Part shown: in pieces, positions 1 to 64,000 of the stretch
Layout: every line of letters starts with the position of its first letter
How positions within the stretch are numbered: position 1 is the stretch's first letter
From: an uncultured Gammaproteobacteria bacterium
GTDB lineage: Bacteria; Patescibacteriota; Microgenomatia; Levybacterales; GWA1-39-11
Direction: 5' to 3'
Assembly: GCA_964409875.1 (NCBI GenBank)
Contig: CAYPEN010000001.1
Span: 134,637-198,636, forward strand
Length of the DNA: 64,000 nt
Notes under the pieces: model-generated
What the model saw: only the letters and a program-made list of their open reading frames with translations
Databases searched by the model: none
Told to the model about the DNA's origin: nothing
Made by a program: the position numbers and the translations under genes

Positions 1-657
1 GGAAGAAGGTAGAGTTTGAAGACTAAGCGCACTTTTAGTAAAGGTAATCGCTGCATTTGAATTACGGGTAAGAAATCCGGTATTTGGACCGAACACAATC
101 ATAGTAGGTTTGGTATTAAGCCGTACAAAGGAAAGCGTTGCAACTTTTCCTTTCCCTTTTTGCATTGGGATAGTGTCCGGGATATGGAGGGAAAGAGATA
201 CGAGTGAGCCCTTTTTATCATTATAGACTTCTCCCTTCTCAAAGGATGATGAGAGTGCAGATGTCGGGTCTTTAACTTGCGTCAGCCTAACATTTCCAAC
301 AGCCTTCGGATCGTAGAGCAGGGAGATAACGCCACTACTTACCTCCCGTCCTTGGGTGTCGATAATAATGTCAACTGATTGCGTTTGACCAACTCCTGCA
401 CCGATATTGGTACCTGGTAAAAACCCGATAGTTGCCTGTGGTAGACTGATGGTTGATGAAGTTGATGTATTGGTGTTTGGGGTCGACCTCATAAAGTAAA
501 CATATGGCGAGCCATATGCAAGAATCACGAGTATGAAAGCAATCGCACCAATAATAATGAGTGCTTTCTTGTTCTTTTTTAGAAAGGAAGCCTTATTCTC
601 AGACTTTACTGGTTGGTCTATAGCGTTCTCTTGTATTGGCACTTCTTTGTTTTCCAT
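1..657 (-). CDS. N-terminally membrane-anchored protein, 5' part only (the gene runs past the window start); last gene of the minus-strand surface locus
   Basis: The reverse-strand ATG at 657-655 opens a frame that reads without stops to position 1 (219 codons). Translation begins MENKEVPIQENAIDQPVKSENKASFLKKNKKALIIIGAIAFILVILAYG, a single TM helix, then a Ser/Thr-rich segment. It is absent from the ORF track because there is no stop inside the window. The frame was read by eye only. Confidence 0.4.
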   Translation of the reverse strand, partial: MENKEVPIQENAIDQPVKSENKASFLKKNKKALIIIGAIAFILVILAYGSPYVYFMRSTPNTNTSTSSTISLPQATIGFLPGTNIGAGVGQTQSVDIIIDTQGREVSSGVISLLYDPKAVGNVRLTQVKDPTSALSSSFEKGEVYNDKKGSLVSLSLHIPDTIPMQKGKGKVATLSFVRLNTKPTMIVFGPNTGFLTRNSNAAITFTKSALSLQTLPSS

Positions 658-669
658 ATCGTTACAATT

Positions 670-2370
670 TTATTTCTTACAGCAGTATGGTTTTGCTCCG
701 CTGGTAAATTCATTACATACTTGATTGCCTCTTTGGTATACAGAGTAGCCGGGTGTGCTATCACAAGAACTGTTGGTTGCGCAGATATGATTGCCATCAT
801 TCGGACACTCAACCTGATAGTTAAGTGTTGGGGTAGGAGTTCCTTGGCCTACAGGTGTTCCTCCATTGACGCACCATGCAGGTTGTTGACAGGTGTTGAC
901 TGAGGCGGGAATTATATCGGTTTGAGGGGTTCCATCAGCATTCTTATTGTTGCAAAGGTATTTGTCTGCATAAGTCTTGGTGCAGAAGTATCCGCTGTAC
1001 GCTTTTGTAGCATCAAACGCTTCGTTGCCACACAATGGCCCCCAATATGAAGCGACTCCGCCTTTAGTAGTGGCACATGGTCCTGTTGCCGGTCCTGTAT
1101 AGGAGCCTGAACCGCTTCCACCCGCACCGGGAGTTGTGGTCGTTGATGTTCCACCACCGGGGTTAGGTGTTCCGCTTGTGCAGTAAAAGAAGTATTGGGT
1201 TTGAGGATTTCGTGCATTACAGTACGGATTTGGCGTCTGTCCGTCCCATATTGCATTTGCAACATAGCAACCGGCGGGGGGAGTTCCGACTGCAGTTGGA
1301 TTTTCTCCATGTGGGCCGGCACAATAGCCAGGATTGGATGGGGGAGTCGGTGTCGGGCCTGCAACAACAGGTGAGCATGTGTAGCAGCTATTAGCAGCTG
1401 ACGCATTATTGTTCTTCCACATACACCATGCGTCTCCGGGCTGACTCCGTCCCCAATTGTTACCTGCGCATGTTGCTGTCGGATAACTAGCCTGAGAGCC
1501 ACAGACTTGCGATGCACCGTTACACTTCACAGAAGGCTCCGATGTGCCACCACCGCCACCGCTCGGAGTCTGTCCTCCACCTCCGGGAGTTTGCCCACCA
1601 CCACCTGGGGTTTGTCCTCCACCTCCGGGAGTCTGGCCACCACCCGGAGTCTGTCCTCCGCCAGTTCCTGACGCGCTTTTGTAGTAGCAGGATGTTCCGC
1701 TGGTACGACATTGATGGCTTGAGTCTGCTTTTGTCCATCCCGGTTCAGCGCCTCCGTCAACCCAGCATTTATATTCTGTTGTGCTTTCTGACGAAAAAGG
1801 CTTGCATGTATCAGCCTCTCCCTGATCTTCCGAAGAACAATACGAATTTCTTTGGCAGGTTTGAATTTTTCCATCTCGACCAGTTTTATAGCAATGGCCC
1901 ACACCACTTGATGGACACTGAGCTCCCATGTTGCCGTTATTTGATACACAACGAGGCGAATCATGTAACCCCCCTGCGTAAAAGAAGCACCTGCCGTCGC
2001 CGTTTTCGCATGCATCCTTTGACCTAGAGCTGCAATTTTCCGTGCATTGGTGATTTTCGCAAACTCCGCTGTTGCAATCTTCATCTTCTCCACATTTACC
2101 GCCAATATCATTCTTGCTTGCTTTGCAAGAGCCTTCTATGCAGTATGGCTCGTTTGCATTGCATGTTGGTTTCCAGCTAAAACAGGCTTGGCCCCATCCG
2201 GCATAGTCACATCCACAACTATCAAATGGATTGGGAAAGGCATATTGCTGTTTAACATTGTTAAATAGGAATATTAAACAAATAAATAAGAAGGAAAGCC
2301 CTAAAGAGAAGAAAAATGTACCAGAAAAAAATCTTCTATTGTCAAAAAGAATACTAAAATAACGCCTCAT
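670..2370 (-). CDS. Secreted cysteine-rich protein (about 60 Cys) with tandem GGGQTP/GGGGQTP repeats
   Basis: 566 aa with an N-terminal signal/TM segment (MRRYFSILFDNRRFFSGTFFFSLGLSFLFICLIFLF). Cys is very abundant throughout. The repeat GGGQTPGGGQTPGGGGQTPGGGGQTP is encoded by an 18-nt DNA repeat at about 1530-1670. The competing frames 912..1517 and 1527..2111 look spurious. Confidence 0.6.
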   Translation of the reverse strand: MRRYFSILFDNRRFFSGTFFFSLGLSFLFICLIFLFNNVKQQYAFPNPFDSCGCDYAGWGQACFSWKPTCNANEPYCIEGSCKASKNDIGGKCGEDEDCNSGVCENHQCTENCSSRSKDACENGDGRCFFYAGGLHDSPRCVSNNGNMGAQCPSSGVGHCYKTGRDGKIQTCQRNSYCSSEDQGEADTCKPFSSESTTEYKCWVDGGAEPGWTKADSSHQCRTSGTSCYYKSASGTGGGQTPGGGQTPGGGGQTPGGGGQTPGGGGQTPSGGGGGTSEPSVKCNGASQVCGSQASYPTATCAGNNWGRSQPGDAWCMWKNNNASAANSCYTCSPVVAGPTPTPPSNPGYCAGPHGENPTAVGTPPAGCYVANAIWDGQTPNPYCNARNPQTQYFFYCTSGTPNPGGGTSTTTTPGAGGSGSGSYTGPATGPCATTKGGVASYWGPLCGNEAFDATKAYSGYFCTKTYADKYLCNNKNADGTPQTDIIPASVNTCQQPAWCVNGGTPVGQGTPTPTLNYQVECPNDGNHICATNSSCDSTPGYSVYQRGNQVCNEFTSGAKPYCCKK

Positions 2371-2420
2371 ATGAATTTTGATGGTTCAACTTCAATTATT
2401 AATGTCTTATTTGTTAATTG

Positions 2421-3002
2421 TCAACACCCAGTTGCGGCTCCCTGATAATATACTTTCAAAGTGCCTCCTGACCATTTACCGCCTGTTTGGGATCCTCCGG
2501 AGAATAACCCGATTTTCCATTTTTTATTAGTAAATCCATCAGCTGATGAAAGATTAATTGTGTATCTAGTTGAGGGTGTTTTGAATTGATCTGTTGCAAT
2601 AACTTTTGTAGTAGAACCTTCTTCTATTTCTATTGTCATATAGCCATTTTCGTCTCCTATTGCCTGTATTTTTCCTTCCTGTTGCGGTACTGTTTCTTTC
2701 AGGCAAAATGTAGGCGTATAGTTTATAATCCAAGTAAAGGGAGTAGTGGTCGGAGAAGGAGTCGTGCCGGAACCGGATGAGGTAGGGCCAGGAGTTGTGG
2801 AAGTAGTTGCTGGTGTGTCGGCTACAGGGAAGGGGGTGTCACCCGACATAAGTGTCCCAAAGCCTCCAACAAGAGACACTGCGAGAAGTACAACCATTAT
2901 GCAAATTATAAAATACACTGAGGATTGTCCGCGCTCTGAAGCAACAGAAGTTGGGAGTTGGGAGTTAGCAGATAAAGGGTTTTGAATAAAAATTCTTCGC
3001 AT
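2421..3002 (-). CDS. Membrane-anchored protein with a Thr/Pro/Ser-rich linker and a C-terminal globular domain
   Basis: 193 aa. It has a TM helix (VYFIICIMVVLLAVSLVGGFG), then TPATTSTTPGPTSSGSGTTPSPTTTP, then a beta-rich C-terminus ending in Cys. Confidence 0.5.
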   Translation of the reverse strand: MRRIFIQNPLSANSQLPTSVASERGQSSVYFIICIMVVLLAVSLVGGFGTLMSGDTPFPVADTPATTSTTPGPTSSGSGTTPSPTTTPFTWIINYTPTFCLKETVPQQEGKIQAIGDENGYMTIEIEEGSTTKVIATDQFKTPSTRYTINLSSADGFTNKKWKIGLFSGGSQTGGKWSGGTLKVYYQGAATGC

Positions 3003-3041
3003 AATTTGAGTATAGAATTTTTTGCTGCAAGTGGCTAGTGG

Positions 3042-3407
3042 TTAGTTTTTTGATGTTTCGAGGGCTGTTATTCTTTTCTCATGGTCAGATAACTTTTTTC
3101 TGGTAAAACTATCAGTGCCTTCAATAGCGTCAAGGAGAGAATTTTGCATATCTTCAAGGTCTTTTTTTGTAGCAAACCGCTTCAGTTCTTCCTTTGTCGC
3201 AAATCGTTCAAGATCTTCTTTTGTAGCATAAGCCTTTAGTTCCTCCCTCAAGTCTTCTTTTGTAGCAAATCTTTCTAAATCCTCCTTGGTGGCAAATCTT
3301 TTCAGTTCATTTTTTAAGTCCTCTTTTGTGGCAAAGACCTCCCGTAGCTCTCTTATGGTTTGAATGAAAACTTTTTCTGTTAGGACTTTTTCTTCCTGTT
3401 TTTTCAT
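3042..3407 (-). CDS. Coiled-coil repeat protein with seven tandem (F/Y)ATKEDL(K/E)R units
   Basis: 121 aa, with FATKEDLKNELKRFATKEDLERFATKEDLREELKAYATKEDLERFATKEELKRFATKKDLED. It is highly charged and helical, with no TM segment. Confidence 0.55.
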   Translation of the reverse strand: MKKQEEKVLTEKVFIQTIRELREVFATKEDLKNELKRFATKEDLERFATKEDLREELKAYATKEDLERFATKEELKRFATKKDLEDMQNSLLDAIEGTDSFTRKKLSDHEKRITALETSKN

Positions 3408-3472
3408 AGTGATATCTAGAATATCATTTTGTAATTAATCTTCAATAAGACAAAGTACAGCAATTGGTGAAA

Positions 3473-4393
3473 TTATTGCCCCGCGTCGTTGCAGATTTTT
3501 TGGGAAATGTCTTTATAAATTTTTTTTAACTGGGTCGGGTCGGGGAGTTCATAATATGTTGAAAGGGTAGGTTCGGTTGCTATTTTTGACATCATATTCC
3601 TCATGTCGGGCAAAAAATATTCGTCTTCTGTGTTGCCCGGAACGTAGAGTGCAATCGTATATATCTTTATCCCTTTGTCTTTTATTTCTTTCGAAACGTC
3701 GGGGGATTGGGTCGGGTCTTGTGAATTTGCAAAACACCGGTTTCCCAATTGCCTACCACTTGCGCAGTCATGAGGGTTTGTTTCCGGAATACCGTCCGAA
3801 AGAAAAATAAGTGCAAATTTTTGGTCGGGGAATTTAGTTTGTGCAGCAAGGATTTTATCCCGCATAAATAGAAATGCAGTTCTTGTGTTTGTCGCACCTG
3901 CTGCACGAAGGTTTTGAATTGCTCCGGGCATTGTGCTTTTGACATCTTTGTAGCGGGAGAAGGGCACATCTTCTTCAACAACAACTGCCCCGTCGTCGTT
4001 ACTGCTAAAAGATGAAAGGCCGATGACCGACTGGTCGGAAAGAGTTTGGGAAAATGTTGTAAGTGCAGATTTGAGGTTCTCTATTTTTGCGCCTTTCATC
4101 GAGCCGGAGCGGTCAACCAAAAGTCCGACTGCAACTTTACTGCCGCATTCGCGGAATTTGATGGTTTTTAGTTGCAGGTTGTTGCGGTTGGGACCTGGAG
4201 TTTCTTGTACTAGCTCCAAGTCCCCTGTTTCACCCGGATCTGAGAGTGTCGAGCGGGGAGTGACTCCCCGGGATAGTAATACCCCCATACCTACTGCAAG
4301 ACCGATAAATGCAAGGGTAAATAGTGTCCCCGGCCCTGTAAGATTGACTCCAAAGCCGTTTCCACCTCGTCTCCTATTATTATTGTTTGCCAT
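3473..4393 (-). CDS. von Willebrand factor A (vWA) domain protein with an N-terminal membrane anchor
   Basis: 306 aa. It has a TM helix (TLFTLAFIGLAVGMGVLL), a MIDAS motif DRSGSM (DxSxS) in LLVDRSGSMKG, and a typical vWA alpha/beta layout. The N-terminal 70 aa are paralogous to the next gene. Confidence 0.7.
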   Translation of the reverse strand: MANNNNRRRGGNGFGVNLTGPGTLFTLAFIGLAVGMGVLLSRGVTPRSTLSDPGETGDLELVQETPGPNRNNLQLKTIKFRECGSKVAVGLLVDRSGSMKGAKIENLKSALTTFSQTLSDQSVIGLSSFSSNDDGAVVVEEDVPFSRYKDVKSTMPGAIQNLRAAGATNTRTAFLFMRDKILAAQTKFPDQKFALIFLSDGIPETNPHDCASGRQLGNRCFANSQDPTQSPDVSKEIKDKGIKIYTIALYVPGNTEDEYFLPDMRNMMSKIATEPTLSTYYELPDPTQLKKIYKDISQKICNDAGQ

Positions 4394-4395
4394 AT

Positions 4396-5259
4396 TTATA
4401 GTTGTATTGTTGTACAGCCTTCACTGATATCTCCCACCTGGTCTCCATCGTGAAGGATGAATTGCGCACGGTACGCATGCCCAGCCTCAAGACCGAGATT
4501 GTCAACCTTCCATATGATTTCAGCGCCAAAGAACGGTTCCTGACGTCTTTGAGAATTTGCAAATTTCACGTTTGAATTTGGAGGGTATGGGTCTGCCCCC
4601 GGCCCCAAATCCAAGTCATTGGGTGTTGACATTGATGTTGATGCCCCCAAGGGTTTCCACGCACCGAATACCTCATCGGGTTTGTGTGGGGTTCCCCCGT
4701 TTTGCGCGTCTCCTGACTTATTATTGGGGTCAGATGTTATGTCGCTTAAGAAAAGAGCAGGGTACCAAGGAAATCCATTGGCATCTTTTTGGGTCTCATC
4801 TCCCACATTGGGACTTACCACGTGATCTTTTGAGGATGTTGAAGGGGAAATATTCCCGGCTCCGAGCGTTATCGGCCATTCGTCTTGATAAAAAACCTTG
4901 ATAGCCCCGCCTTTGACAACAGGGGTCCCCGGGTCGGGGTTGATGGCCCACAGAATGTATGGCTCGGGGCTACCTTTAATAGCGTCATCCCCGCAGTCAA
5001 ATGTAGGGGGAATGACAACCTTCATTTTAATAGTTCTGAGTTGAAGGTTGGACCGTTGGGCCTCTTGTTGGCTTGTATCAACTTGATAGGTATATTTATC
5101 ATTTAACCCTGAGAGCGTTGATTTGGGAGTGACACCGCGAGTCATGAGTATTCCCATCCCGAAAGCAATTCCTATGAATGCTAGGGTAAAAACTGTTCCC
5201 GGACCTGTAAGGTTGAGACCAAAACCCATTCCCCCACCTTGCTTTTTCTCTTTTGCCAT
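4396..5259 (-). CDS. Membrane-anchored protein of unknown function that shares its N-terminal anchor module with the adjacent vWA gene
   Basis: 287 aa. The N-terminus MAKEKKQGGGMGFGLNLTGPGTVFTLAFIGIAFGMGILMTRGVTPKSTLS...RSNLQLRTIKM aligns with GFGVNLTGPGTLFTLAFIGLAVGMGVLLSRGVTPRSTLS...RNNLQLKTIKF of 3473..4393. The C-terminal domain is unrelated. Confidence 0.6.
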   Translation of the reverse strand: MAKEKKQGGGMGFGLNLTGPGTVFTLAFIGIAFGMGILMTRGVTPKSTLSGLNDKYTYQVDTSQQEAQRSNLQLRTIKMKVVIPPTFDCGDDAIKGSPEPYILWAINPDPGTPVVKGGAIKVFYQDEWPITLGAGNISPSTSSKDHVVSPNVGDETQKDANGFPWYPALFLSDITSDPNNKSGDAQNGGTPHKPDEVFGAWKPLGASTSMSTPNDLDLGPGADPYPPNSNVKFANSQRRQEPFFGAEIIWKVDNLGLEAGHAYRAQFILHDGDQVGDISEGCTTIQL

Positions 5260-5435
5260 ACAATTAAGTGTAGAATTTAGTTTTCATACTTGTCAACGTA
5301 TCTTGTTTTTGAATTCAACTTTTGTTATACTACTGTTCATTACATCATGTTCTTGATTACATCCTGGCTGAAAACGCCGCAAGAACAGAGGGAAAAAGGA
5401 TTATAAAACGCTTGCGTTTGATTCCTTATTAATAT

Positions 5436-6212
5436 ATGAGACAAATCACTTTAGAAGAATTATTGGAGGCCGGATGCCATTTTGGCCATCAGGTTAATAG
5501 ACGCAACCCGAAAGCCAACCGCTATATTTTTGAAGCGCGGCAGGGGGTTAATATCATCAATCTTGAGGCAACTCAGGAAGGACTCATTGCTGCTGCGGAA
5601 TACGTGAAGGAGCTTGCTTCGCGAGGTGGAAGTTTTGTTGTTGTCGGAACCAAAAGACAGGCGCAGCAGGTTGTAAAAGAAGAAGTTGAAAGAGCTCGGG
5701 AAATTACTCCTTCAACAATCCATTACATAACATCCCGTTGGATTGGCGGAATCTTTACTAATTTTGATGAAGTAAAAAAGAACTTTAAAAAACTGGTTGA
5801 TTTGGAAAAAATCGTCAATTCTGAAGACCGCGGTGGATACACTAAAAGAGAAGTTGGACTTTTTGAAAAAGAACTTGTGAAATTGAAGGATATCTATGGT
5901 GGGCTTTTTACCATCAAGGAGGCACCTGACGCAGTATTTATTATCGATACCCATGCTGAGAACACCGCAGTAAGGGAAGCGTCGAGGGTTGGTCTTACGA
6001 CAATCGGAATAACAGACACAAATGCCGACCCTTCAGAAGTGACATATTCAATTCCGGCAAATGATGACGCGGTAGGTTCTATAAAGCTTATCACTACGTA
6101 TCTTATCGATGCTTGGATTGAGGGGTCGAAAGAAAAAGTAAAATCCGATAACAAAGCTGCAGAAATAGCGGCAAAAGAAGCGGCAAAGAAATCGAAGCCG
6201 GCAGATAAATAG
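5436..6212 (+). CDS. rpsB: 30S ribosomal protein S2
   Basis: 258 aa. The N-terminus MRQITLEELLEAGCHFGHQVNRRNPK carries the S2 signature, and the C-terminal tail is lysine-rich. Confidence 0.95.
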   Translation: MRQITLEELLEAGCHFGHQVNRRNPKANRYIFEARQGVNIINLEATQEGLIAAAEYVKELASRGGSFVVVGTKRQAQQVVKEEVERAREITPSTIHYITSRWIGGIFTNFDEVKKNFKKLVDLEKIVNSEDRGGYTKREVGLFEKELVKLKDIYGGLFTIKEAPDAVFIIDTHAENTAVREASRVGLTTIGITDTNADPSEVTYSIPANDDAVGSIKLITTYLIDAWIEGSKEKVKSDNKAAEIAAKEAAKKSKPADK

Positions 6213-6241
6213 GTTAAAAGAATTAAGGTTAAGAAAAAAAT

Positions 6242-6694
6242 ATGGCAATAAGCGCACAACAAATAAAAGAATTACGGGAAAAGACTCAGGCGGGGTTTTC
6301 TGATTGTAAAATGGCTTTGGAAGAGGCCGGAGGGGATATGAAAAAGGCAGAGGAGATCCTTAAGAAAAAAGGTTTTGAGAAGGCAGCAAAAAAGAGTGAT
6401 CGCGAAACCGGTCAGGGCCTTGTCGAATCGTACGTTCATCAAACAGGAAAAGTGGGTGTTCTTGTTTCTCTTCTTTGTGAGACCGATTTTGTGGCAAGAA
6501 CTGACGAATTCAAACACTTGGCTCATGAAATTGCGATGCAGGTTGCGGCAATGAATCCGAAGGATATGGATGCCCTTTTGAAACAAGAGTACATCCGTGA
6601 CGGCTCAAAAACAATAGACGACCTTATTAAAGAAACAATTGCCAAGCTTGGAGAGAACATCAAACTCTCAGATTTCAAACGCTCGGAGATTTGA
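6242..6694 (+). CDS. tsf: Elongation factor Ts, short form
   Basis: 150 aa. It has a UBA-like N-terminus (ISAQQIKELREKTQAGFSDCKMALEE) and the EF-Ts core LVSLLCETDFVARTDEF. It sits directly downstream of rpsB, the conserved rpsB-tsf pair. Confidence 0.9.
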   Translation: MAISAQQIKELREKTQAGFSDCKMALEEAGGDMKKAEEILKKKGFEKAAKKSDRETGQGLVESYVHQTGKVGVLVSLLCETDFVARTDEFKHLAHEIAMQVAAMNPKDMDALLKQEYIRDGSKTIDDLIKETIAKLGENIKLSDFKRSEI

Positions 6695-6841
6695 TTTCGT
6701 TGGATTCGGGTCCTGTCAAACCCCAGTTGCAGTACTTATTCAGCGTTCAAATCACATTCAAATTAACAAGAGTTCGCTTCGGTATAAATTTTGCAACCTT
6801 TTTTCATAGTTTTTTAAGTTTTCTTATAGTAAAATAATTGG

Positions 6842-7951
6842 ATGCTGGTAACTATTATCGCCTTCATTCTTATTCTCTCCGTTCTTGTTCTTATCCACGA
6901 GTTGGGACATTTTTTGGTGGCGAAAAAATTGGGAATTAAGGTTGAAGAATTCGGAGTAGGATTTCCGCCGAGAGCATGGGGAAAAAAGATAGGGGAAACT
7001 ACCTATTCTATCAACTGGCTTCCTGTCGGTGGATTTGTAAAGCTTTACGGGGAAGACGACGCAGGAGGAGGAAAAATGGGTTCAAAATCGGTGAGTGGGT
7101 TGGGAGAAAAAGTTGATGAGAAACGTGCTTTTTATGCCCGTCCTCTTTGGCAGCGGATGAGCGTTGTGACGGCTGGGGTTATCATGAATTTTATTCTTGC
7201 CGTTGTTGTTATATCTTTCCTCTTCGCAACACAGGGAGTGCCTCTTCCGACAGAGCATGTAAAAGTGACAGAAATATCGCACCAATCACCCGCAGAAATT
7301 GCAGGGCTTAGAGTCGGAGACCAGGTGATATCGATGAATGGTATTGTCCTTAAGGACTCAAACCAATTTATCGCAGAAACGCAAAAACATAAAGGGAATG
7401 AGGTAACGTTGGTAGTATTGCGAAATGGTCAGGAATTTAGTACAAAAGTGACCCCCCGGCTCAATCCTCCGAAAGGGCAAGGGGCAATAGGAGTAGCGAT
7501 CACAAACATTGAAGTAAAGAAATATTCATGGATAGAGGCTCCCTTTTATGGAACGATGGAAGCCGTAAAATTTTCTCTTATGATAGTGCAAGGCTTAGTG
7601 GGTATGGTCGGTGATTTTGTTTTACACGGCATAAAACCGCAAGGAGTAGCAGGGCCAATTGGTGTTGCTCAACTGACAGGAGAAGCTGTTAGGGCAGGAT
7701 GGTTTGCGGTGTTGTGGTTCCTCTCGCTTTTGTCTCTCAATTTGGCTGTTCTTAACATCTTGCCAATTCCTGCTCTTGATGGAGGACGCTTTTTCTTCAT
7801 GATAATTGAGATGGTAACCGGCAAAAAAGTAAGCCCAAAATATGAGGCGTATGCACATGGCGCGGGACTCGTTGTTCTGCTTGGACTTATGGCACTTATT
7901 ACCGTTTTTGATGTGGCACGGCTTATTCAAGGGAAAGGAATATTACCATAA
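6842..7951 (+). CDS. rseP: Site-2 / RIP zinc metalloprotease RseP family (M50) with a PDZ domain
   Basis: 369 aa. It has the HEXXH motif in LIHELGHFLVAKKLG, multiple TM helices, a central PDZ-like segment (GLRVGDQVISMNG) and the C-terminal LDGG motif (ALDGGRFFFM). Confidence 0.85.
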   Translation: MLVTIIAFILILSVLVLIHELGHFLVAKKLGIKVEEFGVGFPPRAWGKKIGETTYSINWLPVGGFVKLYGEDDAGGGKMGSKSVSGLGEKVDEKRAFYARPLWQRMSVVTAGVIMNFILAVVVISFLFATQGVPLPTEHVKVTEISHQSPAEIAGLRVGDQVISMNGIVLKDSNQFIAETQKHKGNEVTLVVLRNGQEFSTKVTPRLNPPKGQGAIGVAITNIEVKKYSWIEAPFYGTMEAVKFSLMIVQGLVGMVGDFVLHGIKPQGVAGPIGVAQLTGEAVRAGWFAVLWFLSLLSLNLAVLNILPIPALDGGRFFFMIIEMVTGKKVSPKYEAYAHGAGLVVLLGLMALITVFDVARLIQGKGILP

Positions 7952-8034
7952 AATTTTTAAGTTCAAATTTTTAATTTTTAATAAATTTTTTAAAATTGTA
8001 AATTTAAAATTATTTTGCTATTCTAAGTCATAAA

Positions 8035-8598
8035 ATGGATGGACAAATAACCCAACAGACAAAACAACGCATGGAAAAGGCCTTTATAGTCCTAAAAGAA
8101 GATTTCGGCACTATTAAGACAGGCAAGGCAAATCCTCAACTTGTTGAGAATATTGTTATTTCTGCATATGGTGGTAGTGCCAGGCTTAAGATTATGGAGC
8201 TTGCGACGATACATGTTTCTGACCATCAAACATTACTATTGACTCCCTTCGATTCCTCAGTATTAAGGGATATTGAGAAAGGAATTTCAGACAGCCAAAT
8301 GGGTCTTGGCATTGCTGTTGATGGAATCAATATCCGTGTAAGTATCCCTCCTTTAACCCAGGAAAGACGGGAAGAATTCGTAAAGTTAATTCATAAAAAG
8401 GCCGAAAACGGAAAAATTATGATCCGTCAAGCGCGGCAAGAGTCGAAAGATGAGATAGAAAAGCTAAAAAAGGACGGGCATATTTCTGAAGACGACGTTG
8501 CAAGACTCGAGAAAGAAGTACAAAAAATAACCGATGAATATATTGAAAAGATAGATGAGACTTGCAAAATGAAAGAGCAGGAGCTCATGACAGTATAG
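8035..8598 (+). CDS. frr: Ribosome recycling factor
   Basis: 187 aa with a typical RRF sequence (TIKTGKANPQLVENIVISAYG ... IRVSIPPLTQERREE). Confidence 0.95.
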   Translation: MDGQITQQTKQRMEKAFIVLKEDFGTIKTGKANPQLVENIVISAYGGSARLKIMELATIHVSDHQTLLLTPFDSSVLRDIEKGISDSQMGLGIAVDGINIRVSIPPLTQERREEFVKLIHKKAENGKIMIRQARQESKDEIEKLKKDGHISEDDVARLEKEVQKITDEYIEKIDETCKMKEQELMTV

Positions 8599-8616
8599 GA
8601 AAGCGTTTAGAAAATT

Positions 8617-8650
8617 AGCGTTTAGGATTTTTTTATTATAGCTAAACGCT
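8617..8650 (+). terminator. Hairpin downstream of frr (AGCGTTTAG ... CTAAACGCT) with a T-run in the loop; possible terminator
   Basis: Inverted repeat agcgtttag / ctaaacgct flanks gatttttttattata. A second direct copy of agcgtttag lies at 8602-8610. Confidence 0.3.
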
Positions 8651-8680
8651 ATCCCCTAACTATCTAAACCCTAATTTTAT

Positions 8681-9286
8681 ATGCGGATTCCAAAAGCTTT
8701 AGAGCGTGTAATAGAAAATTTTGAGTCTCTTCCAGGCATTGGCCCAAAAAGTGCACAACGTCTTTCCTTTTACCTGTTGCACGTACCGCAAGACGTTCTT
8801 GACGAATTTGCCCAGAATTTAACCCAGCTTAAGAAGAACACAAAAATGTGCTCTATCTGTTTTAATATCGGGACCACAGAAATTTGCGATGTGTGCAATG
8901 ATAGCGAGCGGGATAAAACGATTATATGTGTAGTAGAGGATGCACTGGATGTTCTGGCTTTTGAAAAGTCCGACAAATTTAAGGGTGTGTATCACGTGTT
9001 GCATGGCGTTGTCGACCCGCTTAATTCCATAGGGCCCGATGACATTTATATTCCTCAACTTATGAATCGCCTCTCATCTGACCATGAAGTTAAAGAACTT
9101 ATTATCGCGACCAATCCGACCATGGAAGGTGAAGCAACGGCTATGTATATCGTCAAACAAATAAAACAGCATCATCCCGAACTTGTTATTTCCCGGATAG
9201 GCCGTGGATTGCCGGTCGGTGCAGACATAGAATATGCGGATGAAGTTACACTATCCCGCGCTTTGGAAGGACGTTCTCAATATTAA
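8681..9286 (+). CDS. recR: Recombination protein RecR
   Basis: 201 aa. It has an HhH N-terminus (LPGIGPKSAQRLSFYLL), a C4 zinc finger (CSICFNIGTTEICDVCND) and a Toprim domain. Confidence 0.95.
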   Translation: MRIPKALERVIENFESLPGIGPKSAQRLSFYLLHVPQDVLDEFAQNLTQLKKNTKMCSICFNIGTTEICDVCNDSERDKTIICVVEDALDVLAFEKSDKFKGVYHVLHGVVDPLNSIGPDDIYIPQLMNRLSSDHEVKELIIATNPTMEGEATAMYIVKQIKQHHPELVISRIGRGLPVGADIEYADEVTLSRALEGRSQY

Positions 9287-9296
9287 AAATTGCTAA

Positions 9297-11177
9297 TTAA
9301 GAAGTTGCGAGTGGAGGAGTGTTGGTTCCGCTTCCTGTTGGTGTTTCGGCTGTATCAGTTGTGGCACCTACTCCGGAAAGTGTTGGTTCGGGAGCAGCCG
9401 AAGTTTCTGTTGGCGTTGCTCCAAGAGTTGATGCGCCTGCAGATTCTGCAACCGCCGCAGCCTGTTCAAGTACATTTCCAGATGGCGTTGCTGAGCCTTC
9501 CGCAGTCGATGTCATTGCAGAAGACGGATTTTCGATAGCAGGAGCCACGGCGCCGTCGGTTGGAAGCGCTCCATCGGAAACCTCAACTGATGCAGCTACT
9601 TGACCTGCTTGTCCCAAAACGTCCATATTTGAGACTTCAGAACTACCGGTAGCAGCTACCGAGCTCATTGCTGGGTCTACTGCCGGTTCGGGAGCAGTTG
9701 GTGTAGGAGCAGCTTCCGGTTCCACGGGGGCGCCGACTATTGAAGGAGCATCTTCTGCTACTGGTGGCATTCCTGTTCCAAATGGAGGTGGGGTTTCAGT
9801 TGAGGCGCCCGGTAGTGGGGTAGGACTTGTTTCCAAATTGAGAGCATTGGGTTCAGATGAAGCAAGGGGGGAAGTTGCTACAGGTGGTGCTTCAGGGGCA
9901 GAGGGCGCAACTCCAACAACGGGCGCATCAGGATGTGCCGCTGAAGCGTCAATTGACCAGCTTGCAGGTGTAGAGGGTGCAGCGGCTTCACCGGCCGGTG
10001 CCATATCGGTTGACGGTTGATATTCGGGAACTGAAGGCGTTGCTGCAGGCTCTGCTACTGCGGATGGGCCAGATGTGGTCGGTTCTGCCGCAGGGGAGGC
10101 TGGCCATTGAGAAGTTGCCTCGGATGCAGGAGGAGCGGAGGGTGTACCGTCTTGGGTTGCCGCTGGTGTTGTGTCTACTGCGCTTGAAGTGGTTGCGGCT
10201 TCGGTTGGAGTTCCATAACTTGGGAAAGGTTCTGATGATGAGCCGGCTGTGTTTGTAGCTGCTTCAGACGATTGCTGTTCGGAAGGTGTTTCCATTGCCG
10301 TAGTTGCGGTTTTGTCTATTTCATCCAATGCGGCATTGGTGCCTGCTGCATTTGAGACTATAGACTCGGCTTCTGAAACTGCCGCAGTGGCAGCCATGTG
10401 GGATGCTTCGGCAGCTGGAGCGGGTGAGTTATCAACAGGAGCTGCATCTGGAATGGAAGAAATGGGCTCAGTTGTTGCCGTTTCTGCAGGTGAACTGACA
10501 GATTCTAGAGCAGGGGCTGCAGGTGTTTCACTACCTATTGGGGATAGACTATCAGAGGAGGTAACTACAGGTGTTTCTGGGTTGGGAGGCGTTTGCGTCT
10601 CATTTGATGCAGTAGCAGCACTTGAAGTTATTTCTGATGAAGTATCCTGAGGCGGCTTAACACCAGCAGTCCACGTCGTTTCAATTGTGCCTTGAGCTGT
10701 TGTCGCTAAATTTTCGGGCATATTGTTTTGGGGCTGAGGTTGGGCATTTTCCATCTTTGCGCTTCCACGAAGTCCGATAATACCAAGTAGCCTATTTCCA
10801 AGTCCCGGCTTTGGAGGCGTGGCTTGTGCTGCAGCCTTTTCGGCGACCATAGAATTATGGGTGGCGTTTAAGTTAGCCATTTCTGGAGTGCCCAATGGTT
10901 TTAAAGGGTCTAGAGGTTTAATTTCAGGTGCAGGTTGTGTTTGAGCTGCGGCATCTGGGCCAGCAGGCATCGTTGAAGCAGCAGGTTGCTCGGTCCCTGC
11001 CAATGCTTTTGCAGCCACATCTTCAGCTTGCGAGATGACACCAGCCGCTTCGGGAGCTGATGCGCCCGGAGTTGGAAGTAAACCGTTACCTGTTTCTGTT
11101 GCAGCGGGAACTGCTGCTTGTGGTGCTTCAAGCGTGGTAACACCACCGCCCTGATTTTCGCCGTTGTTTGGTCCCAT
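9297..11177 (-). CDS. Large low-complexity Ala/Pro/Thr/Ser/Glu-rich protein, predicted intrinsically disordered
   Basis: 626-aa ORF with no stop for 1.9 kb, co-oriented and 46 bp downstream of 11224..12015. There is no recognisable domain, signal peptide or TM helix. The bias toward GC-rich codons leaves open frames on both strands, so the coding status is uncertain. Confidence 0.4.
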   Translation of the reverse strand: MGPNNGENQGGGVTTLEAPQAAVPAATETGNGLLPTPGASAPEAAGVISQAEDVAAKALAGTEQPAASTMPAGPDAAAQTQPAPEIKPLDPLKPLGTPEMANLNATHNSMVAEKAAAQATPPKPGLGNRLLGIIGLRGSAKMENAQPQPQNNMPENLATTAQGTIETTWTAGVKPPQDTSSEITSSAATASNETQTPPNPETPVVTSSDSLSPIGSETPAAPALESVSSPAETATTEPISSIPDAAPVDNSPAPAAEASHMAATAAVSEAESIVSNAAGTNAALDEIDKTATTAMETPSEQQSSEAATNTAGSSSEPFPSYGTPTEAATTSSAVDTTPAATQDGTPSAPPASEATSQWPASPAAEPTTSGPSAVAEPAATPSVPEYQPSTDMAPAGEAAAPSTPASWSIDASAAHPDAPVVGVAPSAPEAPPVATSPLASSEPNALNLETSPTPLPGASTETPPPFGTGMPPVAEDAPSIVGAPVEPEAAPTPTAPEPAVDPAMSSVAATGSSEVSNMDVLGQAGQVAASVEVSDGALPTDGAVAPAIENPSSAMTSTAEGSATPSGNVLEQAAAVAESAGASTLGATPTETSAAPEPTLSGVGATTDTAETPTGSGTNTPPLATS

Positions 11178-11223
11178 TACACTAAGTTACAAGAAGAGGG
11201 AATAGTTTGTCAAGAGTGGTCGA

Positions 11224-12015
11224 CTATTTCTGTCCTTTTTGCCAAGGGGCGCGTTTCAGAATAGGAGCATACACGTCGTCATTCATGTCGATTCGAAGCT
11301 CCTTGATTTCATTCTCGGTAGTATCACGGTTGGTAAACTCAATGTTTGAAAGTTCTGAAATTATTGCCAGTGGGGTTTGCTCCTGGCCCTCTCCCATAGC
11401 GGTAACAGCTCCTGCTGCCAGTCCGTCTGCAACATTTGCTTTTGTGACGCGCATTATCCTGTCGAATAAATCAGGTTTTCCCATGTAATCGTTGAGCGCA
11501 TTAAAACCCGAATGAGCTATGCTAACCCCTGTTGTTCCCCAGCGAAGAGGAGTGGTTTTGCTGTCGGTTATGATAACGCCTATATTTTGCACGCCGAATT
11601 TTTCAACAAGATGTTGCCTTATTTCATTTGCCGTCTCATAAGGGTTTTTGGGCCACAGAATATAGTAGCCATTCCCATTCGACTCGTCGATTCCTGCCGT
11701 TGGAATGAGTAAGTTTTGCGTGATGGTCAAGTAAAACCCATATTGATTTTCATTCTTATCCAAAAACATTTCACTTTCTTCTTTGACCAATTTTTCTTTA
11801 TCCTCAATTTCAGTCGTGTGATTTATCTTTTTTATCCTTCCTTCAGCTATCGAAACAATTTTTGAAGTGACAACAAGAATGGAGTTTTCCTCCATCTTAT
11901 TTATATAGGTGTCTAAAATATTAAAAAGGTTAGTGTCCTTTTCCGTTATCTTGTGGGTCTTTAGTGGTGTAATTGTCATAGAGGCAATTGTACTATAATT
12001 TAGCCTCATTGACAA
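11224..12015 (-). CDS. F420-0:gamma-glutamyl ligase (CofE)-like fold protein
   Basis: 263 aa. The motifs LLIPTAGIDESNG and GVIITDSKTTPLRWGTTGVSIAHSGF resemble the CofE/F420_ligase family. This rests on recalled similarity and was not aligned. Confidence 0.5.
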   Translation of the reverse strand: MSMRLNYSTIASMTITPLKTHKITEKDTNLFNILDTYINKMEENSILVVTSKIVSIAEGRIKKINHTTEIEDKEKLVKEESEMFLDKNENQYGFYLTITQNLLIPTAGIDESNGNGYYILWPKNPYETANEIRQHLVEKFGVQNIGVIITDSKTTPLRWGTTGVSIAHSGFNALNDYMGKPDLFDRIMRVTKANVADGLAAGAVTAMGEGQEQTPLAIISELSNIEFTNRDTTENEIKELRIDMNDDVYAPILKRAPWQKGQK

Positions 12016-12042
12016 AAATAAAACTCTATTTATAATCGGATT

Positions 12043-13515
12043 ATGTCAGCTGAATTGTTATCTCTTCCGGATACGCCTCAAGGTCCTGATATTAATTACG
12101 ACACCTACCACACAGTTTACGAGTATCGCTATGCAGGTCAAAGCATGCGAAATATTTGGTCAGAAAACCATAAAACAGCTTTGATGCGTGAGGTATGGGT
12201 TGCTGTAGCGACTGCTCAAAACAGAGCGGGAATTGTAACAGATGCTGAGCTTGGTGATTTGATATTGCAGGAATATAATTTCGATTTCCCAACCATTTTA
12301 GACCGGGAGACAAACCCTGATAATCCACAATACCAGGGCCATGATATTTTGGCAGCAATTTCAGAATATGAAGATAGGGCGCAAACAGGTGGAGGAAAAA
12401 TTCATCAAGGAATGACTTCGGAAGACGTGTTGTCGAACGTTGAAGTGATGCAGATGAAAGAAGCTCTTGATCTTGTTGAGAACAGATTAGTGCAAGTACT
12501 TGAAGGATTCGGCATAAGAATTGAAGAATTTAAATCAACTCCGGTTACCGGTTTTACGCACATACAGGCAGGTGAGCCAATTACTTTAGGGTTAAGGCTT
12601 AGTAACTACGGACAGAATTTTCTGCCGGACTTAATGCATATCAGACGTCTAAAAGAAACGTTGCGGGCAAAAGGAATTAAGGGCCCTGTTGGGACATCGG
12701 CAGGTGTGAAGGAGTTGCTTGAGGGGACTAACATGAGCGTTGATGAGCACGAACAAATTGTTATGAATAAGCTTGGCCTAAAAGCGTATACGATAACCAA
12801 TCAAACATATCCAAGAAAACAATTTGCGGAAGTCATGAAAGTGCTGGCAGGGATCGGGACATCAGCCTTCCAATTTGCAAATAATATGCGATTATTACAG
12901 TCGTCACCATTCGATGAGATTTCAGAGCCGAGAAACAAATTAGATAAAGGCTCATCCGCAATGCCGCATAAAAGGAATCCGAGACATTCAGAAAACATCA
13001 TGTCGCTTGCGCGTGGATTGAAATATAAAGCTGCCGAAGCTGAAGAAATAGCTCAAGATGTACCACTCGAGCGGGGAATTGATGATTCAGGAGGCAAGCG
13101 TTCATTGTTACCAGAAGCTTTCCTGGCGGTCGATGAAATACTGAGCCGATGTAACCGGATTGTTAGAGGTTTTGATGCACATGAAGACTCACAGTGGAGT
13201 AATCTGGAAAAGTTCTCGCCCTATTTAGCAACGGAGCCGATTATGTTAACTGCGGCGGCACGTGGGGCAAATAGACAGGAGATGCATGAAATATTATTTG
13301 TTGTTTCGGGTGATGCCATAAAAGCAGTGAGAAGAGGAGAGCCGAATCCGATGAAGGAACTTGTTGCAGGAAAAGATGAAATTACGAAATACATTGCACC
13401 AGATGAGATGGATATTATTTTTAGAGATACATATCAAAAGACAGGAGAGTCACGCCAGTTCTGCGAAACGTTCCTTCAAGAAGAATTATACCCGGCAATA
13501 GGCAAAGTAGCCTAA
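12043..13515 (+). CDS. purB: Adenylosuccinate lyase / fumarate-lyase superfamily enzyme
   Basis: 490 aa. It carries the fumarate-lyase signature GSSAMPHKRNP, and its length and layout are consistent with PurB. Confidence 0.8.
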   Translation: MSAELLSLPDTPQGPDINYDTYHTVYEYRYAGQSMRNIWSENHKTALMREVWVAVATAQNRAGIVTDAELGDLILQEYNFDFPTILDRETNPDNPQYQGHDILAAISEYEDRAQTGGGKIHQGMTSEDVLSNVEVMQMKEALDLVENRLVQVLEGFGIRIEEFKSTPVTGFTHIQAGEPITLGLRLSNYGQNFLPDLMHIRRLKETLRAKGIKGPVGTSAGVKELLEGTNMSVDEHEQIVMNKLGLKAYTITNQTYPRKQFAEVMKVLAGIGTSAFQFANNMRLLQSSPFDEISEPRNKLDKGSSAMPHKRNPRHSENIMSLARGLKYKAAEAEEIAQDVPLERGIDDSGGKRSLLPEAFLAVDEILSRCNRIVRGFDAHEDSQWSNLEKFSPYLATEPIMLTAAARGANRQEMHEILFVVSGDAIKAVRRGEPNPMKELVAGKDEITKYIAPDEMDIIFRDTYQKTGESRQFCETFLQEELYPAIGKVA

Positions 13516-13519
13516 TTCT

Positions 13520-14692
13520 TTACCTCTGGAATTTTGGGGTTAGTACATTCTCCGTATCAAGCAGTCCGTATTTTGAGAGAAGACGGGACAAAATAGGGGA
13601 GCGTGTAGCATACAAAAGTTTTTTTGGGAATTTCTCAGTCATGAGATTTTCAATTTCATGAAATCCCAGAAGATATGCTGCGTCTTTTGGAAAACCACCG
13701 GGATGAGAAGTGTCTGAAAGACCGCGCTTGACTCGGTACGTCATCACAAACGCACGTTGCGGAGTAAGCGTTTCACAAAGTGTATCAAATATTTCGCGGA
13801 AACTTTTATGCAAGAGTCGTACCGCTTTAATTCTCGAGTAGTACATTTCAAATGCGCTTGGTGTAATTTTTCTTGTAGTTACTTCATTATAGACAGCAAG
13901 ACCTTCTCCATACAGATTTTGGTTACCATATTTTGAAAACTCTACGAGTGGAGTATTCGAACTTTTAGAATTTTGGGCTTGCAGAACATGGCTTTCGATT
14001 TCATGCACTACAAGCCTATCAACATTGCACTCAAAACGCCGAATTTCACTTCCGATATTGATGGTGTGTTGCCCGACATTTATGATGTGTGGCGAGAAAG
14101 TATCAATCTTTACTTCAAATCCTGAAATGTTGTAACGGGAAAGTGCTTTCTCAAAGCGTTCTTTAATTTTTTCAGCATCCTGCATTTTGTGTTTGATATG
14201 CATAGTAAATTCAACTTTAGGAGTGTTGGAAAGAAGTAGGTCGAGCCTATCACTTCCCCAGTCAAAGAGCTTATGTGCGTATTCTGAAAAATCTTGGCTT
14301 CCGATAGATTTTTTTGTCAGAAAAAGTGTGTTCTGGTCATCAAGAAAGTCTAAGAAGTGTTCCTTTAATTCGTCAGGTATTTCTAGCGCATCAATTTGTT
14401 TTTTAAACTCATTAATAGTCCTTGTGATGTTGGGAAGGTCCTTCTTGTTGTAGGTATACATCGGGTTATAGTTTTTGGAGGAAAAAAATTTTGCCATCTC
14501 CTCTCCATAATTAAGAGGAGTAAGGGAAGCGGTTCCTATGTGGAGAGTCCTTTTAAGTCTAATTATTTGTTCTGCTACTTCTTCCAGCTGTTTTTTAATA
14601 TGAGCCGGAATGTGACTTTCTTCTTTTGCCATCGGGGTTATTATGGTACCACGAAGATGCCTTCTTGTCGAATTACCGCAAAAATTTTGCAT
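13520..14692 (-). CDS. DUF1704-like (QEGLA-motif family) putative metallopeptidase-like protein
   Basis: 390 aa. It has an HEXXH-like motif (VVHEIESHV) and a downstream YGEGLAVYNE that resembles the QEGLA motif of DUF1704. Recall-based. Confidence 0.4.
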   Translation of the reverse strand: MQNFCGNSTRRHLRGTIITPMAKEESHIPAHIKKQLEEVAEQIIRLKRTLHIGTASLTPLNYGEEMAKFFSSKNYNPMYTYNKKDLPNITRTINEFKKQIDALEIPDELKEHFLDFLDDQNTLFLTKKSIGSQDFSEYAHKLFDWGSDRLDLLLSNTPKVEFTMHIKHKMQDAEKIKERFEKALSRYNISGFEVKIDTFSPHIINVGQHTINIGSEIRRFECNVDRLVVHEIESHVLQAQNSKSSNTPLVEFSKYGNQNLYGEGLAVYNEVTTRKITPSAFEMYYSRIKAVRLLHKSFREIFDTLCETLTPQRAFVMTYRVKRGLSDTSHPGGFPKDAAYLLGFHEIENLMTEKFPKKLLYATRSPILSRLLSKYGLLDTENVLTPKFQR

Positions 14693-14981
14693 AGTAAAAT
14701 TCAGAGTTTAGCGCTTAGCGCCTAGGGTGTAGCTGATGAATAACTAAATATATCGAAACCACTTTCTAAACTAATTATGATTTGATAATATTGTACGCAT
14801 TTTTGATATGTAAAATTTATTTTTTCAATGCGTTGCCCATTACAAATGGGATGATTCAACTTTTTAGTTGCGGTAATAAAGTGGACTATTCTGTGCAAAA
14901 AACTGACTATGTCATACCATATCACGATTTTTTATTCTTCAAAGCATTGATAAGTGAAAACACAAAGCATACAATATCAGA

Positions 14982-16538
14982 ATGATTCTCAATAAATACT
15001 CGGAAAGCCTCATTCATCTTTTTGAAAAGGCAAAAGAAAAGCCAATTGAAACTGCTAACGCTGTCAATCCGCTTGTCTCAGAGCTTGCATCCTGGTACGA
15101 GAAATTCCGGAATTCCATTGAATACAGAGACGAAGAAGTAATCCTGCGGGCATCAATTGAGAGGATATTGAAAAGAAGATTGGCCCTTGGGGGAACAGGA
15201 GCAACTGCTGCAAAGCCCTTATTGAAAGAACTGGTGTGGGCGCGCTATTTTCCAGAGTCGTTATATACCGAAGAGACGATAAAAAAAATAGAGCAGATAA
15301 TAGATTTTTACCTGAAGCTTAAAAGTGAGTCGGTAAAAAGGGGAATGAAAGACGGACATATGCGGGAGTTGATGTTCCAACTCATGTCCTCCGATGTTGA
15401 GCAGACCTTACATCCGAATAAAGTAGAGGAAGCAGTCGGAAATTATATCTTCCACGTCCTGCAAAAAAGCATTGCTGTTGAAGAGGAGATGGAGGAGGAG
15501 AGGGATCTGCAGCTTTTTATAGCAATTCGGCGTGCGTACTCAAAAGACGATATTGCTTTTTTGCGATTCAAATTATTCACGCAATATTTTGGCAAAATGA
15601 ATAATCAGGAAGTTGAAGTTGTTGCCGAAAGATTTAGGGATGCATACCAAAAAATTGAGAAGCAGCTAACGCATTCTGCCCGGTTTAAAATACTCTCTTA
15701 CGTCAAAAGGCAAATCCCGGCCTTTCTTATCATGGAAGATGTTTTTGCGACACAGGACAATATGAACGAGTTGGTGCAAAACGAGGAGGAGTTAGATGCC
15801 GTTATTCTTGCCGCCTGCAAGAAAAAATATAATACCATTTCGGAGAAGGTGCGGCGTGCAATCATACGAAGTGTCATCTTTATTCTCCTTTCAAAGACAG
15901 TTATCGCATTCGGTGTTGAAGGGACGTATGAGCGAATATTTTTGGGGCACGTGCAGTGGCTAACTCTGGCTCTGAATGTTATTATCCCTACGCTTTTTAT
16001 GATCGTAGTAGGATTTTCTATCCGTACTCCCGGAGACAAAAATTCACGCCTCATCTTGTCACGAATTCATGCGTTGCTTTTTGACGAAGAGCCAAAAATC
16101 GGACGGGTAATTGATTTTCCTGTGCCTGATAAAAAACCTCGAAGCACTATGGATTGGGTATTCTGGGTTTTGTGGGTTACCGCATTTTTGTTAAGTTTTG
16201 GTGCCGTGTCGCTGGGACTTTCGCTTTTGCATTTCAGTATGGTGTCTCAAGGGATATTTATTTTCTTTTTGGCAATTGTCAGTTTCCTTGCGTACCGCAT
16301 CAATATCACCGCGCATGAATATAGTGTTGAGAATAGGCAAGGTCTTTTGACACCAATAATCGATTTTTTCTTTATGCCGATAGCCCGGGTCGGGCAATAT
16401 CTGACTGCAGGCATTTCTCAAATAAATATTTTCTTGTTCATTCTGGATTTTATTATCGAGGCGCCCTACAAAGGGATTGTCGGATTTTTCGACCAGTGGT
16501 TTTTCTTCCTGCACTCGAAAAGGGAAGAGATAGGTTAA
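14982..16538 (+). CDS. Membrane protein of unknown function: soluble N-terminal half, multi-TM C-terminal half
   Basis: 518 aa. The N-terminal 300 aa are hydrophilic and helical, and the C-terminus has at least 4 TM helices. Confidence 0.5.
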   Translation: MILNKYSESLIHLFEKAKEKPIETANAVNPLVSELASWYEKFRNSIEYRDEEVILRASIERILKRRLALGGTGATAAKPLLKELVWARYFPESLYTEETIKKIEQIIDFYLKLKSESVKRGMKDGHMRELMFQLMSSDVEQTLHPNKVEEAVGNYIFHVLQKSIAVEEEMEEERDLQLFIAIRRAYSKDDIAFLRFKLFTQYFGKMNNQEVEVVAERFRDAYQKIEKQLTHSARFKILSYVKRQIPAFLIMEDVFATQDNMNELVQNEEELDAVILAACKKKYNTISEKVRRAIIRSVIFILLSKTVIAFGVEGTYERIFLGHVQWLTLALNVIIPTLFMIVVGFSIRTPGDKNSRLILSRIHALLFDEEPKIGRVIDFPVPDKKPRSTMDWVFWVLWVTAFLLSFGAVSLGLSLLHFSMVSQGIFIFFLAIVSFLAYRINITAHEYSVENRQGLLTPIIDFFFMPIARVGQYLTAGISQINIFLFILDFIIEAPYKGIVGFFDQWFFFLHSKREEIG

Positions 16539-16670
16539 TGGCGCATGGGTCCTGTCACTCCTCACCCCAATTTGCGCTGCTTTCCGCCCGCTCTATTTAT
16601 TTGGATGATGTTATGTTCGCTTGCAAAAAGTTCTCAATTGCGGTCCCCAGTCGTGCCACCCATTAGAAAA

Positions 16671-17009
16671 CTATTTAATATCTAGGAGTTCAACCTCGAA
16701 AATGAGGTCGGCAAGGGGTGGAATAACATCTCCTGCGCCTTCTTCTCCATAGGCCATAGTGTAGGGGATATATAACTTTCTTTTTCCTCCGACTTTCATG
16801 CCGGGAACGCCCTCGTCCCACCCTTTGATGACGTGTCCCACACCGATAAGAGTTTCAAAAGGAATGCCGCGGTCAACAGAGGAGTCGAACTTTTCACCAT
16901 CTTCGAATGTGCCGGTATAATGCATGACAACACGGTCTCCGGATTTTGCTTCCAGACCATTTCCTACCACAATGTCTTCAATAACAAGTTTTGTAATGGG
17001 AGTTTTCAT
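16671..17009 (-). CDS. FKBP-type peptidyl-prolyl cis-trans isomerase
   Basis: 112 aa. VVMHYTGTFEDGEKFDSSVDRGIPFETLIG ... LIFEVELLDI is a canonical FKBP domain. Confidence 0.9.
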   Translation of the reverse strand: MKTPITKLVIEDIVVGNGLEAKSGDRVVMHYTGTFEDGEKFDSSVDRGIPFETLIGVGHVIKGWDEGVPGMKVGGKRKLYIPYTMAYGEEGAGDVIPPLADLIFEVELLDIK

Positions 17010-17013
17010 ATAT

Positions 17014-17304
17014 TCATTTTACACCAACGAAATCTATTCGTGGAAGGAATGCACGGATTTGGTCCCAGAATTTATCGGCAAGTCCTGAAGAGTATTTGGA
17101 AAACTGCCCGCTATTTTGGTGGGCGGTCAATTTCATTTCGTATTCACGTATAACATCAACCACTTTTTTCCCTTTTTCATTGAATTCATTTTTGTATTTC
17201 TCCTCATCTTGGAGGAATTTGTCGTGAATATCCTTAAAATCCAGCATCAAATCACGGTGCCGTTCCATCATTTCCAAAAATAACTGGCGGTATTTAGCGG
17301 ACAT
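17014..17304 (-). CDS. Hypothetical helical protein
   Basis: 96-aa ORF co-oriented with the FKBP gene 4 nt downstream. No motif was recognised. Confidence 0.4.
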   Translation of the reverse strand: MSAKYRQLFLEMMERHRDLMLDFKDIHDKFLQDEEKYKNEFNEKGKKVVDVIREYEMKLTAHQNSGQFSKYSSGLADKFWDQIRAFLPRIDFVGVK

Positions 17305-17400
17305 AGTTTAGAAATAATAAATAGCTAATAGTTAATAGTCAATAGTTAATATAGATTGTTGATTGAGGATGTGTGTTTACGCTTTGGTATAATCATTAAC

Positions 17401-18318
17401 ATGAACCATCAAATTTTGCTTTATTATAAGTACACTCCAATCGAAAACCCCGTTCATGAAATGCGGGAGCAGAAAAGGCTGTGCGAGCGTCTTGGCCTTA
17501 CGGGTCGCATAATTATTGCAGCTGAGGGGATAAATGGTACGGTTGAGGGGACTATCGAGAACACCGAAGAATATATAAAAATTATGACAAAAGACCCACG
17601 ATTCTCAGATATCAATTGGAAAAAATCAGAAGGCACCGGTAATGCGTTCCCAAAACTCAAAGTGAAAGTAAGAGAGGAAATAGTCAGTCTTCACCTTCAC
17701 GACAAAGATATAAAGCCCTGGCAAATAACAGGAAAATATTTAGAGGCGGAAGAATTGCATAAGTGGTTTGAGGAAGGAAAGGAGTTTTATATCGTTGATA
17801 TGAGAAATGATTATGAACACAAGTCCGGGTATTTCGAAGGGTCGATTTTGCCGCCATTCAGCAATTTCAGAGACCTTTCAGAATTATTGCCGCAACTTGA
17901 GGGCTTGAAAAACAAAACGGTTGTGACTGTTTGTACCGGTGGAGTCAGGTGTGAGAAAGCATCAGGGTTTCTCGTAAAAAATGGTTTTGCAGATGTTTAC
18001 CAGCTAAAAAATGGCATCGTAACATATATGGAAAAGTACCCCAATGAGCATTTCAAAGGGAAGTTGTATGTTTTTGATGGACGAATTCTCATGGGATTTA
18101 ATACCAATGACCCACAACATGAGATCGTGGGGAAATGCGAAAAGTGCTTGAAGGCTTCAGAAAATTATATAAATTGTGATACAGTTGGGTGTCATAGGCA
18201 TTTTATTTTATGTCAAAATTGTATTGAAAAATTCGGCAAGATTTGTCCTGAAGGATGCACCTACCTACGGCAAAAACAAAGGGAGAACCCGGTTCACTCA
18301 GAAAATAACTCTTCTTAG
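17401..18318 (+). CDS. trhO: Rhodanese-domain tRNA U34 hydroxylase TrhO / YceA (UPF0176) family
   Basis: MNHQILLYYKYTPIENP ... the UPF0176 N-terminus is followed by a rhodanese domain with an active-site Cys (VCTGGVRCEKASGFL) and a C-terminal Cys-rich tail. The ATG at 17401 is preferred over the track's TTG at 17356. Confidence 0.8.
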   Translation: MNHQILLYYKYTPIENPVHEMREQKRLCERLGLTGRIIIAAEGINGTVEGTIENTEEYIKIMTKDPRFSDINWKKSEGTGNAFPKLKVKVREEIVSLHLHDKDIKPWQITGKYLEAEELHKWFEEGKEFYIVDMRNDYEHKSGYFEGSILPPFSNFRDLSELLPQLEGLKNKTVVTVCTGGVRCEKASGFLVKNGFADVYQLKNGIVTYMEKYPNEHFKGKLYVFDGRILMGFNTNDPQHEIVGKCEKCLKASENYINCDTVGCHRHFILCQNCIEKFGKICPEGCTYLRQKQRENPVHSENNSS

Positions 18319-18322
18319 AAGC

Positions 18323-18500
18323 TTAAACGCAGTCAAGAATTCACCGAATTCTTAAACGCAGTCAAGAATTCACCGAATTCTTAAACATAGTCAAGAATTC
18401 ACCGAATTCTTAAACGCAGTCAAGAATTCACCGAATTCTTAAACATAGTCAAGAATTCACCGAATTCTTAAACGCAGTCAAGAATTCACCGAATTCTTAC
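18323..18500. repeat. Six tandem copies of a 29-bp direct repeat (TTAAACGCAGTCAAGAATTCACCGAATTC)
   Basis: Unit starts were counted at 18323, 18352, 18381, 18410, 18439 and 18468, with a degenerate partial copy at 18497. Units alternate ...AAACGCAG... and ...AAACATAG.... Each unit has two GAATTC sites. No unique spacers separate the copies. Confidence 0.85.
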
Positions 18501-18626
18501 AAACTTTTCACGGCCTTTTTGATTTAGAACTATATAGTATGAGCATGGAAGTAATAGTAAAAAGATCTCTATTCGTTGTACTTTCAACCATAATTTTTTT
18601 GAGTGCCTACCTCGTTTCGCTAAGAT

Positions 18627-18653
18627 AAAAAGGCGTTGTGGGCGGCCTTTTTT
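18627..18653 (+). terminator. Hairpin AAAAGGC-N10-GCCTTTTTT; terminator-like
   Basis: aaaaggcgttgtgggcggccttttttc is a 7-bp stem followed by a T-run. It lies downstream of trhO and the repeat array, upstream of the MFS gene. Confidence 0.35.
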
Positions 18654-18697
18654 CATAGTAAAATGAAATCCCCTAAGAAAACAACCGAGGGCGTTTT

Positions 18698-19996
18698 ATG
18701 GAAAAAACTCAAAATAAATTGCTTGCATTATTTCCTGCATTCGGAGTGAGAAATTACCAATATTACTTTGTAGGACAGCTCATTTCGCAAATTGGGACAT
18801 GGTTGCAGATAGTATCTGAAGGGTGGCTTGTTTTGCAGCTCACCAATTCGGCTTTTCTTATCGGAGTTGTTGCTGCCTGCGCGACAGTTCCGTCGCTCCT
18901 TTTTTCACTCTTTGGAGGGGTAATTGTCGATAGGTTTAACAGAAAATACTTAATAATTGCTACTCAGGCAAGCTCAATGGTTTTGGCGCTTACTCTTGGT
19001 TTTTTGACCCTATTTCATCTGATTAATGTTTGGGAAATTGCGTTATTTGCATTTCTTTTAGGTGTTGTCAATTCGGTGGACATGCCAGCCAGACAAGCAT
19101 TTGTTTATGAGATGGTCGGTAAGGAAAAAATGGCGTCAGCAATTGCTCTGAATGCAGGAATATTCAATTCTGCACGTGTAATCGGCCCCTCAGTCGCAGG
19201 AATTTTGATAGCAATTGTAGGACCAGCCGGTGCATATCTTCTGAACGGTTTTTCTTATATTGCTGCAATTATTGTCCAATTCCTGATTGTTCCTATTGCA
19301 ACACGAAAGCACGAGGAGCATTCCCATCCAATTCAGGCTATCAAAGACGGAGTCTCATATACAATTTCGCATCCCATCATCAGGTCGTTGATTTTGCTTA
19401 CAGGTATTATAAGTATATTTGGATGGTCGTATGCAACAATCATGCCTTTCATCGCAAAAAACACATTCCATCAAGGAGCAGCGGGTCTTGGGTATCTATA
19501 CGCGGCGGCCGGAGTAGGCGCTCTTGTAGCGACCTTTCTTGTCAGCTCTATTGGTAATAAAATTAGTCCTTATACTTTTATTTTAGGTGGGAATCTATTA
19601 TTTGCATTGTCAATGATTGGTTTTTCTTCCGTCACCCATATTATTCCCGCTTACTTTTTCTTGTGCCTCGGAGGATTTGGATTGCTTTCTGCATTTGCCG
19701 TCATCAATGCACGTATCCAGCATATGGTTGAAGGGAAATTCCGCGGGCGTGTGTTAAGCCTTTATCTTTTGATGTTTGTCGGCCTATTTCCTGTCGGAAA
19801 TTTCCAAATAGGTTTTATGTCCGAACATTTTGGCCCTCAATTTGCAATACGGCTTGGAGCCTTTGTCGTTTTAGTGGCAGTTGTGGTAGGTTTTTTTGCC
19901 AGGGAAAAAATAGCAAAACAGCACGAAGAGTACGAATCCAAAAAAGAACTGGAGAGAGGAGCACGCGAAGTAGTAATGGACAGCATCAGATCATAG
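18698..19996 (+). CDS. MFS transporter (EntS/YbdA-like, 12 TM)
   Basis: 432 aa. It has an MFS N-terminus with the DRFNRK motif (GGVIVDRFNRKYL) and 12 predicted TM helices. Confidence 0.85.
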   Translation: MEKTQNKLLALFPAFGVRNYQYYFVGQLISQIGTWLQIVSEGWLVLQLTNSAFLIGVVAACATVPSLLFSLFGGVIVDRFNRKYLIIATQASSMVLALTLGFLTLFHLINVWEIALFAFLLGVVNSVDMPARQAFVYEMVGKEKMASAIALNAGIFNSARVIGPSVAGILIAIVGPAGAYLLNGFSYIAAIIVQFLIVPIATRKHEEHSHPIQAIKDGVSYTISHPIIRSLILLTGIISIFGWSYATIMPFIAKNTFHQGAAGLGYLYAAAGVGALVATFLVSSIGNKISPYTFILGGNLLFALSMIGFSSVTHIIPAYFFLCLGGFGLLSAFAVINARIQHMVEGKFRGRVLSLYLLMFVGLFPVGNFQIGFMSEHFGPQFAIRLGAFVVLVAVVVGFFAREKIAKQHEEYESKKELERGAREVVMDSIRS

Positions 19997-20035
19997 CGCC
20001 CATCAGCGCTCTACGTTATTGTAAATTTTCTCCAT

Positions 20036-20242
20036 TTGTCAGATAGTAATAATAGGGAAGGAGGTGTAATTATGAACTCAAAAATGAAATCCTGTTTTAC
20101 TCCGCATGTTCTGATGCATAGTCTATTTGGACTTGGTCTTGGAATTTTGCTCGCAGCGGTTATTCCGGCGCTTGCGATGTGGTGGCTTGGAGTAGTTGTT
20201 ATAGTTGTTGCTTTTGCTCTTGATGCAATGAGAAAAGAGTAA
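20036..20242 (+). CDS. Small membrane protein (2 TM), hypothetical
   Basis: 68 aa with hydrophobic LFGLGLGILLAAVIPALAMWWLGVVVIVVAFAL. It is preceded by the RBS-like gggaaggagg. Confidence 0.3.
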   Translation: MSDSNNREGGVIMNSKMKSCFTPHVLMHSLFGLGLGILLAAVIPALAMWWLGVVVIVVAFALDAMRKE

Positions 20243-20271
20243 TAACTAAAAATTGTGGTACTATATCGCTT

Positions 20272-21669
20272 ATGGCCGAACAGATTGCCGGTGTTTCTTC
20301 AATTCCACGCCCTGTTGATAATCTTTTTGGTAACCGTGAGCGGTGGGGTTCCCGTGCAACGCCCCCCGATAGGGAGCATTATCCTCATGTTTTTTTGTGG
20401 GATAGCGCATTTCACACTATCGTTTATGCGCATTTTGGGTATCCTGACGCTGCTGCCAATGAATTGACCGCGGTTTTGGAAGGTCAGAATAAAGATACCG
20501 GTTTTATCCCCAATATGAAATTCGGGCCGGGAAGAAGGCTTGACCCTGAAAGGGTCACATTTAAAAATCCAGAGGACTCCTCAGATTATTCACAGCCACC
20601 CCTCCTAGCGCATTCGGCCCTCGCAACATTGAAAGGGTATGAGGTTGATGATAGATATGACCAAGGCGTTGAGTTCGTAGAACAAACATATGAAGGATTG
20701 GATGCATTCTATGAATACTTCAACGCTTACCGCAAAGATGAAAAAACCGGTCTTGTGGGTGTTATCCATCCGCACGAAACAGGAAGGGATTCGGACCCTA
20801 CTTTTGATTTTGCAAAAATTAGGCTTCCGCAACCACGTCAGGGAGCACCAATTGTAAGAGGGGTTGTTGATAAATTGAATACGGGAGCTGACTATATAAG
20901 CGCTTTGGGCATTAATATGAAGCATCGGCTTTCGGGGTGGGATATATCGAAGGCAAAAGATATTTTTTGGGCGGAAGACGTGATGTTCAATTCTATTTAT
21001 GCCCAAAACCTCAAATACATGAGTTCTCTTGCCGCTATTGTGGGAGATAAGAGAAGAGCACAAGAATATTCACAAAGGCATATGGATGCGGAAAGCGCAA
21101 TTATGTCCCACATGTGGGATGGTGCGGAACGGGCGTTTTATGGGATTTCAAAAGGAAAAAGTCTTAGAACTCTTAGTGTTTCAAATCTTTTTCCGATAAT
21201 CCTTGACACAATTGATGAGGATAAGGTTGAGTCCATTTTGGCGCTCCTTGATGACCCGAAAAAGTTCAACGCGCCATATCCCATTCCCAGTGTTTCTCAG
21301 GACAATGTGTCGTATGACCCCCAGGCAACAGAAGGAAGACTCTGGAGAGGGCCTGTTTGGATGAATACGAATTGGTATATTGCAATGGGTCTTCTCAACC
21401 AGCGTGACCGTTTTAGAACTGGCAACCCTGACCTAGCAAGCCGCCTAAACGCCAGAGCATTAACAATTGCAAGAAAAAGCGCAGAGCTGGTTGATAGGGA
21501 AGGGTACCGCGAGTACTACAGCCCACGGAATGGACGTGGCATGAGAGTCAAGAATTTCGGTTGGTCTACATTAGGAGACGTCATAAAAGATACCATCCCC
21601 AACATGGAAGCATATACCATTGAAAACGGAGCGCAAGAAACCGTACAATCTAACGAACACGTTGCATGA
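20272..21669 (+). CDS. (alpha/alpha)6-barrel glycoside hydrolase, GH63 / GDE_C / trehalase-like
   Basis: 465 aa. The motifs are LWDSAFH near the N-terminus, WRGPVWMNTNWY, and the C-terminal YREYYSPRNGRGMRVKNFGWSTLG, which resembles the trehalase/GH63 GFGW-type signature. It is paralogous to 24974..26236. Confidence 0.65.
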   Translation: MAEQIAGVSSIPRPVDNLFGNRERWGSRATPPDREHYPHVFLWDSAFHTIVYAHFGYPDAAANELTAVLEGQNKDTGFIPNMKFGPGRRLDPERVTFKNPEDSSDYSQPPLLAHSALATLKGYEVDDRYDQGVEFVEQTYEGLDAFYEYFNAYRKDEKTGLVGVIHPHETGRDSDPTFDFAKIRLPQPRQGAPIVRGVVDKLNTGADYISALGINMKHRLSGWDISKAKDIFWAEDVMFNSIYAQNLKYMSSLAAIVGDKRRAQEYSQRHMDAESAIMSHMWDGAERAFYGISKGKSLRTLSVSNLFPIILDTIDEDKVESILALLDDPKKFNAPYPIPSVSQDNVSYDPQATEGRLWRGPVWMNTNWYIAMGLLNQRDRFRTGNPDLASRLNARALTIARKSAELVDREGYREYYSPRNGRGMRVKNFGWSTLGDVIKDTIPNMEAYTIENGAQETVQSNEHVA

Positions 21670-22154
21670 AGAAAAAATATGGCATAGGCCTTGTCATCGG
21701 CCGCTTTCAACCCTTCCACAACGGACATAAATTCCTCATCGAGGAAGCGTTGAAATTGTGTGACCAAATTATTATCGGTATTGGCAGCTCAAATAAATCA
21801 GACGAAAAAAATCCATATAGCGCAAAAGAGAGAGCCAAACACATCAAAAAATTCCTTAAAGAAGAACATTTGGAAGAGAAGGTCATTGCCGTTCTAAAGC
21901 TTTACGACAATCCCGATGACGATGTATGGTTTGAGAATTTATATAAAAAAACCGGACCATTTGATGTGACGATAGGGAATAATCCTTGGAACAATGGCAT
22001 TATTGAGCGGCATGGAATCCCTGCAGTCTATATAGGGTTTCATAAAAGAAGGACGTTGGAGGGAATTAAAATCAGGGCGCTCATGAAGCAAAATAAAAAA
22101 TGGGAAGAACGGGTGCCACAGTATTTAGTAGAAGCAATCAGAAAGACCTCTTAA
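21666..22154 (+). CDS. Archaeal-type nicotinamide-nucleotide adenylyltransferase-like cytidylyltransferase (NadM family)
   Basis: 162 aa. GLVIGRFQPFHNGHKFLIEEA matches the GRFQPFHxGH motif of the NadM / nucleotidyltransferase superfamily. Its start overlaps the upstream stop (ATGA). Confidence 0.7.
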   Translation: MKKKYGIGLVIGRFQPFHNGHKFLIEEALKLCDQIIIGIGSSNKSDEKNPYSAKERAKHIKKFLKEEHLEEKVIAVLKLYDNPDDDVWFENLYKKTGPFDVTIGNNPWNNGIIERHGIPAVYIGFHKRRTLEGIKIRALMKQNKKWEERVPQYLVEAIRKTS

Positions 22155-22234
22155 GATATTCTTGTTTTCTTTCCTCGTAGGGACTAGTCTTAAAAAGACT
22201 ATGTATTTGGCAGAAATTATAGTTTTTGTTTTTT

Positions 22235-22261
22235 AAAGCCGGCCTTGTTGCCGGTTTTTTT
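22235..22261 (+). terminator. Rho-independent terminator after the nadM-like gene
   Basis: aaaGCCGGCcttgttGCCGGttttttt is a GC stem followed by a 7-T run. Confidence 0.55.
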
Positions 22262-22290
22262 CTGTCAAAAAAGAAAGGAGGTGAAAAAAC

Positions 22291-23835
22291 ATGAATTGTA
22301 AGAAAATTTTAGTTTCGACTTTTGCTGCGGGTCTTGTTTTTGCTGCAACTGCGCTGCCTACATTTGCAGATACTACAGTGGTTGTCACCTCACCGGCCTT
22401 GGCAGTTAATGTCGCCGACGTAATAGCACACCCAACAAAGTGGTTTTTCTATAATGATGAAACAGATACTATCGACAACACATTGGGATCGTTTGTTTCA
22501 GGACCTTCTACTGCTCCATTCGGTGCGGGAAGTGCCCAGATTTCAGTAGCCGGAACGCAACGGAGAAATTTGGCAACATATCAGTTTTCTGGTACAAAAC
22601 TTTCAGATATAATGGTTTTAAAGTTTAGTACATACAATCCGTCTGCCGGAAATGGTGGAGGAGCGAACAGATCAGGATATTTAAACTTCAACGTGGATTT
22701 TAATGGTTCGGATACCTGGCAAAGAAGGCTCGTGTATGTTCCGTCGCAAAATGGTTCAGTTGTACAAGATTCTTGGAAGGAGTGGGATGCTATAAATGGT
22801 GGTAATGCAATGTGGACATGGTCTGGGTTTGCAGGCAACGGAAACAAATGGCCTGATAATAATACCAACGAATATCGAACATGGAGCGATATAGTATCTG
22901 CATTTCCAAACATTCGAGTTCGGGTAACTGATTCTTGGTTAGGTATTAGAGTTGGAGAACCATATGCCGATGGTTATACCGAGAATATTGATGGATTTAA
23001 ATTCGGAACAGCTGCTGGTACCACAACATACGATTTCGATCCTTATGTTGCGCCTTCTGTTCCGACTATTACTGTACCTGCCAATGGAGCTCATGTAACT
23101 TCAGCGGCACTTGTAAAAGTTGATTGGTCGAATTCGACAGGAACGAATCCGCCTTTTGAGTATCAGTACGAGGCCTATGGGGATAGTGGATATTCAAGCC
23201 TCATTTATTCCAGCGGGTGGCTCTCAAGTTCTGAAATTCCGACTCCCGGAACACCGGTTGGCGATTATTGGATAAGAGTTAGAGCAAAAGATGCTACGGG
23301 AACGATGAGCACTTGGAGTAATGACACTGGTAATCCTTATCACTTCACAGTTGACCCGCTCATTGGCCCGCCGACCTTGGTAAGTCAATGCAAAAATAAC
23401 GGATGGCAGACATTCAACAATCCATCGTTTAAAGACCAGGGAACATGCGTGTCCTACGTGAGAGCACATTCTCATAGCGTCCTTGGTAATGTCAAGTACA
23501 CGGTGTATGGCCTCGCACGAACTGCGCAATTTGCAGCTGACACTGCAGATGGCGGAGGAGCATTCCAATACTCCGATGCAAATCATGCTTGGTACAGAGT
23601 GCTTATCACCTCACTAAAGGTTGACGGACATAATGCCTGGTTTGCCGGACGAGTCTGGCAGGCAAGCAACCCTTCATGGGTTGGACAATGGCTATTTGCC
23701 AAAGTAAATGACAGTAGCCCAAAGCGGATTTGGGGAAGTTTTACGACCCAATCAGCTGCTGAAAACGGTGTCGCTACAATGGCAACGCCGGCAGACGGAC
23801 CATTCAACACAATTGGTGCACTCGTCGTGCATTGA
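22291..23835 (+). CDS. Secreted / cell-surface protein of unknown function
   Basis: 514 aa. It has a Sec signal peptide (MNCKKILVSTFAAGLVFAATALPTFADTT), a strong RBS (aaaggaggtg) and a Trp/Gly/Asn-rich beta-type composition. Confidence 0.6.
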   Translation: MNCKKILVSTFAAGLVFAATALPTFADTTVVVTSPALAVNVADVIAHPTKWFFYNDETDTIDNTLGSFVSGPSTAPFGAGSAQISVAGTQRRNLATYQFSGTKLSDIMVLKFSTYNPSAGNGGGANRSGYLNFNVDFNGSDTWQRRLVYVPSQNGSVVQDSWKEWDAINGGNAMWTWSGFAGNGNKWPDNNTNEYRTWSDIVSAFPNIRVRVTDSWLGIRVGEPYADGYTENIDGFKFGTAAGTTTYDFDPYVAPSVPTITVPANGAHVTSAALVKVDWSNSTGTNPPFEYQYEAYGDSGYSSLIYSSGWLSSSEIPTPGTPVGDYWIRVRAKDATGTMSTWSNDTGNPYHFTVDPLIGPPTLVSQCKNNGWQTFNNPSFKDQGTCVSYVRAHSHSVLGNVKYTVYGLARTAQFAADTADGGGAFQYSDANHAWYRVLITSLKVDGHNAWFAGRVWQASNPSWVGQWLFAKVNDSSPKRIWGSFTTQSAAENGVATMATPADGPFNTIGALVVH

Positions 23836-23852
23836 GTGTTGATGCAAAAATG

Positions 23853-23886
23853 ACCCACTCTTGCCCGTGGGTTGTTTTTGTTTGAT
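23853..23886 (+). terminator. Terminator hairpin after the surface-protein gene
   Basis: ACCCACtcttgcccGTGGGTtgtttttgttt. Confidence 0.45.
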
Positions 23887-23916
23887 TTGAAGCTATCCGA
23901 GGTGTAAAATTTACCG

Positions 23917-24483
23917 ATGAGTAATGAGCATGATCTTCCGCAAGGACAGGATTGGATACCTGATGTGTTACCTTCTGACCTTCTCACCCGTGAAACCGAA
24001 TACCATTTCGGAAACGGCTTTCAAATGGCACTCCTTCGGATTGCTGAGGCCGAATGTGATATCCCATGGCAAGACCTGGTAAGAAAATATATGTTTTTAG
24101 GAGTAGGAAGTTATTTGGGTAGGGTTAACGGTGAGTATCAGTTTATACGTCGTGTTGGAGAAGATGAGAGGGCAATAAGCCTTGAAGATGGGGTTGAATG
24201 GGAAGGGACACATTGGAAAGAGATAGCCCGGCCAAACCCTTTAGAAAATGAGATTATATTTAAAGCAAGGGACAAAGCGCCTTACAAGTTGTTGGAAATT
24301 GCCGATAACTTTGGTGTTTCGATTCCCAATATGCTAGAAAGGGCATTGGATTTGGGATTAAGGATGAGTTATGAATTGCGCTACAGAGATGATATTGCAT
24401 ATTATCTTAAGACGCATCAAGGAGGAGTAACAAGAATTGATGAGCGGAAGTTGGGGAATATTTCTTCTGACACCAATGCTTGA
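23917..24483 (+). CDS. Hypothetical protein
   Basis: 188-aa ORF. No motif was recognised. Confidence 0.4.
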   Translation: MSNEHDLPQGQDWIPDVLPSDLLTRETEYHFGNGFQMALLRIAEAECDIPWQDLVRKYMFLGVGSYLGRVNGEYQFIRRVGEDERAISLEDGVEWEGTHWKEIARPNPLENEIIFKARDKAPYKLLEIADNFGVSIPNMLERALDLGLRMSYELRYRDDIAYYLKTHQGGVTRIDERKLGNISSDTNA

Positions 24484-24908
24484 CGTATACAAAAAAGAGT
24501 TTAAAATTTCCAACCATGACAATTGAAGCAGAATATTACCGGTGGGGAAGACATAAATGTGAATGGGTTTACCGTGGAGTTGAAGAAGTTGCCGAAAATG
24601 ATGTAGTAAACCATTATTTTTTGCCGGCTACGGTTGAGATGATGACAGATGAAGATGCAAGAGGAAATTTAGCAAACATCGTGGTTAAAAATGACAGTTT
24701 GATGAGAATAAGGGCGACGTTATGGAGAAATGGGGCTGGCGAGGAAATAAGTACTGCATTTCCAATCCTTCTTGTTGCAGGTGAGATATTGACACTGAAT
24801 AATAACAATCTCAAGATGGACTTGAGTTTTTCAAACGAGCCAATTGTTCAACGGTTTGGGCAAGTTCCTCAAGGCGCCTCCTTACAGCAAATCCAAGATC
24901 AGGGTTGA
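24480..24908 (+). CDS. Hypothetical protein
   Basis: 142 aa, overlapping the previous stop by 4 nt (operon-like). Confidence 0.4.
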   Translation: MTYTKKSLKFPTMTIEAEYYRWGRHKCEWVYRGVEEVAENDVVNHYFLPATVEMMTDEDARGNLANIVVKNDSLMRIRATLWRNGAGEEISTAFPILLVAGEILTLNNNNLKMDLSFSNEPIVQRFGQVPQGASLQQIQDQG

Positions 24909-24953
24909 CCAACCGAAGTTTTGTCTCCTGTATCCCTCACCGGTTTCAGGATT
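24904..24953 (-). pseudogene. Duplicated fragment of the 3' end of glycosidase gene 24974..26236; it would encode ...GEGYRRQNFGWSTL
   Basis: 50 bp (gttgaccaaccgaagttttgtctcctgtatccctcaccggtttcaggatt) are 47/50 identical to 25002..25051 inside the gene. The copy is followed by a perfect hairpin, TTTCAGGATT-atcgctc-AATCCTGAAA (24944-24971). Confidence 0.5.
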
Positions 24954-24973
24954 ATCGCTCAATCCTGAAACGA

Positions 24974-26236
24974 TTACTGTTCAAGTAAATCTAAAATAAG
25001 AGTTGACCAACCGAAGTTTTGTCTCCTATATCCCTCCCCAGTTTCAGGATTGTAGTACTCGCGAAAGCCGTGAGCCTCAATCATCTTTTCCATTTTTGAA
25101 ATTACCTCTTTTGCAACTGTATTATATCCGTGTTTTTGCAGTCCCTTTATGACAAACCAATTTGTCGCAAGCCATGTCGGCCCTCGCCATAGAAGTTTTA
25201 CTTGATGGAATGGCGTATCGTGAGGCACATAATATTTTTCGTCCTTTGCAACTGAAGGGAAGGGGTAGGGTGTAAAAAACTCATTGGGATTAAGTACATG
25301 CTCTTCAACAAGAGTTTTTAATTTCTCACCTTTTAGTCCATCTAAAAATAAAGGGATAAGGGAGGCAACAGTTTTGACTCGCGCGAATTTTTCATCCTTT
25401 TTATACAGTGAATAAAATATCTTGTCATGCCCGTCCCAACATTTTGAAAGCAGTGCTTTTTCACTTTTATCAGCAACCTTTTTAAAGAACACCGACTCAT
25501 TTTTGTCTCCGATTTCTAAGAAGAGTCTTGAGAGACTTCTTGCACTTTCTATAAATACAGTATTAAAAAGCAATTCTTCTACATTGAAATAGTCTTTTTC
25601 CAAAATTTTTATATTGTTAAAACGGTACCGGTGGTTGAGAAAATCCCCTTTCCGAAAAGTATAGTGCATGCGGGTTGTCTCAAGCCCGGTGTAGCCTGCG
25701 GCGTATTGGAAGACCGGGAGCTCGTCCATTCCCGACTCGTTGGGGGAAATTATTGAGACTAAATAATCGTTATCAATATCCCGGTTTTCCAAAAGCCAGC
25801 GGTGATGGGCAGCAAGCTTTGGCAAAACCTCACGAAGGAAATCTTTGTCCTTGTCTTTTTTGTAAATATATTCAACTGAAATTGGGAAAACAGGAGGCTG
25901 CGTGATTGAAGTTGTTTTGGGTCTTATAGAGAGCGCACTTTCTATATATGCCCAGTGGGGGAGCCTCTTTTTCTTTCCCCAAAAAATGATGTGTGGCAAA
26001 AATCCATTGTCCCACTGGCCTATCAAAAAATTCCTGATTTCATTTTTTGCCCACTTTGTATCAAAATGTGAAAGAACGATTGCATGAAACCCGGTGTCCC
26101 ACAGCCATTGATATACATATTCTTTGTTGGCAGGGGCGATGAATTTATAGTTGGTATTTTTCCACGAGGAGTATCCTTGAAACGTATTGCCTTCAAAAAT
26201 TGATTTTGCACGCAAAATGATATCGGTTTTTTTCAT
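24974..26236 (-). CDS. (alpha/alpha)6-barrel glycoside hydrolase, GH63 / trehalase-like; paralog of 20272..21669
   Basis: 420 aa. The motifs are WLWDTGFHAIV, WRGPTWLATNWF and the C-terminal FREYYNPETGEGYRRQNFGWSTL. Confidence 0.65.
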   Translation of the reverse strand: MKKTDIILRAKSIFEGNTFQGYSSWKNTNYKFIAPANKEYVYQWLWDTGFHAIVLSHFDTKWAKNEIRNFLIGQWDNGFLPHIIFWGKKKRLPHWAYIESALSIRPKTTSITQPPVFPISVEYIYKKDKDKDFLREVLPKLAAHHRWLLENRDIDNDYLVSIISPNESGMDELPVFQYAAGYTGLETTRMHYTFRKGDFLNHRYRFNNIKILEKDYFNVEELLFNTVFIESARSLSRLFLEIGDKNESVFFKKVADKSEKALLSKCWDGHDKIFYSLYKKDEKFARVKTVASLIPLFLDGLKGEKLKTLVEEHVLNPNEFFTPYPFPSVAKDEKYYVPHDTPFHQVKLLWRGPTWLATNWFVIKGLQKHGYNTVAKEVISKMEKMIEAHGFREYYNPETGEGYRRQNFGWSTLILDLLEQ

Positions 26237-26262
26237 TGTAAATTAATAATAACACCCAAGAA

Positions 26263-26802
26263 CTATTCGTTTGGGTCGGGGGGGAGGAATTCTTCGCCGC
26301 CGTGGTCTTCATTCTTCACGTATTCTCCGGGCTTAAGCCACTCAACATAAGGGCAACCGGTTGCTTTTCTTGCTTTACTGTCCCAACCGGCCGTGGAGCA
26401 TTTTTTCATTTTCTTTCCTTTCGCGGTTGTGTAAAGCACCAATTTGTTGCCGCAGGTAGGACACTCTTCATCAAGTTCTTCGGTAGTACCATTTACCCAT
26501 TCTACAAAGTCACATCCTTCAGCTTTTTTTGTCTCTGCGTTCCATACATTTGTAGAGCACTTTTTCATCTTTTTCCCAAAACGGGTAAAGGCAATGACTA
26601 ACGGTGAGCCGCATTTTGGGCATTTTTCATCTATCGTTTCGGGTGGAGTCTCCAACCATTTTACGTAGTCACAGCCGATATTTTTCTTTGTCTCTTTATC
26701 CCAATATCCTTGAGAACATCTTTGCAGTTTGCGGCCTGATGGCGTTGTTGTTGGTTCTTGGAGGGGAGCTCCGCATTTGGGGCATCGTTGGTCTTCAGAC
26801 AT
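26263..26802 (-). CDS. Standalone protein of three tandem topoisomerase-type C4 zinc-ribbon repeats
   Basis: 179 aa with three repeats of CP(K/T)CG...(KK)C(S)...W......GC(D/P)(F/Y)VEW (4 Cys each). These resemble zf-C4_Topoisom modules. Confidence 0.6.
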   Translation of the reverse strand: MSEDQRCPKCGAPLQEPTTTPSGRKLQRCSQGYWDKETKKNIGCDYVKWLETPPETIDEKCPKCGSPLVIAFTRFGKKMKKCSTNVWNAETKKAEGCDFVEWVNGTTEELDEECPTCGNKLVLYTTAKGKKMKKCSTAGWDSKARKATGCPYVEWLKPGEYVKNEDHGGEEFLPPDPNE

Positions 26803-26843
26803 AGAAGATAATGGTAGGGGTTTTAGAAAACTATGTCAAGAGT

Positions 26844-27461
26844 CTAAAATCCGAGTTGTTCTTTGACAAAAATGACTGTGATTCTGCCTGGTTTTATTTC
26901 TGAGTTTACGATAAGAAGTTTTCGTACTTCGCTATGTACCTGAGGTCCATATTGCCCCTTTAGCCTTTTGTCCTCTTGAGGGAGTATGTAGTCGTAAATT
27001 CTTGAAAATCCCTCATCAAGATTTTTTACAATTTTTTTAGTACTTACAACCCACACCACATGCGATGACCCATAGGCATAGGTGGGTAGCTGGCTTCCGG
27101 TATTTGAGGCAACCATAACCTTGCCATCTTCGGTCACTGCGTGAACACTTCCTAATACGTATTCGGAAGCGGCCCCTAATTTTTGCATTTCAAGATGGTC
27201 TTTCTCTCTGTCCAACTTGTTCAGTTTTGATTTTACTGAATCATAGTTTCCGCTCTCATTTATCTCTTGAGTAAGACCAAGAGTATCGAGTGTACGAGAG
27301 GTTGCAGTCATAACCTCTGCTCCTTTTGGGATTAGGTTTAAAACTGCCTCTTTTGCGTCCGTTCCATTTTCTGTGATGAGTACGTGAAACCCATTTTTTT
27401 CTAGAGACACTTTGGTCTGCTGTAGTGTTTCGTCGTCTGCAAGTTGACTAAAATCTTTCAT
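26844..27461 (-). CDS. LUD-domain (LutC/YkgG-like) protein
   Basis: 205 aa. The layout and motifs (GSVHAVTEDGKVMVASNTGSQ ...) resemble the LUD/DUF162 family. Recall-based. Confidence 0.5.
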   Translation of the reverse strand: MKDFSQLADDETLQQTKVSLEKNGFHVLITENGTDAKEAVLNLIPKGAEVMTATSRTLDTLGLTQEINESGNYDSVKSKLNKLDREKDHLEMQKLGAASEYVLGSVHAVTEDGKVMVASNTGSQLPTYAYGSSHVVWVVSTKKIVKNLDEGFSRIYDYILPQEDKRLKGQYGPQVHSEVRKLLIVNSEIKPGRITVIFVKEQLGF

Positions 27462-27583
27462 ACGGTATAATTTATCCTAAAGCTATCATTCCAGCAAGTA
27501 CCCACAAAAAAGTAGGGTACATACTATGATGATACTAAGTCACCATTCAGCTAATATTAAGAATAGGTAAGTAACATACAAAT

Positions 27584-27910
27584 ATGCAGCAGCAAAAAAC
27601 ACTCGGATGCTCGTCAGTGAAGACAACACTCGATGTGATAGGTGGAAAGTGGAAGCCTCTTATTATGTTTCTTCTGGTTAAGCGCACCATGCGCTTTTCC
27701 GAGCTCCAAAAGAGTATTGCGGGTATCACTCAGAAAATGCTTACTCAGCAGTTGCGTGAGCTTGAAAGTGACGGTCTTGTCTCCCGCAAAGTATTTCCAC
27801 AAGTTCCTCCCAGGGTGGAGTATTCAATAACTACCCATGGCAAAACTTTGCTTCCTGTTCTTGATACGATGCACAAATGGGGAGAGAACCACAAAAGGCT
27901 AGCTGTTTAG
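27584..27910 (+). CDS. HxlR-family winged-helix transcriptional regulator
   Basis: 108 aa. LDVIGGKWKPLIMFLL ... RFSELQKSIAGITQKMLTQQLRELESDGLVSRKVF is a canonical HxlR sequence. Confidence 0.85.
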   Translation: MQQQKTLGCSSVKTTLDVIGGKWKPLIMFLLVKRTMRFSELQKSIAGITQKMLTQQLRELESDGLVSRKVFPQVPPRVEYSITTHGKTLLPVLDTMHKWGENHKRLAV

Positions 27911-27913
27911 CCA

Positions 27914-28168
27914 CTATTTCATCTTCACTTTGATTTGTTGAAAGGGTACGGTTATTTGAGGATTTTCCGGGATAGTATACCTGACCTGTTTTGGGTTGTA
28001 GCCTACAAGAATTACTAAAGCGATAAAGAGTATGATGCCGACACAAAGTAATAGCTGCAGAAGAGAGAATTTCATACCAATATGATACCATGTTCTCGCT
28101 TTTTGAGGATGATATGAGAGTATTGTATACTGAATAAATGGAAGTGAGGGAAAAGAAAATAAGTGCAA
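27914..28168 (-). CDS. Possible small membrane protein (antisense to the HxlR/CDF intergenic region)
   Basis: 84-aa ORF with a TM helix (LLQLLLCVGIILFIALVILVGY). It overlaps the CDF start by 30 nt. Weak. Confidence 0.2.
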   Translation of the reverse strand: MHLFSFPSLPFIQYTILSYHPQKARTWYHIGMKFSLLQLLLCVGIILFIALVILVGYNPKQVRYTIPENPQITVPFQQIKVKMK

Positions 28169-29064
28169 GAACCGTTATCGTTGCATCATTTCTCGTCGAT
28201 GTCCTAGATATTGTTCTTTCAGTTACAGTTGCTGTTATAACCGGAAGTATCATTATGCTTACCGAGGCATTGGAAGGGGTTTCTGACCTTACATCTTCAG
28301 GATTGCTTCTTATTGGGCTCAAACGGTCGACGCAAAAAGCCGACAAAACACACCCTTTTGGGTATGGCAGGGAGATATATTTCTGGACGCTTCTGGCCGC
28401 GCTTATCATGTTCGGTGTCACCTCAACAGTTTCTATATATTTTGGATGGCAGCGCATCATCCATCCTCACCCGGTAGATAACCTGATAATTGCACAAGTT
28501 GTGCTGCTTATTGCCTTTTTCTCTAATGGATATGCTTTTTTCTTAAGTTACAAAAGGCTTTTAAGAAAAAGGGGTGTCAGGCAAATTGTCAAGATTTTTT
28601 ATAAGTCATCCCTGGTCGAAACAAAAACGACCTTTATTCTCGACCTCATGGGGACAATAGCGGCATTTCTGGGAATGGTTGCACTTCTTATTTATAGGAT
28701 TACCGGGGACGTCCGGTTTGATGGAATAGGTGCGGTAGTTATCGGGATTTCACTGGCATTTTTAGCGCTCTTTCTGGTTATGGGGATACGGGACCTTCTA
28801 GTAGGGCGTAGTGCATCACCGGAAACCGAGACAAAGATAAAAAAGGCGGCTCTATTGGTTGAAGAGGTTAATGATGTACTTGATCTAAAGACGTTGCATG
28901 TGGGGTCCGAAAAATTACTGGTCAATTTGGAAGTGCATATGAAAAACAATTTGGACACTGACGAAATAGAAAAATTGATGGATGAGATAAAGGAGAATAT
29001 CCAACAAGAAGTTCCTTCTGTAAAATACATACAAGTAGAGCTCGAAACCCCCGATAAGAAGTAG
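28138..29064 (+). CDS. Cation diffusion facilitator (CDF) family metal efflux transporter
   Basis: 308 aa. It has a CDF N-terminus (ITGSIIMLTEALEGVSDL), six TM helices and a C-terminal cytoplasmic domain. Confidence 0.85.
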   Translation: MEVREKKISARTVIVASFLVDVLDIVLSVTVAVITGSIIMLTEALEGVSDLTSSGLLLIGLKRSTQKADKTHPFGYGREIYFWTLLAALIMFGVTSTVSIYFGWQRIIHPHPVDNLIIAQVVLLIAFFSNGYAFFLSYKRLLRKRGVRQIVKIFYKSSLVETKTTFILDLMGTIAAFLGMVALLIYRITGDVRFDGIGAVVIGISLAFLALFLVMGIRDLLVGRSASPETETKIKKAALLVEEVNDVLDLKTLHVGSEKLLVNLEVHMKNNLDTDEIEKLMDEIKENIQQEVPSVKYIQVELETPDKK

Positions 29065-29360
29065 TTCTTTTGAGGCTAAATCATTATTTTTGTCAACACT
29101 TGATACCCTTTTAAAAGTTGTCAAAGTATGCTATACTACGAAGTTGTTTTTAAGCCCATAGTCTAAGCTTTTGGCTCAGACTAACAATGTTTTGCACGGC
29201 TTTGTCCGTTCGTAAGTGTTCGTTATGCATGAGCACTTTTTTTGCGGCCAAAAAACAATTTTTGTGCTTTTTAAGCTTTGGAGATTTGCTTTTCAAATGA
29301 CTTGGAAAGCCAGCACTTTGAAAATTGGTTTTCGTATATTAGTTAGTTTTTTTACACACA

Positions 29361-29423
29361 ATTGATTGTGGGATAACGAGTTTAATTTTAAATTTAAATT
29401 GAAAGCGGTGTCCCACAATCAAG
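29361..29423. repeat. 13-bp inverted repeat (ATTGATTGTGGGA ... TCCCACAATCAAG) at the AT-rich edge of the GC-rich island
   Basis: Arms at 29361-29373 and 29411-29423 match 12/13, with a 37-bp AT-rich spacer (taatttta aatttaaatt). Confidence 0.5.
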
Positions 29424-29466
29424 AGTCACGATACTTTAGTCTTGTGTGGGAGAAAGGAGTCCGTCT

Positions 29467-29610
29467 ATGACGGATAAAGACGAAGGGCCTATCAGGCCCG
29501 TCAAGCGAGGATATCACAAGGAGGTAACCGTTGCGGATGTCGAGAAAGCGAAAGCTGATCGCATGAAAGCGGCAATCGCCAAGGTCCAACCGACCGTCAA
29601 GCCGGCGTAA
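29467..29610 (+). CDS. Small hypothetical protein (47 aa) inside the GC-rich island
   Basis: MTDKDEGPIRPVKRGYHKEVTVADVEKAKADRMKAAIAKVQPTVKPA, preceded by an RBS (gagaaaggag). GC-rich codon usage matches ppsA. Confidence 0.25.
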   Translation: MTDKDEGPIRPVKRGYHKEVTVADVEKAKADRMKAAIAKVQPTVKPA

Positions 29611-29654
29611 GCCGGCACCAACCCAACCCCGCACAACAAGACACGAGGTAGAAC

Positions 29655-32150
29655 ATGACGCAGTCGCCTATATCCACGGTTCCCAGCATGGGATTCGTGG
29701 GTAACTTCACGGAATTCCGGAAGCACGACATCAGCATCGTCGGTGGTAAGATCGCCAATCTTGGTGAGCTCGCCGCAGCCGGTGCTCCTGGCTCACCCGG
29801 GTTCGCCGTGAAGGTGAACGCCTGGAAGCGCTTCATCGAACTCCATCCCGAAATCGCCTCACTGGTCCGCCAGGAGCTTGATGGGATGGACGTCAACAAC
29901 GATGCAGATGTGGATCTCCGCGCAGAGCGGATCCGCACTGCCATCAAGTCGGCTCCGATGCCGGATGAGATCGCCCGCGAGATTGCTGAGGCATACTCGC
30001 AGACTTTCCCCGCCGGCACGATATGCGCGGTACGATCTTCGGCCACTGCCGAGGACCTTCCCGACGCTGCATTCGCCGGCCAGCAGGACACCCTCTTGGG
30101 AGTCCATGGCGCTTCCGACATCATCGCTGCGGTCCTGGCCTGTTGGTCTTCGATCTTCACGGCGAGGGCCATCATCTATCGCGAAGAACACGACATCTCC
30201 CACTTTGAAGTGGGGATCGCCGTAGCCGTTCAGAAGATGGTGAGGTCGACACGCTCCGGCGTGATCTTCACCCTCAACCCGATGAACAATGACCGCAAGG
30301 TCATCGTCATCGAGACGATCTACGGGCTCGGCGAGAAGTTCGTGTCCGGCAGTTCCAACGCCGACCTCTACGTTGTCGCAAAGGAAAGCCTGGAGATCGT
30401 CTCCCGGCGCCATTCCGAGCAACGCACCATGACGATCCTTGCCGAGTCAGGCATGGGGACCGTCGATGCCGAGGTCGAGGAGTACAAGCAGCAAGCCCAG
30501 AAGCTTACGGACGACCAGGTCCGGGAAGCTGCGAGCCGCGCTCTTGCCATCGAAGCCCACTACGGAGTCCCTCAAGACATCGAGTACGGCATCGATGAGG
30601 AAGGGAACTTCGTAACGCTGCAGGCGCGGCCTGTAACGACCAACAAGATCCAGATCGAGGAGGAAGCGCCACCGACTGAAACGGCGGTCATCCTCTCCGA
30701 TGGTGCGAATGACGATGGTCTCGGTGCTAGTCCTGGCGTTGCCATGGGCCCAGTACGGATCATCAACAGCCACAGCGAATGCGACCAGGTGCGTGAGGGC
30801 GACATTCTCGTCACAGAGATGACGACCCCCGACTACCTGCCCGCAATGCGCAGGGCTGCAGCCATCATCACCGAGATCGGTGGCATGAACTGCCACTCGG
30901 CCATCGTCGGCCGCGAACTCGGTATTCCGGTTATCGTTGCCGTCAAGGACGCGACGACCGGGCGTTTTACCAACGACCAACTCGTTACCGTAGACGGCTC
31001 GCACGAGCGCATCTACGAGGGCGAAGCCAAGCAGGCCTTGGCATGGGGGGCACGCCGCAAGGACCGGCTCACCAAGCTCAAGGCACAGACCGCCAACGTC
31101 CGAACCCGGACGAAAATCGGCATCATCGCCGGAGACGCCAACGGTGGCCCTGAAAAGGTAGCCGAAAGCAACGCCGACATCCTTAGCCTGGTTAGGGCTG
31201 AGCTCGGCCTGGCAAACATCGGTGTGCATCCGATGCTCTCCATTCGTGAGGGTAATTCGGAGTGGCACATCCAGCAGATGGTCGACAACATCATTCCGTT
31301 TGCTCGGGCTATGAAGCCTAAGTTCGACGCAGACCCGGAGACGGTGCTTGCGAAGAAGAAGGGTCTCACGACCTACCGGCTGACGGACTTTAAGACCAAT
31401 GAGTACGCCAACATCAACGGCTCTTCCGAATTCGAACCCACGGAAGAGAATCCCATGATGGGAGAGCGGGGCGCCCTCAAGTTCCTGCTTCAGGAACCTG
31501 CATTCAGGCTCGAATGTGAAGCGGTCCGCCGCGTCATCTTCGACCTCGGGTTCGACAACGTCATTCCGATGCTTCCGGTGGTCCGGACACCCGAGGAGCT
31601 CGAAGCGGTGCTAGTCATCGCGGAAAAGTGCGGGCTCCCGAGGGAGCGGTTCTTGATGATGTGCGAGGTTCCCTCAAACGTCATCGAGCTGCACCGGTTC
31701 CTTGCGTGCGGCATCATGGGCATCTCGGATGGCACCAACGACATGACCCAGTTCGCCTACGCTGCTGACCGTGACGGTGGCCAAAACACCAGCCGGTACG
31801 TGGCAAAGGGCAAGACTGTCCAGATCCTGTTTTCGGTGGCCCTCGTGATCACCCGGGAGCTGGGCAAGTACCATGGCCTGTGCGGCCAGATGGTTTCGGA
31901 CTTCCCGGAGACGATCCCTACGCTCGTTGCGCTGGGTATCGATTCCTTCGGCGTCGACATTGACAAGGTTGATGTGACCCGCAACCTCACCGCCCAGGCA
32001 GAAGCGGCCTTCGTTGGCCTCACCCTCGAAGAGTACCAGGAGCGTTTCGACGATCTGAATGAAATCTTCGAAGAGAAGAGGCGGCAGGTTCTGGTCGAAT
32101 CGCCTGCCTACTTGATTGCGTCCGGTCTTCGGGCGTACGCTACCGCTTAG
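29655..32150 (+). CDS. ppsA: Phosphoenolpyruvate synthase (pyruvate, water dikinase)
   Basis: 831 aa with all three PEP-utilising-enzyme domains. These are an N-terminal ATP-grasp PPDK_N domain, the phosphohistidine domain GGMNCHSAIVGRELGIPVIVAV, and a C-terminal TIM barrel with MMCEVPSNVIEL ... GISDGTNDMTQFAYAADRDGG. That segment aligns with E. coli PpsA MMCEIPSNALL ... GSNDMTQLALGLDRDSG. Confidence 0.85.
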   Translation: MTQSPISTVPSMGFVGNFTEFRKHDISIVGGKIANLGELAAAGAPGSPGFAVKVNAWKRFIELHPEIASLVRQELDGMDVNNDADVDLRAERIRTAIKSAPMPDEIAREIAEAYSQTFPAGTICAVRSSATAEDLPDAAFAGQQDTLLGVHGASDIIAAVLACWSSIFTARAIIYREEHDISHFEVGIAVAVQKMVRSTRSGVIFTLNPMNNDRKVIVIETIYGLGEKFVSGSSNADLYVVAKESLEIVSRRHSEQRTMTILAESGMGTVDAEVEEYKQQAQKLTDDQVREAASRALAIEAHYGVPQDIEYGIDEEGNFVTLQARPVTTNKIQIEEEAPPTETAVILSDGANDDGLGASPGVAMGPVRIINSHSECDQVREGDILVTEMTTPDYLPAMRRAAAIITEIGGMNCHSAIVGRELGIPVIVAVKDATTGRFTNDQLVTVDGSHERIYEGEAKQALAWGARRKDRLTKLKAQTANVRTRTKIGIIAGDANGGPEKVAESNADILSLVRAELGLANIGVHPMLSIREGNSEWHIQQMVDNIIPFARAMKPKFDADPETVLAKKKGLTTYRLTDFKTNEYANINGSSEFEPTEENPMMGERGALKFLLQEPAFRLECEAVRRVIFDLGFDNVIPMLPVVRTPEELEAVLVIAEKCGLPRERFLMMCEVPSNVIELHRFLACGIMGISDGTNDMTQFAYAADRDGGQNTSRYVAKGKTVQILFSVALVITRELGKYHGLCGQMVSDFPETIPTLVALGIDSFGVDIDKVDVTRNLTAQAEAAFVGLTLEEYQERFDDLNEIFEEKRRQVLVESPAYLIASGLRAYATA

Positions 32151-32404
32151 TCCGGAGCTTCATCCGTGAAGATCCGGCTCATCGTTACGAAAACCAATAG
32201 CCGTCCGACCGCGAGGTCGGACACCGGGGACGGGCCGTACGGTCCATCCCCACCCCTCCGCCGTTTTGGCGGGAATCCCAATTGGGTTCCCCCGCCTTCA
32301 CGGCGGGGGGACCTACAATAAATTTCCTCAAATTACTCTTACTCTGTTTTGTGCTGTCTCCCAGATACAAGAACTATCATAAATTTCCTAAGGAGGTGAA
32401 ATAA

Positions 32405-32593
32405 ATGGCAAAATACGGAAAAAAAGCACAGGAAAAAATATCCGATGTCATGCATGAATATGGGAAAGGAAAGCTTAAAATGGGAAGAAGCGGAAAAAAG
32501 GTAACCAATAGAAGACAAGCGGTAGCAATAGGCATATCCGAAGCTAGAAAAGAAGGGGACAAGGTTCCAACCCCGAAGAGACATTACGCTTGA
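32405..32593 (+). CDS. Small basic conserved-looking protein (62 aa)
   Basis: MAKYGKKAQEKISDVMHEYGKGKLKMGRSGKKVTNRRQAVAIGISEARKEG, with a strong RBS (ctaaggaggtgaaataa ATG). Confidence 0.45.
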   Translation: MAKYGKKAQEKISDVMHEYGKGKLKMGRSGKKVTNRRQAVAIGISEARKEGDKVPTPKRHYA

Positions 32594-32616
32594 TTAGAAA
32601 TTAGAAGAAAGGAGTA

Positions 32617-32901
32617 ATGGGAATGAAAAAGGTTAATGCAGAGAAAATTGAACCAAATGTTGCGCTTTGGGAACTTGAGATAGAGCAAGTTGAGGGAAGG
32701 TCACTAGAGAGAAAAGGAAGGGATGAGATAAACGAGATGTTGTCTGAAGGATGGATACTGCTCTCGATTTATACGCTAAGGTATAAGGACGCAGAGGACA
32801 CGTGGTTTGAGCGCCCAATGGCTATTTTGGGGTTACCCAAAAACCCGGTTAAAAGCAAAAAGGAAAAAAAGAAAAATTATCCGGAGTCTGTTATTTTGTG
32901 A
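32617..32901 (+). CDS. Hypothetical protein (94 aa)
   Basis: RBS aaaggag 7 nt upstream. No motif was recognised. Confidence 0.35.
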   Translation: MGMKKVNAEKIEPNVALWELEIEQVEGRSLERKGRDEINEMLSEGWILLSIYTLRYKDAEDTWFERPMAILGLPKNPVKSKKEKKKNYPESVIL

Positions 32902-32906
32902 GGACT

Positions 32907-33209
32907 TTATAAGTTGGGTAATTTATTTTTATCAAACTCAAAGGTCTCATAAATACGTGATTCTATAAGTATCTGGCTATAATCGGGAATTGGTGAAGAA
33001 GTAGAACTGTTTCCAACTTCCCATTTTTTGAGATTAACAACTCTATTTCCGAACAAGTAATAGTAGTCTACTAATGTATCGTCCCGATTGTTTATCTTCA
33101 GTGCCTCATCGGCGTCATACCGTATGGGTAAGTCTTCAATCAAAACAGTATCTTTATTTTCTGAACGAAGATAATCTATTAAGTTTGCATTATCGGTTTT
33201 TGTAACCAC
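32907..33209 (-). CDS. Hypothetical protein (100 aa)
   Basis: ORF only. Confidence 0.3.
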   Translation of the reverse strand: MVTKTDNANLIDYLRSENKDTVLIEDLPIRYDADEALKINNRDDTLVDYYYLFGNRVVNLKKWEVGNSSTSSPIPDYSQILIESRIYETFEFDKNKLPNL

Positions 33210-33682
33210 AATATTAAATTGCGTTGTGTAGATGTGAGGAACAGAATTTTTCTCAGGTTTTTTTCTAGAGCATTTTTAAAAGAGATAGTGTAGTTTAGGT
33301 ATTTTTTATCATTCAAAGAAAGTTGGTTGTCATCTTCCTGCACGATAAATAATGAAGGGTACCTGAAGCTAAAAAAACCACTTTTACTTTTGTATATTTT
33401 CCAATTTGTCCTATCTATTGTAGGAGTAGCTGTTACAGCCCGTGTTGCTTTTGTAGTCGGTTTGCCAGAGATAAGTACCATTTTTTCAGCGTATTTGTTT
33501 TGGAAACTCCTTGCAAGTGGCACCTCTTGGAATGTATCAAAAGTTATTGCAGTAAGAAGGATAATAATGATAAAAAAAATTAGACAAATCAATATTTTAA
33601 ACTTTACATTGAAATTATTGATGCCATTAAATTTAATTCCTGAGGTTTCTGGCCCTGCTAAACTATTCTTTTTTTTCTCCAT
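33179..33682 (-). CDS. Membrane-anchored hypothetical protein
   Basis: 167 aa with an N-terminal TM helix (KILICLIFFIIIILLTAITF). Confidence 0.4.
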   Translation of the reverse strand: MEKKKNSLAGPETSGIKFNGINNFNVKFKILICLIFFIIIILLTAITFDTFQEVPLARSFQNKYAEKMVLISGKPTTKATRAVTATPTIDRTNWKIYKSKSGFFSFRYPSLFIVQEDDNQLSLNDKKYLNYTISFKNALEKNLRKILFLTSTQRNLILWLQKPIMQT

Positions 33683-33722
33683 AACATAAGCTTACAGAGC
33701 AGTAATGATAGAAAACAAGTGG

Positions 33723-34349
33723 TTATTTACCGAGGATTGGTGCGGATATTGAAGTTGCGTGGGTATATGCGTCATGCATTGAAGTATACATTTTGGGATA
33801 GTCTTTATTTATATAAGCATCCAGTATTGCCTTCTCATTCAATACGTGCCGTGCAAAATAATTCTGGGCATTCATATACGTATCCGCATTTTTACCTTGG
33901 GAGAGAAGGGAAGAGAAATCATCGGTAAATCTTTGGAGGCTCTGTAATGAAAGCGTTATTTTTGCATTATCATTTGCCCTTCTTGCATCGGCATAATCAA
34001 GGAATGCATTGATGTGGTTGGTCCAAATGGTGAGGAATTTGTCTTTTGTGTCAACGCCGTATAGATTTTCCATTTGTGCTGCCAAAAGCTTAGTGTTGTT
34101 GTCTACAGCTTGTTTTGCAGCAAGAAAATCAGCACGTTTTTCATAGCGTGCAATCATCATTTCTCCTCCGACGAGCGCATGTTCACCCATGAGCGTGTCA
34201 AGTGCTTCTTGTTGTTGCTGTGCAGTGGGGGTGGGGGTTGGAGATTGTTGCTGTGCAAAGACATGCTCAAAAGCCGGAGCGCGAACTATGACAGGAGCCG
34301 TCATCATAACAAAAATGAGCGCTAGGAGAAAAAATTGATTTTTTAACAT
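33723..34349 (-). CDS. Secreted helical protein of unknown function
   Basis: 208 aa with a signal peptide (MLKNQFFLLALIFVMMTAPVIVRAPA) and a Gln-rich linker. Confidence 0.5.
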   Translation of the reverse strand: MLKNQFFLLALIFVMMTAPVIVRAPAFEHVFAQQQSPTPTPTAQQQQEALDTLMGEHALVGGEMMIARYEKRADFLAAKQAVDNNTKLLAAQMENLYGVDTKDKFLTIWTNHINAFLDYADARRANDNAKITLSLQSLQRFTDDFSSLLSQGKNADTYMNAQNYFARHVLNEKAILDAYINKDYPKMYTSMHDAYTHATSISAPILGK

Positions 34350-34522
34350 GAGGACAGTTTAGTATTTCGGGACGAAGAGTATGTGAATACTCCGTTAGAG
34401 TTTTACAAGAGCTTACTACTCGAATTTGAAGAGGAAGAACTCATCATAGAGCTAATATTCTCGGCGTTCAAGAGAAAAATGCCACTTTTCAAAATGACTT
34501 TCTCCATTTAATATATTTCAAA

Positions 34523-34945
34523 ATGCCAAGAAGAGAATACGGTGGAACCCAGATAAGAGGGCCGGAAGATTTAATATATATAAAAAGTAGTGACGATGGA
34601 GCAAAAGTAGATAATCCTGCGGAGCGGGAGTTCGCCCGGCTGCTTCTTGATAAGACTTCTCTTGAAATTACACACGAGCCAACGTTTTTTTATTATCATG
34701 ACGACGAAGGGATACTGAGAGGCACGCTTCCTGATTTTCGTGTGGTTAATCCCGATACTGGGGTCCAGACTTATATCGAAATAACGACCTCGAGTAATGG
34801 GAAAGGGAGACAGCAGTCAATTATGCAACGCTTAGCACCCGATGTGCACTACGTGGTTTTCAGAAGAGAAAAATTGGAAGCAATACAGCAAAAATTTCCC
34901 GAATATCATTTTTTCAATGGAAACGGAAACGGGGGCTCGAAATAA
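34523..34945 (+). CDS. Hypothetical protein (possible nuclease-like fold)
   Basis: 140 aa. The segment LPDFRVVN...TYIEITTS is weakly reminiscent of PD-(D/E)xK, but this is unverified. Confidence 0.35.
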   Translation: MPRREYGGTQIRGPEDLIYIKSSDDGAKVDNPAEREFARLLLDKTSLEITHEPTFFYYHDDEGILRGTLPDFRVVNPDTGVQTYIEITTSSNGKGRQQSIMQRLAPDVHYVVFRREKLEAIQQKFPEYHFFNGNGNGGSK

Positions 34946-34997
34946 TATTGCATTTTGCCTCTTGTTTGTTAACATGTAGTATTCTTGCCCCAACCAA

Positions 34998-35720
34998 ATG
35001 GCTGAACGCTTAATCTCTCTTATATCAGGCGGTGGAACCACCATGGAGCAAATTGGCATGGCGATACGCGACGGTGGAATTCTGGGACTTGAGTTTGCGG
35101 GGGTTATCGCAAGTGAGCCTGGCTTGAGGGGAATATCCCGTGCGCGTGAGCTCAAAATGGGCGTTCCGGTGGCAGTAATAAATCCCCTGGATTTTACCGG
35201 CGATGACGGACTACCCGATGGGTATGGGTTCGGTAAAGCAATTCTTAAATTTGCAAAGCAGCAAGGAGCAACCGTTCTGACACAGAATGGATGGCTTCCC
35301 TGGACACCACATAATGTAATTGAGGCATATAAAGATGCGATATTTAACCAACATCCGGGTCCGCTTCCAGAAACTCGAAACCTCCATGGGATGCAGCCCC
35401 ATGCAGCAATGCATAGATTTGCCCGGCTTACGCACCGTTATGAAGGGACAGAGGTCGTGACGCATAGGGTTGTAGCTGGCATGGATGAAGGAGTTTTGGT
35501 GGGAATGCGAAAAGTTCCTCAGTATTTTCATGACTGGCCGAAAAAAATACAGCAGCGTGCATTGCCAGTAGAACACCAACTGCAAATTGATATACTCAAT
35601 CAATTTGTAAAAGGTGAGATACAAGAAACCCCACAAGAGCCGCATTTTATGAGGCCGGGTGAGGAAAAAATACTGAGGGAAGCAAGAAAATATGCCCGTA
35701 AAATGTATCCAAACGGTTAA
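34998..35720 (+). CDS. purN: Phosphoribosylglycinamide formyltransferase (PurN-like)
   Basis: 240 aa. LISLISGGGTTMEQI aligns with PurN's VLISGNGSNLQAI, and NQHPGPLPETRNLHG with NIHPSLLPKYPGLH. The folate-binding C-terminus is EVVTHRVVAGMDEGVLVG. Confidence 0.7.
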   Translation: MAERLISLISGGGTTMEQIGMAIRDGGILGLEFAGVIASEPGLRGISRARELKMGVPVAVINPLDFTGDDGLPDGYGFGKAILKFAKQQGATVLTQNGWLPWTPHNVIEAYKDAIFNQHPGPLPETRNLHGMQPHAAMHRFARLTHRYEGTEVVTHRVVAGMDEGVLVGMRKVPQYFHDWPKKIQQRALPVEHQLQIDILNQFVKGEIQETPQEPHFMRPGEEKILREARKYARKMYPNG

Positions 35721-35723
35721 TAT

Positions 35724-37064
35724 ATGCCTGTAATTGCGGAAGGAAATATAGTCGGAATTGTTGACGGTGGAGGCCGGGGGGCCGCTCTGGCACGCGCGTA
35801 TGAAAGAAGTCCTCATGTTAACAGAATAGTTGTCATCCCGGGTAACGATCTTACCGCTGAGATGGCAACGAAGCCTACTTTTGTTTTTCCGAACATCAAA
35901 AATATAAGTGCGGATGCTATTGCCGATAAATTTGAAGAGCTAGGTGTAACTCTTGCCGATGTTGCCCAGGATAACGCCATTGAGGCAGGGGTAACAGACA
36001 CTTTAAGAAACAGGGGAATTGCGACCATCGGACCATCGAAAGATGCAGGGCAAATTGAGTGGAGCAAGGCGTACGCGCGGGGGCTTGGGAAAAAAGCAGG
36101 CTTGCAACAACCCCGTTTTGAAACATTTACCAGAGTTGAGCCTGCAGATTGGTACATAGACCATAGCGGAGAGGAAAACTTTGTTGTAAAAGCCAACGGG
36201 CTTGCCGAAGGGAAAGGTGTAAAGCTTGCGCACAGCTCGGAGGAGGCAAAAAGAATGGTTCGACAGCTTCGTGAGCAGCATGAAAGGGCTTCGGAAATTT
36301 TTCTCATTGAGGAAATGGTTGCGGGTGAAGAATTCTCGACTTTTTTTGCCTCAGACGGGGAGCATATAAAACTACTCGGGCACGCCCAGGACCACAAAAG
36401 AGAGGGAAATTACGACACCGGGGAAAATACGGGAGGAATGGGAGCAAGTACACCCCCAAGACTGATGACACGCACTGTCGAGATGGTAGTTGAGCAAGAA
36501 ATTAAGAAAATGATGGGGGCACTTTCAGAGGAAGGTAGGCCATATGAGGGAGTTGGATATTATGGGGGGATGCTTAATGAGGTTTTGAAACGGGTAAACA
36601 ACATTGAGTGGAATGCAAGGTGGGGGGATCCTGAGGTCGAGATAGTTGCTCCCGGAATAACGTCTGATATGTTCGAGCTTGCGGTTGCAATTGTTGAAAA
36701 AAGTTTGGATAAGTACAATTTGACAACAGACAGCCTTACGCGGGTGGTTGTTGCAGGGGCATCGAGGGGTTATCCAAGAGACTATAGCGCAGTAAAAGGT
36801 AAAGAAATATTTGGACTTGATTATGTCATGCATATGGACGGCGTGGAATTGTATGGCGCAGGGGTAAAAGTAGATGAAGAAAGAAAGCATTGGGCAAAGG
36901 GAGGAAGACTTTTTTATATAGTAGGACAAGGGGAAAACGTGGTAGAGGCGCGGGAGAAAGCATATGGAGCAATGGCTAGAGTGCATGTTGACGGGAATAA
37001 TTTGATGTACAGGACAGATATCGGATGGAAAGACGTTCAGAGACTGAGGGATGAGGGCTATTAA
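35724..37064 (+). CDS. purD: Phosphoribosylamine--glycine ligase
   Basis: 446 aa with the ATP-grasp architecture and PurD N-terminal and C-terminal domains. It lies immediately downstream of purN. Confidence 0.85.
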   Translation: MPVIAEGNIVGIVDGGGRGAALARAYERSPHVNRIVVIPGNDLTAEMATKPTFVFPNIKNISADAIADKFEELGVTLADVAQDNAIEAGVTDTLRNRGIATIGPSKDAGQIEWSKAYARGLGKKAGLQQPRFETFTRVEPADWYIDHSGEENFVVKANGLAEGKGVKLAHSSEEAKRMVRQLREQHERASEIFLIEEMVAGEEFSTFFASDGEHIKLLGHAQDHKREGNYDTGENTGGMGASTPPRLMTRTVEMVVEQEIKKMMGALSEEGRPYEGVGYYGGMLNEVLKRVNNIEWNARWGDPEVEIVAPGITSDMFELAVAIVEKSLDKYNLTTDSLTRVVVAGASRGYPRDYSAVKGKEIFGLDYVMHMDGVELYGAGVKVDEERKHWAKGGRLFYIVGQGENVVEAREKAYGAMARVHVDGNNLMYRTDIGWKDVQRLRDEGY

Positions 37065-37717
37065 ATTACTTCTTTTGTAAAAAGACTTGAGAGAATTTCA
37101 AATGCACGGTTGACATTTTTATCCTCAAAAAAAAGGGTGAATTCACTTTTAGTAGGTGAGGCGCCTATTATATTAATTCCTTCCCAAGCAAGCGATTTTA
37201 AGAAAAAATAATAAACACCGGGAGTTTTAATTGCTTCCTCAGGAACAAAGACCGTTATTTGGGAAACACTCTCCATATTTAAAATAACCGAGTCGGGAGA
37301 GATTTTTTTCAAAAGTTTTTCTCTCAACGCAAAAGTACCTGCAATTTGAATTTCCGTTGCACCGATTGTAATTGATGAAAATGTCCCTTTCACTCTGTTC
37401 AAAAACAAATTCCCCACAATCCCCTCGGTTTCATTCGTTCTGGCAAGAGTGACAAAGAAAAGTCCTGAACGGACCGTCATCTCCGGAGGGTGTTTGAAAA
37501 TTTCTTCACTTTTATACTGAGATTTTGTTGTTTTTTGCAATCTTTTAAGTGCCATTATGATGGAGCCTGAGCTTATGTCTTTGATGAGCATTTGCTCAAG
37601 TTCGGGCTTTATGTAGCGCGCGAGAGAGGAAAGGTTGATGATGTCTTTTGCCAAAGCCTCCGAAAGATATCGCGAGCGCTCGACTATCTTTTTTGTTGCT
37701 TCGGGAACAGTAATCAT
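37061..37717 (-). CDS. Hypothetical protein with ACT-like tandem regulatory domains
   Basis: 218 aa. GINIIGASPTKSEFTLFFEDKNVNRAFEIL is an ACT-like pattern. Weak. Confidence 0.4.
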   Translation of the reverse strand: MITVPEATKKIVERSRYLSEALAKDIINLSSLARYIKPELEQMLIKDISSGSIIMALKRLQKTTKSQYKSEEIFKHPPEMTVRSGLFFVTLARTNETEGIVGNLFLNRVKGTFSSITIGATEIQIAGTFALREKLLKKISPDSVILNMESVSQITVFVPEEAIKTPGVYYFFLKSLAWEGINIIGASPTKSEFTLFFEDKNVNRAFEILSSLFTKEVI

Positions 37718-37831
37718 GAAGATGTTAATATTTTAACAAAATATATGGTTTTGTAAATTTTATTTCAAAAATTGACCTCAAACGAGTTTTCCTCTACGCT
37801 TTTTATGGCAGAAAGAAAGGAGGTGATAAAA

Positions 37832-38014
37832 ATGGAAAGAATACACACAAAACCTACAGGAACCGATTATAGAGTAGCAATCAATCAGCCTCAACGTGAC
37901 GAAATGGCGGAGCTTGCAAGACAACTTTCGGTTGCGGATAATGATGGGATGTATGACAGACGGGAAAATGCCCCTGTTGAAATGAAAGCAGGAGTTGTGG
38001 GTACAGTTTCGTAG
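37832..38014 (+). CDS. Small hypothetical protein (60 aa)
   Basis: Strong RBS (aaaggaggtgataaaa ATG). MERIHTKPTGTDYRVAINQPQRDEMAELARQ.... Confidence 0.35.
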   Translation: MERIHTKPTGTDYRVAINQPQRDEMAELARQLSVADNDGMYDRRENAPVEMKAGVVGTVS

Positions 38015-38105
38015 CTATCAACTTCTGCTTGACTTAACTTTTCACGGGTGCGTACAATAAAGGAGGAAGTAAAAAATTCCCATTTATGTTCTATAAAAAC
38101 CAAGC

Positions 38106-39323
38106 ATGTATTATTTCTCCGAACTTGTCAACAAAAAAGTCGTCAATGAAAATAAGAAGACGATAGGTCATCTGAAAGACTTCCTTTTTCTTGCTGAGGA
38201 ATCCCCGAAAATTACAAAAATATTCGTCAAAAAAGGAAAGCGGAAAAACATCGCAATCCAGATAAAAGACATAAAGACAATCAACGGGCAGATAGTTGTT
38301 GACCGTGATTTTGTTGAAAAGGAAGTAGCCGAGCGCGAATTTTCGATGGCTAACAACCTGCTGAACAGACAGATAATAGATGTTAGGGGTGGAAAAGTCG
38401 TTAGGGTGAATGACATTGCAATTCAAGATAAAGAGGATAAGTCCGAATATTACATCGCTGGAGTAGACGTTGGATTTCGAGCTATTCTTCGGTGGTTCAA
38501 ATTAGAAAAGGCCGCAACTCCAATCTATAAAGCGTTGAAGCTGTATTCTCATCCTCATTTTTTGTCATGGGGAGATATCGAGCCTCTAGAACTTGCCAAC
38601 GGAACAGTCCAATTGAAAAAAGATATCGGGGATTTGGAAAGAATGCGACCTGAGGATCTGGCCGATTACTTGGAAAAGACTAACATCAAAAACGTCAACA
38701 AGATTATCACCGACCTTTCGGATGAATACGCTGCTGACGTTATTGAGGACTTGAATGTTAATTACCAGACTGCACTTTTTAAGCGATTTGCTCCGGAAAA
38801 AGCGACAAAAATTATAGATTTACTTGAGCCCGACGAGGCGGTTGATATCCTTTTGACATTGCCTCGGGAGAAACGGGTTGAGATTTTAGAAGGGCTCGAA
38901 AAAACAAAACACGAAGAATTAAGAGAGCTCATGAAGTATTCAAAAACATCGGTCGGAAAACTCATAAATCCAGATTTTATCTCTATAGAATCCGAAATTA
39001 CAGCTTCTGAGGCGCTTTCACAGGTAAAAGAAGCATTACCTGATGAACCATTTTCCAAGTATATATACACAGTCAACAAAGAAGGCATCTTAGTTGGAGT
39101 TTTCGAGCTCCATAATTTACTTATCCAACAATCTGATACTCCTGTATATAAATTCATGGAACAAGATGTTGTTGTTGCTCATCTAACAACACCACAAGAG
39201 ATTGCTCTCAAACGGATGCTGAAATATAAACTATATGCGCTGCCTGTGGTGGGGGATAACAAAAAAATGATAGGAGTAGTGACTTTTGACGACATGATAG
39301 AGGACATTGAAGAAAAGTTGTAA
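38106..39323 (+). CDS. Cytoplasmic PRC-barrel + MgtE-N + tandem-CBS regulatory protein with no pore domain
   Basis: 405 aa. It has N-terminal PRC-barrel-like segments, an MgtE_N helical domain (DLADYLEKTNIKNV...EAVDILLTLPREKRVEILEGL) and a CBS pair (LYALPVVGDNKKMIGVVTFDDMIEDI). No TM helices. The stop/start overlap with the NRAMP gene reads ATGA. Confidence 0.7.
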   Translation: MYYFSELVNKKVVNENKKTIGHLKDFLFLAEESPKITKIFVKKGKRKNIAIQIKDIKTINGQIVVDRDFVEKEVAEREFSMANNLLNRQIIDVRGGKVVRVNDIAIQDKEDKSEYYIAGVDVGFRAILRWFKLEKAATPIYKALKLYSHPHFLSWGDIEPLELANGTVQLKKDIGDLERMRPEDLADYLEKTNIKNVNKIITDLSDEYAADVIEDLNVNYQTALFKRFAPEKATKIIDLLEPDEAVDILLTLPREKRVEILEGLEKTKHEELRELMKYSKTSVGKLINPDFISIESEITASEALSQVKEALPDEPFSKYIYTVNKEGILVGVFELHNLLIQQSDTPVYKFMEQDVVVAHLTTPQEIALKRMLKYKLYALPVVGDNKKMIGVVTFDDMIEDIEEKL

Positions 39324-40567
39324 TGAAAAAATTCATCAGAGGGATTAGGATCAAACTTCTTATACTTGTTGCTGTGGTTGGTCCGGGATTAATCACGGCT
39401 TTTGCAGATAACGATGCAGGCGGAGTTGCCACGTATTCTGTTGCAGCGTCAAAATTCGGGTACTCCATGCTCACAACTCTTATTCCAATAACCATAGTTC
39501 TTATGACAACTCAGGAAATCGGGTCAAGGCTTGCAGTTGTCAGCGGGAAAGGTCTTGGGGATTTAATACGTGAGAAATTCGGCATACGGGTGTCTGTTTT
39601 GATTTTTGCGCTCCTTTTCTTTGTCAATTTCGGTGTCATCATCCAGGATGTTGGAGGTCTTAAAGATGGACTTGCGCTTTTTCATCTCAATTTATGGATT
39701 TTTCTTCCTGTAGTGATAGCATTTTTGTTTTTCTTTATTACTAAGGCCTCATATGCGAAAGTTGAAAAGTTTTTCCTTTTCTTAATATTTTTCTACGTTG
39801 CTTATTTTGTTAGCGCCATCCTTTCAAAACCTGATTGGGGACTTGTCGGAAAATCACTCATCATGCCGACAGGAAAAATATCGTTCGATTATCTCTATAC
39901 ATCAATTGCAGTGCTTGGAACAACTGTTACAGCCTGGGGGCAATTCTTCATAAATAGCTATGTGAAAGATAAAAAATTGACGGTCGATAGAATCGGATAT
40001 AACAGGCTTGAGATTTATGTCGGGGCATTTTTGACTGATATTGTCAGTCTTTTCATGATGGTAGCTGTTGCGGCGACGGTATTTGCTCATAACGTTCATA
40101 TTCAGGGTGCTGCTGACGCGGCGCTTGCTATTAAGCCTTTCGCGGGAGACCTTGCCGGTGTAATGTTTGGTGCGGGACTTATTGTTGCAGGTTTTATCGG
40201 AGCTGCAATAGTGCCATTGGCAACGGCGTACGCTTTTTCGGAATTTTTTGGATATGAAGGGAGTTTAGACGTTAGTTTCTCAAGAAGCAGACTTTTTTAT
40301 GGCTTTTTTATCGTACAAGTACTTTTGGGAGTTGCTGCAATAAGTTTTCCCAACTTTGCTCTTTTCAAATTCACACTTTATGCGGATTTCGTAAATGGTT
40401 TGTTCTTGCCAGTGATATTTTTCTTCTTGTATAAATTTGCAAATGATCGGGAAATTATGGGTAAGTATAGGAACAGCAGGCTTCAGAATGTTCTTCTTGT
40501 CGGCTCTGGAATTGTAATAACAATTGCAGCCCTGGTTGGTGGCATCGGTAGTTTTATCGGCCGGTAA
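39323..40567 (+). CDS. NRAMP-family divalent metal transporter (MntH-like, or NRMT-like)
   Basis: 414 aa. GPGLITAFADNDAGGVATYSVAASKFGY carries the NRAMP signature DPGN-like region, and there are 11-12 TM helices. Confidence 0.85.
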   Translation: MKKFIRGIRIKLLILVAVVGPGLITAFADNDAGGVATYSVAASKFGYSMLTTLIPITIVLMTTQEIGSRLAVVSGKGLGDLIREKFGIRVSVLIFALLFFVNFGVIIQDVGGLKDGLALFHLNLWIFLPVVIAFLFFFITKASYAKVEKFFLFLIFFYVAYFVSAILSKPDWGLVGKSLIMPTGKISFDYLYTSIAVLGTTVTAWGQFFINSYVKDKKLTVDRIGYNRLEIYVGAFLTDIVSLFMMVAVAATVFAHNVHIQGAADAALAIKPFAGDLAGVMFGAGLIVAGFIGAAIVPLATAYAFSEFFGYEGSLDVSFSRSRLFYGFFIVQVLLGVAAISFPNFALFKFTLYADFVNGLFLPVIFFFLYKFANDREIMGKYRNSRLQNVLLVGSGIVITIAALVGGIGSFIGR

Positions 40568-40584
40568 GTCCCGAAAATTATCTA

Positions 40585-43125
40585 ATGGAAAAAGAAACAG
40601 CCCTTAATTTTTTTGTTGAGGAAAAAGTAGATATTGTACTTCAAAAAATTTCAACTTCTAAAAACGGGCTTTCTCAGAAGGAGGCAGCCAGACGACAAGC
40701 CATTTATGGCAAGAACACTCTTATTGAAGAAAAAGAATACAATCCTCTTACCGAATTTCTCAAAAATTTTAAAAATCCCCTTATTCTTATTCTCCTTTTT
40801 GCGGCAAGTATCTCTTATTTTTTGGGAGAGATTACGAACGGGATTATCATTTCAGTTGTAATTTTTGCTAGCGCAATACTAAACTTTCTCCAGGAATATC
40901 AAGCGAATAATGCTTCGGGAAAACTCAAAGACAGACTCTCTTCAAAAGCTGTTGCCATTCGTGACGATGTAAAAATCGAAATTAAGACCGAACAACTCAC
41001 AATTGGGGATGTTGTCGAGTTGAGTGCGGGAGATTTAATTCCTGCAGACTTGCGGTTAATAGCAGTCAATGATTTGTTCATTAATGAGTCAGCACTCACA
41101 GGAGAGTCATTTCCTATAAGAAAAACAAATCACTCTATATCAGGTAAAAATATTACTATTTCCGAAATGGGGAATATGGCTTTTTCAGGGAGTAGCGTTG
41201 TAACAGGAACAGGTACTGGTGTTGTTGTAAAAATCGGAAAAGCAACTGAGATAGGCAAAATTGCACACCTATTGAATGAACGGCTCCCTGAAACAAACTT
41301 CATGAGAGGGATAAAAAGTTTTAGTGTGTTGATATTACGGATTACTATTCTATTTGTCTTGGGCATATTTTTTATTAGTTCAGTCTTGAGGCACTATAAC
41401 CTGATTGATTCGTTTACATTCGCTATAGCAATTGCTGTTGGATTAACACCAGACCTTCTACCAATGATTATGTCCGTAACGATGAGTAAGGGTGCGTTGA
41501 GAATGGCAAAACGAGGAGTAATCGTTAAACGGCTTCAGGCAATGCCTAACTTTGGGAGTATGGATGTTATATGTACTGATAAGACGGGAACACTAACCGA
41601 GGGCATGATTAAACTTGTTAAGTATATAAATTGGGAAGGAGAACATTCTGAACGGGTTTTTTTGCATGCTTATTTAAATAGCATATTCCAATCCGGTATA
41701 AAAAATCCGCTCGACAATGCTGTAATTTCATTTAAAAAGGTGTTTATTGATGCCTACACGAAAGTTGATGAAATTCCTTTCGATTTTGTGAGACGGAAAA
41801 TGAGTATTGTAATGGAACATGAGAATGACAGATTTATTATTACCAAAGGTGCGCCGGAGGAAATTTTCAAATCATGCAAGTATTTTCAAAAAGGAAAAGA
41901 ACATCATCCCCTTACGCAAGAAGTGGTAAATGATATCAAAAAACTTTATGAAAAGCTGAGTGGTGACGGATATAGGGTTGTTGCGGTAGCCACAAAGAAA
42001 GTTGTCAAAAAAAGCAATTCTTATTCAAAGAAAGATGAATCCGAGCTAACATTTGAAGGCTTTGTTGCCTTCTTTGACCCACCAAGAAAGGATATAGCCG
42101 AAATCTTGCGGAAAATAAAGCGACTTAATGTGGATATAAAAGTCATTACAGGTGACAACGAACTTGTGACAAAAAAGATATGCGTTGAGGCAGACCTACC
42201 AATTGATGGAGTTCTTCTTGGAGGAGAAATCTTTGGCATGACGGATGACGCGTTGGCGAGAAAAGTTGAGGCAACAACTGTTTTTGCGCGATTTTCCCCG
42301 GACCAAAAAAATCGTGTTATACAAGCGCTAAAAGCTAATGGCCATGTGGTTGGATATGTTGGGGACGGGATAAACGATGCGCCATCTTTGAAGAATAGTG
42401 ACGTGGGAATTTCTGTCGAGAATGCGGTTGATGTGGCGAAAGAAGCTGCCGACATGATACTAACCAACAAAAGTCTTCGGGTTCTTCATGATGGAATAGT
42501 CGAGGGGAGAGTAACTTTTGCAAACACACTAAAATACATTCAAATGGGTATCAGTTCCAATTTTGGAAACATCTTGAGCGTTTTATTTGCTGTATTCTAT
42601 GTCCCCTTTTTGCCTATGTTGCCGATTCAAATACTTCTAAATAATTTATTGTATGAATTTTCTCAGCTCGCTATTCCAAATGATGGAGTTGATGAAGAAT
42701 TAATTAGGAAGCCAAGAAGTTGGGATTTGAGTTATATTAAAAAATTTATGTTTGTTTTCGGTCCGGTAAGTTCAATCTATGACATTATCACATTTGTATT
42801 ACTTTTTTCTGTTTTCCATGCTTCCGTATCGTTGTTCCAAACCGGCTGGTTCTTAGAATCTCTTGCGACACAAACGTTGGTTATTTTTGTCATTAGAACG
42901 AAAAAAATACCGATAATCCAAAGTCTTCCGAGTAAATCACTGGCATTTCTCTGTATCTTGGTAGTTATTGTTGGGTTTATTCTGCCCTTTACATTCTTGG
43001 GTCCGATATTTTCCTTCACTAAAGTACCATTTTTTATTCTTCTCAGCATCATAGGAATAGTTATTTTGAATTTGGCTACAGCTGAAATTGCAAAGACATT
43101 TTTCTTTAAAAGGTATGAAGCATAA
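40585..43125 (+). CDS. mgtA: P-type ATPase, MgtA-like magnesium-importing (P3B) type
   Basis: 846 aa. It has a cation-ATPase N-terminal domain, the phosphorylation motif ICTDKTGTLTEG, the hinge VGDGINDAPSLKNSDVGISV and 10 TM helices. Its length and N-terminus match MgtA/MgtB. Confidence 0.8.
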   Translation: MEKETALNFFVEEKVDIVLQKISTSKNGLSQKEAARRQAIYGKNTLIEEKEYNPLTEFLKNFKNPLILILLFAASISYFLGEITNGIIISVVIFASAILNFLQEYQANNASGKLKDRLSSKAVAIRDDVKIEIKTEQLTIGDVVELSAGDLIPADLRLIAVNDLFINESALTGESFPIRKTNHSISGKNITISEMGNMAFSGSSVVTGTGTGVVVKIGKATEIGKIAHLLNERLPETNFMRGIKSFSVLILRITILFVLGIFFISSVLRHYNLIDSFTFAIAIAVGLTPDLLPMIMSVTMSKGALRMAKRGVIVKRLQAMPNFGSMDVICTDKTGTLTEGMIKLVKYINWEGEHSERVFLHAYLNSIFQSGIKNPLDNAVISFKKVFIDAYTKVDEIPFDFVRRKMSIVMEHENDRFIITKGAPEEIFKSCKYFQKGKEHHPLTQEVVNDIKKLYEKLSGDGYRVVAVATKKVVKKSNSYSKKDESELTFEGFVAFFDPPRKDIAEILRKIKRLNVDIKVITGDNELVTKKICVEADLPIDGVLLGGEIFGMTDDALARKVEATTVFARFSPDQKNRVIQALKANGHVVGYVGDGINDAPSLKNSDVGISVENAVDVAKEAADMILTNKSLRVLHDGIVEGRVTFANTLKYIQMGISSNFGNILSVLFAVFYVPFLPMLPIQILLNNLLYEFSQLAIPNDGVDEELIRKPRSWDLSYIKKFMFVFGPVSSIYDIITFVLLFSVFHASVSLFQTGWFLESLATQTLVIFVIRTKKIPIIQSLPSKSLAFLCILVVIVGFILPFTFLGPIFSFTKVPFFILLSIIGIVILNLATAEIAKTFFFKRYEA

Positions 43126-43194
43126 ATTAAGGTTTGAAGTAATGATCATTGCATAGAATGGAAGGATTCTAGTATGCTATCAAAATAACAAAAT

Positions 43195-44268
43195 ATGGCG
43201 CGTCTTACCTATCAACAACTCATCGACAAACATCTCGAGATATTAAAAGGCCTTCAATATGAGTCCGGGCTTTTTGCTGCTGCAGACAAAAATGTCGGTA
43301 CAGGATATGACAAAAGTTGGCTGCGGGACAATTTTTATGAAACAATTGCTTTTGAAGTAATTGGGGACTGGGATACAGTTGAAAAAACATACCGGGCAAT
43401 TTTGAATGTGCTTCTCAAACATGAAGAAAAAATAGATTGGGCAATTGAAAATAAACCTACCGAATCCTTTCAATATATCCATGCGCGGTTTCATCCTGAA
43501 ACGTTTGACGAGTTCTGGGAGTCTTGGGGCAACAAGCAAAATGATGCGGTAGGCTGTATTCTTTTCCGGATAGGTGAATTGGAACATCATCACAATAGAG
43601 CAATACTGACCGATGAGTCGCACGTTAGAATCATCAATAAATTAGTTAAATACCTGGAAGCAATCGAATATTGGAAGGACAGAGACAGTGGAATGTGGGA
43701 AGAAGACGAGGAGTTGCATGCCTCATCGGTGGGGGCATGCGTTGCAGGTCTAAAGTCAATTAAAAGACTTCCCCAAATACACGTTCCCGGATATATCATC
43801 GAAAGAGGGCAGGAGACACTTGATAGTTTACTTCCCAGAGAATCTGAACGCAAGTTCGTAGACCTTGCACTTCTGTCGCTCATTTGGCCATATCGAGTTG
43901 TAACTGACGAGCAGAGAGACCGAATCCTTGAAAATGTTGAGTACCATCTTCTGCGGGAGCGCGGAGTTATCCGCTATAAAGGGGATAAGTATTACAACAA
44001 GAATCAAGACGAGGTTAGTGAGGAAGCAGAGTGGACATTTGGGCTTGCTTGGCTTGCGATAATCTATGGCAAAATGGGGCAGACGGAGAAGGCCTTTTCC
44101 TACATAAAAGACCTTATTGCTGACGATACGCCTCAAGGAGTACCAGAACTGTATTTCTCAAATTCGCCTGAATACAATGATAATACACCTCTTGGATGGT
44201 CCGAATCACTTTTTATCGTCGCTCTTTTTGAAATGCAGGAGAGATGGGAAAAGGAAGCGGAAAAATGA
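43195..44268 (+). CDS. GH15-like (glucoamylase/glucodextranase-related) (alpha/alpha)6 glycoside hydrolase, small form
   Basis: 357 aa. SWLRDNFYE is a WxRD motif of the GH15-like six-hairpin fold. Recall-based. Confidence 0.55.
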   Translation: MARLTYQQLIDKHLEILKGLQYESGLFAAADKNVGTGYDKSWLRDNFYETIAFEVIGDWDTVEKTYRAILNVLLKHEEKIDWAIENKPTESFQYIHARFHPETFDEFWESWGNKQNDAVGCILFRIGELEHHHNRAILTDESHVRIINKLVKYLEAIEYWKDRDSGMWEEDEELHASSVGACVAGLKSIKRLPQIHVPGYIIERGQETLDSLLPRESERKFVDLALLSLIWPYRVVTDEQRDRILENVEYHLLRERGVIRYKGDKYYNKNQDEVSEEAEWTFGLAWLAIIYGKMGQTEKAFSYIKDLIADDTPQGVPELYFSNSPEYNDNTPLGWSESLFIVALFEMQERWEKEAEK

Positions 44269-44823
44269 TTATTTCTTAAACAATTTCCCTTTTTTCCAGG
44301 GTGTACCAAGAAGCGGAAGAAGGTATCTATCAACACCTATCCATCCGGCGGTTCTCCATGCTAGAATAAGGAATAGCTCTATAACAAAGAGAATTGGATT
44401 TGTACTTACAGTCCCGGCAAAAAGGTAATTCATGTTCATAAATGCACCAAAAAAAGCCGAGATTCCCGTAAAAATGCCCAGTATAAGCCCAATGCCGACC
44501 AACAATTCTCCAAAGGCTACAAGGAAGGAGAATGTGGCGGCATTGGGAAGGGCTACATTCTGAATAAATGCTCCGTAAAATCCTGAAACATCAGGATGTT
44601 GACCACCTGTCTTTTCTAATGCTCCGTTCAAAAATCCCGATACTGCGACACCTGCTTTCGGGCCAACCCACATGGGGTTGTTGACTTTGGCCCACCCTGC
44701 GATGAGCCACTCGTATCCGACGTACACACGCAACACAAGCCATATCCACCCCATTTTTGTATTAGAGAAAATAAAGCGGGATAAGGCCGGTTCAGGAATT
44801 TCTTCGGACAGGTTTTTGGCCAT
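44269..44823 (-). CDS. DoxX-family membrane protein
   Basis: 184 aa. RVYVGYEWLIAGWAK is typical of DoxX, and there are 4 TM helices. Confidence 0.7.
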   Translation of the reverse strand: MAKNLSEEIPEPALSRFIFSNTKMGWIWLVLRVYVGYEWLIAGWAKVNNPMWVGPKAGVAVSGFLNGALEKTGGQHPDVSGFYGAFIQNVALPNAATFSFLVAFGELLVGIGLILGIFTGISAFFGAFMNMNYLFAGTVSTNPILFVIELFLILAWRTAGWIGVDRYLLPLLGTPWKKGKLFKK

Positions 44824-44954
44824 ACATTACGTTACCAGTTGTGTTTGACTAGTGTCAAGTGATTTGTATCACATACAAATTTTTAATATTTTGAGAGCTG
44901 CATACCACTTGACGAACGCAAAAAATTTCTTCATCATGAGAAAGAGAGGTTTTT

Positions 44955-46625
44955 TTGTTGTCTATGGATACTAACATGCTCGCGCAGTTATCAAAATTAA
45001 TCGAGGGAGACATTGCTACAGACTCTTCGACCCTTACAGAGCACAGTCATGATGCTTCACTTTTTGAAATGCGGCCTGAAGCGGTAGTTTTCCCAAAGAA
45101 CGAAAAGGATGTTGTAACGCTCGTTAAATTTGTGGCTGAGAACAAAAAAGAACATCCCCATTTGTCTCTTACTGGAAGAGCTGCCGGAACCGATATGGGA
45201 GGAGGCTCCATTAATGATTCCATCATTGTCGCATTTTCAAAATACTTCAACGCAAAACCTCAAATAGATACTGACAAAAGAACTGCGGTGGTTGAGCCAG
45301 GCGTCTTTTACCGCGATTTTGAAAAGGAAACGATTCGTGAAGGGCTTTTGTTCCCCTCATACCCAGCATCCCGTGGTTTATGCGCAATGGGTGGAATTGT
45401 GAACAACAATTCCGGTGGCGAAAAGTCCTTGCAATACGGAAAGACTGAACGGTATGTAAAAAGTGTAAAGGTAGTACTTCGCGATGGGAGTATTTGCGTC
45501 TTCAGAAAACTCACGATGGCAAGCCTTGAAAAGAAAATGGAACAGAAAGATTTGGAAGGGGAGATATACCGGAAAATGTTCAAGCTTATTAATGATAACT
45601 ATGATGAGATAATGGATGCAAAGCCGCAGGTAAGCAAAAATTCGGCAGGATATTTTTTGTGGAATGTTTATAACAAAGAAGAGGGAACCTTTGATTTGAC
45701 CCAATTGTGGGTGGGTGCGCAAGGAACATTGGGGTTACTTCTTGAGGCAGAAGTTTCACTTGTCCCAATTCATATGCATAGGGAAATGATGGTTATTTTT
45801 CTTCATGACTTGAAGCATTTGGGTGAAATCATCAACGCAGCACTCCCCTTAAAGCCTGAAAGCTTTGAGTCATACGATGATAATACGTTGAAATTAGCGC
45901 TTAAATATTTCCCCGAATTTGCAAAACAACTGGGAGCAAAGGGATTTGTCGGTGCAGGAATTGCATTTATGCCTGAATTTTTGATGGTAATGCGCGGTGG
46001 GCTTCCAAAATTAGTGTTACAGATAGACTTTACCGGGAATGACCCAGAAGAGTTGAAAGAGAAAATCGCAACACTTAAGGCAAAATTGGCGCCCCTTCAC
46101 CCACAAGCAAAAGTAGCCATTGAGTCACAAGAAGAGAAATACTGGCTCATACGGCGTGAAAGTTTTAACCTCCTTAGAAAAAAAATTAAAAACAAACACA
46201 CGGCTCCCTTTATCGACGATTTTGTCATAAAGCCCGAATATATAGCGGAAATTATTCCACAAGTGAACAAAATATTTGAAAAATACAGAAAGGACTTTAC
46301 CTACACTGTCGCAGGACACATTGGAGATGGTAATTTCCACATTATTCCGCTTGTTGATATCACAAAAAAGTCCGTCAGGAATGCAATCCCTGAAATTTCA
46401 AAACTCATATACGACCTTGTTCTGAAATATGGCGGTTCAATCACAGGGGAGCACAACGACGGGCTCATAAGAACTCCGTACTTGAGACAAATGTACGGAA
46501 GCCGTATTTATGAACTTTTTGAAGAGACGAAAAAGATATTCGACCCTGAGAACATTTTCAACCCCCGCAAGAAAGTCGGAGCGACAATGGACTATGCTAT
46601 GAAACACCTCCGGATGACTTGGTGA
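44955..46625 (+). CDS. FAD-linked oxidase (GlcD / D-lactate dehydrogenase family)
   Basis: 556 aa. It has a PCMH-type FAD-binding domain (LSLTGRAAGTDMGGGSINDSIIV) and a C-terminal FAD-oxidase domain. Confidence 0.75.
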   Translation: MLSMDTNMLAQLSKLIEGDIATDSSTLTEHSHDASLFEMRPEAVVFPKNEKDVVTLVKFVAENKKEHPHLSLTGRAAGTDMGGGSINDSIIVAFSKYFNAKPQIDTDKRTAVVEPGVFYRDFEKETIREGLLFPSYPASRGLCAMGGIVNNNSGGEKSLQYGKTERYVKSVKVVLRDGSICVFRKLTMASLEKKMEQKDLEGEIYRKMFKLINDNYDEIMDAKPQVSKNSAGYFLWNVYNKEEGTFDLTQLWVGAQGTLGLLLEAEVSLVPIHMHREMMVIFLHDLKHLGEIINAALPLKPESFESYDDNTLKLALKYFPEFAKQLGAKGFVGAGIAFMPEFLMVMRGGLPKLVLQIDFTGNDPEELKEKIATLKAKLAPLHPQAKVAIESQEEKYWLIRRESFNLLRKKIKNKHTAPFIDDFVIKPEYIAEIIPQVNKIFEKYRKDFTYTVAGHIGDGNFHIIPLVDITKKSVRNAIPEISKLIYDLVLKYGGSITGEHNDGLIRTPYLRQMYGSRIYELFEETKKIFDPENIFNPRKKVGATMDYAMKHLRMTW

Positions 46626-46636
46626 CCCCTTTTTTT

Positions 46637-47410
46637 CTACGAGAGGATGAATTTTTCAATAACGTCGGCAACTCCGTCGTCAACGACGGTTGGAGCTATA
46701 TAGTCGGCTATTTCCTTCAGGTCGGATATTGCATTTCCCATAGCAACTTTGAGTCCTGATGCCATAAGAAGCGGGAAGTCATTGTATCCGTCGCCGACCC
46801 CGACTATTTCTTCCCGCAGGAGATTAAGTTTTTCTGCAATAACTTCTATTCCGTGAAGTTTTGTGGCATTGACATGCGTAATATTGAGTCCATATTTTTC
46901 CGGATCTTTATGTCTTGTGCGGAACACATTAAGGTGTGGTCTAGCAAGCTCCCTCATGAGAATATGGGTTTGTTCAAGTGTAAAATCTTCATCTGTAAAA
47001 AACATCGAAACATTCTCAATATCTTGATCTTTCCGATAGGGTGGAAAGTAGTCACGCGTTTGGGATATGTTCTTCTCGTCTTTAAGATAAAATGTTATGT
47101 TATTTTTTCCGAGGACATGTATGACATGTTGTATGTCTGTCTTTTCCATTGTTTGCTTGTAAACAATCTCGTTACTGGAAATATCTATAACAAATGCGCC
47201 TGTATCGACAACTGCATACCCTTCGGTAAGACCGAGTTCTTTTAAGATGCTTTTTGAGGAGTAGTAGGACCTACCGGTGACAAGGCATACATGGACTTTT
47301 TCTTTTGCTTTGGTTATCGCTTCTTTGACTTTTTTAGACGGCATTGCATCATATTGATAGGGAATAAGAGTTCCATCGACATCAAGCATCAGCGCTTTGT
47401 ATTGCATCAT
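46637..47410 (-). CDS. HAD-IIB Cof-type phosphatase
   Basis: 257 aa with LMLDVDGTL (DxDGT) and the C-terminal GVGDGYNDFPLL motif. Confidence 0.85.
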   Translation of the reverse strand: MMQYKALMLDVDGTLIPYQYDAMPSKKVKEAITKAKEKVHVCLVTGRSYYSSKSILKELGLTEGYAVVDTGAFVIDISSNEIVYKQTMEKTDIQHVIHVLGKNNITFYLKDEKNISQTRDYFPPYRKDQDIENVSMFFTDEDFTLEQTHILMRELARPHLNVFRTRHKDPEKYGLNITHVNATKLHGIEVIAEKLNLLREEIVGVGDGYNDFPLLMASGLKVAMGNAISDLKEIADYIAPTVVDDGVADVIEKFILS

Positions 47411-47434
47411 GCTATTGTAACAAAGAAAGACGTG

Positions 47435-48799
47435 TTAGAAAGAAATGAATTCGAGGATTTTGTCCCAGGTTCCTTGTTGGGTCTTAAGTACTTTTCCGTC
47501 TTCAGCTGAAACGTATACGGTTTTAGTAAAGGCGACAGGGAAGAGCCCTATCACTTTTTTGTCCTTTACTCCGTGGATTTCGAATGCCGGTTTGTTATCG
47601 ACTTCGGTAAGTCCTACAACGTTATTAGTGTCACTTACGCTCCCCGATGTTGGAGTTCCAGTAGATACAACATTTGTAAGTACCTTTTTATCAAGAAGGT
47701 TTTGTACCGCCTTATCAGGCAGCACTGTAACATCATGTGTTCCGCTTTCTGTTGTGACTGATAATTGTTTGGTGGTGGGATCAACAGTGAGAGGAAAATC
47801 AGTATGTGCTTCAATCTTTCCTTTTTTGAATGCAAATTTCTTCGCCGACCCGGTTCCTATCTCAATTCCTTTATCTTCAAGCTCGGCATTCAATTTTTCT
47901 ATCGTATCTTTCTCCTCAAGCTCTACTTCCGTGCCGTCTTCGTTTTTCTCTTTCACCTTAACTCTCCCATCGTCTTCTCTTTTTATTTCAATGTGGCTTC
48001 CCGGCTTTTCCAATTTGATTTCGGTTTTGCTGCCTTCTTTTCTCACTTCAAGCTTGGAAGGTGTTTGTTGACCCGTAAGAGTTTGGGGAATAATAGTTTT
48101 TTGTTTGTCTTCTGTTTTCTTTGACTCCGAAGAAGCACCGACTTTTGTGAATTCAAAATTTTTTCTTCCCCACTTTGCATTCAGTTCCTGACAGTCATGG
48201 AAGCTTGTGACAAAGTGTTTGCCGTCTGGCCCCACACAATCAACTTTTGTGTCGGATGAAGGAGACGGTTGAGTGTCGGTTGGGGAAGTAGTATTTGATG
48301 ATTGACCATTTCCTCCCGAGTTTTGACCACCCGAACCCGAATTCGATTCTTGATGGGGAGGCTCCGGCTGCTCCTGTCCGTTTTGATGTTCGGTTTCTGT
48401 TTCATCTTCTCCGCCTCGTGCAAGAAGAACAGGGCCGGTGGATGCTCCCAGAACATGGACGTTGGATGATGCAGCAACGAGAAATTTAAATGCTACGGCA
48501 GCAACGAGAAGGGCAAAAGCTACCGAAGTGTATCTTACAAAGAGAATTGATTGGGGATTACGCTTCGTCCTTTTTGTTGGTGAGCTTTTCTTGCGGGTTA
48601 TTTTTTTCACAATATATACATTAGCGCAAATGCATACGGGTTTGTCAACTCTTACAATTGTTTTTAATAGGAATTTTGGTACTATTTCACAATATGGGAG
48701 AACGGCAAAGACCGGTTGTGCAAGAAATTGTAACGGAAAGTGGACCGGGTATAACGTGCATGACAATTGAGAACGGGGAATGGTCTTTTGGTTCGCCAA
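47435..48799 (-). CDS. Membrane-anchored secreted protein with a Ser/Gly/Gln-rich low-complexity linker
   Basis: 454 aa. It has a basic N-terminus, a TM helix (AFALLVAAVAFKFLVAASS), an SGSGGQNSGGNGQSS linker and a C-terminal beta-rich domain with two Cys. Its annotated start overlaps the MBL gene start. Confidence 0.5.
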   Translation of the reverse strand: MANQKTIPRSQLSCTLYPVHFPLQFLAQPVFAVLPYCEIVPKFLLKTIVRVDKPVCICANVYIVKKITRKKSSPTKRTKRNPQSILFVRYTSVAFALLVAAVAFKFLVAASSNVHVLGASTGPVLLARGGEDETETEHQNGQEQPEPPHQESNSGSGGQNSGGNGQSSNTTSPTDTQPSPSSDTKVDCVGPDGKHFVTSFHDCQELNAKWGRKNFEFTKVGASSESKKTEDKQKTIIPQTLTGQQTPSKLEVRKEGSKTEIKLEKPGSHIEIKREDDGRVKVKEKNEDGTEVELEEKDTIEKLNAELEDKGIEIGTGSAKKFAFKKGKIEAHTDFPLTVDPTTKQLSVTTESGTHDVTVLPDKAVQNLLDKKVLTNVVSTGTPTSGSVSDTNNVVGLTEVDNKPAFEIHGVKDKKVIGLFPVAFTKTVYVSAEDGKVLKTQQGTWDKILEFISF

Positions 48800-49479
48800 A
48801 CTATTATCTTGTCAGAGGTCTTAACGGGGCGGTGGTTGTTGATAGTGGAACCGGGACGGATGAAGAGTATGCGCTTTTTGAGAAAACGTGGCTTTCAAAG
48901 GGTAAGCCACCTGTTGCTGCAGTTATCGTAACGCACGAGCATTTTGACCATGACGGGGGCAGTTTTGATTTTTCAGATCTTACCGGTGCACCAATTATTG
49001 GAGGATTGGGAAAAAGGGAATCGGAGCGGGCAATGGATTTGGGAGAGCGGGAAATAACTATTCTACCTACCCCAGGGCACACGGAAGACAGTCTTTGTGT
49101 ATACGATAGAAAAACGAACAGCATTTTTACGGGAGATACGGTAATTGAAGACAAGTCAGTTGTAGTAAATGATATGTCTTCCTATCTAACATCTCTTAAA
49201 AGGCTGCAAAGAATAGCGCCTCTTCTTATTCTGCCAGGACACGGCAGTGTTATAGAAAACGCAACAGATAAAATTGCAGAATACATTGCGCACACCAACC
49301 GGCGTGAGCGGATGATAAAGCGCTTCATTCATCATGGTTTAACCTCTATAGATGCTTTAACCAAAAGGATTTACCCCCATAAGCCTGAGGTTGGAAAACG
49401 GCAAATAGAATCACACATACAAAAACTCATTGAAGAAGGGTATCTTGCAGAAATACATGGGGAGTTGACATTGATATAA
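48763..49479 (+). CDS. MBL-fold metallo-hydrolase
   Basis: The HxHxDH motif lies in THEHFDHDGG. The start at MTIENGEWSFGSPNYYLV (ATG 48763) was chosen over the track's TTG at 48658, and it still overlaps the divergent gene's 5' end by 36 nt. Confidence 0.7.
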   Translation, partial: TIENGEWSFGSPNYYLVRGLNGAVVVDSGTGTDEEYALFEKTWLSKGKPPVAAVIVTHEHFDHDGGSFDFSDLTGAPIIGGLGKRESERAMDLGEREITILPTPGHTEDSLCVYDRKTNSIFTGDTVIEDKSVVVNDMSSYLTSLKRLQRIAPLLILPGHGSVIENATDKIAEYIAHTNRRERMIKRFIHHGLTSIDALTKRIYPHKPEVGKRQIESHIQKLIEEGYLAEIHGELTLI

Positions 49480-49518
49480 ATCAAGGAAAACTTCAGGAAA
49501 AGTAATTAGAATACATAT

Positions 49519-49860
49519 ATGTTTGGATTTGATATGCCTGATGTTCCGGAAATATCCGCTGAAGAAGCATGGAATGGTATTCAAAAAAAGGAGAAAATAA
49601 TTTTTCTTGACGTCAGAACGCCACATGAGTATTCGCGTGGCAATATAAAAGGAAGTGCAAATATTCCCCTCGACACAATTACTGAAGGGTTTGAAAAAAA
49701 GTATCCCAATAAAAACAAGACCTATTACGTATATTGCCTCAGTGGTTCACGAAGTGTTGTGGCAGTAGACGCAATGATAAAGATGGGGTATAAAAATGTC
49801 TTTAGTATGACAAGTGGATTACTTTCCTGGAGGTCAAAGGGTTATCCGCTTACTTCCTAG
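49519..49860 (+). CDS. Single-domain rhodanese sulfurtransferase
   Basis: 113 aa with the active-site Cys loop YCLSGSRS and a rhodanese fold. Confidence 0.8.
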   Translation: MFGFDMPDVPEISAEEAWNGIQKKEKIIFLDVRTPHEYSRGNIKGSANIPLDTITEGFEKKYPNKNKTYYVYCLSGSRSVVAVDAMIKMGYKNVFSMTSGLLSWRSKGYPLTS

Positions 49861-50099
49861 ACTGTTGTCCTTCTTACGCATATCTTCTGAAAAACTTGCA
49901 TTATTGTTGTATCTTTGCTTCATGGATGATGGGGAGTACCAAGAAGAAAATCTCATTTCAAAGGCAGTACCCGTAGGTGTTTTTGTTATCCTCACAGCAG
50001 TTCTTCTGGCAAGCATTTATTATCTCTTTTTCAGGTAGAAGGGTAGGTTGAGTTTGTGATTAATTCATAGTACGCTTAATACTACGGTCTAAAAATTCC

Positions 50100-50663
50100 A
50101 TGATTTTTTTATTCGACAATTTGCATTGGATGCTTTTCAACTTGGTTTTGGCTTTTGTCCCTCTCTTTTTTGTTGTGCTTTTAAGACGCAAGTTAAGACC
50201 CTTTTTACGGTGGACTTTGCTGTTCTTGTGGCTTCTCTTTCTTCCGAATACTATATATCTTTTGACAGATATCCAGTACCTTCCTTACGAGTTATTTAGG
50301 GCCGCGCCTCTAGAGCAGGCTATGTTGTTTGTGGAATTTGGTCTTCTCATTTCAATTGGAGTTTTTACTTATCTTTATTCCCTTGAGCCTATTGAGCGAA
50401 TTTTGCAAAAAAAGAAAATAAAAATGAGGCTATCTGTCTATATTTTTCTTAACTGTCTTATATCCTTTGGGGTCGTTATGGGAAAGGTGCAAAGAACCCA
50501 TTCGTTATACCTTCTGACATCCCCTGGACGCGTACTGATTGATGCGTATAACACGCTTACTACAAGAGAGCTTATGCTGTGGGTTTTTGTGTTTGCCGCA
50601 ATAATTACCTTCATTTTCCTTCTTTTCAAAAGATATTTTCCGGCGTTTTCAGGTAAAAAGTGA
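50100..50663 (+). CDS. Integral membrane protein, hypothetical
   Basis: 187 aa with 5-6 TM helices. Confidence 0.45.
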   Translation: MIFLFDNLHWMLFNLVLAFVPLFFVVLLRRKLRPFLRWTLLFLWLLFLPNTIYLLTDIQYLPYELFRAAPLEQAMLFVEFGLLISIGVFTYLYSLEPIERILQKKKIKMRLSVYIFLNCLISFGVVMGKVQRTHSLYLLTSPGRVLIDAYNTLTTRELMLWVFVFAAIITFIFLLFKRYFPAFSGKK

Positions 50664-50719
50664 GGGTGTGATGCAATTACTTGCATTCTTACAAATCGGG
50701 AGTATACTAACCGTAAAGT

Positions 50720-51319
50720 ATGAATAAAAAGCTTTTGGTTGCAGTTCTTATCGTAATCCTTCTTATTGCAGGAATTATCGGTTACTTTGTGACTCAAAAT
50801 AAAAAAGCGGTTACAACATCCTCAACGCAAAATGCTGCCCCCACTCAAGCAGCACCTACCGCAGCAACTCCCGATTTTGTAAAAGCATTGCAGGGGGCAG
50901 GCTCAGTTAAATGCACATATACCTATTCGGACGTAACAACAACCAGTTACATAAAAGATGGAAAGATCCGGACAGAAATGGCAGCAAGGGGGACCACCAA
51001 CAATTCAATAATGATGAATAAAGTAGTATATTCATGGGTTACAGGTCAAAAAACGGGAATTATGATAGATACAGCTGTTATGACAGCATCCGTTACACCT
51101 GGAGCAAACGGTGCACAGAGCTATAAGGACGCCGAATCACTCAAAAACGACCTTACAAATTACAAGCCGCAATGCAGTAATGAGCCGATTGCCGATTCAA
51201 TGTTTGAAAAACCTACTGGTGTTACTTTTACCGATTACAGCAAGATGATGCAGGACATAAAAAGTAAAATCCCAGCAAACGTTACTATCCCTCAAGGATA
51301 TAAAGTTCCAACGGAATAA
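50720..51319 (+). CDS. Membrane-anchored or secreted hypothetical protein
   Basis: 199 aa with an N-terminal TM/signal anchor (LLVAVLIVILLIAGIIGYFV) and a Thr/Ala-rich linker. Confidence 0.45.
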   Translation: MNKKLLVAVLIVILLIAGIIGYFVTQNKKAVTTSSTQNAAPTQAAPTAATPDFVKALQGAGSVKCTYTYSDVTTTSYIKDGKIRTEMAARGTTNNSIMMNKVVYSWVTGQKTGIMIDTAVMTASVTPGANGAQSYKDAESLKNDLTNYKPQCSNEPIADSMFEKPTGVTFTDYSKMMQDIKSKIPANVTIPQGYKVPTE

Positions 51320-51386
51320 TTCCCTTAACCGGTAAATGTTAATTTTCTCATTGACTTTGTCCTTTTTGCCACCGTACGATAAATAG

Positions 51387-54300
51387 GTGCAAGAAGAAAA
51401 TCTATCTTCTCAACCAAACGTGCAGCCTTCCCCGGTTGTTTTAAGAGGTGTAAGTGTAGTGCAACGGATATTCTCCCGCATACCAAGGCCGGTTATTATT
51501 CTTGCAGCCATTGCTATCGGTATTCCTGCCCTTTTGTACGTTTTGAAAGGACCCTCAGGAGGTACCCCGACAAGAACAAAAAGTGAATTTGAACTCGTTG
51601 AAAGTGCGCCTTCCGATCAGCAGAATGCAACTCCGGTAATAGCCCGGCCAACATTTGTTTTTTCAAAAAAGATAGGCGTAAGCGAGAGGGAGCTGGAGAA
51701 GTATTTCACGATGGTGCCAAAAGTAGAAGGGAGTTGGCACATTGAGAAGAACGGACAGGTTGTGTACTTTACATCGGGTAAGAAAAAAGCAGGTAAATTT
51801 CCTCAGACATTTGACTATCAAACAGCATATTCTGTAACAATTGACAAACGGTTTCATTCCGAAAATGGAAAAGAGCTGGCCGGGGAAGAAAATATCACTT
51901 TTAGAACGCAGCAAAACCCCGAATTTTCACTGAAGGCTAATAAAAGCATACTTCCTGTTCCTGTTGGAGATACGATTGATATCGAAATTCAGGATTATGG
52001 ACTTCTTGACAAAAAGTACGCTAAGTCCATTCAGCAACAGACGGCAGAGCCCTACAAAGTCACACTTCAGAAAGCAACGAAAGACGAGTTACTCTCTTAT
52101 TTTATATACAAAAAGAATTCATATCTTGCGGTAAATATAATACCTGATACGCTTGTGCGACGGGCAGCGATAACAACAACCGGTCAATATATGGCCAAAG
52201 GACAGAACGGTTATTCAAAAGTGATACGTGTATCAAATCCTGCCTTTAAGGCACCAGGAATCTATTTTGTGACCTTCTCCAATAAATACGGACGCGATAG
52301 TCTTTTTGTAGTAATTTCAAAGCACGTTGCACAGGTTATCCATGATAACAAGCAAACGTTTGTTATGACAACTGACAGTAATACCAACAAAGCGGTAGGT
52401 GGGATAAAAGTCGAGTACTACAAAACACAAAATAAAGTTGCCTTGCTTGGAGTTAAATCGACAAGTGCAGAAGGAATTGCCCAGCAAGACAATTTCTCAG
52501 ACGACACAGATTTTGTTGTGACAAGCCGAGGGAATGATATTGCAGTAACATCTACGCGTGGATACAGAATGGGGTTAGCATCGGATAAGGAAAGTGAAGT
52601 TTTTTCGTACACCGATAGACCGGTTTACCGCCCTGGGGATACTGTTCATTATAAAGCGGTCATTCGGGTGAGAGACGGAAATGGAGATTTCAAAATTGAG
52701 AGAAAGAAGTATTACGTGAAGTATCAGAGCAGTTATGATGCATCGAAGGGGGATTACAAAGAGGTTGCAGTTGATGAGAACGGAACGCTGTCATTTGATA
52801 CGGTGGTGCCATTTTCTGAGAACAAGCCATATCCCGGTATATATTTAGCTTCAAAAAATACAAAAGGCGAATATCTGTCATTGGATACTTTGCAGCTTGC
52901 TGTCGAGTACTACAAAAAACCCGACATGGATATAAGTGTTAGTGCAAATGAAAAGGAATATATAAGCGGGGACACATCGCATATGACAGTTACAGGTAAA
53001 ACAAATTATGGTAAACCTTTGTCCGGCGTAAAATTTAGCTATCGGGTAATGTTAGTTGACTACCAGGAAGAAAAAGACAGGAATGACGAGAGAATAGAAA
53101 AAGATATTTATAGTAATTATTATGGAGGCGGGAAAGAACTGGCGAATGGTTCCTCAGAATTTGATAAGAACGGAAAAGCTAGCATAGAGTTTTCCACCAA
53201 ATTGCCTGACAGCTTTATACAAAGCCAGGTGGCACTCCTTGAAGTAACGCCTACTATCGGTGCAATTCCTTCTTTTGGAAAAATAGTACGCCTGATACAT
53301 CGCGGAGAGTTTGCGCTCTTTTTTGACGGTATTGAGGCAAATACTTCTACCGGGCTGAGCGGCTATACTGTTGCACTTGACCACAATAATCCGAGGAAGG
53401 CTGTCGGAAACATGAAGGGTAAGTTGACACTGACAAAAAAGGAATACTATTCCGATAATGGGCAAGTCATAGAGACAAGAGATATAGAGCTTGATGGAAA
53501 AGGACGGGCCGGTTTTGCATTCCGCAACCTGAAAGAGGGGAGCTATGAGGTAAAGTCGGAATTCTTGGACGCAAGAGGCAATAGGGTGACGGGGACACTG
53601 ATGACTTACGTAGGAGCTCCGGTTCAATTGAGCGGCACTACAAACGTTATAGGCGTTTCTTTTGATAAACCAAAATACAACGCAGGGGAAACGGCGCGGG
53701 CTACTGTCGTATCAAATTTTTTACTGGATGATGTGTATGTTGTGATAGCAGAGAACAAAGGAGGTGCGACACGGATTGTTTCTGTAGAGAAAAGAAGTGA
53801 AGAGGAGAGAACCAGCTCATTTACCATTTCAATTCCTGTTAGAAAGGAAACCGTTGGTAGTGTAGGAGTTTTGTTATATACGGTGGCAAAAGGTGAGGTA
53901 ATGATAGGCCAAAATTCATTCATTGTTGAAAGGAAAAATGATAAGCTGACGACAAATATAAGTTTTGATAAAAAGCGGTATACGCCGGGCGAAAAAGTAA
54001 CGGTGAAAATTACTACAAAAGACGCGTCGGGGAAAGGAGTCTCCGCTGATAATTCTCTATCGCTAATAGATGCGGCTCTCTTGCAACTTGGAAAACTCAA
54101 GACCGGGATTGTCGAGCAATTTACCACAAAAGACACTTATATTGCCCTCAGCCACTATGACTCGTTAACCGGCATATATGCTGAAGAAGTCGGTGGAGGC
54201 GGAGGCTGCTTTTTGGAAGGGACCCAAATACTGATGGGGGACGGAACGGCAAAGAATATTGAGGACATAAGAATAGGCGATATGATATCTACCAAGTTGT

Positions 54301-56840
54301 CTGAAACATCAAAGGAAATGATACGAAATACGGTGGAGAAGACATTTGCCCACACGGTTACCGAATACCTCCTTATAAATAACAGATTAAAAGTTACCCC
54401 CATTCACAGGATTTATCTGAATGGGCACTGGGCGGAAGCATCAGAGGCAAAAGTGGGGGATATGCTTCTGGATGTCTCTGGCGCCCAGGTTGAAATTACT
54501 TCCATAACGAAAAATATTGGAATTTTCAGGGTCTATAACCTGACGACAAATCCCTCACACACTTTCTTTGCCGATGGAATGTATGTGCATAACGAAAAGG
54601 GTCTTGACCCCAGGCAAAATTTTGTCGATACGTTGTACTGGAATCCTCACATAAAAACAGACAGTAATGGAGAGGCAACCGTTAGTTTTAAGCTTGCAGA
54701 CAATGTGACTACATTTACAGCTCAAGCATTCTCTAATACAAAAGATTCACTTTTCGGGGAAGGGACCGCAAGCATCGTAAGCTACAAAGACCTGACAATT
54801 ATCCCGTCACTCTCTGCCTTTTACTATGAGCACGACAAACCCGTAATTTCGGTTATCGCACAAAATTCTACAGGAAGTGATATGGATTTGACCATTGTTA
54901 GCGGAATAAAAGAGCTAAGTGGTGAGAACAAACAGGACATTCATGTGAAGGGAAATGACCTTGAGGTGATTGATGTGCCATTTGATTTGAGGGATTTGAC
55001 AAAGAATGCCACCTTCATTGTTGAGGCAAGAGATAGAAGCGGGAAGGTTGTTGATAGTGTTCTTATGAAAATTCCAATTTTACCTCAAGGGAATATCTCG
55101 GCACGCTGGGAATCTTTCGAGAATTCATATGACCATGTGTTCCAACCCGAATTTCCTTCGCTTGATGCAAACCGCATGGAGGTGTCAATAGTTCCCAATG
55201 CCGCAGCAAAGCTTGCACAGCCATATTATGGTATAAGTACCTATCTTTCTACTCAAACAGGGCAACAACTTTTTGCATACTCGTATATTTTGGCAAGGAC
55301 GAGGGACGGATTTATTGATCCTGCTTCATATAATTACGCCCAAGATGTGAATGAGTTCCGGGATGCAATCGAGACGCTATCCGAAGGAAGAGTTGAAAAT
55401 ACGTGGACGCAGTCTGAGTATAATAATTTTTATGGTGGTGATTCTTTCGAATCCGCCAACCTGTGGGTTGCCATGGGATTTGAAAAGGCTATTGAGAACA
55501 AAATGCTTGACGAAGTTACAAACGCACGGGAAATGGTGGATAAAACCAAAGTGTATTTTAAGGATTACGGCGGCATCAAACCTCCGCCTCCACCGCCATT
55601 TTACCCAATGAGCCCGACACCCGCTTTTTACCCGACACCGGTAGTATCACTAACGCCGACACCGGTAGCATCACTGACTCCGACACCTTCAACTACTTCT
55701 TCAGGTATTGTTTTTGCGCCACCGCCTCCGCCGCCCGTAGTATCCTTTCCACCTGCGCCTACGGTTCAACCATATTATCAACCATATCCTATGCCCCCGG
55801 TGACCCGGTACTATACCGATAATGAAAAATTGGTACGGACATTGTTGTACGGGCAGTCGTTTCCTGACGAGTTAGGAAGTAAATTTAATGAAACGCCGGA
55901 AGGTTTGGCCTCACAAATACTTTTAGGGAAAGAGAATTTGATGCAAAAGCTTCTGAGTCTTCGTATCACATCGGCATCAGACCGTTATATATGGAGCGGA
56001 TACACTACTGCATCGGAGGAATTGCCGGTTCTGGCAATTGTTGAAAAAGGAACGCTTGAGGATGCCGAAAAAGCCATACGTGGAATATCATTTACAGAGG
56101 AGAGTGCCCAGCCGTTAACCCTGTACGCGGCGGTCAAATATGCAGAAAGGAAAAATATTACCATTTCAAAGCCAACTTTTAAGGTGTTAGTTAACGGTGA
56201 AAATGCTTTTGAATTCCCATCGAAGGAGAATGATAATAATGCCTATCAAAATTTTACACAAGCTCTCTCAACCAGAAGCAGCAAAGACGGGAAATTACAT
56301 CTTGAAGTAAAGTCGAGTGGAGGACTTCCCATTTACGGAACGGTAAGTGAATTTATCTATACTGGAGCCGGACACACTGTTGACAGCGACGATTCTTACA
56401 AAGCAGACATACAGCTTGTTAGGAGTTTTCGTGATATTGAGAGCGGCCAGACAGTCAGTTCTATCGGGAAAGGAAAGACCGGTGTGGTAGTGTTCTCATC
56501 TGAACCCCAACGTCTTCTGAAGACCGGTGATGCGTCTTATGCCCTCACGTATCTTATGGAAGACATGATAGCCCCCAACAATTTTTACCTGGATCAAAGC
56601 CAATCATATTACGACCCGCAATTTCAAAGTGTTTTGAAGAAGCTTTTTCCATCAAATGACAACTCCCAACCCGCTTATGAACTCCCCGGAGAATTTACTG
56701 ACCAGACCGTATTTTATAATAGAACCCGTTCAAGGGTAAATCTTCCCTACGTTGTTTTTAGCACGTCAGATGGGACTTATTACCGGCCTAAGACGAGCAT
56801 AGTGTTCCCCATTTTAGGTGTTGTTGCAAACGAAAAGTAG
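51387..56840 (+). CDS. Giant membrane-anchored alpha-2-macroglobulin-like protein (MG-domain array) with a Hint/mini-intein domain at the bait-region position and a Pro-rich segment
   Basis: 1817 aa with a GTG start and an N-terminal TM helix (PVIILAAIAIGIPALLYVL). It has repeated A2M_N/MG-type domain starts (VFSYTDRPVYRPGDTVHYKAVIR; VSFDKPKYNAGETARATVVS; ISFDKKRYTPGEKVTVKIT). The A2M post-bait domain signature RQNFVDTLYWNPHIKTDSNGEATVSFKLADNVTTFTAQAFS is present. A TED-like segment LAQPYYGISTY stands where the A2M family has MPYGCGEQ, so the thioester Cys is absent. There is a proline-rich block (PPPPPPFYPMSPTPAFYPTPVVSLTPTP...APPPPPPVV). Confidence 0.75.
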   Translation: MQEENLSSQPNVQPSPVVLRGVSVVQRIFSRIPRPVIILAAIAIGIPALLYVLKGPSGGTPTRTKSEFELVESAPSDQQNATPVIARPTFVFSKKIGVSERELEKYFTMVPKVEGSWHIEKNGQVVYFTSGKKKAGKFPQTFDYQTAYSVTIDKRFHSENGKELAGEENITFRTQQNPEFSLKANKSILPVPVGDTIDIEIQDYGLLDKKYAKSIQQQTAEPYKVTLQKATKDELLSYFIYKKNSYLAVNIIPDTLVRRAAITTTGQYMAKGQNGYSKVIRVSNPAFKAPGIYFVTFSNKYGRDSLFVVISKHVAQVIHDNKQTFVMTTDSNTNKAVGGIKVEYYKTQNKVALLGVKSTSAEGIAQQDNFSDDTDFVVTSRGNDIAVTSTRGYRMGLASDKESEVFSYTDRPVYRPGDTVHYKAVIRVRDGNGDFKIERKKYYVKYQSSYDASKGDYKEVAVDENGTLSFDTVVPFSENKPYPGIYLASKNTKGEYLSLDTLQLAVEYYKKPDMDISVSANEKEYISGDTSHMTVTGKTNYGKPLSGVKFSYRVMLVDYQEEKDRNDERIEKDIYSNYYGGGKELANGSSEFDKNGKASIEFSTKLPDSFIQSQVALLEVTPTIGAIPSFGKIVRLIHRGEFALFFDGIEANTSTGLSGYTVALDHNNPRKAVGNMKGKLTLTKKEYYSDNGQVIETRDIELDGKGRAGFAFRNLKEGSYEVKSEFLDARGNRVTGTLMTYVGAPVQLSGTTNVIGVSFDKPKYNAGETARATVVSNFLLDDVYVVIAENKGGATRIVSVEKRSEEERTSSFTISIPVRKETVGSVGVLLYTVAKGEVMIGQNSFIVERKNDKLTTNISFDKKRYTPGEKVTVKITTKDASGKGVSADNSLSLIDAALLQLGKLKTGIVEQFTTKDTYIALSHYDSLTGIYAEEVGGGGGCFLEGTQILMGDGTAKNIEDIRIGDMISTKLSETSKEMIRNTVEKTFAHTVTEYLLINNRLKVTPIHRIYLNGHWAEASEAKVGDMLLDVSGAQVEITSITKNIGIFRVYNLTTNPSHTFFADGMYVHNEKGLDPRQNFVDTLYWNPHIKTDSNGEATVSFKLADNVTTFTAQAFSNTKDSLFGEGTASIVSYKDLTIIPSLSAFYYEHDKPVISVIAQNSTGSDMDLTIVSGIKELSGENKQDIHVKGNDLEVIDVPFDLRDLTKNATFIVEARDRSGKVVDSVLMKIPILPQGNISARWESFENSYDHVFQPEFPSLDANRMEVSIVPNAAAKLAQPYYGISTYLSTQTGQQLFAYSYILARTRDGFIDPASYNYAQDVNEFRDAIETLSEGRVENTWTQSEYNNFYGGDSFESANLWVAMGFEKAIENKMLDEVTNAREMVDKTKVYFKDYGGIKPPPPPPFYPMSPTPAFYPTPVVSLTPTPVASLTPTPSTTSSGIVFAPPPPPPVVSFPPAPTVQPYYQPYPMPPVTRYYTDNEKLVRTLLYGQSFPDELGSKFNETPEGLASQILLGKENLMQKLLSLRITSASDRYIWSGYTTASEELPVLAIVEKGTLEDAEKAIRGISFTEESAQPLTLYAAVKYAERKNITISKPTFKVLVNGENAFEFPSKENDNNAYQNFTQALSTRSSKDGKLHLEVKSSGGLPIYGTVSEFIYTGAGHTVDSDDSYKADIQLVRSFRDIESGQTVSSIGKGKTGVVVFSSEPQRLLKTGDASYALTYLMEDMIAPNNFYLDQSQSYYDPQFQSVLKKLFPSNDNSQPAYELPGEFTDQTVFYNRTRSRVNLPYVVFSTSDGTYYRPKTSIVFPILGVVANEK
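54207..54593 (+). other. Hint (intein-like / BIL-type) domain embedded in the A2M-like protein
   Basis: 129 aa run from CFLEGTQILMGDG (block A, Cys1) through TPIHRIY (block B, TxxH) to VYNLTTNPSHTFFADGMYVHN (blocks F/G, terminal His-Asn). The following residue is Glu, not Cys/Ser/Thr, so this is not a canonical splicing intein. It is preceded by a GGGGG linker. Confidence 0.8.
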
Positions 56841-56879
56841 TTGTTTTCAAAGCACCAATTTACCTGTATAATACGTCAT

Positions 56880-57002
56880 ATGGCAAAAAGACCTACGGGA
56901 GTCGGAAAACGGGGACGTGTCCACTCACCGAAAACAAAAAAAAGACTTGCTGCAAAACGCGAAATGCTTGCAGCACTTAAAATAAAAAGAAGACACCAAT
57001 AA
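56880..57002 (+). CDS. Small, highly basic 40-aa protein, apparently leaderless
   Basis: MAKRPTGVGKRGRVHSPKTKKRLAAKREMLAALKIKRRHQ. The extended -10 TGTATAAT at 56865-56872 lies 7 nt before the ATG, with no RBS. It is below the ORF-track size cut-off. Confidence 0.3.
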   Translation: MAKRPTGVGKRGRVHSPKTKKRLAAKREMLAALKIKRRHQ

Positions 57003-57060
57003 CTCCGTTTTCTTTTCAATTTCTTACAGATTACAAATATTCCGGCACTAGAATAGCTAT

Positions 57061-57396
57061 ATGGTAAGTGAGTTGGAGATATGTGACGTCATGTCGGAGC
57101 AATGGAACTGCTTGGGTTTTGCGCAGCCGGGCGGGATTGGTACATTTGCTCAAAATCTTCCGAGTGGGGAGCGCGAGATCTATCATTTTTATTGTGACAA
57201 GAACGATGAGATAACAACTATCTATAAACGGCCTGACGGGAACACATTTGATATGAATTCTTCCGAAATGTTTTTTGAAACATCATTATCTATATGCGAG
57301 AAAATTGCAGTGCTTACACAAGGCCAAGTATATTACTTGTCGTTTCTTCCTGATGGAGGGGATATCCGCAAACTTGCACGCATCAGTCATGTGTAG
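57061..57396 (+). CDS. Hypothetical protein (111 aa)
   Basis: ORF only. Confidence 0.35.
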   Translation: MVSELEICDVMSEQWNCLGFAQPGGIGTFAQNLPSGEREIYHFYCDKNDEITTIYKRPDGNTFDMNSSEMFFETSLSICEKIAVLTQGQVYYLSFLPDGGDIRKLARISHV

Positions 57397-57454
57397 ATGA
57401 AGGTTATTGCTTTAAATCACACAGTAACAGTATCAAAAGTAGTATTATTGTTGT

Positions 57455-58180
57455 ATGTCTGTTGCAACTCAGGAAGCATTTGCTACTACCGAGCCGCACG
57501 CGCAAAGCACCGTCGCAAAGCTCAATTGGTTGAGGGCATCGGTATTGGGTGCCAATGATGGAATTGTTTCAATTGCCGGTCTTGTTTTGGGGGTAGCGGG
57601 AGCAACAAGCTCTTCAACGGTGATTTTAACGGCAGGAGTAGCCGGCATTATTGCAGGTGCAATTTCTATGGCAGCAGGCGAATATGTTTCGGTAAGTTCC
57701 TCCAGAGACACTGAGCATGCGTTACTCAAAAAAGAGCGGGATGAGTTAAAAAACTTTCCGGACGCGGAATTATTGGAACTGATTTCATTGTACGAGAGAA
57801 AGGGCTTGAGCAAAAAAACCGCAACAACGGTTGCTAGAGAGCTTACAAAAAAAGATGCGTTTGCTGCTCATGCGGATATAGAGCTTGGCATTGACCCCGA
57901 CAACCTTACCAATCCCTGGCATGCGGCTTTTGCATCAGCTGCGGCTTTTTTGGCCGGAGCATTCATACCACTTGTTGCGATATTACTTCCCCCACAGGCA
58001 ATGAAAGTCCCATTTGCTTTTGGTGCAGTCGTTGTTGCGCTTGGAGCAACCGGTTTTGTCAGCGCAAAAATAGGCGGAGCCAATACACTGAAGGCTATGA
58101 CTAGGGTCGTTCTCGGCGGGGTTTTGGCAATGATAGTTACATATTCAATAGGAAGATTGTTCCATGTGAGTGGAGTGTAG
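57455..58180 (+). CDS. VIT1/CCC1-family iron/manganese transporter
   Basis: 241 aa. LNWLRASVLGANDGIVSIAGLVLGVAGA is the VIT-family signature, and the layout is 5 TM with a cytoplasmic helical loop. Confidence 0.8.
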   Translation: MSVATQEAFATTEPHAQSTVAKLNWLRASVLGANDGIVSIAGLVLGVAGATSSSTVILTAGVAGIIAGAISMAAGEYVSVSSSRDTEHALLKKERDELKNFPDAELLELISLYERKGLSKKTATTVARELTKKDAFAAHADIELGIDPDNLTNPWHAAFASAAAFLAGAFIPLVAILLPPQAMKVPFAFGAVVVALGATGFVSAKIGGANTLKAMTRVVLGGVLAMIVTYSIGRLFHVSGV

Positions 58181-58259
58181 CTTTTTGAATTCTTACCCTG
58201 CCCATTCTCCCGTCTTACGGTTACAGTTTACATTGAAAGCAAGAGAGGAGGTGGAGAAA

Positions 58260-58385
58260 ATGCCTGATAAAAATTTTGCAGAGAACATGCTGGAATCAAT
58301 TGGAATAGGAGATAATGACCATGAAAAAAAGAAAGGAAGAAAAGGGGGAAGGTCGAGTGCATCCAAAACCAAAAAGAAAAAATAA
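58260..58385 (+). CDS. Small lysine-rich protein (41 aa)
   Basis: RBS gagaggaggtggagaaa ATG. MPDKNFAENMLESIGIGDNDHEKKKGRKGGRSSASKTKKKK. Confidence 0.3.
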   Translation: MPDKNFAENMLESIGIGDNDHEKKKGRKGGRSSASKTKKKK

Positions 58386-58427
58386 ATTTAATGCCTTGCA
58401 ATAGTCATATTTCTTTGTTTTAATAAA

Positions 58428-58562
58428 TACTGCATCAAGAGAGTTTCAAGAAATTGAAACCGGCAACCGTAAATTTTTCGGTGCCAAAGCGAGAGCAGAT
58501 GCGTCCTGAGCAAGTCGAAGGAAAAAATGTCTATAAGACCTCTCGCTTTCGGGAGGTTTTTT
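58428..58562 (+). ncRNA. Putative SAM riboswitch (SAM-I-clan-like core, minimal P2 and no P4) with an intrinsic terminator, in the metK leader
   Basis: The P1 5' arm is GCATC, followed by J1/2 AAGAGAG (58437-58443). A short P2 hairpin is GTTTCAAgaaatTGAAAC. P3 is GGCAACC...GGTGCCAA (58462-58488), matching the SAM-I P3/J3-4 core. The P1 3' arm is GATGC (58499-58503). A terminator, CCTCTCGctttCGGGAGG+TTTTTT (58538-58562), ends 1 nt before the metK ATG. AGCGAGAG (58489-58496) is complementary to CTCTCGCT in the terminator 5' arm, so it can act as an antiterminator. Recall-based with no covariance model. Confidence 0.45.
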
Positions 58563-58563
58563 A

Positions 58564-59679
58564 ATGGCAAAAAAGAGTCTTTTTACATCAGAATCAGTAT
58601 GTTCAGGGCATCCTGACAAAATTTGCGACAGGATAAGTGATTCTATTGTGGATGCTGCTATGTCAGAGGACCCGCATTCGAGGTGTGGCATCGAAACAGT
58701 CGCCGGGGCAAACCAGGTCTGCCTTTTCGGAGAGATAAAAACTTCGGCTAAAATCGATTACGAAAAAGTGGTAAGAGATACGATTCTGGAGTTAGGCTAC
58801 ACAGAGCCATCATGGGGTTTTTCAACAGAATCCGCTTTTTCAAATGATATCCATGAGCAGTCGCCTGAGATTGCAATGGGAGTAGACAATGACGGCGCAG
58901 GTGACCAGGGGATGATGTTCGGGTACGCGTGCACGGAAACGCCAGAGCTTATGCCTATCCCAATACGCATGGCACACGCGTTAACCCAACGGATAGATGA
59001 AGTTAGAGCCGGAAAAAAACTTAAATGGTTGCGGCCTGATGGGAAAGCACAAGTAACTGTCAGATATGAGAATGGAAAGCCGGTTGCTGTAGAAAAATTG
59101 GTCGCGGCTGTTGCACATGATGAGAAAGTTGATGCTATTGATGTCAGGACTGGAGTTATAAGAGAAATTTTTGAGCCCGTATTAAAAAGGTATAAGTTGG
59201 ATTTGCCAAAAGAGGGAAACATAACAGTTAACGGGACCGGCCTTTGGCATATTCCCGGTCCCGAGTCTGACGCCGGACTAACAGGCAGAAAAATTGTTGT
59301 TGATACATACGGAGGGTATGCTCGGGTTGGGGGCGGCGCATTTTCAGGAAAAGACCCGACAAAGGTCGATAGAAGCGGCGCGTATGCTGCCCGTTTTATC
59401 GCAAAAAACATTGTGGCTTCAGGCCTTGCTACAAAATGCGAAGTGGGACTTGCCTATGTTATAGGAAAAGCCCGTCCCTTAATGCAAACAATTGAAACAT
59501 TCGGGACGGAGGCGGTAAGCGAGAAAGCGTTACACGCATTTAAAGACAAGTTGATTGATACGTCTGTCAGGGGAATTATCGAGCGGTTGAGTTTGGCAAG
59601 ACCAATATACAAAGCTACCTCCTCATATGGCCACTTTGGACGCGAAGAATTCCCGTGGGAGAAGATAGTAGAGGGGTAA
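58564..59679 (+). CDS. metK: S-adenosylmethionine synthetase
   Basis: 371 aa. The N-terminus FTSESVCSGHPDKICDRISDSIVDA carries the MetK signature, and GGGAFSGKDPTKVDRSGAYAARFIAKNIVASGLA is the MetK signature 2 region. Confidence 0.9.
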   Translation: MAKKSLFTSESVCSGHPDKICDRISDSIVDAAMSEDPHSRCGIETVAGANQVCLFGEIKTSAKIDYEKVVRDTILELGYTEPSWGFSTESAFSNDIHEQSPEIAMGVDNDGAGDQGMMFGYACTETPELMPIPIRMAHALTQRIDEVRAGKKLKWLRPDGKAQVTVRYENGKPVAVEKLVAAVAHDEKVDAIDVRTGVIREIFEPVLKRYKLDLPKEGNITVNGTGLWHIPGPESDAGLTGRKIVVDTYGGYARVGGGAFSGKDPTKVDRSGAYAARFIAKNIVASGLATKCEVGLAYVIGKARPLMQTIETFGTEAVSEKALHAFKDKLIDTSVRGIIERLSLARPIYKATSSYGHFGREEFPWEKIVEG

Positions 59680-59964
59680 TGCTACATTTCTACCTGTGAA
59701 TATATCCAAAGCCTTTGCCAATATGATATTTTCTTCTCTTCTGCCAAGAAGAGAAGCAGAAGCTCTCACCGAATGGCACTTTGAACTTTCAAAACCTTAC
59801 TCACTGCACTAAAATGCCTCCCTGCAAAAGCAGGGACCTCTCACCATTCGCATTTTTTAACGTTTGTTCGTTTCGGTTTTTCATGTACAAACTGCCAAAC
59901 CGGTGAATTCAAGAAATATTTAAAAAATGGCAATTTTTAAAGGGAAGTAGTAAAATTCCTCACT

Positions 59965-60681
59965 ATGCATGAACGCTACTTTGAAGGTGTTGAATTTAGG
60001 GACGAACTGCCGTCCAGAGACTTCAGTGAGGAGGAGTTGGAAAAGATCCGGCAACTTTTCCATGAACTTGATATCGAATCAATAGAAGATATCAAAGCGC
60101 CCATTGGGGAATGGAATACACGGTCGGTTTCACTGGAATTTGTCCGTATTTTAAGACAACTGGAGAAAAAAACTGGCCAACTTTTGCCTTTGGATGGCAT
60201 GAATATTTCTTATGTAGAACCAAAGGAGATGCGGCCCCGCTCAATAAACGAGCGTAGGTACCTTGTCGAACAATACGGGGATTACATGAGAGACGGAGGA
60301 GCGGGAGATTGTGAGCGCCTCCCTGGTGGTAGATTTAACATACGCATTGCAGCCGCCGGACGGGAAAATGAGTTGTCACGCACGACTGTTTTGGGGCTTT
60401 TGGGACACGAGTATGGGCATACTTTGGGGGAGCGCATGGAAGAACAGGTACTAGAGGAATTGAAAGCAAACGCCTTTTCCGCTATTGTTTTGTCCGAAGC
60501 GCATATGCTCGATATATCATTGGGCTATGAATTGAGCGAAACACATGACCAATCACGGTATATGCTGGATTACCTTACCGGATTGGGAATTTCAGAGCCT
60601 GCCATCATTTCCCACCTCATCCAAACTCCTTTCATGGGAGTATATCCCGACTCGTATAAAAGGATGATGAAGCAGGCTTAA
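59965..60681 (+). CDS. Hypothetical protein with an HEXXH zinc-metallopeptidase-like motif
   Basis: 238 aa with LLGHEYGHTLGE. No other motif was recognised. Confidence 0.45.
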   Translation: MHERYFEGVEFRDELPSRDFSEEELEKIRQLFHELDIESIEDIKAPIGEWNTRSVSLEFVRILRQLEKKTGQLLPLDGMNISYVEPKEMRPRSINERRYLVEQYGDYMRDGGAGDCERLPGGRFNIRIAAAGRENELSRTTVLGLLGHEYGHTLGERMEEQVLEELKANAFSAIVLSEAHMLDISLGYELSETHDQSRYMLDYLTGLGISEPAIISHLIQTPFMGVYPDSYKRMMKQA

Positions 60682-60715
60682 TATGTATATATAGAAGTGG
60701 TGATACAATAATGGT

Positions 60716-61036
60716 GTGGAGTTTGAGAAAATATACCAGAAATATATAGCAAAACTTGGCATAAAGACGCCCCAAACATTCAAGGAGGTGGAAGCGGTTT
60801 TTCTTTTGGCCAGAAAAGACTTTTTAAACTACAAAATTTCCGTCGACCAGTTCTCAGCCATTTGCGATGAACTTCATATCTCAATGAGAAACAAAATTGA
60901 CCTTTTGACTACGCATCTTGAGTCAGTTCTCATTTCTGGTGCGGAATTATCCTGGTATATCCGCCAACGCCCGAAGGAAGATGCCATGCAATTGAATTAT
61001 TTTCTTCAATACATCCACGATTATAAAAAGAAATAG
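60716..61036 (+). CDS. Hypothetical protein (106 aa)
   Basis: ORF only. Confidence 0.35.
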   Translation: MEFEKIYQKYIAKLGIKTPQTFKEVEAVFLLARKDFLNYKISVDQFSAICDELHISMRNKIDLLTTHLESVLISGAELSWYIRQRPKEDAMQLNYFLQYIHDYKKK

Positions 61037-61085
61037 CCCAGGCTCAAAAAGGCTTGAAAAGTATCCTATATTCGGTTACAATCCG
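61037..61085 (+). promoter_or_regulatory. Consensus sigma70-like promoter cassette, copy A (TTGAAA-17-TACAAT), 6 nt upstream of the racemase ATG
   Basis: ccaggctcaaaaaggcTTGAAAagtatcctatattcggtTACAATccg, with -35 at 61054-59 and -10 at 61077-82. The ATG is at 61089, so the transcript is leaderless. Confidence 0.6.
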
Positions 61086-61088
61086 AGT

Positions 61089-61784
61089 ATGGAACGGGAG
61101 AAAACTCTTGGTGTCCTGGGAGGATTGGGACCGGAGACAACGAGCCATTTTAATTTGGAGGTTACTAATAAGTATAAAGCGTATGATGCGTCAAAACGCC
61201 CACAGATACTGTCTTGGTATACCGGAATGGACCATCAATTAGAGGAAGATTTTGTCGAACGGGGTCTGCGTGGTGAAGAGTATATTCCATACCTTGTTGA
61301 CGGAGCCAGAAGGCTTGAAGCGGGAGGAGCAGATTTTATCGCTATTCCATGTAATACGGTTCATGTTTTCATCGATGACATCAGGAGTTCTGTATCTATT
61401 CCGGTACTTAGCATTATTGAAGAATCGGAAAAATATTTACAAGAACACAATATTAATGCAGTAGGAATTCTTGCAACTCCAGTTACCGTTTCAAGTAGAC
61501 TTTATCATGAGCGATTAGAAGAAAATGGAATAGAGGTAGTGAATCCTACCAATCAAGAGCAAGAGGTGCTTGGACAGATAATATCACGGTTGGTAAACTC
61601 GAAAGCAACGGAGAGTGACAGAGAGTTTGTCGAAGGTGTTATTAATAATTTGTTAAAAACACAAGTAAGTGATATATTGCTCGCTTGTACGGATTTCCAA
61701 TTAATAATAAAAAAGCGGGAAAATATACATGATACCATGGATATTCTTGCGCAAAGTGCAGCACAAAAACTAGCGGAGAAATAA
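61089..61784 (+). CDS. Asp/Glu/hydantoin racemase family protein (aspartate racemase-like)
   Basis: 231 aa. GVLGGLGPETTSHF is the N-terminal racemase motif and IAIPCNTVHVF the second catalytic Cys region. Confidence 0.7.
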   Translation: MEREKTLGVLGGLGPETTSHFNLEVTNKYKAYDASKRPQILSWYTGMDHQLEEDFVERGLRGEEYIPYLVDGARRLEAGGADFIAIPCNTVHVFIDDIRSSVSIPVLSIIEESEKYLQEHNINAVGILATPVTVSSRLYHERLEENGIEVVNPTNQEQEVLGQIISRLVNSKATESDREFVEGVINNLLKTQVSDILLACTDFQLIIKKRENIHDTMDILAQSAAQKLAEK

Positions 61785-61788
61785 GCCA

Positions 61789-61838
61789 CCAGGCTAAAAA
61801 AGGTTTGAAAAGTATCCTATATTCGGTTACAATCCGGC
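61789..61838 (+). promoter_or_regulatory. Promoter cassette copy B (46/48 identical to copy A)
   Basis: ccaggctaaaaaaggtTTGAAAagtatcctatattcggtTACAATccg, with -35 at 61805-10 and -10 at 61828-33. The ATG is at 61842. Confidence 0.6.
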
Positions 61839-61841
61839 GGT

Positions 61842-62555
61842 ATGGAAAATAGACCGTACAACGAACATCTTTCAGTAATTCCATTTAAGGATGCTGTTGT
61901 TCCGCTTGAAGTAGGTTTGGATCTTCTTGCTAAAAAATCAGTTACAGCTATTTCTCAAAATCTTGATCTTTGCAAGCCGTATTTTTATCCCGACTATGAT
62001 CAGGAGAGTTTTGATGCAATAATTTCGGAGGCGAAGGGCGAATATTCTACATTTAGAGGTGGTTTTGGTTTTACAGAGGAGAATATTGCCTATATTTACT
62101 CACATATGGGCGATGTGCAGTATGAATCTGTTATTGACAATATTTTGGAAAATTACGTAGCACCTACTATTTGGAAGACCTTTCCCAATGTTAACCCAAA
62201 TAGCATAGGGTTAGGAATGATACTTGACGTTGTGCGGCTGATAAATCCGGAAATTGCATCATTTAGAGAAGGAATAGGAGTTTTAGCAAAGAGCATGAAA
62301 AAGAGGAACGGTTACTTACTCAATAATATGGAGCTGGGTATCATGGTAGGAGAGGTGGTAAGGAAAGAGAATACGGATTCTCTACCATTCGATATTTTTG
62401 CAGATTCGATGGGAGCAGCTCAGTTGGCAGCAAACTATATATCGCATTTAAATGAAGCAGAGCTAAGAGACTTTAGAATCGGTACCCGTTTTGATGGGGT
62501 AGAATGGCAGAAAATGATTCAGGGATTCTCTCCTGACACATACCATTCTCAATAA
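61842..62555 (+). CDS. Hypothetical protein, paralog 1 of a duplicated pair
   Basis: 237 aa. LDVVRLINPEIASFREGIGVLAKSMKKRNGYLL...DIFADSMGAAQLAANYISH is shared with 62663..63367. Confidence 0.55.
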   Translation: MENRPYNEHLSVIPFKDAVVPLEVGLDLLAKKSVTAISQNLDLCKPYFYPDYDQESFDAIISEAKGEYSTFRGGFGFTEENIAYIYSHMGDVQYESVIDNILENYVAPTIWKTFPNVNPNSIGLGMILDVVRLINPEIASFREGIGVLAKSMKKRNGYLLNNMELGIMVGEVVRKENTDSLPFDIFADSMGAAQLAANYISHLNEAELRDFRIGTRFDGVEWQKMIQGFSPDTYHSQ

Positions 62556-62625
62556 TTGGTTTTGTGAAGAGCTTGCCATTTTTGCTAAATAATATGTAAC
62601 ATGTATGTCTCAGCCTCAAGTGGAG

Positions 62626-62656
62626 TTGAAAAGTATCCTATATTGTGGTAAAATCC
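62626..62656 (+). promoter_or_regulatory. Promoter cassette copy C (core TTGAAA-17-TAAAAT)
   Basis: gTTGAAAagtatcctatattgtggTAAAATcc, with -35 at 62626-31 and -10 at 62649-54. The ATG is at 62663. Confidence 0.5.
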
Positions 62657-62662
62657 AGTTTT

Positions 62663-63367
62663 ATGGAAAGCTTGCGAGGCTACGAAGCATTAACCACACT
62701 TCCTTTTAGAGAGATTGCAATACCTGAGGAGGAAGCATTGCCGAAATTGAACGGAAAATTTCAGGAAGTTGTTTCTCAGAGCGTTGACATTTTTATCCCC
62801 ATGATTGGTCCCGAAACTCCTCATTATGAGGCTGTCGTTGAGCATTATAAGCAATTCGTTGAAAAGGCAAAGGAAGTTACGACCGTAGGTCTTGGTATGG
62901 GGGACGTTGATGTCGAAAAAATATATCAGGAATGGGGTAATAATACTTATCTTGATAACATGATAAGAGTTGTACGCCATGTCGGCATGGAGTCGAGAAC
63001 GAAAACTCCCGAAGGAGCAGATAATCCCGCATCGGGAAGAATTGGATTTTTTCTTGATATGCTGCGGCTTATATCCCCAGATGTTGCAACTTTTGACAAT
63101 GGGGTAAAAGTATTTGCAAGTGCCATGAGAAGAACCGGTTATATACTGGAGCCCTTTGCATTGGGAGCAATGGTAGATGATGTAATTCTCAGAAAGGGGA
63201 CAGCTGATTTTCCGTATGATTTTTATTCAGACAGCAAGGGTGCGGCAATATTTGCTGCGAGCTACATCCATCACGCAACGACCGCCGAAAGAATGGCATT
63301 TCAGCAGGGTCTTGATATAACCTTGGAAGAATTACAAAGGCTTACGACCGGCCAATCTACGAATTAG
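62663..63367 (+). CDS. Hypothetical protein, paralog 2 of a duplicated pair
   Basis: LDMLRLISPDVATFDNGVKVFASAMRRTGYIL...DFYSDSKGAAIFAASYIHH is the shared segment. The ATG at 62663, 8 nt after the -10, is preferred over the track's GTG at 62645. Confidence 0.5.
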   Translation: MESLRGYEALTTLPFREIAIPEEEALPKLNGKFQEVVSQSVDIFIPMIGPETPHYEAVVEHYKQFVEKAKEVTTVGLGMGDVDVEKIYQEWGNNTYLDNMIRVVRHVGMESRTKTPEGADNPASGRIGFFLDMLRLISPDVATFDNGVKVFASAMRRTGYILEPFALGAMVDDVILRKGTADFPYDFYSDSKGAAIFAASYIHHATTAERMAFQQGLDITLEELQRLTTGQSTN

Positions 63368-63394
63368 AATTTTTGTTACTTTTAAAAACCGCTT

Positions 63395-63895
63395 ATGGAA
63401 CCAAGACGAGAGCGAGAGTTATCACAAATTCATATAGAGCAATTGGTACGCGACCAATGGAAAGTTTATGAAGGGTTGAGGCATGAGATGCTCCAAACCG
63501 ACCCTAACGCATTTCCCCCTCAGGCATTTGCCGATCTTCAAGCTCCCGAGGAGAAATGGAGAAAAAATATAGAACGTGGAATTATTTTGGTGGCATTTGA
63601 CCTCAATCGCCCGGCCGGCATGGTAAGAGGTGTTATTGAGGGGGATAAGGCCATAGCGCGCAATATGTACACCAGGCTTACCCATAGAGGCCAAGGAGTT
63701 GGAAGAAGGCTGATGGAAGAGCTTATTGTTAGGTGTAGTGGCATGGGAGTAGGACTCATGGAACTTGAGGTTGAGAATACGCAAACAGCAGCGTTATCCA
63801 TGTACCAAAGTTTTGGATTTGTCGAGACAGGACGGTTAACTGAAGCGGACCACTTCATGATAACAATGCAAAAGCCTCTCAAGCTTGAAAAATAG
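63395..63895 (+). CDS. GNAT-family N-acetyltransferase
   Basis: 166 aa. RGQGVGRRLMEEL is motif A (Q/RxxGxG/A), and the C-terminus is MYQSFGFVETGR. Confidence 0.8.
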   Translation: MEPRRERELSQIHIEQLVRDQWKVYEGLRHEMLQTDPNAFPPQAFADLQAPEEKWRKNIERGIILVAFDLNRPAGMVRGVIEGDKAIARNMYTRLTHRGQGVGRRLMEELIVRCSGMGVGLMELEVENTQTAALSMYQSFGFVETGRLTEADHFMITMQKPLKLEK

Positions 63896-64000
63896 ATTTC
63901 AGGCACAAAAAATAGTACAATACTTCGCATGACAATAGGAAAGGAGACACACTATTTTGGCGGGCTTATTCACGGTGCGTGGGAAGACCTTCCGTCAGGA

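What the first reader, a model, noticed from the sequence alone, without database searches (positions are those of the whole stretch)
1..5259. Minus-strand surface-protein operon with a shared N-terminal anchor module on two unrelated genes
Six co-oriented genes sit close together (gaps 2-60 bp). They are an N-anchored unknown protein, a vWA/MIDAS protein, a FATKEDL coiled-coil repeat protein, a Thr/Pro-linker anchored protein, a 566-aa protein with about 60 Cys, and a further TM-anchored protein. The first two share about 70 aa at the N-terminus. The conserved stretch is GFG(V/L)NLTGPGT(L/V)FTLAFIG...GMG(V/I)L..RGVTP(R/K)STLS, followed by NLQL(K/R)TIK just after the TM helix, and their C-terminal domains are unrelated. 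This suggests a modular anchoring, sorting or stalk element reused by different adhesin heads, possibly a cell-surface attachment apparatus of an episymbiont. It is not a classical prepilin (there is no G|FTLxE motif) or a sortase signal.
Basis: partly seen in the sequence, partly recalled or inferred. Interest (0 to 1): 0.6.

Follow-up and report, generated by a model that had tools for sequence, protein, structure and literature searches.

The report
Shared export leader on surface proteins
Two neighbouring surface-protein genes of an uncultured Levybacteria (CPR) bacterium carry the same unusually well conserved N-terminal leader or membrane anchor in front of unrelated outer domains; the leader is real and lineage-specific, but what it does is still unknown.

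Summary
g1 (4396-5259, minus) and g2 (3473-4393, minus) share about 80 N-terminal residues (BLASTP E 3e-21; z = 36 against shuffles), and their C-terminal domains are unrelated.

g2 is a vWA domain with a complete MIDAS. g1 is a beta-sandwich with no Pfam or PDB relative.

The shared region has two parts:
- **"A-anchor" (aa 1-51):** basic tail, (S/N)LTGPGT, a Gly-rich, weakly hydrophobic helix, then RGVTPxSTLS. An exhaustive search of 1.84 billion proteins found it only on these two families, all in Levybacteria. It stays 79-89% identical where the vWA domain has fallen to 31-38%.
- **Linear motif LQLKT(I/L)KF plus Cys:** present throughout both families and, in degenerate form, in a third.

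In the g1 family the anchor changes abruptly while the domain diverges smoothly, which indicates cassette swapping. A second anchor type is shared by two other unrelated domains. The gene next to rpsB carried the A-anchor in every locus examined.

g3-g6 form a hypervariable island. The leader is not a prepilin, TadE, YSIRK or sortase signal by profile tests.

The most likely reading is a specialised Sec leader or signal-anchor for adhesin-like ectodomains. Whether it is cleaved, what it binds, and any "apparatus" remain untested.

The parts
5110..5259 (-). g1 A-anchor/leader (aa 1-50): basic tail, GFGLNLTGPGT, Gly-rich helix TVFTLAFIGIAFGMGILM, TRGVTPKSTLS
   Evidence: The AF2 helix spans residues 20-41. 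In the aligned anchor stretch, 33 of 42 residues are identical to g2, but only 15 of those use the same codon.
5017..5049 (-). g1 juxta-domain motif NLQLRTIKMKV. It is followed by the invariant Cys89.
   Evidence: Q73 is invariant and L72 and L74 are at least 90% conserved across 33 g1-family proteins. AF2 pLDDT here is about 60-64, and the motif is not packed on the domain.
4399..5004 (-). g1 ectodomain (aa 86-287): beta-sandwich of unknown family with conserved His/Asp residues (H146, HDGD 270-273) and Cys89/Cys282
   Evidence: AF2 pLDDT is above 90. There is no Pfam hit in any of the 33 family members, no PDB sequence relative and no significant Foldseek PDB match.
4241..4393 (-). g2 A-anchor/leader (aa 1-51): MANNNNRRRGGNGFGVNLTGPGTLFTLAFIGLAVGMGVLLSRGVTPRSTLS
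   Evidence: It is 79-89% identical in relatives whose vWA domain is only 31-38% identical. Its Hessa hydrophobicity sum is -0.49, against -2.4 to -3.4 for the g4-g6 anchors.
4145..4180 (-). g2 juxta-domain motif NLQLKTIKFREC
   Evidence: L73, Q74, L75, F80 and C83 are invariant in 19 vWA relatives. The motif is kept in deep relatives that have different anchors. AF2 pLDDT is below 50.
3476..4144 (-). g2 vWA ectodomain with a complete MIDAS (D94-x-S96-x-S98, T168, D200) and Cys83/Cys301
   Evidence: Pfam VWA E 4e-16. AF2 pLDDT is above 90. Foldseek matches integrin I domains, Mfa5 and PilB at E 1e-9 to 1e-11. Residues were checked.
3042..3407 (-). g3: 121-aa coiled-coil protein with FATKEDL-type repeats and no hydrophobic segment. 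It is present in some related loci and absent in others.
2421..3002 (-). g4: TM-anchored protein (ERGQSSVYF...), Thr/Pro-rich linker, small beta domain ending in ...TGC
   Evidence: Counterparts follow the vWA gene in L001, L002, L003, L005 and L010.
670..2370 (-). g5: 566-aa secreted or anchored Cys-rich protein (45 Cys) with GGQTP repeats
   Evidence: It shares only short patches with the L001 and L002 counterparts.
1..657 (-). g6 (3' end lies outside the window): TM-anchored protein, cohesin-like by relation to its L001 counterpart
   Evidence: The Pfam Cohesin hit (E 9e-6) is on the matching L001 gene at the same place in the cluster (L001:14507-15226); a further TM-anchored protein in L007 (L007:16980-17639) also hits Cohesin (E 7.6e-8), though it showed no direct match to g6.
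5267..5296 (-). Promoter-like site TTGACA-18-TACACT, just upstream of the g1 start in the divergent rpsB-g1 intergenic region
   Evidence: consensus match only
3399..3486 (.). Boundary between the conserved block (rpsB side, g1, g2) and the hypervariable island (g3-g6)
   Evidence: blastn homology to L001 ends at 3399 and to L010 at 3486. g1 and g2 are about 90% identical to L001 at the protein level, against 27-44% for g3-g6.

Best explanation
g1 and g2 are Sec-exported, N-terminally tethered surface proteins of a Levybacteria (Patescibacteria/CPR) cell.

**Proposed architecture.** The basic tail stays in the cytoplasm. The Gly-rich helix sits in the membrane as a signal-anchor. A flexible tether of about 30 aa and the conserved LQLKTxKF-Cys stretch lead into an ectodomain whose two ends are probably joined by a disulfide. 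In g2 the ectodomain is a vWA domain with a full MIDAS, that is, a metal-dependent ligand-binding (adhesin-type) head. In g1 it is a new beta-sandwich with conserved His/Asp residues.

**What the A-anchor does.** The A-anchor is not a generic anchor. It is a lineage-specific leader under strong purifying selection. Its small-xxx-small pattern ((G/A)xAxGxG) and weak hydrophobicity suggest that it packs against another membrane helix. That helix could be a second copy, the neighbouring gene's anchor, or an export or sorting factor. In this way the anchor would specify where or with what the protein is displayed.

**How it came to be shared.** The leader belongs to the gene slot next to rpsB. Ectodomain cassettes have been exchanged behind it by recombination, with junctions in the tether/LQLKT region. 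This is how an originally vWA-specific leader came to sit on g1.

**Shown versus inferred.**
- Shown: homology, restricted distribution, differential conservation, swap pattern, folds and MIDAS residues.
- Inferred: topology, disulfide, helix packing, adhesin role and the recombination mechanism.
For: - **Homology beyond composition:**
- **Restricted distribution:** a profile of the module against 1.84 billion representatives gave 10 hits, of which 8 are real. All 8 are vWA or g1-type. Seven GTDB loci were found; two are titled Levyibacteriota, the other five carry a generic 'uncultured Gammaproteobacteria' title. All seven lie beside rpsB, and six of them also show tsf and rseP. Two of the more distant vWA relatives carry source names that say Candidatus Levybacteria.
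- **Differential conservation:** the anchor is 79-89% identical where the vWA domain is 31-38%. As controls in the same genome pairs, the g6 anchor is 32-39% against a domain of 23-40%, and the g4 anchor is 47-56% against 37-39%.
- **Selection acts on the protein, not the DNA:** in the 42-residue anchor stretch, 33 residues are identical, only 15 of them share a codon, and nucleotide identity is 72%.
- **Swap:** within the g1 family, anchor identity drops from 63-89% to 8-25% between members whose domains are 78% and 69% identical. A member with a 34% domain keeps a 55% anchor.
- **Second anchor type:** it is shared by basal g1 relatives and an unrelated family (E 1e-22 to 1e-24; the domains are unrelated).
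- **Slot rule:** A-anchored genes lie next to rpsB in the window and in L001-L007 and L010-L013, whichever head they carry. Generic-anchored g1 genes lie at the far end of the cluster.
- **Structure:** AF2 gives a single helix, a low-confidence tether and confident domains.
- **vWA neighbours are adhesive domains:**
- **Hydrophobicity:**
Against: - No experiment or predictor here tells whether the hydrophobic segment is retained or cleaved. It is only about 17-19 residues long, is marginally hydrophobic, and ends in S-R-G, which fits the -3/-1 rule for signal peptidase I.
- No partner for the anchor or for the LQLKT motif has been identified.
- The extra conservation of the anchor could partly reflect fast, diversifying evolution of the exposed head rather than a special anchor function. 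The g4 anchor shows a milder version of the same trend.
- The within-genome excess of g1/g2 anchor similarity is weak (n = 4).
- The adhesin role of the vWA domain rests on analogy only.
Confidence: 0.5

Rival explanations
1. The module is a specialised but cleavable Sec signal peptide, analogous in logic to the YSIRK/GXXS signal peptides of Gram-positive cocci. A conserved motif at the n/h-region boundary ((S/N)LTGPGT) would direct a small set of surface proteins to a particular secretion site. The peptide would be removed after S-R-G. The released protein would then be held on the cell by its conserved N-terminal stretch (VTPxSTLS ... LQLKTxKF).
For: - The h-region is only about 17-19 residues with 3-4 Gly. 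Its Hessa sum is near zero (-0.15 and -0.49), whereas the clear anchors of g4-g6 score -2.4 to -3.4.
- A small residue sits at -3 and Gly at -1 (S-R-G, T-S-G, V-G-G) at the end of the helix in all anchor types.
- The conserved LQLKT motif lies in a segment that AF2 does not pack onto the domain. This is what one expects of a docking motif.
- Precedent: the YSIRK/GXXS motif is shared by unrelated surface proteins and controls septal secretion (PMC5962339, PMC11370438).
Against: - No YSIRK profile hit.
- Signal peptides rarely stay 80-90% identical while the mature domain falls below 40%. Conservation also continues well past the putative cleavage site.
- No signal-peptide predictor could be run.
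Confidence: 0.3
2. The proteins are non-canonical type IV pilin-like (modular minor pilin or pseudopilin) subunits. A prepilin peptidase would cut after the Gly-rich leader (…GG(N/M)G|FG…), and the helix would insert the vWA or beta-sandwich head into a type IV filament, as in Streptococcus sanguinis PilB and PilC.
For: - The layout is a basic leader ending in Gly followed by Phe and then a hydrophobic helix.
- Many related anchors in the cluster have [KR]-G just before the helix, for example KGFSAL..., RGQSSVY... and KGEIGIE....
- vWA and lectin-like heads on pilin modules are known (PMC8179133). PilB is among the structural neighbours of the vWA model.
Against: - No N_methyl, TIGR02532, TadE or class III profile hit in any of 19 module-bearing vWA proteins, none in the Pfam scan of the 33 g1-family proteins, and none for the window's own g1 and g2.
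- A polar, helix-breaking NLTGPGT lies between the putative cleavage site and the helix, and there is no Glu at +5.
- The predicted helix is only about 20 residues and is followed by a disordered tether of about 35 aa, not the 50-residue alpha1 packed on a beta-sheet.
- There are no pilus-machinery genes in the part of the window whose ORFs were scanned against Pfam or in the loci whose gene calls carry Pfam tags.
- g1-family genes sit alone among housekeeping genes.
Confidence: 0.1
3. The shared N-terminus has no function of its own. It is a by-product of recombination or gene conversion between adjacent genes in a recombination-prone surface-antigen island, and its conservation reflects only that history.
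For: - The cluster is clearly recombinogenic: gene content is variable, there is a sharp divergence boundary, and there are two different anchor-sharing cases.
- L010 shows g1 and g2 anchors more alike within the genome than between genomes (33/38 against 26-27/38).
Against: - The g1 and g2 anchors in the window differ at most synonymous sites (15 of 33 identical residues share a codon), so the event is old and the sequence has been held by selection on the protein.
- The anchor is far more conserved than the domain across the whole vWA family, which has nothing to do with g1.
- Control anchors in the same loci are not conserved in this way.
Confidence: 0.1

Closest known systems
YSIRK/GXXS signal peptides of Gram-positive surface proteins (PMC5962339, PMC11370438)
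   Same: Both are conserved sequence motifs inside the N-terminal export signal. Both are shared by otherwise unrelated surface proteins of one lineage, and both are more conserved than an ordinary signal peptide. The YSIRK motif acts as an address (septal secretion) rather than only as a Sec ticket.
   Different: There is no sequence similarity and no profile hit. Here there is no C-terminal LPXTG. Conservation extends through the helix and about 10 residues beyond it. Cleavage and any localisation effect are unknown.
Modular type IV pilins such as Streptococcus sanguinis PilB (pilin module + vWA) and PilC (pilin module + lectin) (PMC8179133, PMC9934059)
   Same: Both place one N-terminal hydrophobic module in front of different adhesive heads, one of which is a vWA domain with a MIDAS. 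The vWA model matches PilB structurally (7b7p, E 2e-9).
   Different: Here there is no class III signal peptide signature, no Glu5, no long alpha1 helix packed on a beta-sheet, and a disordered tether instead of a pilin fold. No pilus genes lie nearby.
N-terminally anchored bacterial vWA proteins (BatA/BatB type) and vWA tip adhesins (Mfa5, RrgA, integrin I domains)
   Same: All share the vWA fold with MIDAS residues and an extracellular location. BatA-type proteins also have an N-terminal TM helix. Weak NCBIfam hits to BatA and CglB occur in some members.
   Different: All hits fall far below the family cut-offs (for example CglB at 18.9 bits against a cut-off of 200). There are no MoxR/DUF58 partners, no sortase signal and no lipobox. 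The conserved leader and the LQLKT-Cys motif are absent from those families, since PDB profile hits start at about position 80.
Conserved-5'-end / variable-3'-cassette surface-protein loci (e.g. Mycoplasma vsa/vlp, Neisseria pilE/pilS). This comparison rests on my own knowledge and was not tested here.
   Same: In both, a fixed expression-and-export 5' module sits next to a conserved flank and different ectodomain-coding cassettes are placed behind it. A hypervariable set of surface-protein genes lies alongside.
   Different: The exchanges here are seen only between genomes, on an evolutionary time scale. No silent cassettes, inverted repeats or recombinase were found, and only two or three swap events are documented.

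Membership tests
Type IV pilin / class III signal peptide proteins | N-terminal prepilin cleavage/methylation motif (G|F/M-x-x-x-E) detectable by the PF07963 or TIGR02532 profiles | tested here: not met
   No such hit at E <= 1 for g1 or g2. No hit at E <= 0.1 in any of 19 module-bearing vWA proteins in Pfam or NCBIfam, and none in the Pfam scan of the 33 g1-family proteins. Position +5 after the GFG is Leu, and a polar NLTGPGT precedes the helix.
Type IV pilin / class III signal peptide proteins | A long (about 50 aa) N-terminal alpha-helix whose C-terminal half packs on a beta-sheet (the pilin fold) | tested here: not met
   AF2 predicts helices at residues 20-41 (g1) and 23-41 (g2). They are followed by 35-45 residues with pLDDT below 65 that are not packed on the domain.
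Type IV pilin / class III signal peptide proteins | A prepilin peptidase and assembly ATPase/platform encoded in the genome, usually nearby | tested here: inconclusive
   None was found among the roughly 30 window ORFs scanned against Pfam (several ORFs, mostly between 57 and 64 kb, were not scanned) or in the loci with precomputed Pfam tags. For L001-L007 only ten cluster ORFs were scanned. The rest of the genome is not available.
vWA (von Willebrand factor type A) domain, MIDAS-containing | Match to the vWA profile above the curated cut-off, and a Rossmann-like alpha/beta fold | tested here: met
   PF00092 scores 60 bits against a cut-off of 23.8. All 19 relatives match. The AF2 model has pLDDT above 90, and Foldseek matches integrin I domains at TMt 0.77-0.82, E about 1e-9 to 1e-11.
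vWA (von Willebrand factor type A) domain, MIDAS-containing | MIDAS residues D-x-S-x-S, Thr and Asp | tested here: met
   D94, S96, S98, T168 and D200 are present in g2. They are invariant or at least 90% conserved in the family. Metal binding itself was not tested.
YSIRK/GXXS signal peptide proteins | The YSIRK-G/S motif in the signal peptide (PF04650 / TIGR01168) | tested here: not met
   No hit, and the motif is absent from the sequence.
Sortase substrates (LPXTG and relatives) | A C-terminal sorting motif followed by a hydrophobic segment and a basic tail | tested here: not met
   g1 ends in ...EGCTTIQL and g2 in ...KICNDAGQ, with no C-terminal hydrophobic segment. The only related NCBIfam hit lies in the vWA region (TIGR03788, 14 bits against a cut-off of 552).
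TadE/TadG-like Flp pseudopilins with vWA | An N-terminal TadE (PF07811) or Tad (PF13400) domain | tested here: not met
   No hit at E <= 1 on g1, g2 or g4, and none in the 19 vWA relatives.
BatA/BatB aerotolerance-type vWA proteins | Match to the BatA models at the curated score, and an operon with a MoxR ATPase and a DUF58 protein | tested here: not met
   Only 4 of 19 relatives give weak BatA hits (best E 1e-3). There is no MoxR or DUF58 gene in the cluster.
Cohesin-domain proteins (g6) | Match to PF00963 above the gathering score | tested here: inconclusive
   The partial g6 in the window gives no hit. The matching L001 gene at the same place in the cluster scores 26.4 bits against a cut-off of 24.1. 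A separate TM-anchored protein in L007, which showed no direct match to g6, scores 33.1 bits.

The most novel reading that the evidence does not exclude
The A-anchor together with the LQLKTxKF-Cys motif may form a previously undescribed N-terminal sorting signal of Levybacteria. It would be a mirror image of the C-terminal motif-TM-basic-tail signals (LPXTG, PEP-CTERM and the like). A dedicated membrane partner would recognise it and assemble, process or position a small set of adhesin heads. The rpsB-proximal slot would act as a fixed expression-and-export site behind which ectodomain cassettes are exchanged.
Probability: 0.15. Interest if true: 0.7.

Novelty: new variant of a known kind. Interest (0 to 1): 0.4.

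Why it matters
CPR/Patescibacteria are thought to depend on contact with other cells, yet outside type IV pili very little is known about how they display surface proteins.

This locus gives concrete, testable handles in one CPR order:
- a leader conserved far more strongly than the domains it carries;
- a short linear motif shared by at least three unrelated ectodomain families;
- a MIDAS-bearing vWA head;
- an unannotated beta-sandwich family.

It also shows that ectodomains are swapped behind fixed leaders, next to a hypervariable surface-protein island. That pattern is typical of loci under pressure from hosts, phages or competitors.

If the leader proves to be a true sorting signal, it would define a way to predict the displayed proteins of these organisms. 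If it is only an anchor, the finding is an ordinary, lineage-specific surface-protein cluster.

Tried and rejected
- **Generic TM similarity:** rejected by composition-adjusted BLAST, shuffles and comparison with the other anchors in the window.
- **Recent gene conversion between g1 and g2:** rejected for the window. Nucleotide identity is 72%, and only 15 of the 33 identical residues share a codon. A weak within-genome excess remains in L010.
- **Prepilin, TadE, YSIRK, LPXTG and lipobox signals:** no profile hits and no Cys in the leader.
- **Further copies of the module in the window:** none.
- **Further families carrying the module in public data:** none beyond vWA and g1-type. P0008 and P0009 are repeat artefacts.
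- **Pilus or secretion machinery near the genes:** none among the window ORFs scanned against Pfam or in the loci with Pfam-tagged gene calls.
- **Context for P0001:** not on record.
- **Literature on Levybacteria surface proteins or CPR vWA proteins:** nothing relevant.
- **Reading VNLTG as a sortase-like pentapeptide:** rejected. It lies on the cytoplasmic side of the helix and lacks Pro.
- **An obligate g1-g2 complex:** weakened, because g1-family genes occur alone and A-anchored g1 occurs with no vWA gene beside it on the stretches recovered.

Full report
**What is in the sequence**

The first 5.3 kb of the window carries six co-oriented minus-strand ORFs:
- g1, 4396-5259, 287 aa
- g2, 3473-4393, 306 aa
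- g3, 3042-3407, 121 aa
- g4, 2421-3002, 193 aa
- g5, 670-2370, 566 aa
- g6, 1-657, truncated by the window edge

The gaps between them are 2, 65, 39, 50 and 12 bp. They diverge from rpsB-tsf-rseP-frr-recR on the plus strand. A sigma-70-like site (TTGACA-18-TACACT, 5296-5267) lies just upstream of g1, and no terminator-like site lies between the genes on the minus strand. Co-transcription is therefore plausible but not demonstrated.

rpsB, tsf and rseP are 89-97% identical to those of metagenome-assembled genomes. One of these is labelled Candidatus Levyibacteriota, and more distant vWA relatives are named Candidatus Levybacteria. The window therefore comes from a member of this CPR/Patescibacteria lineage.

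The N-termini of g1 and g2 align at 49% identity over 84 residues, E 3e-21 with composition-based statistics. The local alignment score is 212, against 27 +/- 5 for 5000 shuffles of the same residues. The 20-residue helix alone scores 78, against a shuffle maximum of 47 and against 13-19 for the anchors of g4, g5 and g6. Beyond residue 85 the two proteins are unrelated.

Minor corrections: g5 has 45 Cys rather than about 60, and the largest gap is 65 bp.

**The two heads**

*g2* is a vWA domain:
- Pfam PF00092 scores 60 bits against a cut-off of 23.8.
- The MIDAS is complete: D94, S96, S98, T168 and D200.
- The AlphaFold2 model has pLDDT above 90.
- Its nearest solved structures are adhesive vWA domains: integrin I domains, the Mfa5 pilus tip protein, ANTXR2 and S. 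sanguinis PilB.

*g1* is a confidently predicted beta-sandwich (pLDDT above 90 for residues 100-287):
- Conserved residues include H146, HDGD at 270-273, and several Asp and Gly.
- None of 33 family members hits any Pfam family.
- A profile search of PDB sequences finds nothing.
- Foldseek against the PDB gives only non-significant matches.

In both proteins an invariant Cys follows the shared motif (C83 in g2, C89 in g1), and a second conserved Cys lies near the C-terminus (C301, C282). I infer a disulfide joining the two ends of each ectodomain, but this is untested.

**The "module" is two elements with different histories**

*Element 1, the A-anchor.* This covers residues 1-51 of g2 and 1-50 of g1. 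It consists of a basic tail, a Gly-rich stretch, (S/N)LTGPGT, the helix (T)xFTLAFI(G/A)xAxGMGxL(L/M), and then (S/T)RGVTP(K/R)STLS.

*Element 2, the linear motif.* This is LQL(K/R)T(I/L)K(F/M) followed within 3-10 residues by Cys.

AlphaFold2 predicts a single helix (20-41 in g1, 23-41 in g2). It then gives a low-confidence tether that includes element 2 (pLDDT below 50 in g2, about 60 in g1). Element 2 is not packed against the domain.

Element 2 is conserved throughout both families:
- L73, Q74, L75, F80 and C83 are invariant in 19 vWA relatives.
- Q73 is invariant in 33 g1 relatives.
- It is kept in deep vWA relatives that have quite different anchors (P0081-P0085, with variants in P0086-87).
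- It recurs in degenerate form (NIQLKNVSF, GLQMTKVNF, GLHMVDIDF) in a third, unrelated family of cluster proteins that end in ...GFTAVEWGG.

Across all six-frame ORFs of the window and loci L001-L007, the strict pattern occurred only in the N-terminal parts of these cluster proteins.

**Distribution of the A-anchor**

A word-indexed search of 5.8 billion proteins with the module found one fragment. An exhaustive HMMER search of 1.84 billion cluster representatives found ten proteins. Eight of these are genuine: seven are vWA proteins and one is a g1-type protein. The other two are repeat artefacts.

Later searches with g1 and with the vWA domain added about 30 more A-anchored vWA proteins and five A-anchored g1 proteins. 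A scan of one genome per GTDB species found seven loci. Two are titled Levyibacteriota and five carry a generic title. All seven lie beside rpsB, and six also show tsf and rseP.

The A-anchor is therefore a narrow, lineage-specific element carried by just two domain families.

**The anchor is conserved far more than the domain it carries**

Relative to the window's g2, relatives whose vWA domain is only 31-38% identical keep an anchor that is 79-89% identical.

Controls from the same cluster and the same genome pairs behave differently:
- The g6 anchor is 32-39% identical, against 23-40% for its domain.
- The g4 anchor is 47-56% identical, against 37-39% for its domain.

The constraint acts on the protein. 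In the 42-residue anchor stretch of g1 and g2, 33 residues are identical, only 15 of them use the same codon, and nucleotide identity is 72%.

The helix is Gly-rich with overlapping small-xxx-small spacing ((G/A)31-x3-G35 and A33-x3-G37). It is only marginally hydrophobic, with a Hessa-scale sum of -0.15 for g1 and -0.49 for g2, against -2.4 to -3.4 for g4-g6.

**Evidence for cassette swapping**

Within the g1 family the ectodomain diverges smoothly (94, 88, 84, 82, 78, 69, 69, 67 ... % identity to the window). The anchor, by contrast, drops from 63-89% to 8-25% between the members at 78% and 69%. The most divergent member (P0007, 34% in the domain) again has a 55% identical A-anchor.

Gene position follows the anchor type:
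- A-anchored g1 genes lie directly beside rpsB. In the window, L001, L010 and L013 a vWA gene follows. In L012 and L014 no vWA gene follows on the stretch recovered, although L014 is too short to show rpsB. In L011 the next gene is a short TM ORF on a low-coverage contig.
- g1 genes with other anchors lie at the far, glyA-proximal end of the cluster (L002, P0018), or stand alone among housekeeping genes in more distant genomes.

A second anchor type is also shared. The sequence KGNILxPLLFVIIAFGxLLTSGAMVNKSATNP... occurs on basal g1 relatives and on a ...GFTAVEWGG-family protein (L001:16379-17365). The shared N-termini match at E 1e-22 to 1e-24 and 46-48% identity over 70-85 residues, while the C-terminal domains are unrelated.

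Ectodomains have therefore been exchanged behind fixed leaders more than once, with junctions in the tether/LQLKT region. The direction of each event is not resolved. The A-anchor most likely arose within the vWA family, because deep vWA branches lack it.

Within-genome g1/g2 anchors are slightly more alike than between-genome pairs, most clearly in L010 (33/38 against 26-27/38). With four genomes this is only a hint of concerted evolution or co-evolution.

**The surroundings**

In L001, L002 and L005 the cluster fills the interval between rpsB and glyA; in L007 only the vWA gene and one short ORF lie there. Its content varies: vWA, with or without g1, with or without the FATKEDL coiled-coil protein, then a g4-type protein, a large Cys-rich protein, a cohesin-domain protein and one to three ...GFTAVEWGG proteins.

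Against the close relative L001, g1 and g2 are about 90% identical at the protein level, whereas g3-g6 are 27-44% identical. Nucleotide homology stops at 3399, the g2/g3 junction, and against L010 it stops at 3486. A conserved g1-g2 pair therefore abuts a hypervariable surface-protein island.

No type IV pilus, sortase or other dedicated secretion genes were seen among the window ORFs scanned against Pfam or in the loci whose gene calls carry Pfam tags.

**Interpretation**

The best-supported reading (confidence about 0.5) is that g1 and g2 are Sec-exported, N-terminally tethered surface proteins. Their leader is a specialised, selected element rather than a generic anchor. The weak hydrophobicity and small-residue face suggest that the helix packs against another helix, either a partner anchor or an export or sorting factor. 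The LQLKTxKF-Cys stretch would then be a docking or stalk motif just below a disulfide-clamped head. The vWA head, with its complete MIDAS, most likely binds a ligand through a metal ion, as adhesive vWA domains do (PMC8179133 for a bacterial example).

The main rival (0.3) is that the hydrophobic segment is a cleaved, specialised signal peptide. By analogy with YSIRK/GXXS (PMC5962339, PMC11370438), a conserved motif in the signal peptide of unrelated surface proteins would act as an address. The short Gly-rich h-region and the S-R-G ending fit this reading.

A non-canonical pilin-like signal (0.1) fails the tested defining features: profile match, Glu5 and the long alpha1 helix packed on a sheet.

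Pure recombinational hitch-hiking with no function (0.1) is contradicted by the synonymous divergence and by the family-wide conservation.

- Right: a reused N-terminal module on different heads, and the exclusion of classical prepilin and sortase signals.
- Not supported: a six-gene "attachment apparatus". g1 occurs without a neighbouring vWA gene and also alone, g3 is optional, and g3-g6 turn over rapidly.
- Still open: whether the element anchors, sorts or merely exports.

**Novelty and score**

The components belong to known kinds: a signal-anchor or signal peptide, a vWA adhesin head, and a variable surface-protein island. The leader, the LQLKT-Cys motif and the g1 domain are undescribed, and the degree of leader conservation is unusual. 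I rate this a new variant of a known kind, with interest 0.4.

The most novel reading not excluded is a dedicated N-terminal sorting signal with a fixed expression-and-export slot. I give it a probability of about 0.15 and an interest of about 0.7 if true.

Noticed in passing
window 51387-56840 (+): An 1817-aa alpha-2-macroglobulin-like protein (MG2, A2M bait region, A2M) carries a Hint/PT-HINT domain inserted at about aa 940-1069. This may be an intein, or a Hint-mediated processing site, inside a bacterial A2M.
   Followed up: no
window 58427-58537 (+): A SAM-I/IV riboswitch (47 bits against a gathering score of 41) lies directly upstream of the S-adenosylmethionine synthetase gene at 58564-59679.
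   Followed up: no
window 29655-32150 (+): A pyruvate phosphate dikinase / PEP-synthase-like gene lies in a stretch of about 60% GC, in a window that averages about 42%. This suggests horizontal acquisition.
   Followed up: no
window 3399-3486; L001, L010: There is a sharp divergence boundary at the g2/g3 junction. DNA homology to close relatives stops there. g3-g6 are 27-44% identical where g1, g2 and the housekeeping genes are 89-97% identical. This marks a hypervariable surface-protein island.
   Followed up: partly
L001:16379-17365, L001:15269-16291, L002:14926-17020, L005:13961-15043, L012:5690-6736: An unannotated family of TM-anchored proteins ends in ...PKR(V/T)GFTAVEWGGVI, with no Pfam hit. 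Its members carry at least two different N-terminal anchor types. One of these types is shared with basal g1-family proteins.
   Followed up: partly
L010:8395-10189; L013:2144-3209: The g1 and g2 anchors of the same genome share derived substitutions (for example FIAIAIG and RGITPK in L010). Identity is 33/38 within the genome against 26-27/38 between genomes. This is a hint of concerted evolution or co-evolution.
   Followed up: partly
window 3042-3407 (-); L005:9621-9989; L012:1555-1926; L014:1274-1567: A small coiled-coil protein has tandem (F/Y)ATK(E/D)DL repeats and no export signal. It recurs between the A-anchored gene(s) and g4 in some loci and is absent in others (L002, L003). Its role is unknown.
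   Followed up: no
window 9297-11177 (-), 14982-16538 (+), 22291-23835 (+), 47435-48799 (-): Four large ORFs of 454-626 aa have no Pfam match. The first lies in a region of strong negative AT skew.
   Followed up: no
window 13520-14692 (-) and 11224-12015 (-): These encode a MATCAP-like (PF08014) carboxypeptidase homologue and a CofE-type F420-0:gamma-glutamyl ligase homologue. Both were noted only as possibly out of the ordinary for a small CPR genome; this is my impression and was not checked.
   Followed up: no

Follow-up and report, generated by a model that had tools for sequence, protein, structure and literature searches.

A GC-rich ppsA unit in a low-GC, probably patescibacterial genome whose open reading frame appears to have been replaced in place

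The ppsA gene described here lies within a stretch of DNA of 64,000 nucleotides that was analysed as a whole and is referred to below as the window. The neighbours of ppsA are czcD, HxlR, DUF6496 and ORFs without Pfam hits. No integrase or transposase was detected at the ppsA locus, and no tRNA or tmRNA gene in the 64-kb window. The features assigned to the locus are collected in Table 1. Together they would make up a unit of three parts: a structured 5' leader, with a long hairpin, a conserved block and an upstream ORF; the PEP synthase ORF; and a 3' UTR of four helices.

Table 1. Positions of features at the ppsA locus, in window coordinates
Feature	Position	Strand	Details
czcD, gene upstream of ppsA	28138-29064		Pfam Cation_efflux
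Terminator-like hairpin and T-run ending czcD; left limit of the ppsA unit	29214-29238	+	10-bp stem followed by TTTTTTGC
Long 5' hairpin	29362-29422	+	Arms TTGATTGTGGGA (29362-29373) and TCCCACAATCAA (29411-29422)
Conserved leader block	29411-29459	+	Right arm; GAGTCACGATAC; second left-arm copy TCTTGTGTGGGA (29440-29451); RBS AAGGAG (29454-29459)
Upstream ORF, 47 aa, possible leader peptide	29467-29610	+	Stop codon inside a small hairpin
C/A-rich linker and ppsA RBS GAGGT (29645-29649)	29617-29654	+	Homology to L194 ends here
ppsA, PEP synthase (pyruvate, water dikinase), 831 aa, allele class A, replaced segment	29655-32150	+	Domains, catalytic residues, GC3 0.75
Structured GC-rich 3' UTR, four helices	32151-32312	+	RNAalifold, covariation
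3' UTR helix P1	~32152-32178
3' UTR single-stranded motif ACGAAAACCAA	32187-32197
3' UTR helix P2	32204-32221		GCGA (GNRA) loop at 32211-32214
3' UTR helix P3	~32231-32246
3' UTR helix P4	32254-32310		Encloses an inner hairpin

The product of ppsA is a predicted PEP synthase, the activity of which would be the interconversion of pyruvate and PEP. Its Pfam domains, PPDK_N (residues 27-339, E = 1.7e-90), PEP-utilizers (380-450, 3e-26) and PEP-utilizers_C (471-783, 7.4e-28), follow the order of known PEP synthases (NF005057 / TIGR01418; structures 8a8e, 9dae and 2ols), namely an ATP-grasp PPDK_N domain, a mobile His domain and a PEP-binding TIM barrel, and the match spans the full length of the solved enzymes. 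The protein scored 674.8 bits with profile NF005057 (cut-off 598) and 644.6 bits with TIGR01418, which has a stricter cut-off of 739.75. The catalytic His motif GGMNCHSAIVGRELGIP aligned with GGRTSHAAIVSRELGIP of chain 8a8e_A and the C-terminal catalytic Cys (LCGQ) with ICGQ of the same chain, and the RSSATAEDLP and GTNDxTQ motifs of known PEP synthases are also present. This confirmed that ppsA is full length and carries its catalytic motifs, as had been claimed in an earlier annotation made from the DNA letters without database searches (the sequence-only reading). The NCBI annotation of the gene gives a product of 820 aa, for which a look-up found no record; a record was found with the 831-aa form. 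However, the protein differs from known PEP synthases in that the regulatory Thr, two positions ahead of the catalytic His, is replaced by Asn (GGMNCH versus GGRTSH), in a C-terminal extension of approximately 45 residues that ends in GLRAYATA, and in being at most 47% identical to every PpsA outside its small clade. Because of this substitution at the regulatory Thr, control of this enzyme by a PSRP kinase seems unlikely to us.

The gene lies in a block of abruptly raised GC content. Positions 29440-32320 are 55-62% GC, versus 33-43% in the flanks. In 300-nt segments GC was 0.54-0.62 across approximately 29400-32400 and 0.33-0.45 on either side, and a scan with finer steps placed the rise at ~29440 and the fall at ~32320. 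GC at the three codon positions of the ppsA ORF is 0.62/0.42/0.75, while GC3 of the 59 other ORFs in the window is 0.30-0.48, save for one 91-aa ORF at 0.64. A comparison of codon usage, akin to a check that the sequence-only reading had proposed, placed ppsA far from background, with ATC making up 84% versus 24% of Ile codons and AGA 0% versus 30% of Arg codons. The abrupt jump in GC with GC3-rich codons was thus upheld by windowed GC and codon counts, as were the spurious antisense ORFs, which are 187-273 aa long and run across ppsA because TTA, CTA and TCA are almost absent from its sense frame (0, 1 and 4 occurrences, respectively). The difference between gene GC and flank GC is +0.18 at this locus versus +0.025 ± 0.029 at 69 control ppsA loci. 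By the Muto-Osawa relations, in our own calculation, the three codon-position values are consistent with an unameliorated gene whose donor had ~60-63% GC.

Other sources of high GC were considered. The GC-elevated patches at 670-2370 and 9297-11177 are a different phenomenon, driven by GC1 and GC2 and hence by amino-acid composition. A 23S rRNA gene was discarded as the identity of the 2.9-kb block, where Rfam detected no rRNA at gathering score and a long ORF is present. Translational selection was rejected as the source of the ppsA GC3 because GC3 is at background (0.37-0.42) in rpsB, tsf, frr and metK, which are highly expressed.

At least four related genomes (L194, L205, L202 and L112) carry ppsA at the same site. 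The genomes of relatives are represented by contigs, i.e. they are partial. The common neighbourhood is GH63-Zn ribbon-LUD-HxlR-(czcD)-ppsA-DUF6496-MgtE-Nramp, with czcD and DUF6496 missing from L205. Class A, the allele class of the window gene, also occurs elsewhere, in L001 and L002, at a locus between tRNA-Asn and rpoD-dnaG.

The inverted repeat that the sequence-only reading had placed upstream of ppsA is real and corresponds to the long 5' hairpin, with a predicted fold of -28.5 kcal/mol (z = -7.8). A hairpin of this kind also precedes ppsA in L194, L205, L112, L001 and L002, and measures 57-113 nt in the four that were folded. At the base of the hairpin 94% of aligned cells pair and compensatory changes are found in 6 of the 14 pairs, as compared with 30-44% pairing in a slid register. 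In three of four sequences folding is 4-11 kcal/mol more favourable for the sense than for the antisense strand, owing to G-U pairs, which points to a hairpin that acts as RNA. The second left-arm copy, TCTTGTGTGGGA, can pair with the right arm as an alternative, and this alternative hairpin was predicted in all four sequences at -14.8 to -18.9 kcal/mol, with modest z values of -1.3 to -2.6. The leader block is 84% identical to that of L001 over 57 nt despite saturated synonymous sites. The motif CCCACRRTCAAGARTCAC, present once in the window, was confined in a set of 193 loci to the region upstream of these ppsA genes. A scan for promoters returned no convincing sigma-70 promoter for ppsA.

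The stop codon of the 47-aa upstream ORF is contained in the small hairpin GCCGGC-GTAA-GCCGGC at 29601-29616. No family match for this ORF was obtained in Pfam or NCBIfam. Its counterpart in L194 is also 47 aa long and 72% identical, with differences distributed 7/9/16 over the codon positions, and we infer that the ORF may be translated. In L001, L112 and L202 this position is taken by unrelated upstream ORFs of 22-57 aa.

Downstream of ppsA, the stacked GC hairpins with a GNRA loop seen in the sequence-only reading proved genuine and belong to the 3' UTR. The RNAalifold consensus of six sequences has 34 pairs; 87.8% of cells pair, and compensatory changes were found in 13 pairs, versus 5.0 ± 1.6 in shuffled alignments (0 of 500 reached the observed count) and 1-4 in slid registers. 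A covariance model built from this alignment matched only its six source units, extending the truncated L001 row to full length, and gave no further match in ~1 Mb of other ppsA loci. Neither the 5' leader nor the 3' UTR matched Rfam 15 at gathering score, and a search of 29150-32450 with permissive E-values returned noise only, the best E-values being 0.07-2.5, far under gathering scores. The 5' leader and the 3' UTR are therefore proposed as candidates for new, previously undescribed RNA elements.

The conservation of the surroundings of ppsA does not extend to its ORF. Flanking proteins of the four syntenic relatives are mostly 68-96% identical to those of the window (LUD only 46-61%), and their PpsA proteins are 33-46% identical to it. 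In the closest relative, L194, the flanking proteins are 70-96% identical and PpsA is 33% identical, while the window PpsA shares 72% identity with that of L001, 62% with that of L002 and 46% with that of L112. Nucleotide homology between the window and L194 (blastn) stops at 29653, 2 nt before the start codon, and restarts at 32143, with 7 nt left to the end of the stop codon; over flanks and UTRs the two sequences share 69-87% identity. Three allele classes, with protein identities of 33-46%, are thus present at one site between conserved UTRs. Class C is found in L194, L202 and L205, and within it PpsA identity is 59-60% versus 69-82% for the flanks. Because class C spans the group, parsimony over the five syntenic genomes identifies class A in the window as the derived state. 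Since the relatives already possess ppsA at this site, the event would be a replacement, and the sequence-only reading that a new gluconeogenic step had been gained was not sustained. Sharp boundaries at the ORF edges could also come from old allele classes whose flanks were homogenised by recombination.

The nearest copy of class A is only 72% identical to that of the window. At the L001/L002 locus the ppsA divergence (62%) is in keeping with that of its neighbours (43-55%; rpoD 87%). Integration at the tRNA gene is unlikely there, as ppsA lies on the 5' side of tRNA-Asn and not at its 3' end. In the phylogeny that the sequence-only reading had called for, neighbour-joining joined the window, L001 and L002 in one clade with 100% bootstrap support. 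The window gene therefore groups with those of two low-GC genomes and not with that of its closest syntenic relative. There was no mosaicism within the window ORF: over its entire length the protein is nearer to that of L001 than to that of L112. A common origin of the allele classes had 95-98% support in trees of 200 sequences and lost it with 155 broader ones, and classes A, B and C each lay nearer to a Chloroflexota core than to one another. As these neighbour-joining trees conflict, we make no claim of a single origin of the allele classes.

All eight known members of these allele groups are in low-GC genomes. GC3 of ppsA is 0.59-0.79 in seven of the eight, and values for ppsA and its neighbours in these seven are 0.75/0.40, 0.79/0.43, 0.75/0.34, 0.66/0.40, 0.62/0.37, 0.59/~0.24 and 0.67/~0.30; the window value of 0.75 is the second-highest among members. 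The exception, L114, has a GC3 of 0.43 and looks ameliorated, which speaks for the decay of a foreign composition more than for its active maintenance. At four-fold degenerate sites the orthologous copies are 0.31-0.45 identical, near saturation given a random expectation of 0.26-0.32. The leader and the 3' UTR are also GC-rich, yet their similarity to L194 is on a par with that of the flanking DNA. Because the relatives' divergent versions at the same site are GC-rich too, high GC at this locus is no evidence of a high-GC donor. We consider it probable that GC-richness is a standing property of the ppsA unit, and not the mark of a recent high-GC donor.

Taken together, the most probable interpretation is that this is a genuine ppsA unit of a low-GC genome, that its ORF was replaced in place, and that the locus itself is GC-rich. 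The genome is probably that of a member of the Patescibacteria; this placement is based on L002, a low-GC MAG labelled Patescibacteria, which was the only genome found among GTDB species representatives. Between relatives only the ORF would differ, class A in the window having replaced the class C that is found group-wide. The incoming DNA may have come from another member of the bacterial group and recombined through the conserved leader and 3' UTR. A gene-specific force would then hold the unit GC-rich against the AT-ward drift of these genomes; our guess is selection on the transcript, for stability or structure, or GC-biased repair tied to frequent recombination at the locus. More tentatively, the unit may be a cassette in which divergent ORFs are swapped by recombination between two structured RNA elements while the whole transcript is actively held at ~60% GC, by mRNA selection or by recombination-linked GC-biased repair. 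We regard this extended form as possible but well short of probable.

Recent import of the whole island, unameliorated, from a high-GC outsider of actinobacterial or, better, Chloroflexota type would account for a composition and codon use typical of a ~60% GC genome and for the lack of orthology between this ORF and the one in the closest relative, and the gradient of GC3 among members, from 0.79 down to 0.43, resembles stages of amelioration. The nearest proteins outside the group are indeed from Chloroflexota (Dehalococcoidia, Tepidiforma), on contigs of 0.67-0.69 GC. However, these are at most 47% identical and none is actinobacterial, so the actinobacterial-type donor of the sequence-only reading received no support. 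A screen of 15 billion proteins yielded no high-GC source of the window PpsA, 1.84 billion cluster representatives included no relative above 48% identity outside these low-GC genomes, JGI metagenomes gave no PpsA match above 44%, and no copy of these alleles in a high-GC context was present in the collections searched. A mobile reservoir was not apparent either, with nothing above 37% identity in IMG/VR viral contigs, GenBank phages or PLSDB plasmids, and mobility genes and tRNA genes are absent from the window locus. The leader and 3' UTR, being as similar to L194 as flanking DNA, would not have been imported with the ORF, and illegitimate insertion would not give boundaries exactly at the ORF ends. 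We therefore judge import of the island distinctly unlikely: a lateral origin of the ORF is supported in part, given the 33% identity of the L194 PpsA against 70-96% for its flanks and the derived state of class A, and a high-GC donor is not supported, given that all eight members are in low-GC genomes. The abrupt change in composition might also suggest an assembly chimera, in which the gene of a high-GC organism was joined to a low-GC contig. This can be practically dismissed, as two per-run Logan assemblies (SRR11845619 and SRR11845633) are 100% identical to the window over 27000-35000, both junctions included, relatives assembled by Logan, JGI, ENA and NCBI share the arrangement, and the conserved UTR elements run across the composition boundary.

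The presence of class A at two different loci, the UTR architecture common to all classes and boundaries precise to the ORF would also fit ancient paralogues, i.e. two to three ancestral ppsA copies flanked by similar UTRs (located, for instance, at the czcD and tRNA-Asn/rpoD sites), followed by differential loss and UTR-mediated exchange between loci within a genome. Against this, no more than one ppsA copy was present on any contig examined (all from partial genomes), the 64-kb window included, and the model alone does not account for GC-richness; we consider it unlikely. Rapid evolution targeted to the gene in place, such as GC-biased mutation confined to the ppsA transcription unit, would need no transfer, and is in line with the greater divergence of PpsA than of its flanks even within class C and with a GC-rich domain that coincides with the transcript and not with the swapped ORF. 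It is nevertheless very improbable, as in-place divergence cannot yield 72% identity to L001 at another locus with 33% to the closest relative, the transcribed UTRs are not hyper-divergent, flank and ORF relationships are incongruent, and the vicinity of the window locus showed no diversity-generating retroelement.

In-place replacement of the ORF resembles several known phenomena. Xenologous gene displacement in situ is said to have been described by Omelchenko et al. in Genome Biology in 2003. The ppsA locus is alike in that a distant homologue of the same function sits in a conserved neighbourhood with orthologous neighbours: its position is conserved in L112, L194, L202 and L205, and ppsA, much more diverged than the genes around it, groups with copies from other genomes. 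It differs in that the replaced segment coincides with the ORF, between conserved structured UTRs that remain, and in that at least three allele classes, all compositionally atypical, occur at one site in a narrow group of genomes. The term itself is in use in the literature (PMC9425974, PMC1274311). The locus also shares with classical acquired islands subject to amelioration (Lawrence and Ochman 1997, as cited in PMC12455944) a sharp compositional contrast, foreign codon usage and phylogenetic incongruence. Unlike such islands, it has no mobility genes or tRNA target, no direct repeats were noted beside it, and its composition persists at near-saturated synonymous divergence and is common to the leader and 3' UTR. 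Of the island hallmarks, atypical composition and non-orthology to the L194 copy were found, at a site that holds ppsA in all four relatives, and a donor lineage and signs of mobility were not.

Divergent alleles with conserved flanks, exchanged by homologous recombination, are known from capsule and O-antigen loci and from competence pherotype genes. The ppsA alleles share with these their deep divergence, homology that is lost abruptly where the alleles end, and flanks of genome-level similarity. Those loci, however, encode surface or signalling molecules under diversifying selection, whereas PpsA is a cytoplasmic enzyme of central metabolism, and a selective reason for such diversity is not known to us. 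GC-biased gene conversion in bacteria, which reportedly links recombination with raised GC3 in particular genes (Lassalle and colleagues, PLoS Genetics, 2015), is said to have effects of a few percentage points, unlike the GC3 excess of 0.25-0.41 in ppsA.

Atypical GC is the usual shorthand for recent foreign DNA. For ppsA this shorthand would be half right, as the ORF was replaced yet the GC-richness belongs to the locus. If true, this would call for caution when horizontal transfer in streamlined genomes is detected from composition, and would offer a tractable case in which to separate selection from biased gene conversion in bacterial GC evolution. If the unit is indeed a cassette with actively held GC, it would offer a natural test case for the determinants of bacterial GC content. 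The two candidate RNA elements would be associated with the final glycolytic step, in bacteria with a poorly understood central metabolism. Pyruvate kinase is often missing from CPR bacteria, which could use PEP synthase in its place (Jaffe et al. 2020, PMC7304191). From this literature, the enzyme may run toward pyruvate and ATP in those members of the group that are without pyruvate kinase. The proposed stand-in for a missing pyruvate kinase in these bacteria would thus be an unusually dynamic gene.

The GC content of the window rises to 0.54-0.62 at approximately 29400-32400, compared with 0.33-0.45 on either side (300-nt windows), and finer steps place the rise at approximately 29440 and the fall at approximately 32320. 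The abrupt jump, GC3-rich codons, antisense ORFs and full-length ppsA with catalytic motifs described in the sequence-only reading were all recovered. The ppsA product contains the Pfam domains PPDK_N, PEP-utilizers and PEP-utilizers_C, exceeds the cut-off of NF005057, an NCBIfam equivalog for PEP synthase (674.8 bits, cut-off 598), and falls below that of the stricter TIGR01418 (644.6, cut-off 739.75). Solved PEP synthases align with it end to end, with the catalytic His and Cys present, and the protein appears to have everything needed for a PEP synthase. GC3 in ppsA was 0.75, compared with 0.30-0.48 in nearly all other window ORFs, and the codon comparison that had been proposed revealed very different usage (ATC 84% of Ile codons in ppsA and 24% in the background; AGA 0% and 30% of Arg codons). 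Gene-minus-flank GC was +0.18, versus 0.025 ± 0.029 in 69 other ppsA loci. The antisense ORFs seen in the ORF scan arise because TTA, CTA and TCA codons are nearly absent from the sense frame. An rRNA gene as the source of the block was ruled out by the long ORF and by Rfam and tRNA searches of the block, which identified no rRNA, tRNA or other known RNA.

Two large ORFs elsewhere in the window also had raised GC, carried by GC1 and GC2 (0.48-0.65) with GC3 of only 0.31-0.38, which indicates an effect of amino-acid composition, unlike in ppsA. A third large ORF was ordinary in composition.

A chimeric contig, the alternative raised from the sequence alone, was rejected. Logan contigs from two single-run assemblies (SRR11845619 and SRR11845633) matched window positions 27000-35000 at 100% identity, both junctions included, and single-run Logan assemblies contain the 831-aa product.

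Relatives sharing the site between czcD and the DUF6496 gene were then compared. Contig L194, reached via the window's purD cluster and identical to five other contigs (JGI, NCBI and ENA assemblies), is a much closer relative of the window than contig L112, with identities of 92% for DUF6496, 92% for PurD, 93% for Nramp and 96% for DoxX. Its ppsA occupies this site too and has GC3 of 0.79, but the encoded protein is only 33% identical to that of the window. The syntenic contigs L205 and L202 encode L194-type PpsA, 79% and 59% identical respectively, from genes whose GC3 is 0.66 and 0.75. Contig L112, which encodes P0004 (46% identical to window PpsA), keeps the window gene order with neighbours at 56-83% identity; its ppsA, between czcD and DUF6496, has GC3 of 0.62 versus 0.23-0.47 in its neighbours. 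Three allele classes were thus distinguished, with between-class PpsA identity of 33-46% and flanking proteins mostly at 68-96%. Since class C occurs across the group and in the window's closest relative, the simplest reading of the window's class A allele is a replacement. A C-terminal tail is common to classes A and C (window, L001, L194, L205 and L202) and absent from class B and the short contig L114.

Locations of ppsA features, allele classes and other observations
Feature	Sequence	Coordinates	Strand	Remarks
GC-rich domain	window	~29440-32320		upstream ORF, ppsA and 3' UTR
Long hairpin	window	29362-29422		-28.5 kcal/mol, z = -7.8
ppsA ORF	window	29655-32150	+	831 residues, sole long ORF of block
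C-terminal tail	window	32125-32150		(L)G(I/L)R-x(3-5)-A-A right before stop
Class A	window; L001 and L002 at another locus			
Class B	L112			
Class C	L194, L205, L202			
Large ORF	window	670-2370	-	566 aa, GC 0.49, no Pfam match
Large ORF	window	9297-11177	-	626 aa, GC 0.54, no Pfam match
Large ORF	window	51387-56840	+	1817 aa from GTG; GC3 0.41 over ATG-started part
purN-like gene	window	34998-35720		Formyl_trans_N
purN-like gene	L194	9203-9997		
purD	window	35724-37064		
MgtE/Nramp	window	38106-39323, 39323-40567		
SAM-I/IV riboswitch (RF01725)	window	58427-58537	+	47.1 bits, gathering score 41.1
metK	window	58564-59679		S-adenosylmethionine synthetase gene
Two ORFs	L194	5351-8697		
purL/purQ-like genes	L194	11344-15036		
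ORF antisense to ppsA	L195	1245-3659	-	804 aa, no Pfam match
bAvd/23S_rRNA_IVP-like ORF; IS200/IS605 Y1 transposase ORF	L202	5535-5885; 10791-11456		near ppsA; transposase match weak, directly after ppsA
ppsA	L093	3859-6264		GC 0.17 above flanks
ppsA	L096	6001-8397		GC 0.10 above flanks

Nucleotide alignment of the window with L194 delimited the exchanged segment. Homology spans the czcD end, the intergenic region, a hairpin, a small upstream ORF and the ribosome-binding site, ends at 29653, two bases short of the ppsA ATG, and restarts at 32143 within the final ppsA codons, continuing through the 3' UTR into DUF6496. As the aligned leader and 3' UTR are 69-87% identical, the level of the remaining flanks, the ORF alone differs from L194. 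The GC-rich domain, which also takes in the upstream ORF and 3' UTR, thus extends beyond the swapped segment and includes sequence no less similar to L194 than the flanking DNA.

Other differences were observed in this neighbourhood. The purN-like gene is only 38% identical to its L194 counterpart while the adjoining purD is at 92%, and may be a second in-place replacement. Four-fold-site identity to L194 was 0.65 in purD and 0.31-0.35, near random, in MgtE/Nramp; this uneven divergence suggests a recombinant mosaic genome. L194 carries purL/purQ-like genes and two extra ORFs that find no match in the equivalent part of the window, which likewise holds no counterpart of the bAvd/23S_rRNA_IVP-like and Y1 transposase-like ORFs of L202. 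In three public assemblies (contigs L195, L199 and L201) the gene caller missed ppsA and gave an antisense ORF. Class C ppsA is nearly without TTA, CTA and TCA codons (0, 0 and 1), so the antisense frame stays open, and the 804-aa ORF is an annotation artefact masking ppsA in GCA_964568885.1.

Both untranslated parts of the unit are structured. The upstream inverted repeat noted previously forms the base of a long hairpin, found 5' of ppsA in L194, L205, L112, L001 and L002 (57-113 nt long in the four that were folded). Pairing at the hairpin base involves 94% of cells, with compensatory changes at six of 14 pairs. In three of four sequences, G-U pairs make the sense-strand fold 4-11 kcal/mol more stable than the antisense one, which argues for an RNA element over a DNA palindrome. 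A leader block 3' of the hairpin (84% identical between window and L001) holds the ribosome-binding site of the upstream ORF and a second copy of the left arm, predicted to be able to pair with the right arm instead; its core motif is not found elsewhere in the window or among 193 loci. The upstream ORF (47 aa) is 72% identical in L194, with differences mostly at third codon positions, and other members have unrelated small ORFs in its place. The stacked GC hairpins reported downstream resolved into four main consensus helices that surround a conserved ACGAAACCAA stretch after the ppsA stop codon. Here 87.8% of cells pair, and 13 pairs show compensatory changes, compared with 5.0 ± 1.6 after shuffling and 1-4 when the register was slid. 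A covariance model of this 3' UTR matched only its six source units, completing the L001 row, which had been truncated, and gave no match in approximately 1 Mb of other ppsA loci. Neither element matched Rfam. Elsewhere in the window, a SAM-I/IV riboswitch lies directly 5' of metK.

A word-indexed search of 5.8 billion proteins with window PpsA gave three groups of matches: the window protein itself; those of L001 (a Logan contig, 72% identity) and L002 (MAG GCA_035549315.1, labelled Patescibacteria group, 62%); and proteins of Dehalococcoidia and other Chloroflexota at no more than 46%. P0004 was the next hit after L001 and L002. When 1.84 billion cluster representatives were scanned exhaustively with HMMER, no further relative exceeded 48% identity, and phage, plasmid and viral collections held no match above 37%. 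Many giant-virus MAG contigs (GVMAG; IMG/VR, L115-L193) have full-length homologues of PEP synthase, at 30-35% identity. In L001 and L002 ppsA also forms a GC-rich island (GC3 0.59 and 0.67, neighbours 0.18-0.41), within the shared order RibD_C, tRNA-Asn, ppsA, rpoD, dnaG, beta-lactamase-like gene, rpe, rpiB, pfkB. This order, together with PpsA identity of 62% against 43-55% for neighbouring proteins (rpoD 87%), suggests that ppsA was probably at the tRNA-Asn/rpoD site before these lineages diverged. The metagenome contigs L093 and L096, with ppsA close to the contig end and 37% identical to the window's, could be further examples of GC-raised ppsA, or chimeras.

The lateral acquisition proposed previously is supported as replacement of the ppsA ORF (33% identity to L194, with flanking proteins at 70-96%), but its high-GC donor is not: no copy of these allele groups was found in a high-GC genome in the collections searched. 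All eight known members are in low-GC genomes, seven with GC3 of 0.59-0.79. An actinobacterial-type donor likewise found no support, as the nearest outside proteins are from Chloroflexota. Each class is 42-55% identical to a Chloroflexota-type PpsA core, more than to the other classes, and neighbour-joining trees of PpsA were unstable on a single origin of the classes. A Chloroflexota-like ultimate source is plausible.

Four-fold sites among the window, L001 and L002 copies were near random (identity 0.31-0.36, expected 0.26-0.28), with GC of 0.50-0.74 at these sites in ppsA versus 0.14-0.33 in most neighbours (higher in the RibD_C gene). In class C they were largely randomised (0.38-0.45, expected 0.30-0.32), with GC of 0.61-0.75 versus 0.26-0.46 in the flanks. 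General codon adaptation was ruled out as the cause, since GC3 is ordinary in the highly expressed genes rpsB, tsf, frr and metK. Two observations count against maintenance: the related ppsA of L114 (GC3 0.43) looks ameliorated, and the GC3 spread among members could reflect different residence times. We conclude that GC-richness appears to be a maintained property of the ppsA unit, not a donor-genome imprint, with transcript-level selection and GC-biased repair tied to recombination as candidate causes.

The gain of a new gluconeogenic step, also suggested from the sequence, is not supported, as relatives already have ppsA at the same site. Approximately two thirds of CPR genomes are without pyruvate kinase, and PEP synthase has been suggested to be able to interconvert PEP and pyruvate (Jaffe et al. 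2020, PMC7304191); the gluconeogenic reading thus has at least one alternative. Window PpsA has Asn at the position of the Thr phosphorylated by PSRP in enterobacterial enzymes, a change that we infer would remove PSRP control. Among known concepts, xenologous gene displacement in situ comes closest. The window case differs from it in that the replacement follows the ORF limits exactly and leaves conserved structured UTRs on both sides, in that several allele classes occur at one site, and in a GC-rich composition that persists within low-GC genomes.

Follow-up and report, generated by a model that had tools for sequence, protein, structure and literature searches.

Described counterparts closest to the locus reported here include the NrmT operons. 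According to Shin et al. (2014, PLoS Genet; PMC4072509), most nrmT genes have as their neighbour a gene that encodes the cytoplasmic domain of MgtE; in C. acetobutylicum (CA_C0685) and A. capsulatum (ACP_2976/2977) the gene next to the transporter likewise encodes the MgtE N-terminal cytoplasmic domain. The same paper speculates on feedback regulation by the MgtE-like neighbour and regards an M-box as the feature that best singles out the Mg-specific nrmT subset. The role of the neighbour was left open in 2014, and our literature search found no later papers that address it. Transport by NRMT proteins does not require the partner, both in the work of Shin et al. and for EleNRMT from Eggerthella lenta (PDB entry 7QIA), which was reconstituted alone (Ramanadane et al., 2022; PMC8806188). 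The structural and functional study of EleNRMT, which carries Mn2+ besides Mg2+, used the carrier without its partner, although a PRC–MgtE_N–CBS gene lies 4 nt upstream of an orthologue that shares 91% identity with EleNRMT.

The locus analysed here belongs to a Levybacteria-like bacterium (Patescibacteria/CPR) and lies in a window of 64,000 nucleotides (the whole stretch of DNA that was analysed, the numbering of which is used throughout). In the list of open reading frames it comprises three genes on the same strand:

38106–39323, + strand: gene for the soluble NRMT partner, 405 aa (ORF call with Pfam PRC, MgtE_N and CBS matches)
39323–40567, + strand: nrmT, NRAMP-related Mg2+ transporter, 414 aa (Pfam Nramp, PF01566)
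40585–43125, + strand: mgtA, Mg2+-translocating P-type ATPase, 846 aa (TIGR01524)

The reading frames and their Pfam and NCBIfam domains agree with the initial annotation, which described a PRC-barrel + MgtE_N + CBS gene followed by NRAMP and MgtA genes. The spacing of 17 nt between nrmT and mgtA is also as annotated, and a search of this gap for a terminator-like site found none. The ATGA overlap given for the junction between the partner gene and nrmT has to be corrected: the sequence reads TTG TAA TG AAA, that is TAATG, with an overlap of 1 nt. A CDF gene (28138–29064) and a VIT gene (57455–58180) are both present in the window, as had been proposed. The split architecture to which the annotation drew attention is real at this locus but is not new, having been published in 2014 (PMC4072509). 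The operon is an ordinary new member of an already published type. Compared with the operons of Shin et al., it has no M-box, its patescibacterial host is outside that paper and mgtA is added; we found no mention there of the PRC-barrel N-terminus of the partner (PMC4072509). Our additions to the published picture are the conservation of the PRC-barrel, the presence of the Mg4 and Mg6 acidic residues without the ATP site and the occurrence of the same module on MgtE pores. A literature search returned no paper naming a PRC-barrel together with MgtE or Nramp.

By sequence, the NRAMP protein is a member of the NRMT clade, whose proteins are SLC11 relatives with the LeuT fold. The NRAMP domain spans residues 35–386 of 414 (PF01566, E = 1e-75), and the best structural homologue is EleNRMT (34% identity; E = 2e-73, 251 bits in a PDB search, with the best MntH entry at 5e-17 and 65 bits). 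The NCBIfam MntH models fail (NF001923 at 92 bits against a cut-off of 430; TIGR01197 at 56 against 272). The published NRMT signature consists of DxxG on α1 and TxxA/T on α6 (PMC8806188), and both elements are found in the protein:

39413–39415, + strand: nrmT site residue D31
39422–39424, + strand: nrmT site residue G34
39920–39922, + strand: nrmT site residue T200
39929–39931, + strand: nrmT site residue T203

They read D31-A-G-G34 and T200-T-V-T203, with the D, G, T and T invariant in 80 relatives. The protein resembles EleNRMT in its Asp, Gly and Thr site residues and in the Trp that takes the place of the first α6b histidine. The Met position is occupied by Thr203 here and by Ala227 in EleNRMT, both of which the signature permits. 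The proton-pathway histidines of α6b are replaced by W205 (80 of 80 relatives) and I210 (Ile in 73 and Val in seven of the 80), which align with W229 and N234 of EleNRMT (PMC8806188). Gln379 on α10 of EleNRMT corresponds to Asp355, a position held by D in 48, N in 21, Q in eight and S in three of the 80 sequences. At the DPGN and MPH positions, which the initial annotation had singled out for inspection, the protein has DAGG and TTVTAW, and the canonical Mn-site residues are absent. These motifs and the MntH model scores below cut-off exclude an MntH or canonical NRAMP Mn2+/Fe2+ identity; of the two alternatives offered earlier, the NRMT-like one has the support of the sequence. A site of hard or small residues (Asp, Gly, Thr and Thr), with neither Met nor proton-relay histidines, appears to be built for hydrated Mg2+. 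Influx of the ion would be driven by the membrane potential and uncoupled from protons, as it is in the homologue EleNRMT.

The partner combines PRC-type domains with the cytosolic part of MgtE:

38106–38306, + strand: PRC-barrel, residues 1–67 (PF05239, 41.2 bits against a cut-off of 21.2)
38337–38471, + strand: second β-rich, PRC-like domain, residues 78–122 (strands in the AlphaFold model)
38643–38945, + strand: MgtE_N helical domain, residues 180–280 (PF03448, E = 2e-20), carrying D211, D243 and D247
38946–39320, + strand: CBS pair, residues 281–405 (2YVY/2YVX alignment and Foldseek)

In Pfam the PRC match (residues 1–67) scores 41 bits, MgtE_N (180–280) 74 bits and CBS (348–401) 52 bits. 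A single CBS motif passes in Pfam alone; the complete pair is seen in the AlphaFold model (pLDDT 82) and in the Foldseek matches, the top ones being MgtE cytosolic domains (2ZY9, 8GPV and 2YVY; E of about 1e-18). By sequence the partner matches the cytosolic domain of TtMgtE (2YVY) with E = 2e-23. The annotation as MgtE_N plus CBS is upheld, with the Pfam, NCBIfam, PDB sequence and fold searches in agreement. Almost every one of the 120 homologues listed carries the PRC-barrel, as does the Eggerthellaceae partner. The second PRC-like domain, with strands at residues 78–80, 89–93, 97–108 and 115–122 of the model, gives a sub-threshold match to the PRC profile (E = 0.042). Conservation along the partner is highest here, and invariant residues cluster in this domain (Q89, I91, D92, K97, R100, N102, D103, G119, D121 and G123). 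An MgtE channel was considered as an identity for the partner and rejected. A Pfam search gave no match to the five-helix MgtE pore domain (PF01769), the chain stops at residue 405, just short of the plug-helix position, and the TIGR00400 mgtE model aligns over profile positions 27–253 of 450 only (115 bits, with a cut-off of 233).

The fold of the N domain and CBS pair is common to the partner and the TtMgtE cytosolic domain (2YVY and 2ZY9). Of the acidic Mg2+-site residues, the partner keeps those of Mg4 and Mg6 and, in part, that of Mg7 (site definitions from PMC5882242). Site Mg4 is represented by D243 (TtMgtE D91; D in 73 of 77 homologues) and D396 (TtMgtE D247; D in 63 of 77), site Mg6 by D247 (TtMgtE D95; D in all 77) and site Mg7 by D211 (TtMgtE E59; acidic in 53 of 77). 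Unlike TtMgtE, the partner has neither plug helix nor TM pore, and it carries approximately 175 extra N-terminal residues (the PRC barrels). In the alignment to TtMgtE, the partner lacks the plug-helix sites Mg2 and Mg3. At site Mg5, K375 takes the place of TtMgtE D226, a position that is acidic in none of the 77 homologues and is Lys, Arg or Asn across the family; the other half of the site is partly conserved. Of the MgtE ATP site (Y170, R187, D188, N203 and F227), just the Y170 equivalent is conserved in the partner family, and the ATP-stacking F227 is replaced by L376 (L, I or V in 71 of 77). With D226 lost, Mg2 and Mg3 absent and the ATP site not conserved, the mechanism of the sensor must differ in some respects from that in MgtE.

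The pairing of the two genes is strictly conserved. The partner adjoins NRMT in 79 of 80 patescibacterial loci, the lone exception being at a contig end, while the genes flanking the pair are wholly different between lineages. Overlapping junctions account for 26 of 78 pairs and gaps of 12 nt or less for a further 35; ATGA is the most frequent junction in the relatives (19 of 78). The pair is retained from Patescibacteria to Eggerthellaceae, where the partner aligns over its full length at 27% identity, PRC-barrel N-terminus included. Among distant relatives with readable neighbours, the partner adjoins NRMT in three of four. The partner does not cluster with unrelated functions, NRMT being its neighbour in all evaluable patescibacterial loci, in Eggerthellaceae and in three of these four distant relatives. 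One homologue without TM segments (L091) has no NRMT within its 3.3 kb contig. The module also occurs in stand-alone PRC–MgtE_N–CBS–MgtE(TM) proteins of about 600 residues (for example P0383 in L087 and P0268 in L089). There it aligns over its full length with 28–32% identity to the partner in the window and up to 56% to other NRMT partners. The fused proteins differ in having their own MgtE pore (PF01769) and no NRAMP neighbour, and in them the module occupies the position of the MgtE gating domain.

The third gene encodes a complete set of P-type ATPase domains (Pfam). Over residues 16–845 its product scores 895 bits with TIGR01524, the equivalog model for MgtA/MgtB (type IIIB), the cut-off of which is 611. 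In contrast to the PhoPQ/leader control of MgtA/MgtB, mgtA here is predicted to be co-transcribed with nrmT, an arrangement found in few lineages. The adjacency of mgtA to the pair is sporadic: among the 80 relatives scanned, just two, L074 and L077, have an MgtA-type ATPase (44–47% identity) beside the pair, and L031 has a more distant P-type ATPase (33% identity) there.

Upstream of the operon a promoter-like element was found:

38029–38058, + strand: TTGACT–18 nt–TACAAT, approximately 48 nt upstream of the partner gene

It matches the consensus at 10 of 12 positions. By itself the match proves little, because promoter-like sites are no more numerous in the region than in shuffled sequence; in L005, the closest relative, however, the block is nearly perfectly kept between flanks that have diverged. 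A riboswitch search of 37500–38300 found none, with nothing M-box-like even at E ≤ 10, and the M-box model (RF00380) gave no match at gathering score in the entire window. No M-box was found upstream of the Eggerthellaceae pair operon either. The structure of the leader upstream of the partner gene is not unusual (z = +1.13).

With moderate confidence, we interpret the locus as an Mg2+-acquisition operon in which an NRMT carrier is subject to feedback gating in trans by its partner. We infer that Mg2+ is the physiological substrate, that partner and carrier are in physical contact and that Mg2+ is inhibitory. The partner would be a dedicated cytoplasmic subunit of NRMT: an MgtE-type Mg2+ sensor detached from its pore, with PRC-barrel domains in front. 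At high cytosolic Mg2+ the ion would bridge acidic residues of the N domain and the CBS pair (the Mg4 and Mg6 equivalents), and the compact module would bind the cytoplasmic face of NRMT, probably via the conserved PRC-like region, and block the transport cycle. When Mg2+ drops, the module would relax and transport restart. Translational coupling would allow the two proteins to be made in fixed proportion, and MgtA would contribute ATP-driven uptake when external Mg2+ is low. That NRMTs transport without the partner is more readily reconciled with a regulator than with a catalytic subunit. A gating role is supported by the place of the module in the MgtE-fused proteins, and a link to Mg is provided by mgtA in the operon here and beside the pair in L074 and L077.

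It is unlikely, in our judgement, that the carrier is physiologically an importer of Mn2+ or of mixed divalent ions, with a partner that senses Mn2+, or senses Mg2+ to tune Mn2+ entry. Such a role would be in keeping with Mn2+ transport by EleNRMT (PMC8806188), with the lack of an M-box at this operon and with the A. capsulatum transporter, a NrmT-group protein with an MgtE-like neighbour and no M-box. According to Shin et al. (PMC4072509), the latter acted as an Mn2+ importer in B. subtilis, rescuing an Mn2+ mutant fully and an Mg2+ mutant weakly. Several features of the locus argue for Mg2+ instead. The NRMT signature is complete, including Thr200 (in EleNRMT the equivalent T224A mutation abolished Mg2+ transport more than Mn2+ transport; PMC8806188), and a soft Met ligand is missing. 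The MgtA equivalog stands in the operon and MgtA stands beside the pair in two other lineages, and the residues that the sensor has kept are those of MgtE Mg2+ sites.

The partner might also have no gating role, acting as a chaperone or buffer for the imported metal ion or as a sensor for another target, with adjacency reflecting co-expression only; this we rate as somewhat less likely again. A chaperone is the alternative proposed by Shin et al., who also carried out the only published test: for the A. capsulatum pair in B. subtilis, co-expression of the partner left the phenotype unchanged (PMC4072509). The L091 homologue with no NRMT in view points the same way. Against this stands near-absolute linkage with overlapping stop and start codons in deeply diverged lineages with unrelated flanks, a pattern typical of the subunits of one complex, as well as the presence of the same module in cis on an MgtE pore. 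Mg2+ is, moreover, plentiful in cells, and we know of no Mg2+ chaperone. Least probable in our assessment is a positive factor required by CPR-type NRMTs for assembly, stability or activation. The 79 evaluable CPR loci in which the pair is never separated would accord with it, as would the PRC-like region being the most conserved part of the partner. However, NRMTs of Clostridium and Eggerthella are functional in vivo and in proteoliposomes when the partner is missing (PMC4072509; PMC8806188), and the Eggerthellaceae orthologue has a partner of identical architecture. Observations counted against the in-trans Mg2+ gate are the lack of an M-box here and in Eggerthellaceae, the lost Mg sites and ATP site, Mn2+ transport by EleNRMT, the L091 homologue, the unchanged A. 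capsulatum phenotype and the behaviour of the A. capsulatum transporter as an Mn2+ importer.

More tentatively than for the gate itself, we propose that PRC–MgtE_N–CBS is a portable Mg2+ gate serving two unrelated machines, the MgtE pore in cis and NRMT in trans via the PRC barrels. The form with two separate proteins would be obligatory in Patescibacteria, where it might be the main regulated route of Mg2+ entry. The conserved PRC-like patch is a candidate docking surface. The role of the partner is directly testable, since some 77 syntenic pairs, the residues D243, D247 and D396, the PRC-like patch and the cis-fused MgtE relatives are in hand. If the proposal is correct, a soluble CBS-type sensor would regulate an SLC11-family carrier, of which our literature search found no report. 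That Microgenomates-type genomes almost all carry the pair hints, for CPR biology, at a way in which these reduced cells regulate Mg2+, the divalent cation most abundant in them.

The three-gene arrangement described in the initial annotation is confirmed by the ORF calls and by the domain matches. All three ORFs of the operon are co-oriented on the + strand:

38106-39323, + strand: partner gene (ORF call, 405 aa)
39323-40567, + strand: nrmT (ORF call, 414 aa)
40585-43125, + strand: mgtA (ORF call, 846 aa)

The first two genes overlap as had been proposed, but not through an ATGA: the junction reads TTG-TAA-TG-AAA, which is a one-base TAATG overlap. The 17-nt spacing between nrmT and mgtA was given correctly. 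The mgtA product scores 895 bits (cut-off of 611) against TIGR01524, the NCBIfam equivalog for Mg2+-translocating P-type ATPases.

The nrmT product belongs to the Nramp family and is full-length (PF01566, E 1e-75). When all PDB sequences were searched, its top match was the NRAMP-related Mg2+ transporter (NRMT) of Eggerthella lenta, EleNRMT (PDB entry 7QIA, E 2e-73), followed by MntH/DraNramp entries (E 5e-17), and it falls far under the NCBIfam cut-offs for MntH (92 vs 430) and Nramp (56 vs 272). The alignment places D31-A-G-G34 where canonical NRAMP has DPGN and T200-T-V-T203-A-W205 in place of A-x-x-M-P-H. The NRMT clade is defined by a DxxG-TxxA/T signature (Ramanadane et al., PMC8806188), which the nrmT product matches exactly; judged by its sequence, the protein is an NRMT. 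Residues D31, G34, T200, T203 and W205 are invariant among 80 relatives, in which the position equivalent to Gln379 of EleNRMT in α-10 is Asp (48), Asn (21), Gln (8) or Ser (3). Both α-6b histidines of the proton pathway are replaced (W205 and I210) and the α-3 acidic residue is kept (D109), as in EleNRMT. Uncoupled transport is predicted on the basis of these substitutions and the retained D109.

The partner is an MgtE sensor without the pore, plus PRC barrels. The Pfam search detected no MgtE pore domain in it and assigned the following domains:

residues 1-67: PRC barrel (Pfam)
residues 180-280: MgtE_N domain (Pfam)
residues 348-401: CBS domain (Pfam)

TIGR00400 (mgtE) covers the partner over profile positions 27-253 of 450 only, and the match to the cytosolic domain of Thermus thermophilus MgtE (TtMgtE) has an E value of 2e-23. 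The AlphaFold model of the partner (mean pLDDT of 82, with 49 homologues in the alignment) has MgtE structures as its top Foldseek matches (2ZY9, 8GPV, 8GPS and 2YVY, E ~1e-18). In the alignment the partner ends at residue 405, three residues short of the position of E258/D259 in the MgtE plug helix. Residues 78-122 form a second β-rich domain, which is weakly PRC-like and in which the invariant residues of the partner family are most densely clustered.

For 77 members of the partner family, residues were compared with the Mg2+ sites established by experiment in TtMgtE (Maruyama et al. 2018) and with the residues that form the ATP site of MgtE (Tomita et al. 2017).

Mg2+ sites of TtMgtE and their equivalents in the partner family (site and TtMgtE residue; partner residue; conservation)
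Mg4, D91; D243; D in 73/77
Mg4, D247; D396; D in 63/77
Mg6, D95; D247; D in 77/77
Mg7, E59; D211; acidic in 53/77
Mg5, D250; E399; acidic in 51/77
Mg5, D226; K375; acidic in 0/77
Mg2, E258, and Mg3, D259; absent; partner ends before them

In 71 of the 77 members, Leu, Ile or Val takes the place of the ATP-site residue F227. MgtE-type ATP binding by the partner is ruled out, as the ATP-site residues are not conserved across this set.

The pairing of partner and NRMT extends well beyond the window. Nearly all of the 120 partner homologues listed have the PRC + MgtE_N + CBS architecture, and the named records among them are Levybacteria, Roizmanbacteria or Patescibacteria. A scan of one genome per species gave at least 477 matches to the NRMT, the best 80 of which were examined. 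By sequence relatives and named records these are all Patescibacteria, and include Levy-, Roizman-, Gottesman-, Woese-, Doudna- and Saccharibacteria and Wirthbacteria. A full-length partner gene adjoins the NRMT in 79 of the 80, and the sole exception has just 140 nt of contig upstream. Both genes were called in 78 pairs, and the partner comes first in 76 of them; 26 of the 78 junctions are overlapping (19 of these are ATGA) and a further 35 have a gap of 1-12 nt. The order is reversed, with gaps of 3-4 nt, at two loci (L063 6244-7461 and L076 6273-7490), both in records that bear the title 'Rickettsiales bacterium'. Gene content on either side of the pair differs completely from genome to genome. 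Of the 80 relatives scanned, just two (L074 and L077) have an MgtA-type ATPase (44-47% identity) adjoining the pair, which rules out MgtA as a constant component of the system; a third has a more distant P-type ATPase beside the pair. The title 'uncultured Gammaproteobacteria bacterium' is attached to many of the related MAG records (L005-L082), but it looks like a labelling error at source: the NRMT and partner genes in these records share 50-90% identity with their counterparts in records named Levybacteria, Roizmanbacteria or Patescibacteria.

The gene for a protein 91% identical to EleNRMT (Paraeggerthella hongkongensis in the source records) has a 450-aa PRC + MgtE_N + CBS gene 4 nt upstream. 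The 450-aa product can be aligned with the window partner along its entire length (27% identity, E 1e-49), which rules out the PRC barrel as an addition specific to the candidate phyla radiation (CPR); the partner, including its PRC barrels, is therefore an ancient companion of NRMT and not a CPR peculiarity. Adjacency to an NRMT is not quite universal for the pore-less homologues. One of 417 aa with PRC, MgtE_N and CBS domains (L091 1161-2414) has no NRMT within its 3.3-kb contig, and may represent an orphan sensor.

Relatives in which the module is fused to a pore were also found. Searched exhaustively with the partner, 1.8 billion cluster representatives yielded 312 relatives at E < 1e-30, and 16 of the best 150 of these are ~600 aa in length. 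Four of the ~600-aa proteins were examined, with the MgtE transmembrane domain (PF01769) matched in two and PRC in three. Two long proteins that were looked up (L087 4001-5758 and L089 4001-5809) are encoded by stand-alone genes with no NRAMP neighbour, and consist of an N-terminal region of the partner type, MgtE_N, a CBS pair and the MgtE transmembrane domain. Proteins of this kind, some of which give a PRC match, appear to represent a subfamily of MgtE that has PRC barrels at the N terminus. By identity clustering, which is cruder than a tree, sequence identity between the cytoplasmic parts of the long proteins and the pore-less proteins of ~415 aa that precede NRMT genes is as high as 56% (56% for the cluster representatives P0388 and P0310 and 51% for P0302 and P0262). 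The pair P0318 and P0375 reaches 59%, but the contig ends at the P0375 gene and its neighbour is not visible. This close identity indicates that a single module occurs both in cis, on an MgtE pore, and in trans, beside an NRMT. A direct partner-NRAMP fusion (~820 aa), which would be Rosetta-stone evidence, has no support: there is none among the best 150 representatives, in which the ~600-aa matches are MgtE-pore fusions instead.

Regulation of the operon at the RNA level was also considered. No M-box or other riboswitch reaches the gathering score upstream of the operon in a scan of the whole window, and none is detected at E <= 10 in a permissive scan of 37500-38300; the Eggerthellaceae locus likewise gave no match to an M-box or other riboswitch. 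The short 5' leader is unstructured, folding no better than shuffled sequence (z +1.13). The absence of an M-box and the unstructured leader make protein-level control more probable than RNA-level control. The sequence TTGACT-18-TACAAT at 38029-38058 is almost perfectly kept in the nearest relative, L005, while its surroundings diverge, and is likely to be the operon promoter. A conserved AAAGGAGGAAG follows the -10 element directly (38059-38069); it lies 36 nt upstream of the partner ATG and is too distant to be the partner's Shine-Dalgarno sequence. L005 also keeps an ATG at 38086 that is out of frame. A small ORF (37805-38014) of 69 aa, or 60 aa from an ATG at 37832 preceded by a strong AAGGAGGTG, lies in the interval that separates the operon from the divergent gene upstream. 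It has 75% identity in L005, weak conservation in L010 and no family match, and was set aside as a part of the system because it is kept only in these two nearest relatives and matches no family.

Elsewhere in the window, Pfam bears out the annotated CDF gene (28138-29064; Cation_efflux and ZT_dimer) and VIT1-family gene (57455-58180), which show no linkage to the Mg operon. A pyruvate phosphate dikinase gene (29655-32150; PPDK_N, PEP-utilizers) lies in a stretch of ~60% GC, compared with 38-48% in the remainder of the window, and may be a recent horizontal acquisition. A SAM-I/IV riboswitch (58427-58537; 47 bits, gathering score of 41) directly precedes metK, the SAM synthetase gene (58564-59679). 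The gene at 51387-56840 encodes an 1817-aa α-2-macroglobulin-like protein (MG2, A2M_BRD and A2M), in which an inserted Hint/intein-like domain (PT-HINT, Vint; residues ~940-1070) separates the bait region from the A2M domain.

The proposal of an NRMT-type NRAMP beside an MgtE-sensor-like protein is supported by this analysis. The split architecture was correctly read from the raw sequence, and had already been published by Shin et al. (PMC4072509), who also speculated on feedback regulation. The same paper holds the main counter-evidence to a reading in which the partner senses Mg2+ and gates the separate NRMT: the A. capsulatum pair behaved as an Mn2+ system, and co-expression of its partner changed nothing. 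According to Shin et al. and the EleNRMT study (PMC8806188), NRMTs function without the partner, and this speaks for a regulatory rather than a catalytic role. In the literature searched, we found no mention of the PRC-barrel part of the partner, of its near-absolute linkage to NRMT across Patescibacteria, of the pattern in which residues of the MgtE Mg2+ and ATP sites have been kept or lost, or of the closely related cis-fused PRC-MgtE proteins. These additions extend a kind of system that is already known and do not amount to a new one.

Taken with the observed gene identities, NRMT clade, site residues and linkage, Mg2+ sensing and gating of NRMT by the partner is the best-supported reading, in which we infer the substrate, the protein contact and the direction of regulation. 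Hydrated Mg2+ would enter through NRMT without proton coupling, with MgtA contributing ATP-driven uptake, and the partner would serve as the cytoplasmic Mg2+ sensor of NRMT. Mg2+ would bridge the conserved N-CBS acidic pairs and compact the partner module, which would then dock on NRMT, plausibly via the conserved PRC-like region, and inhibit it.
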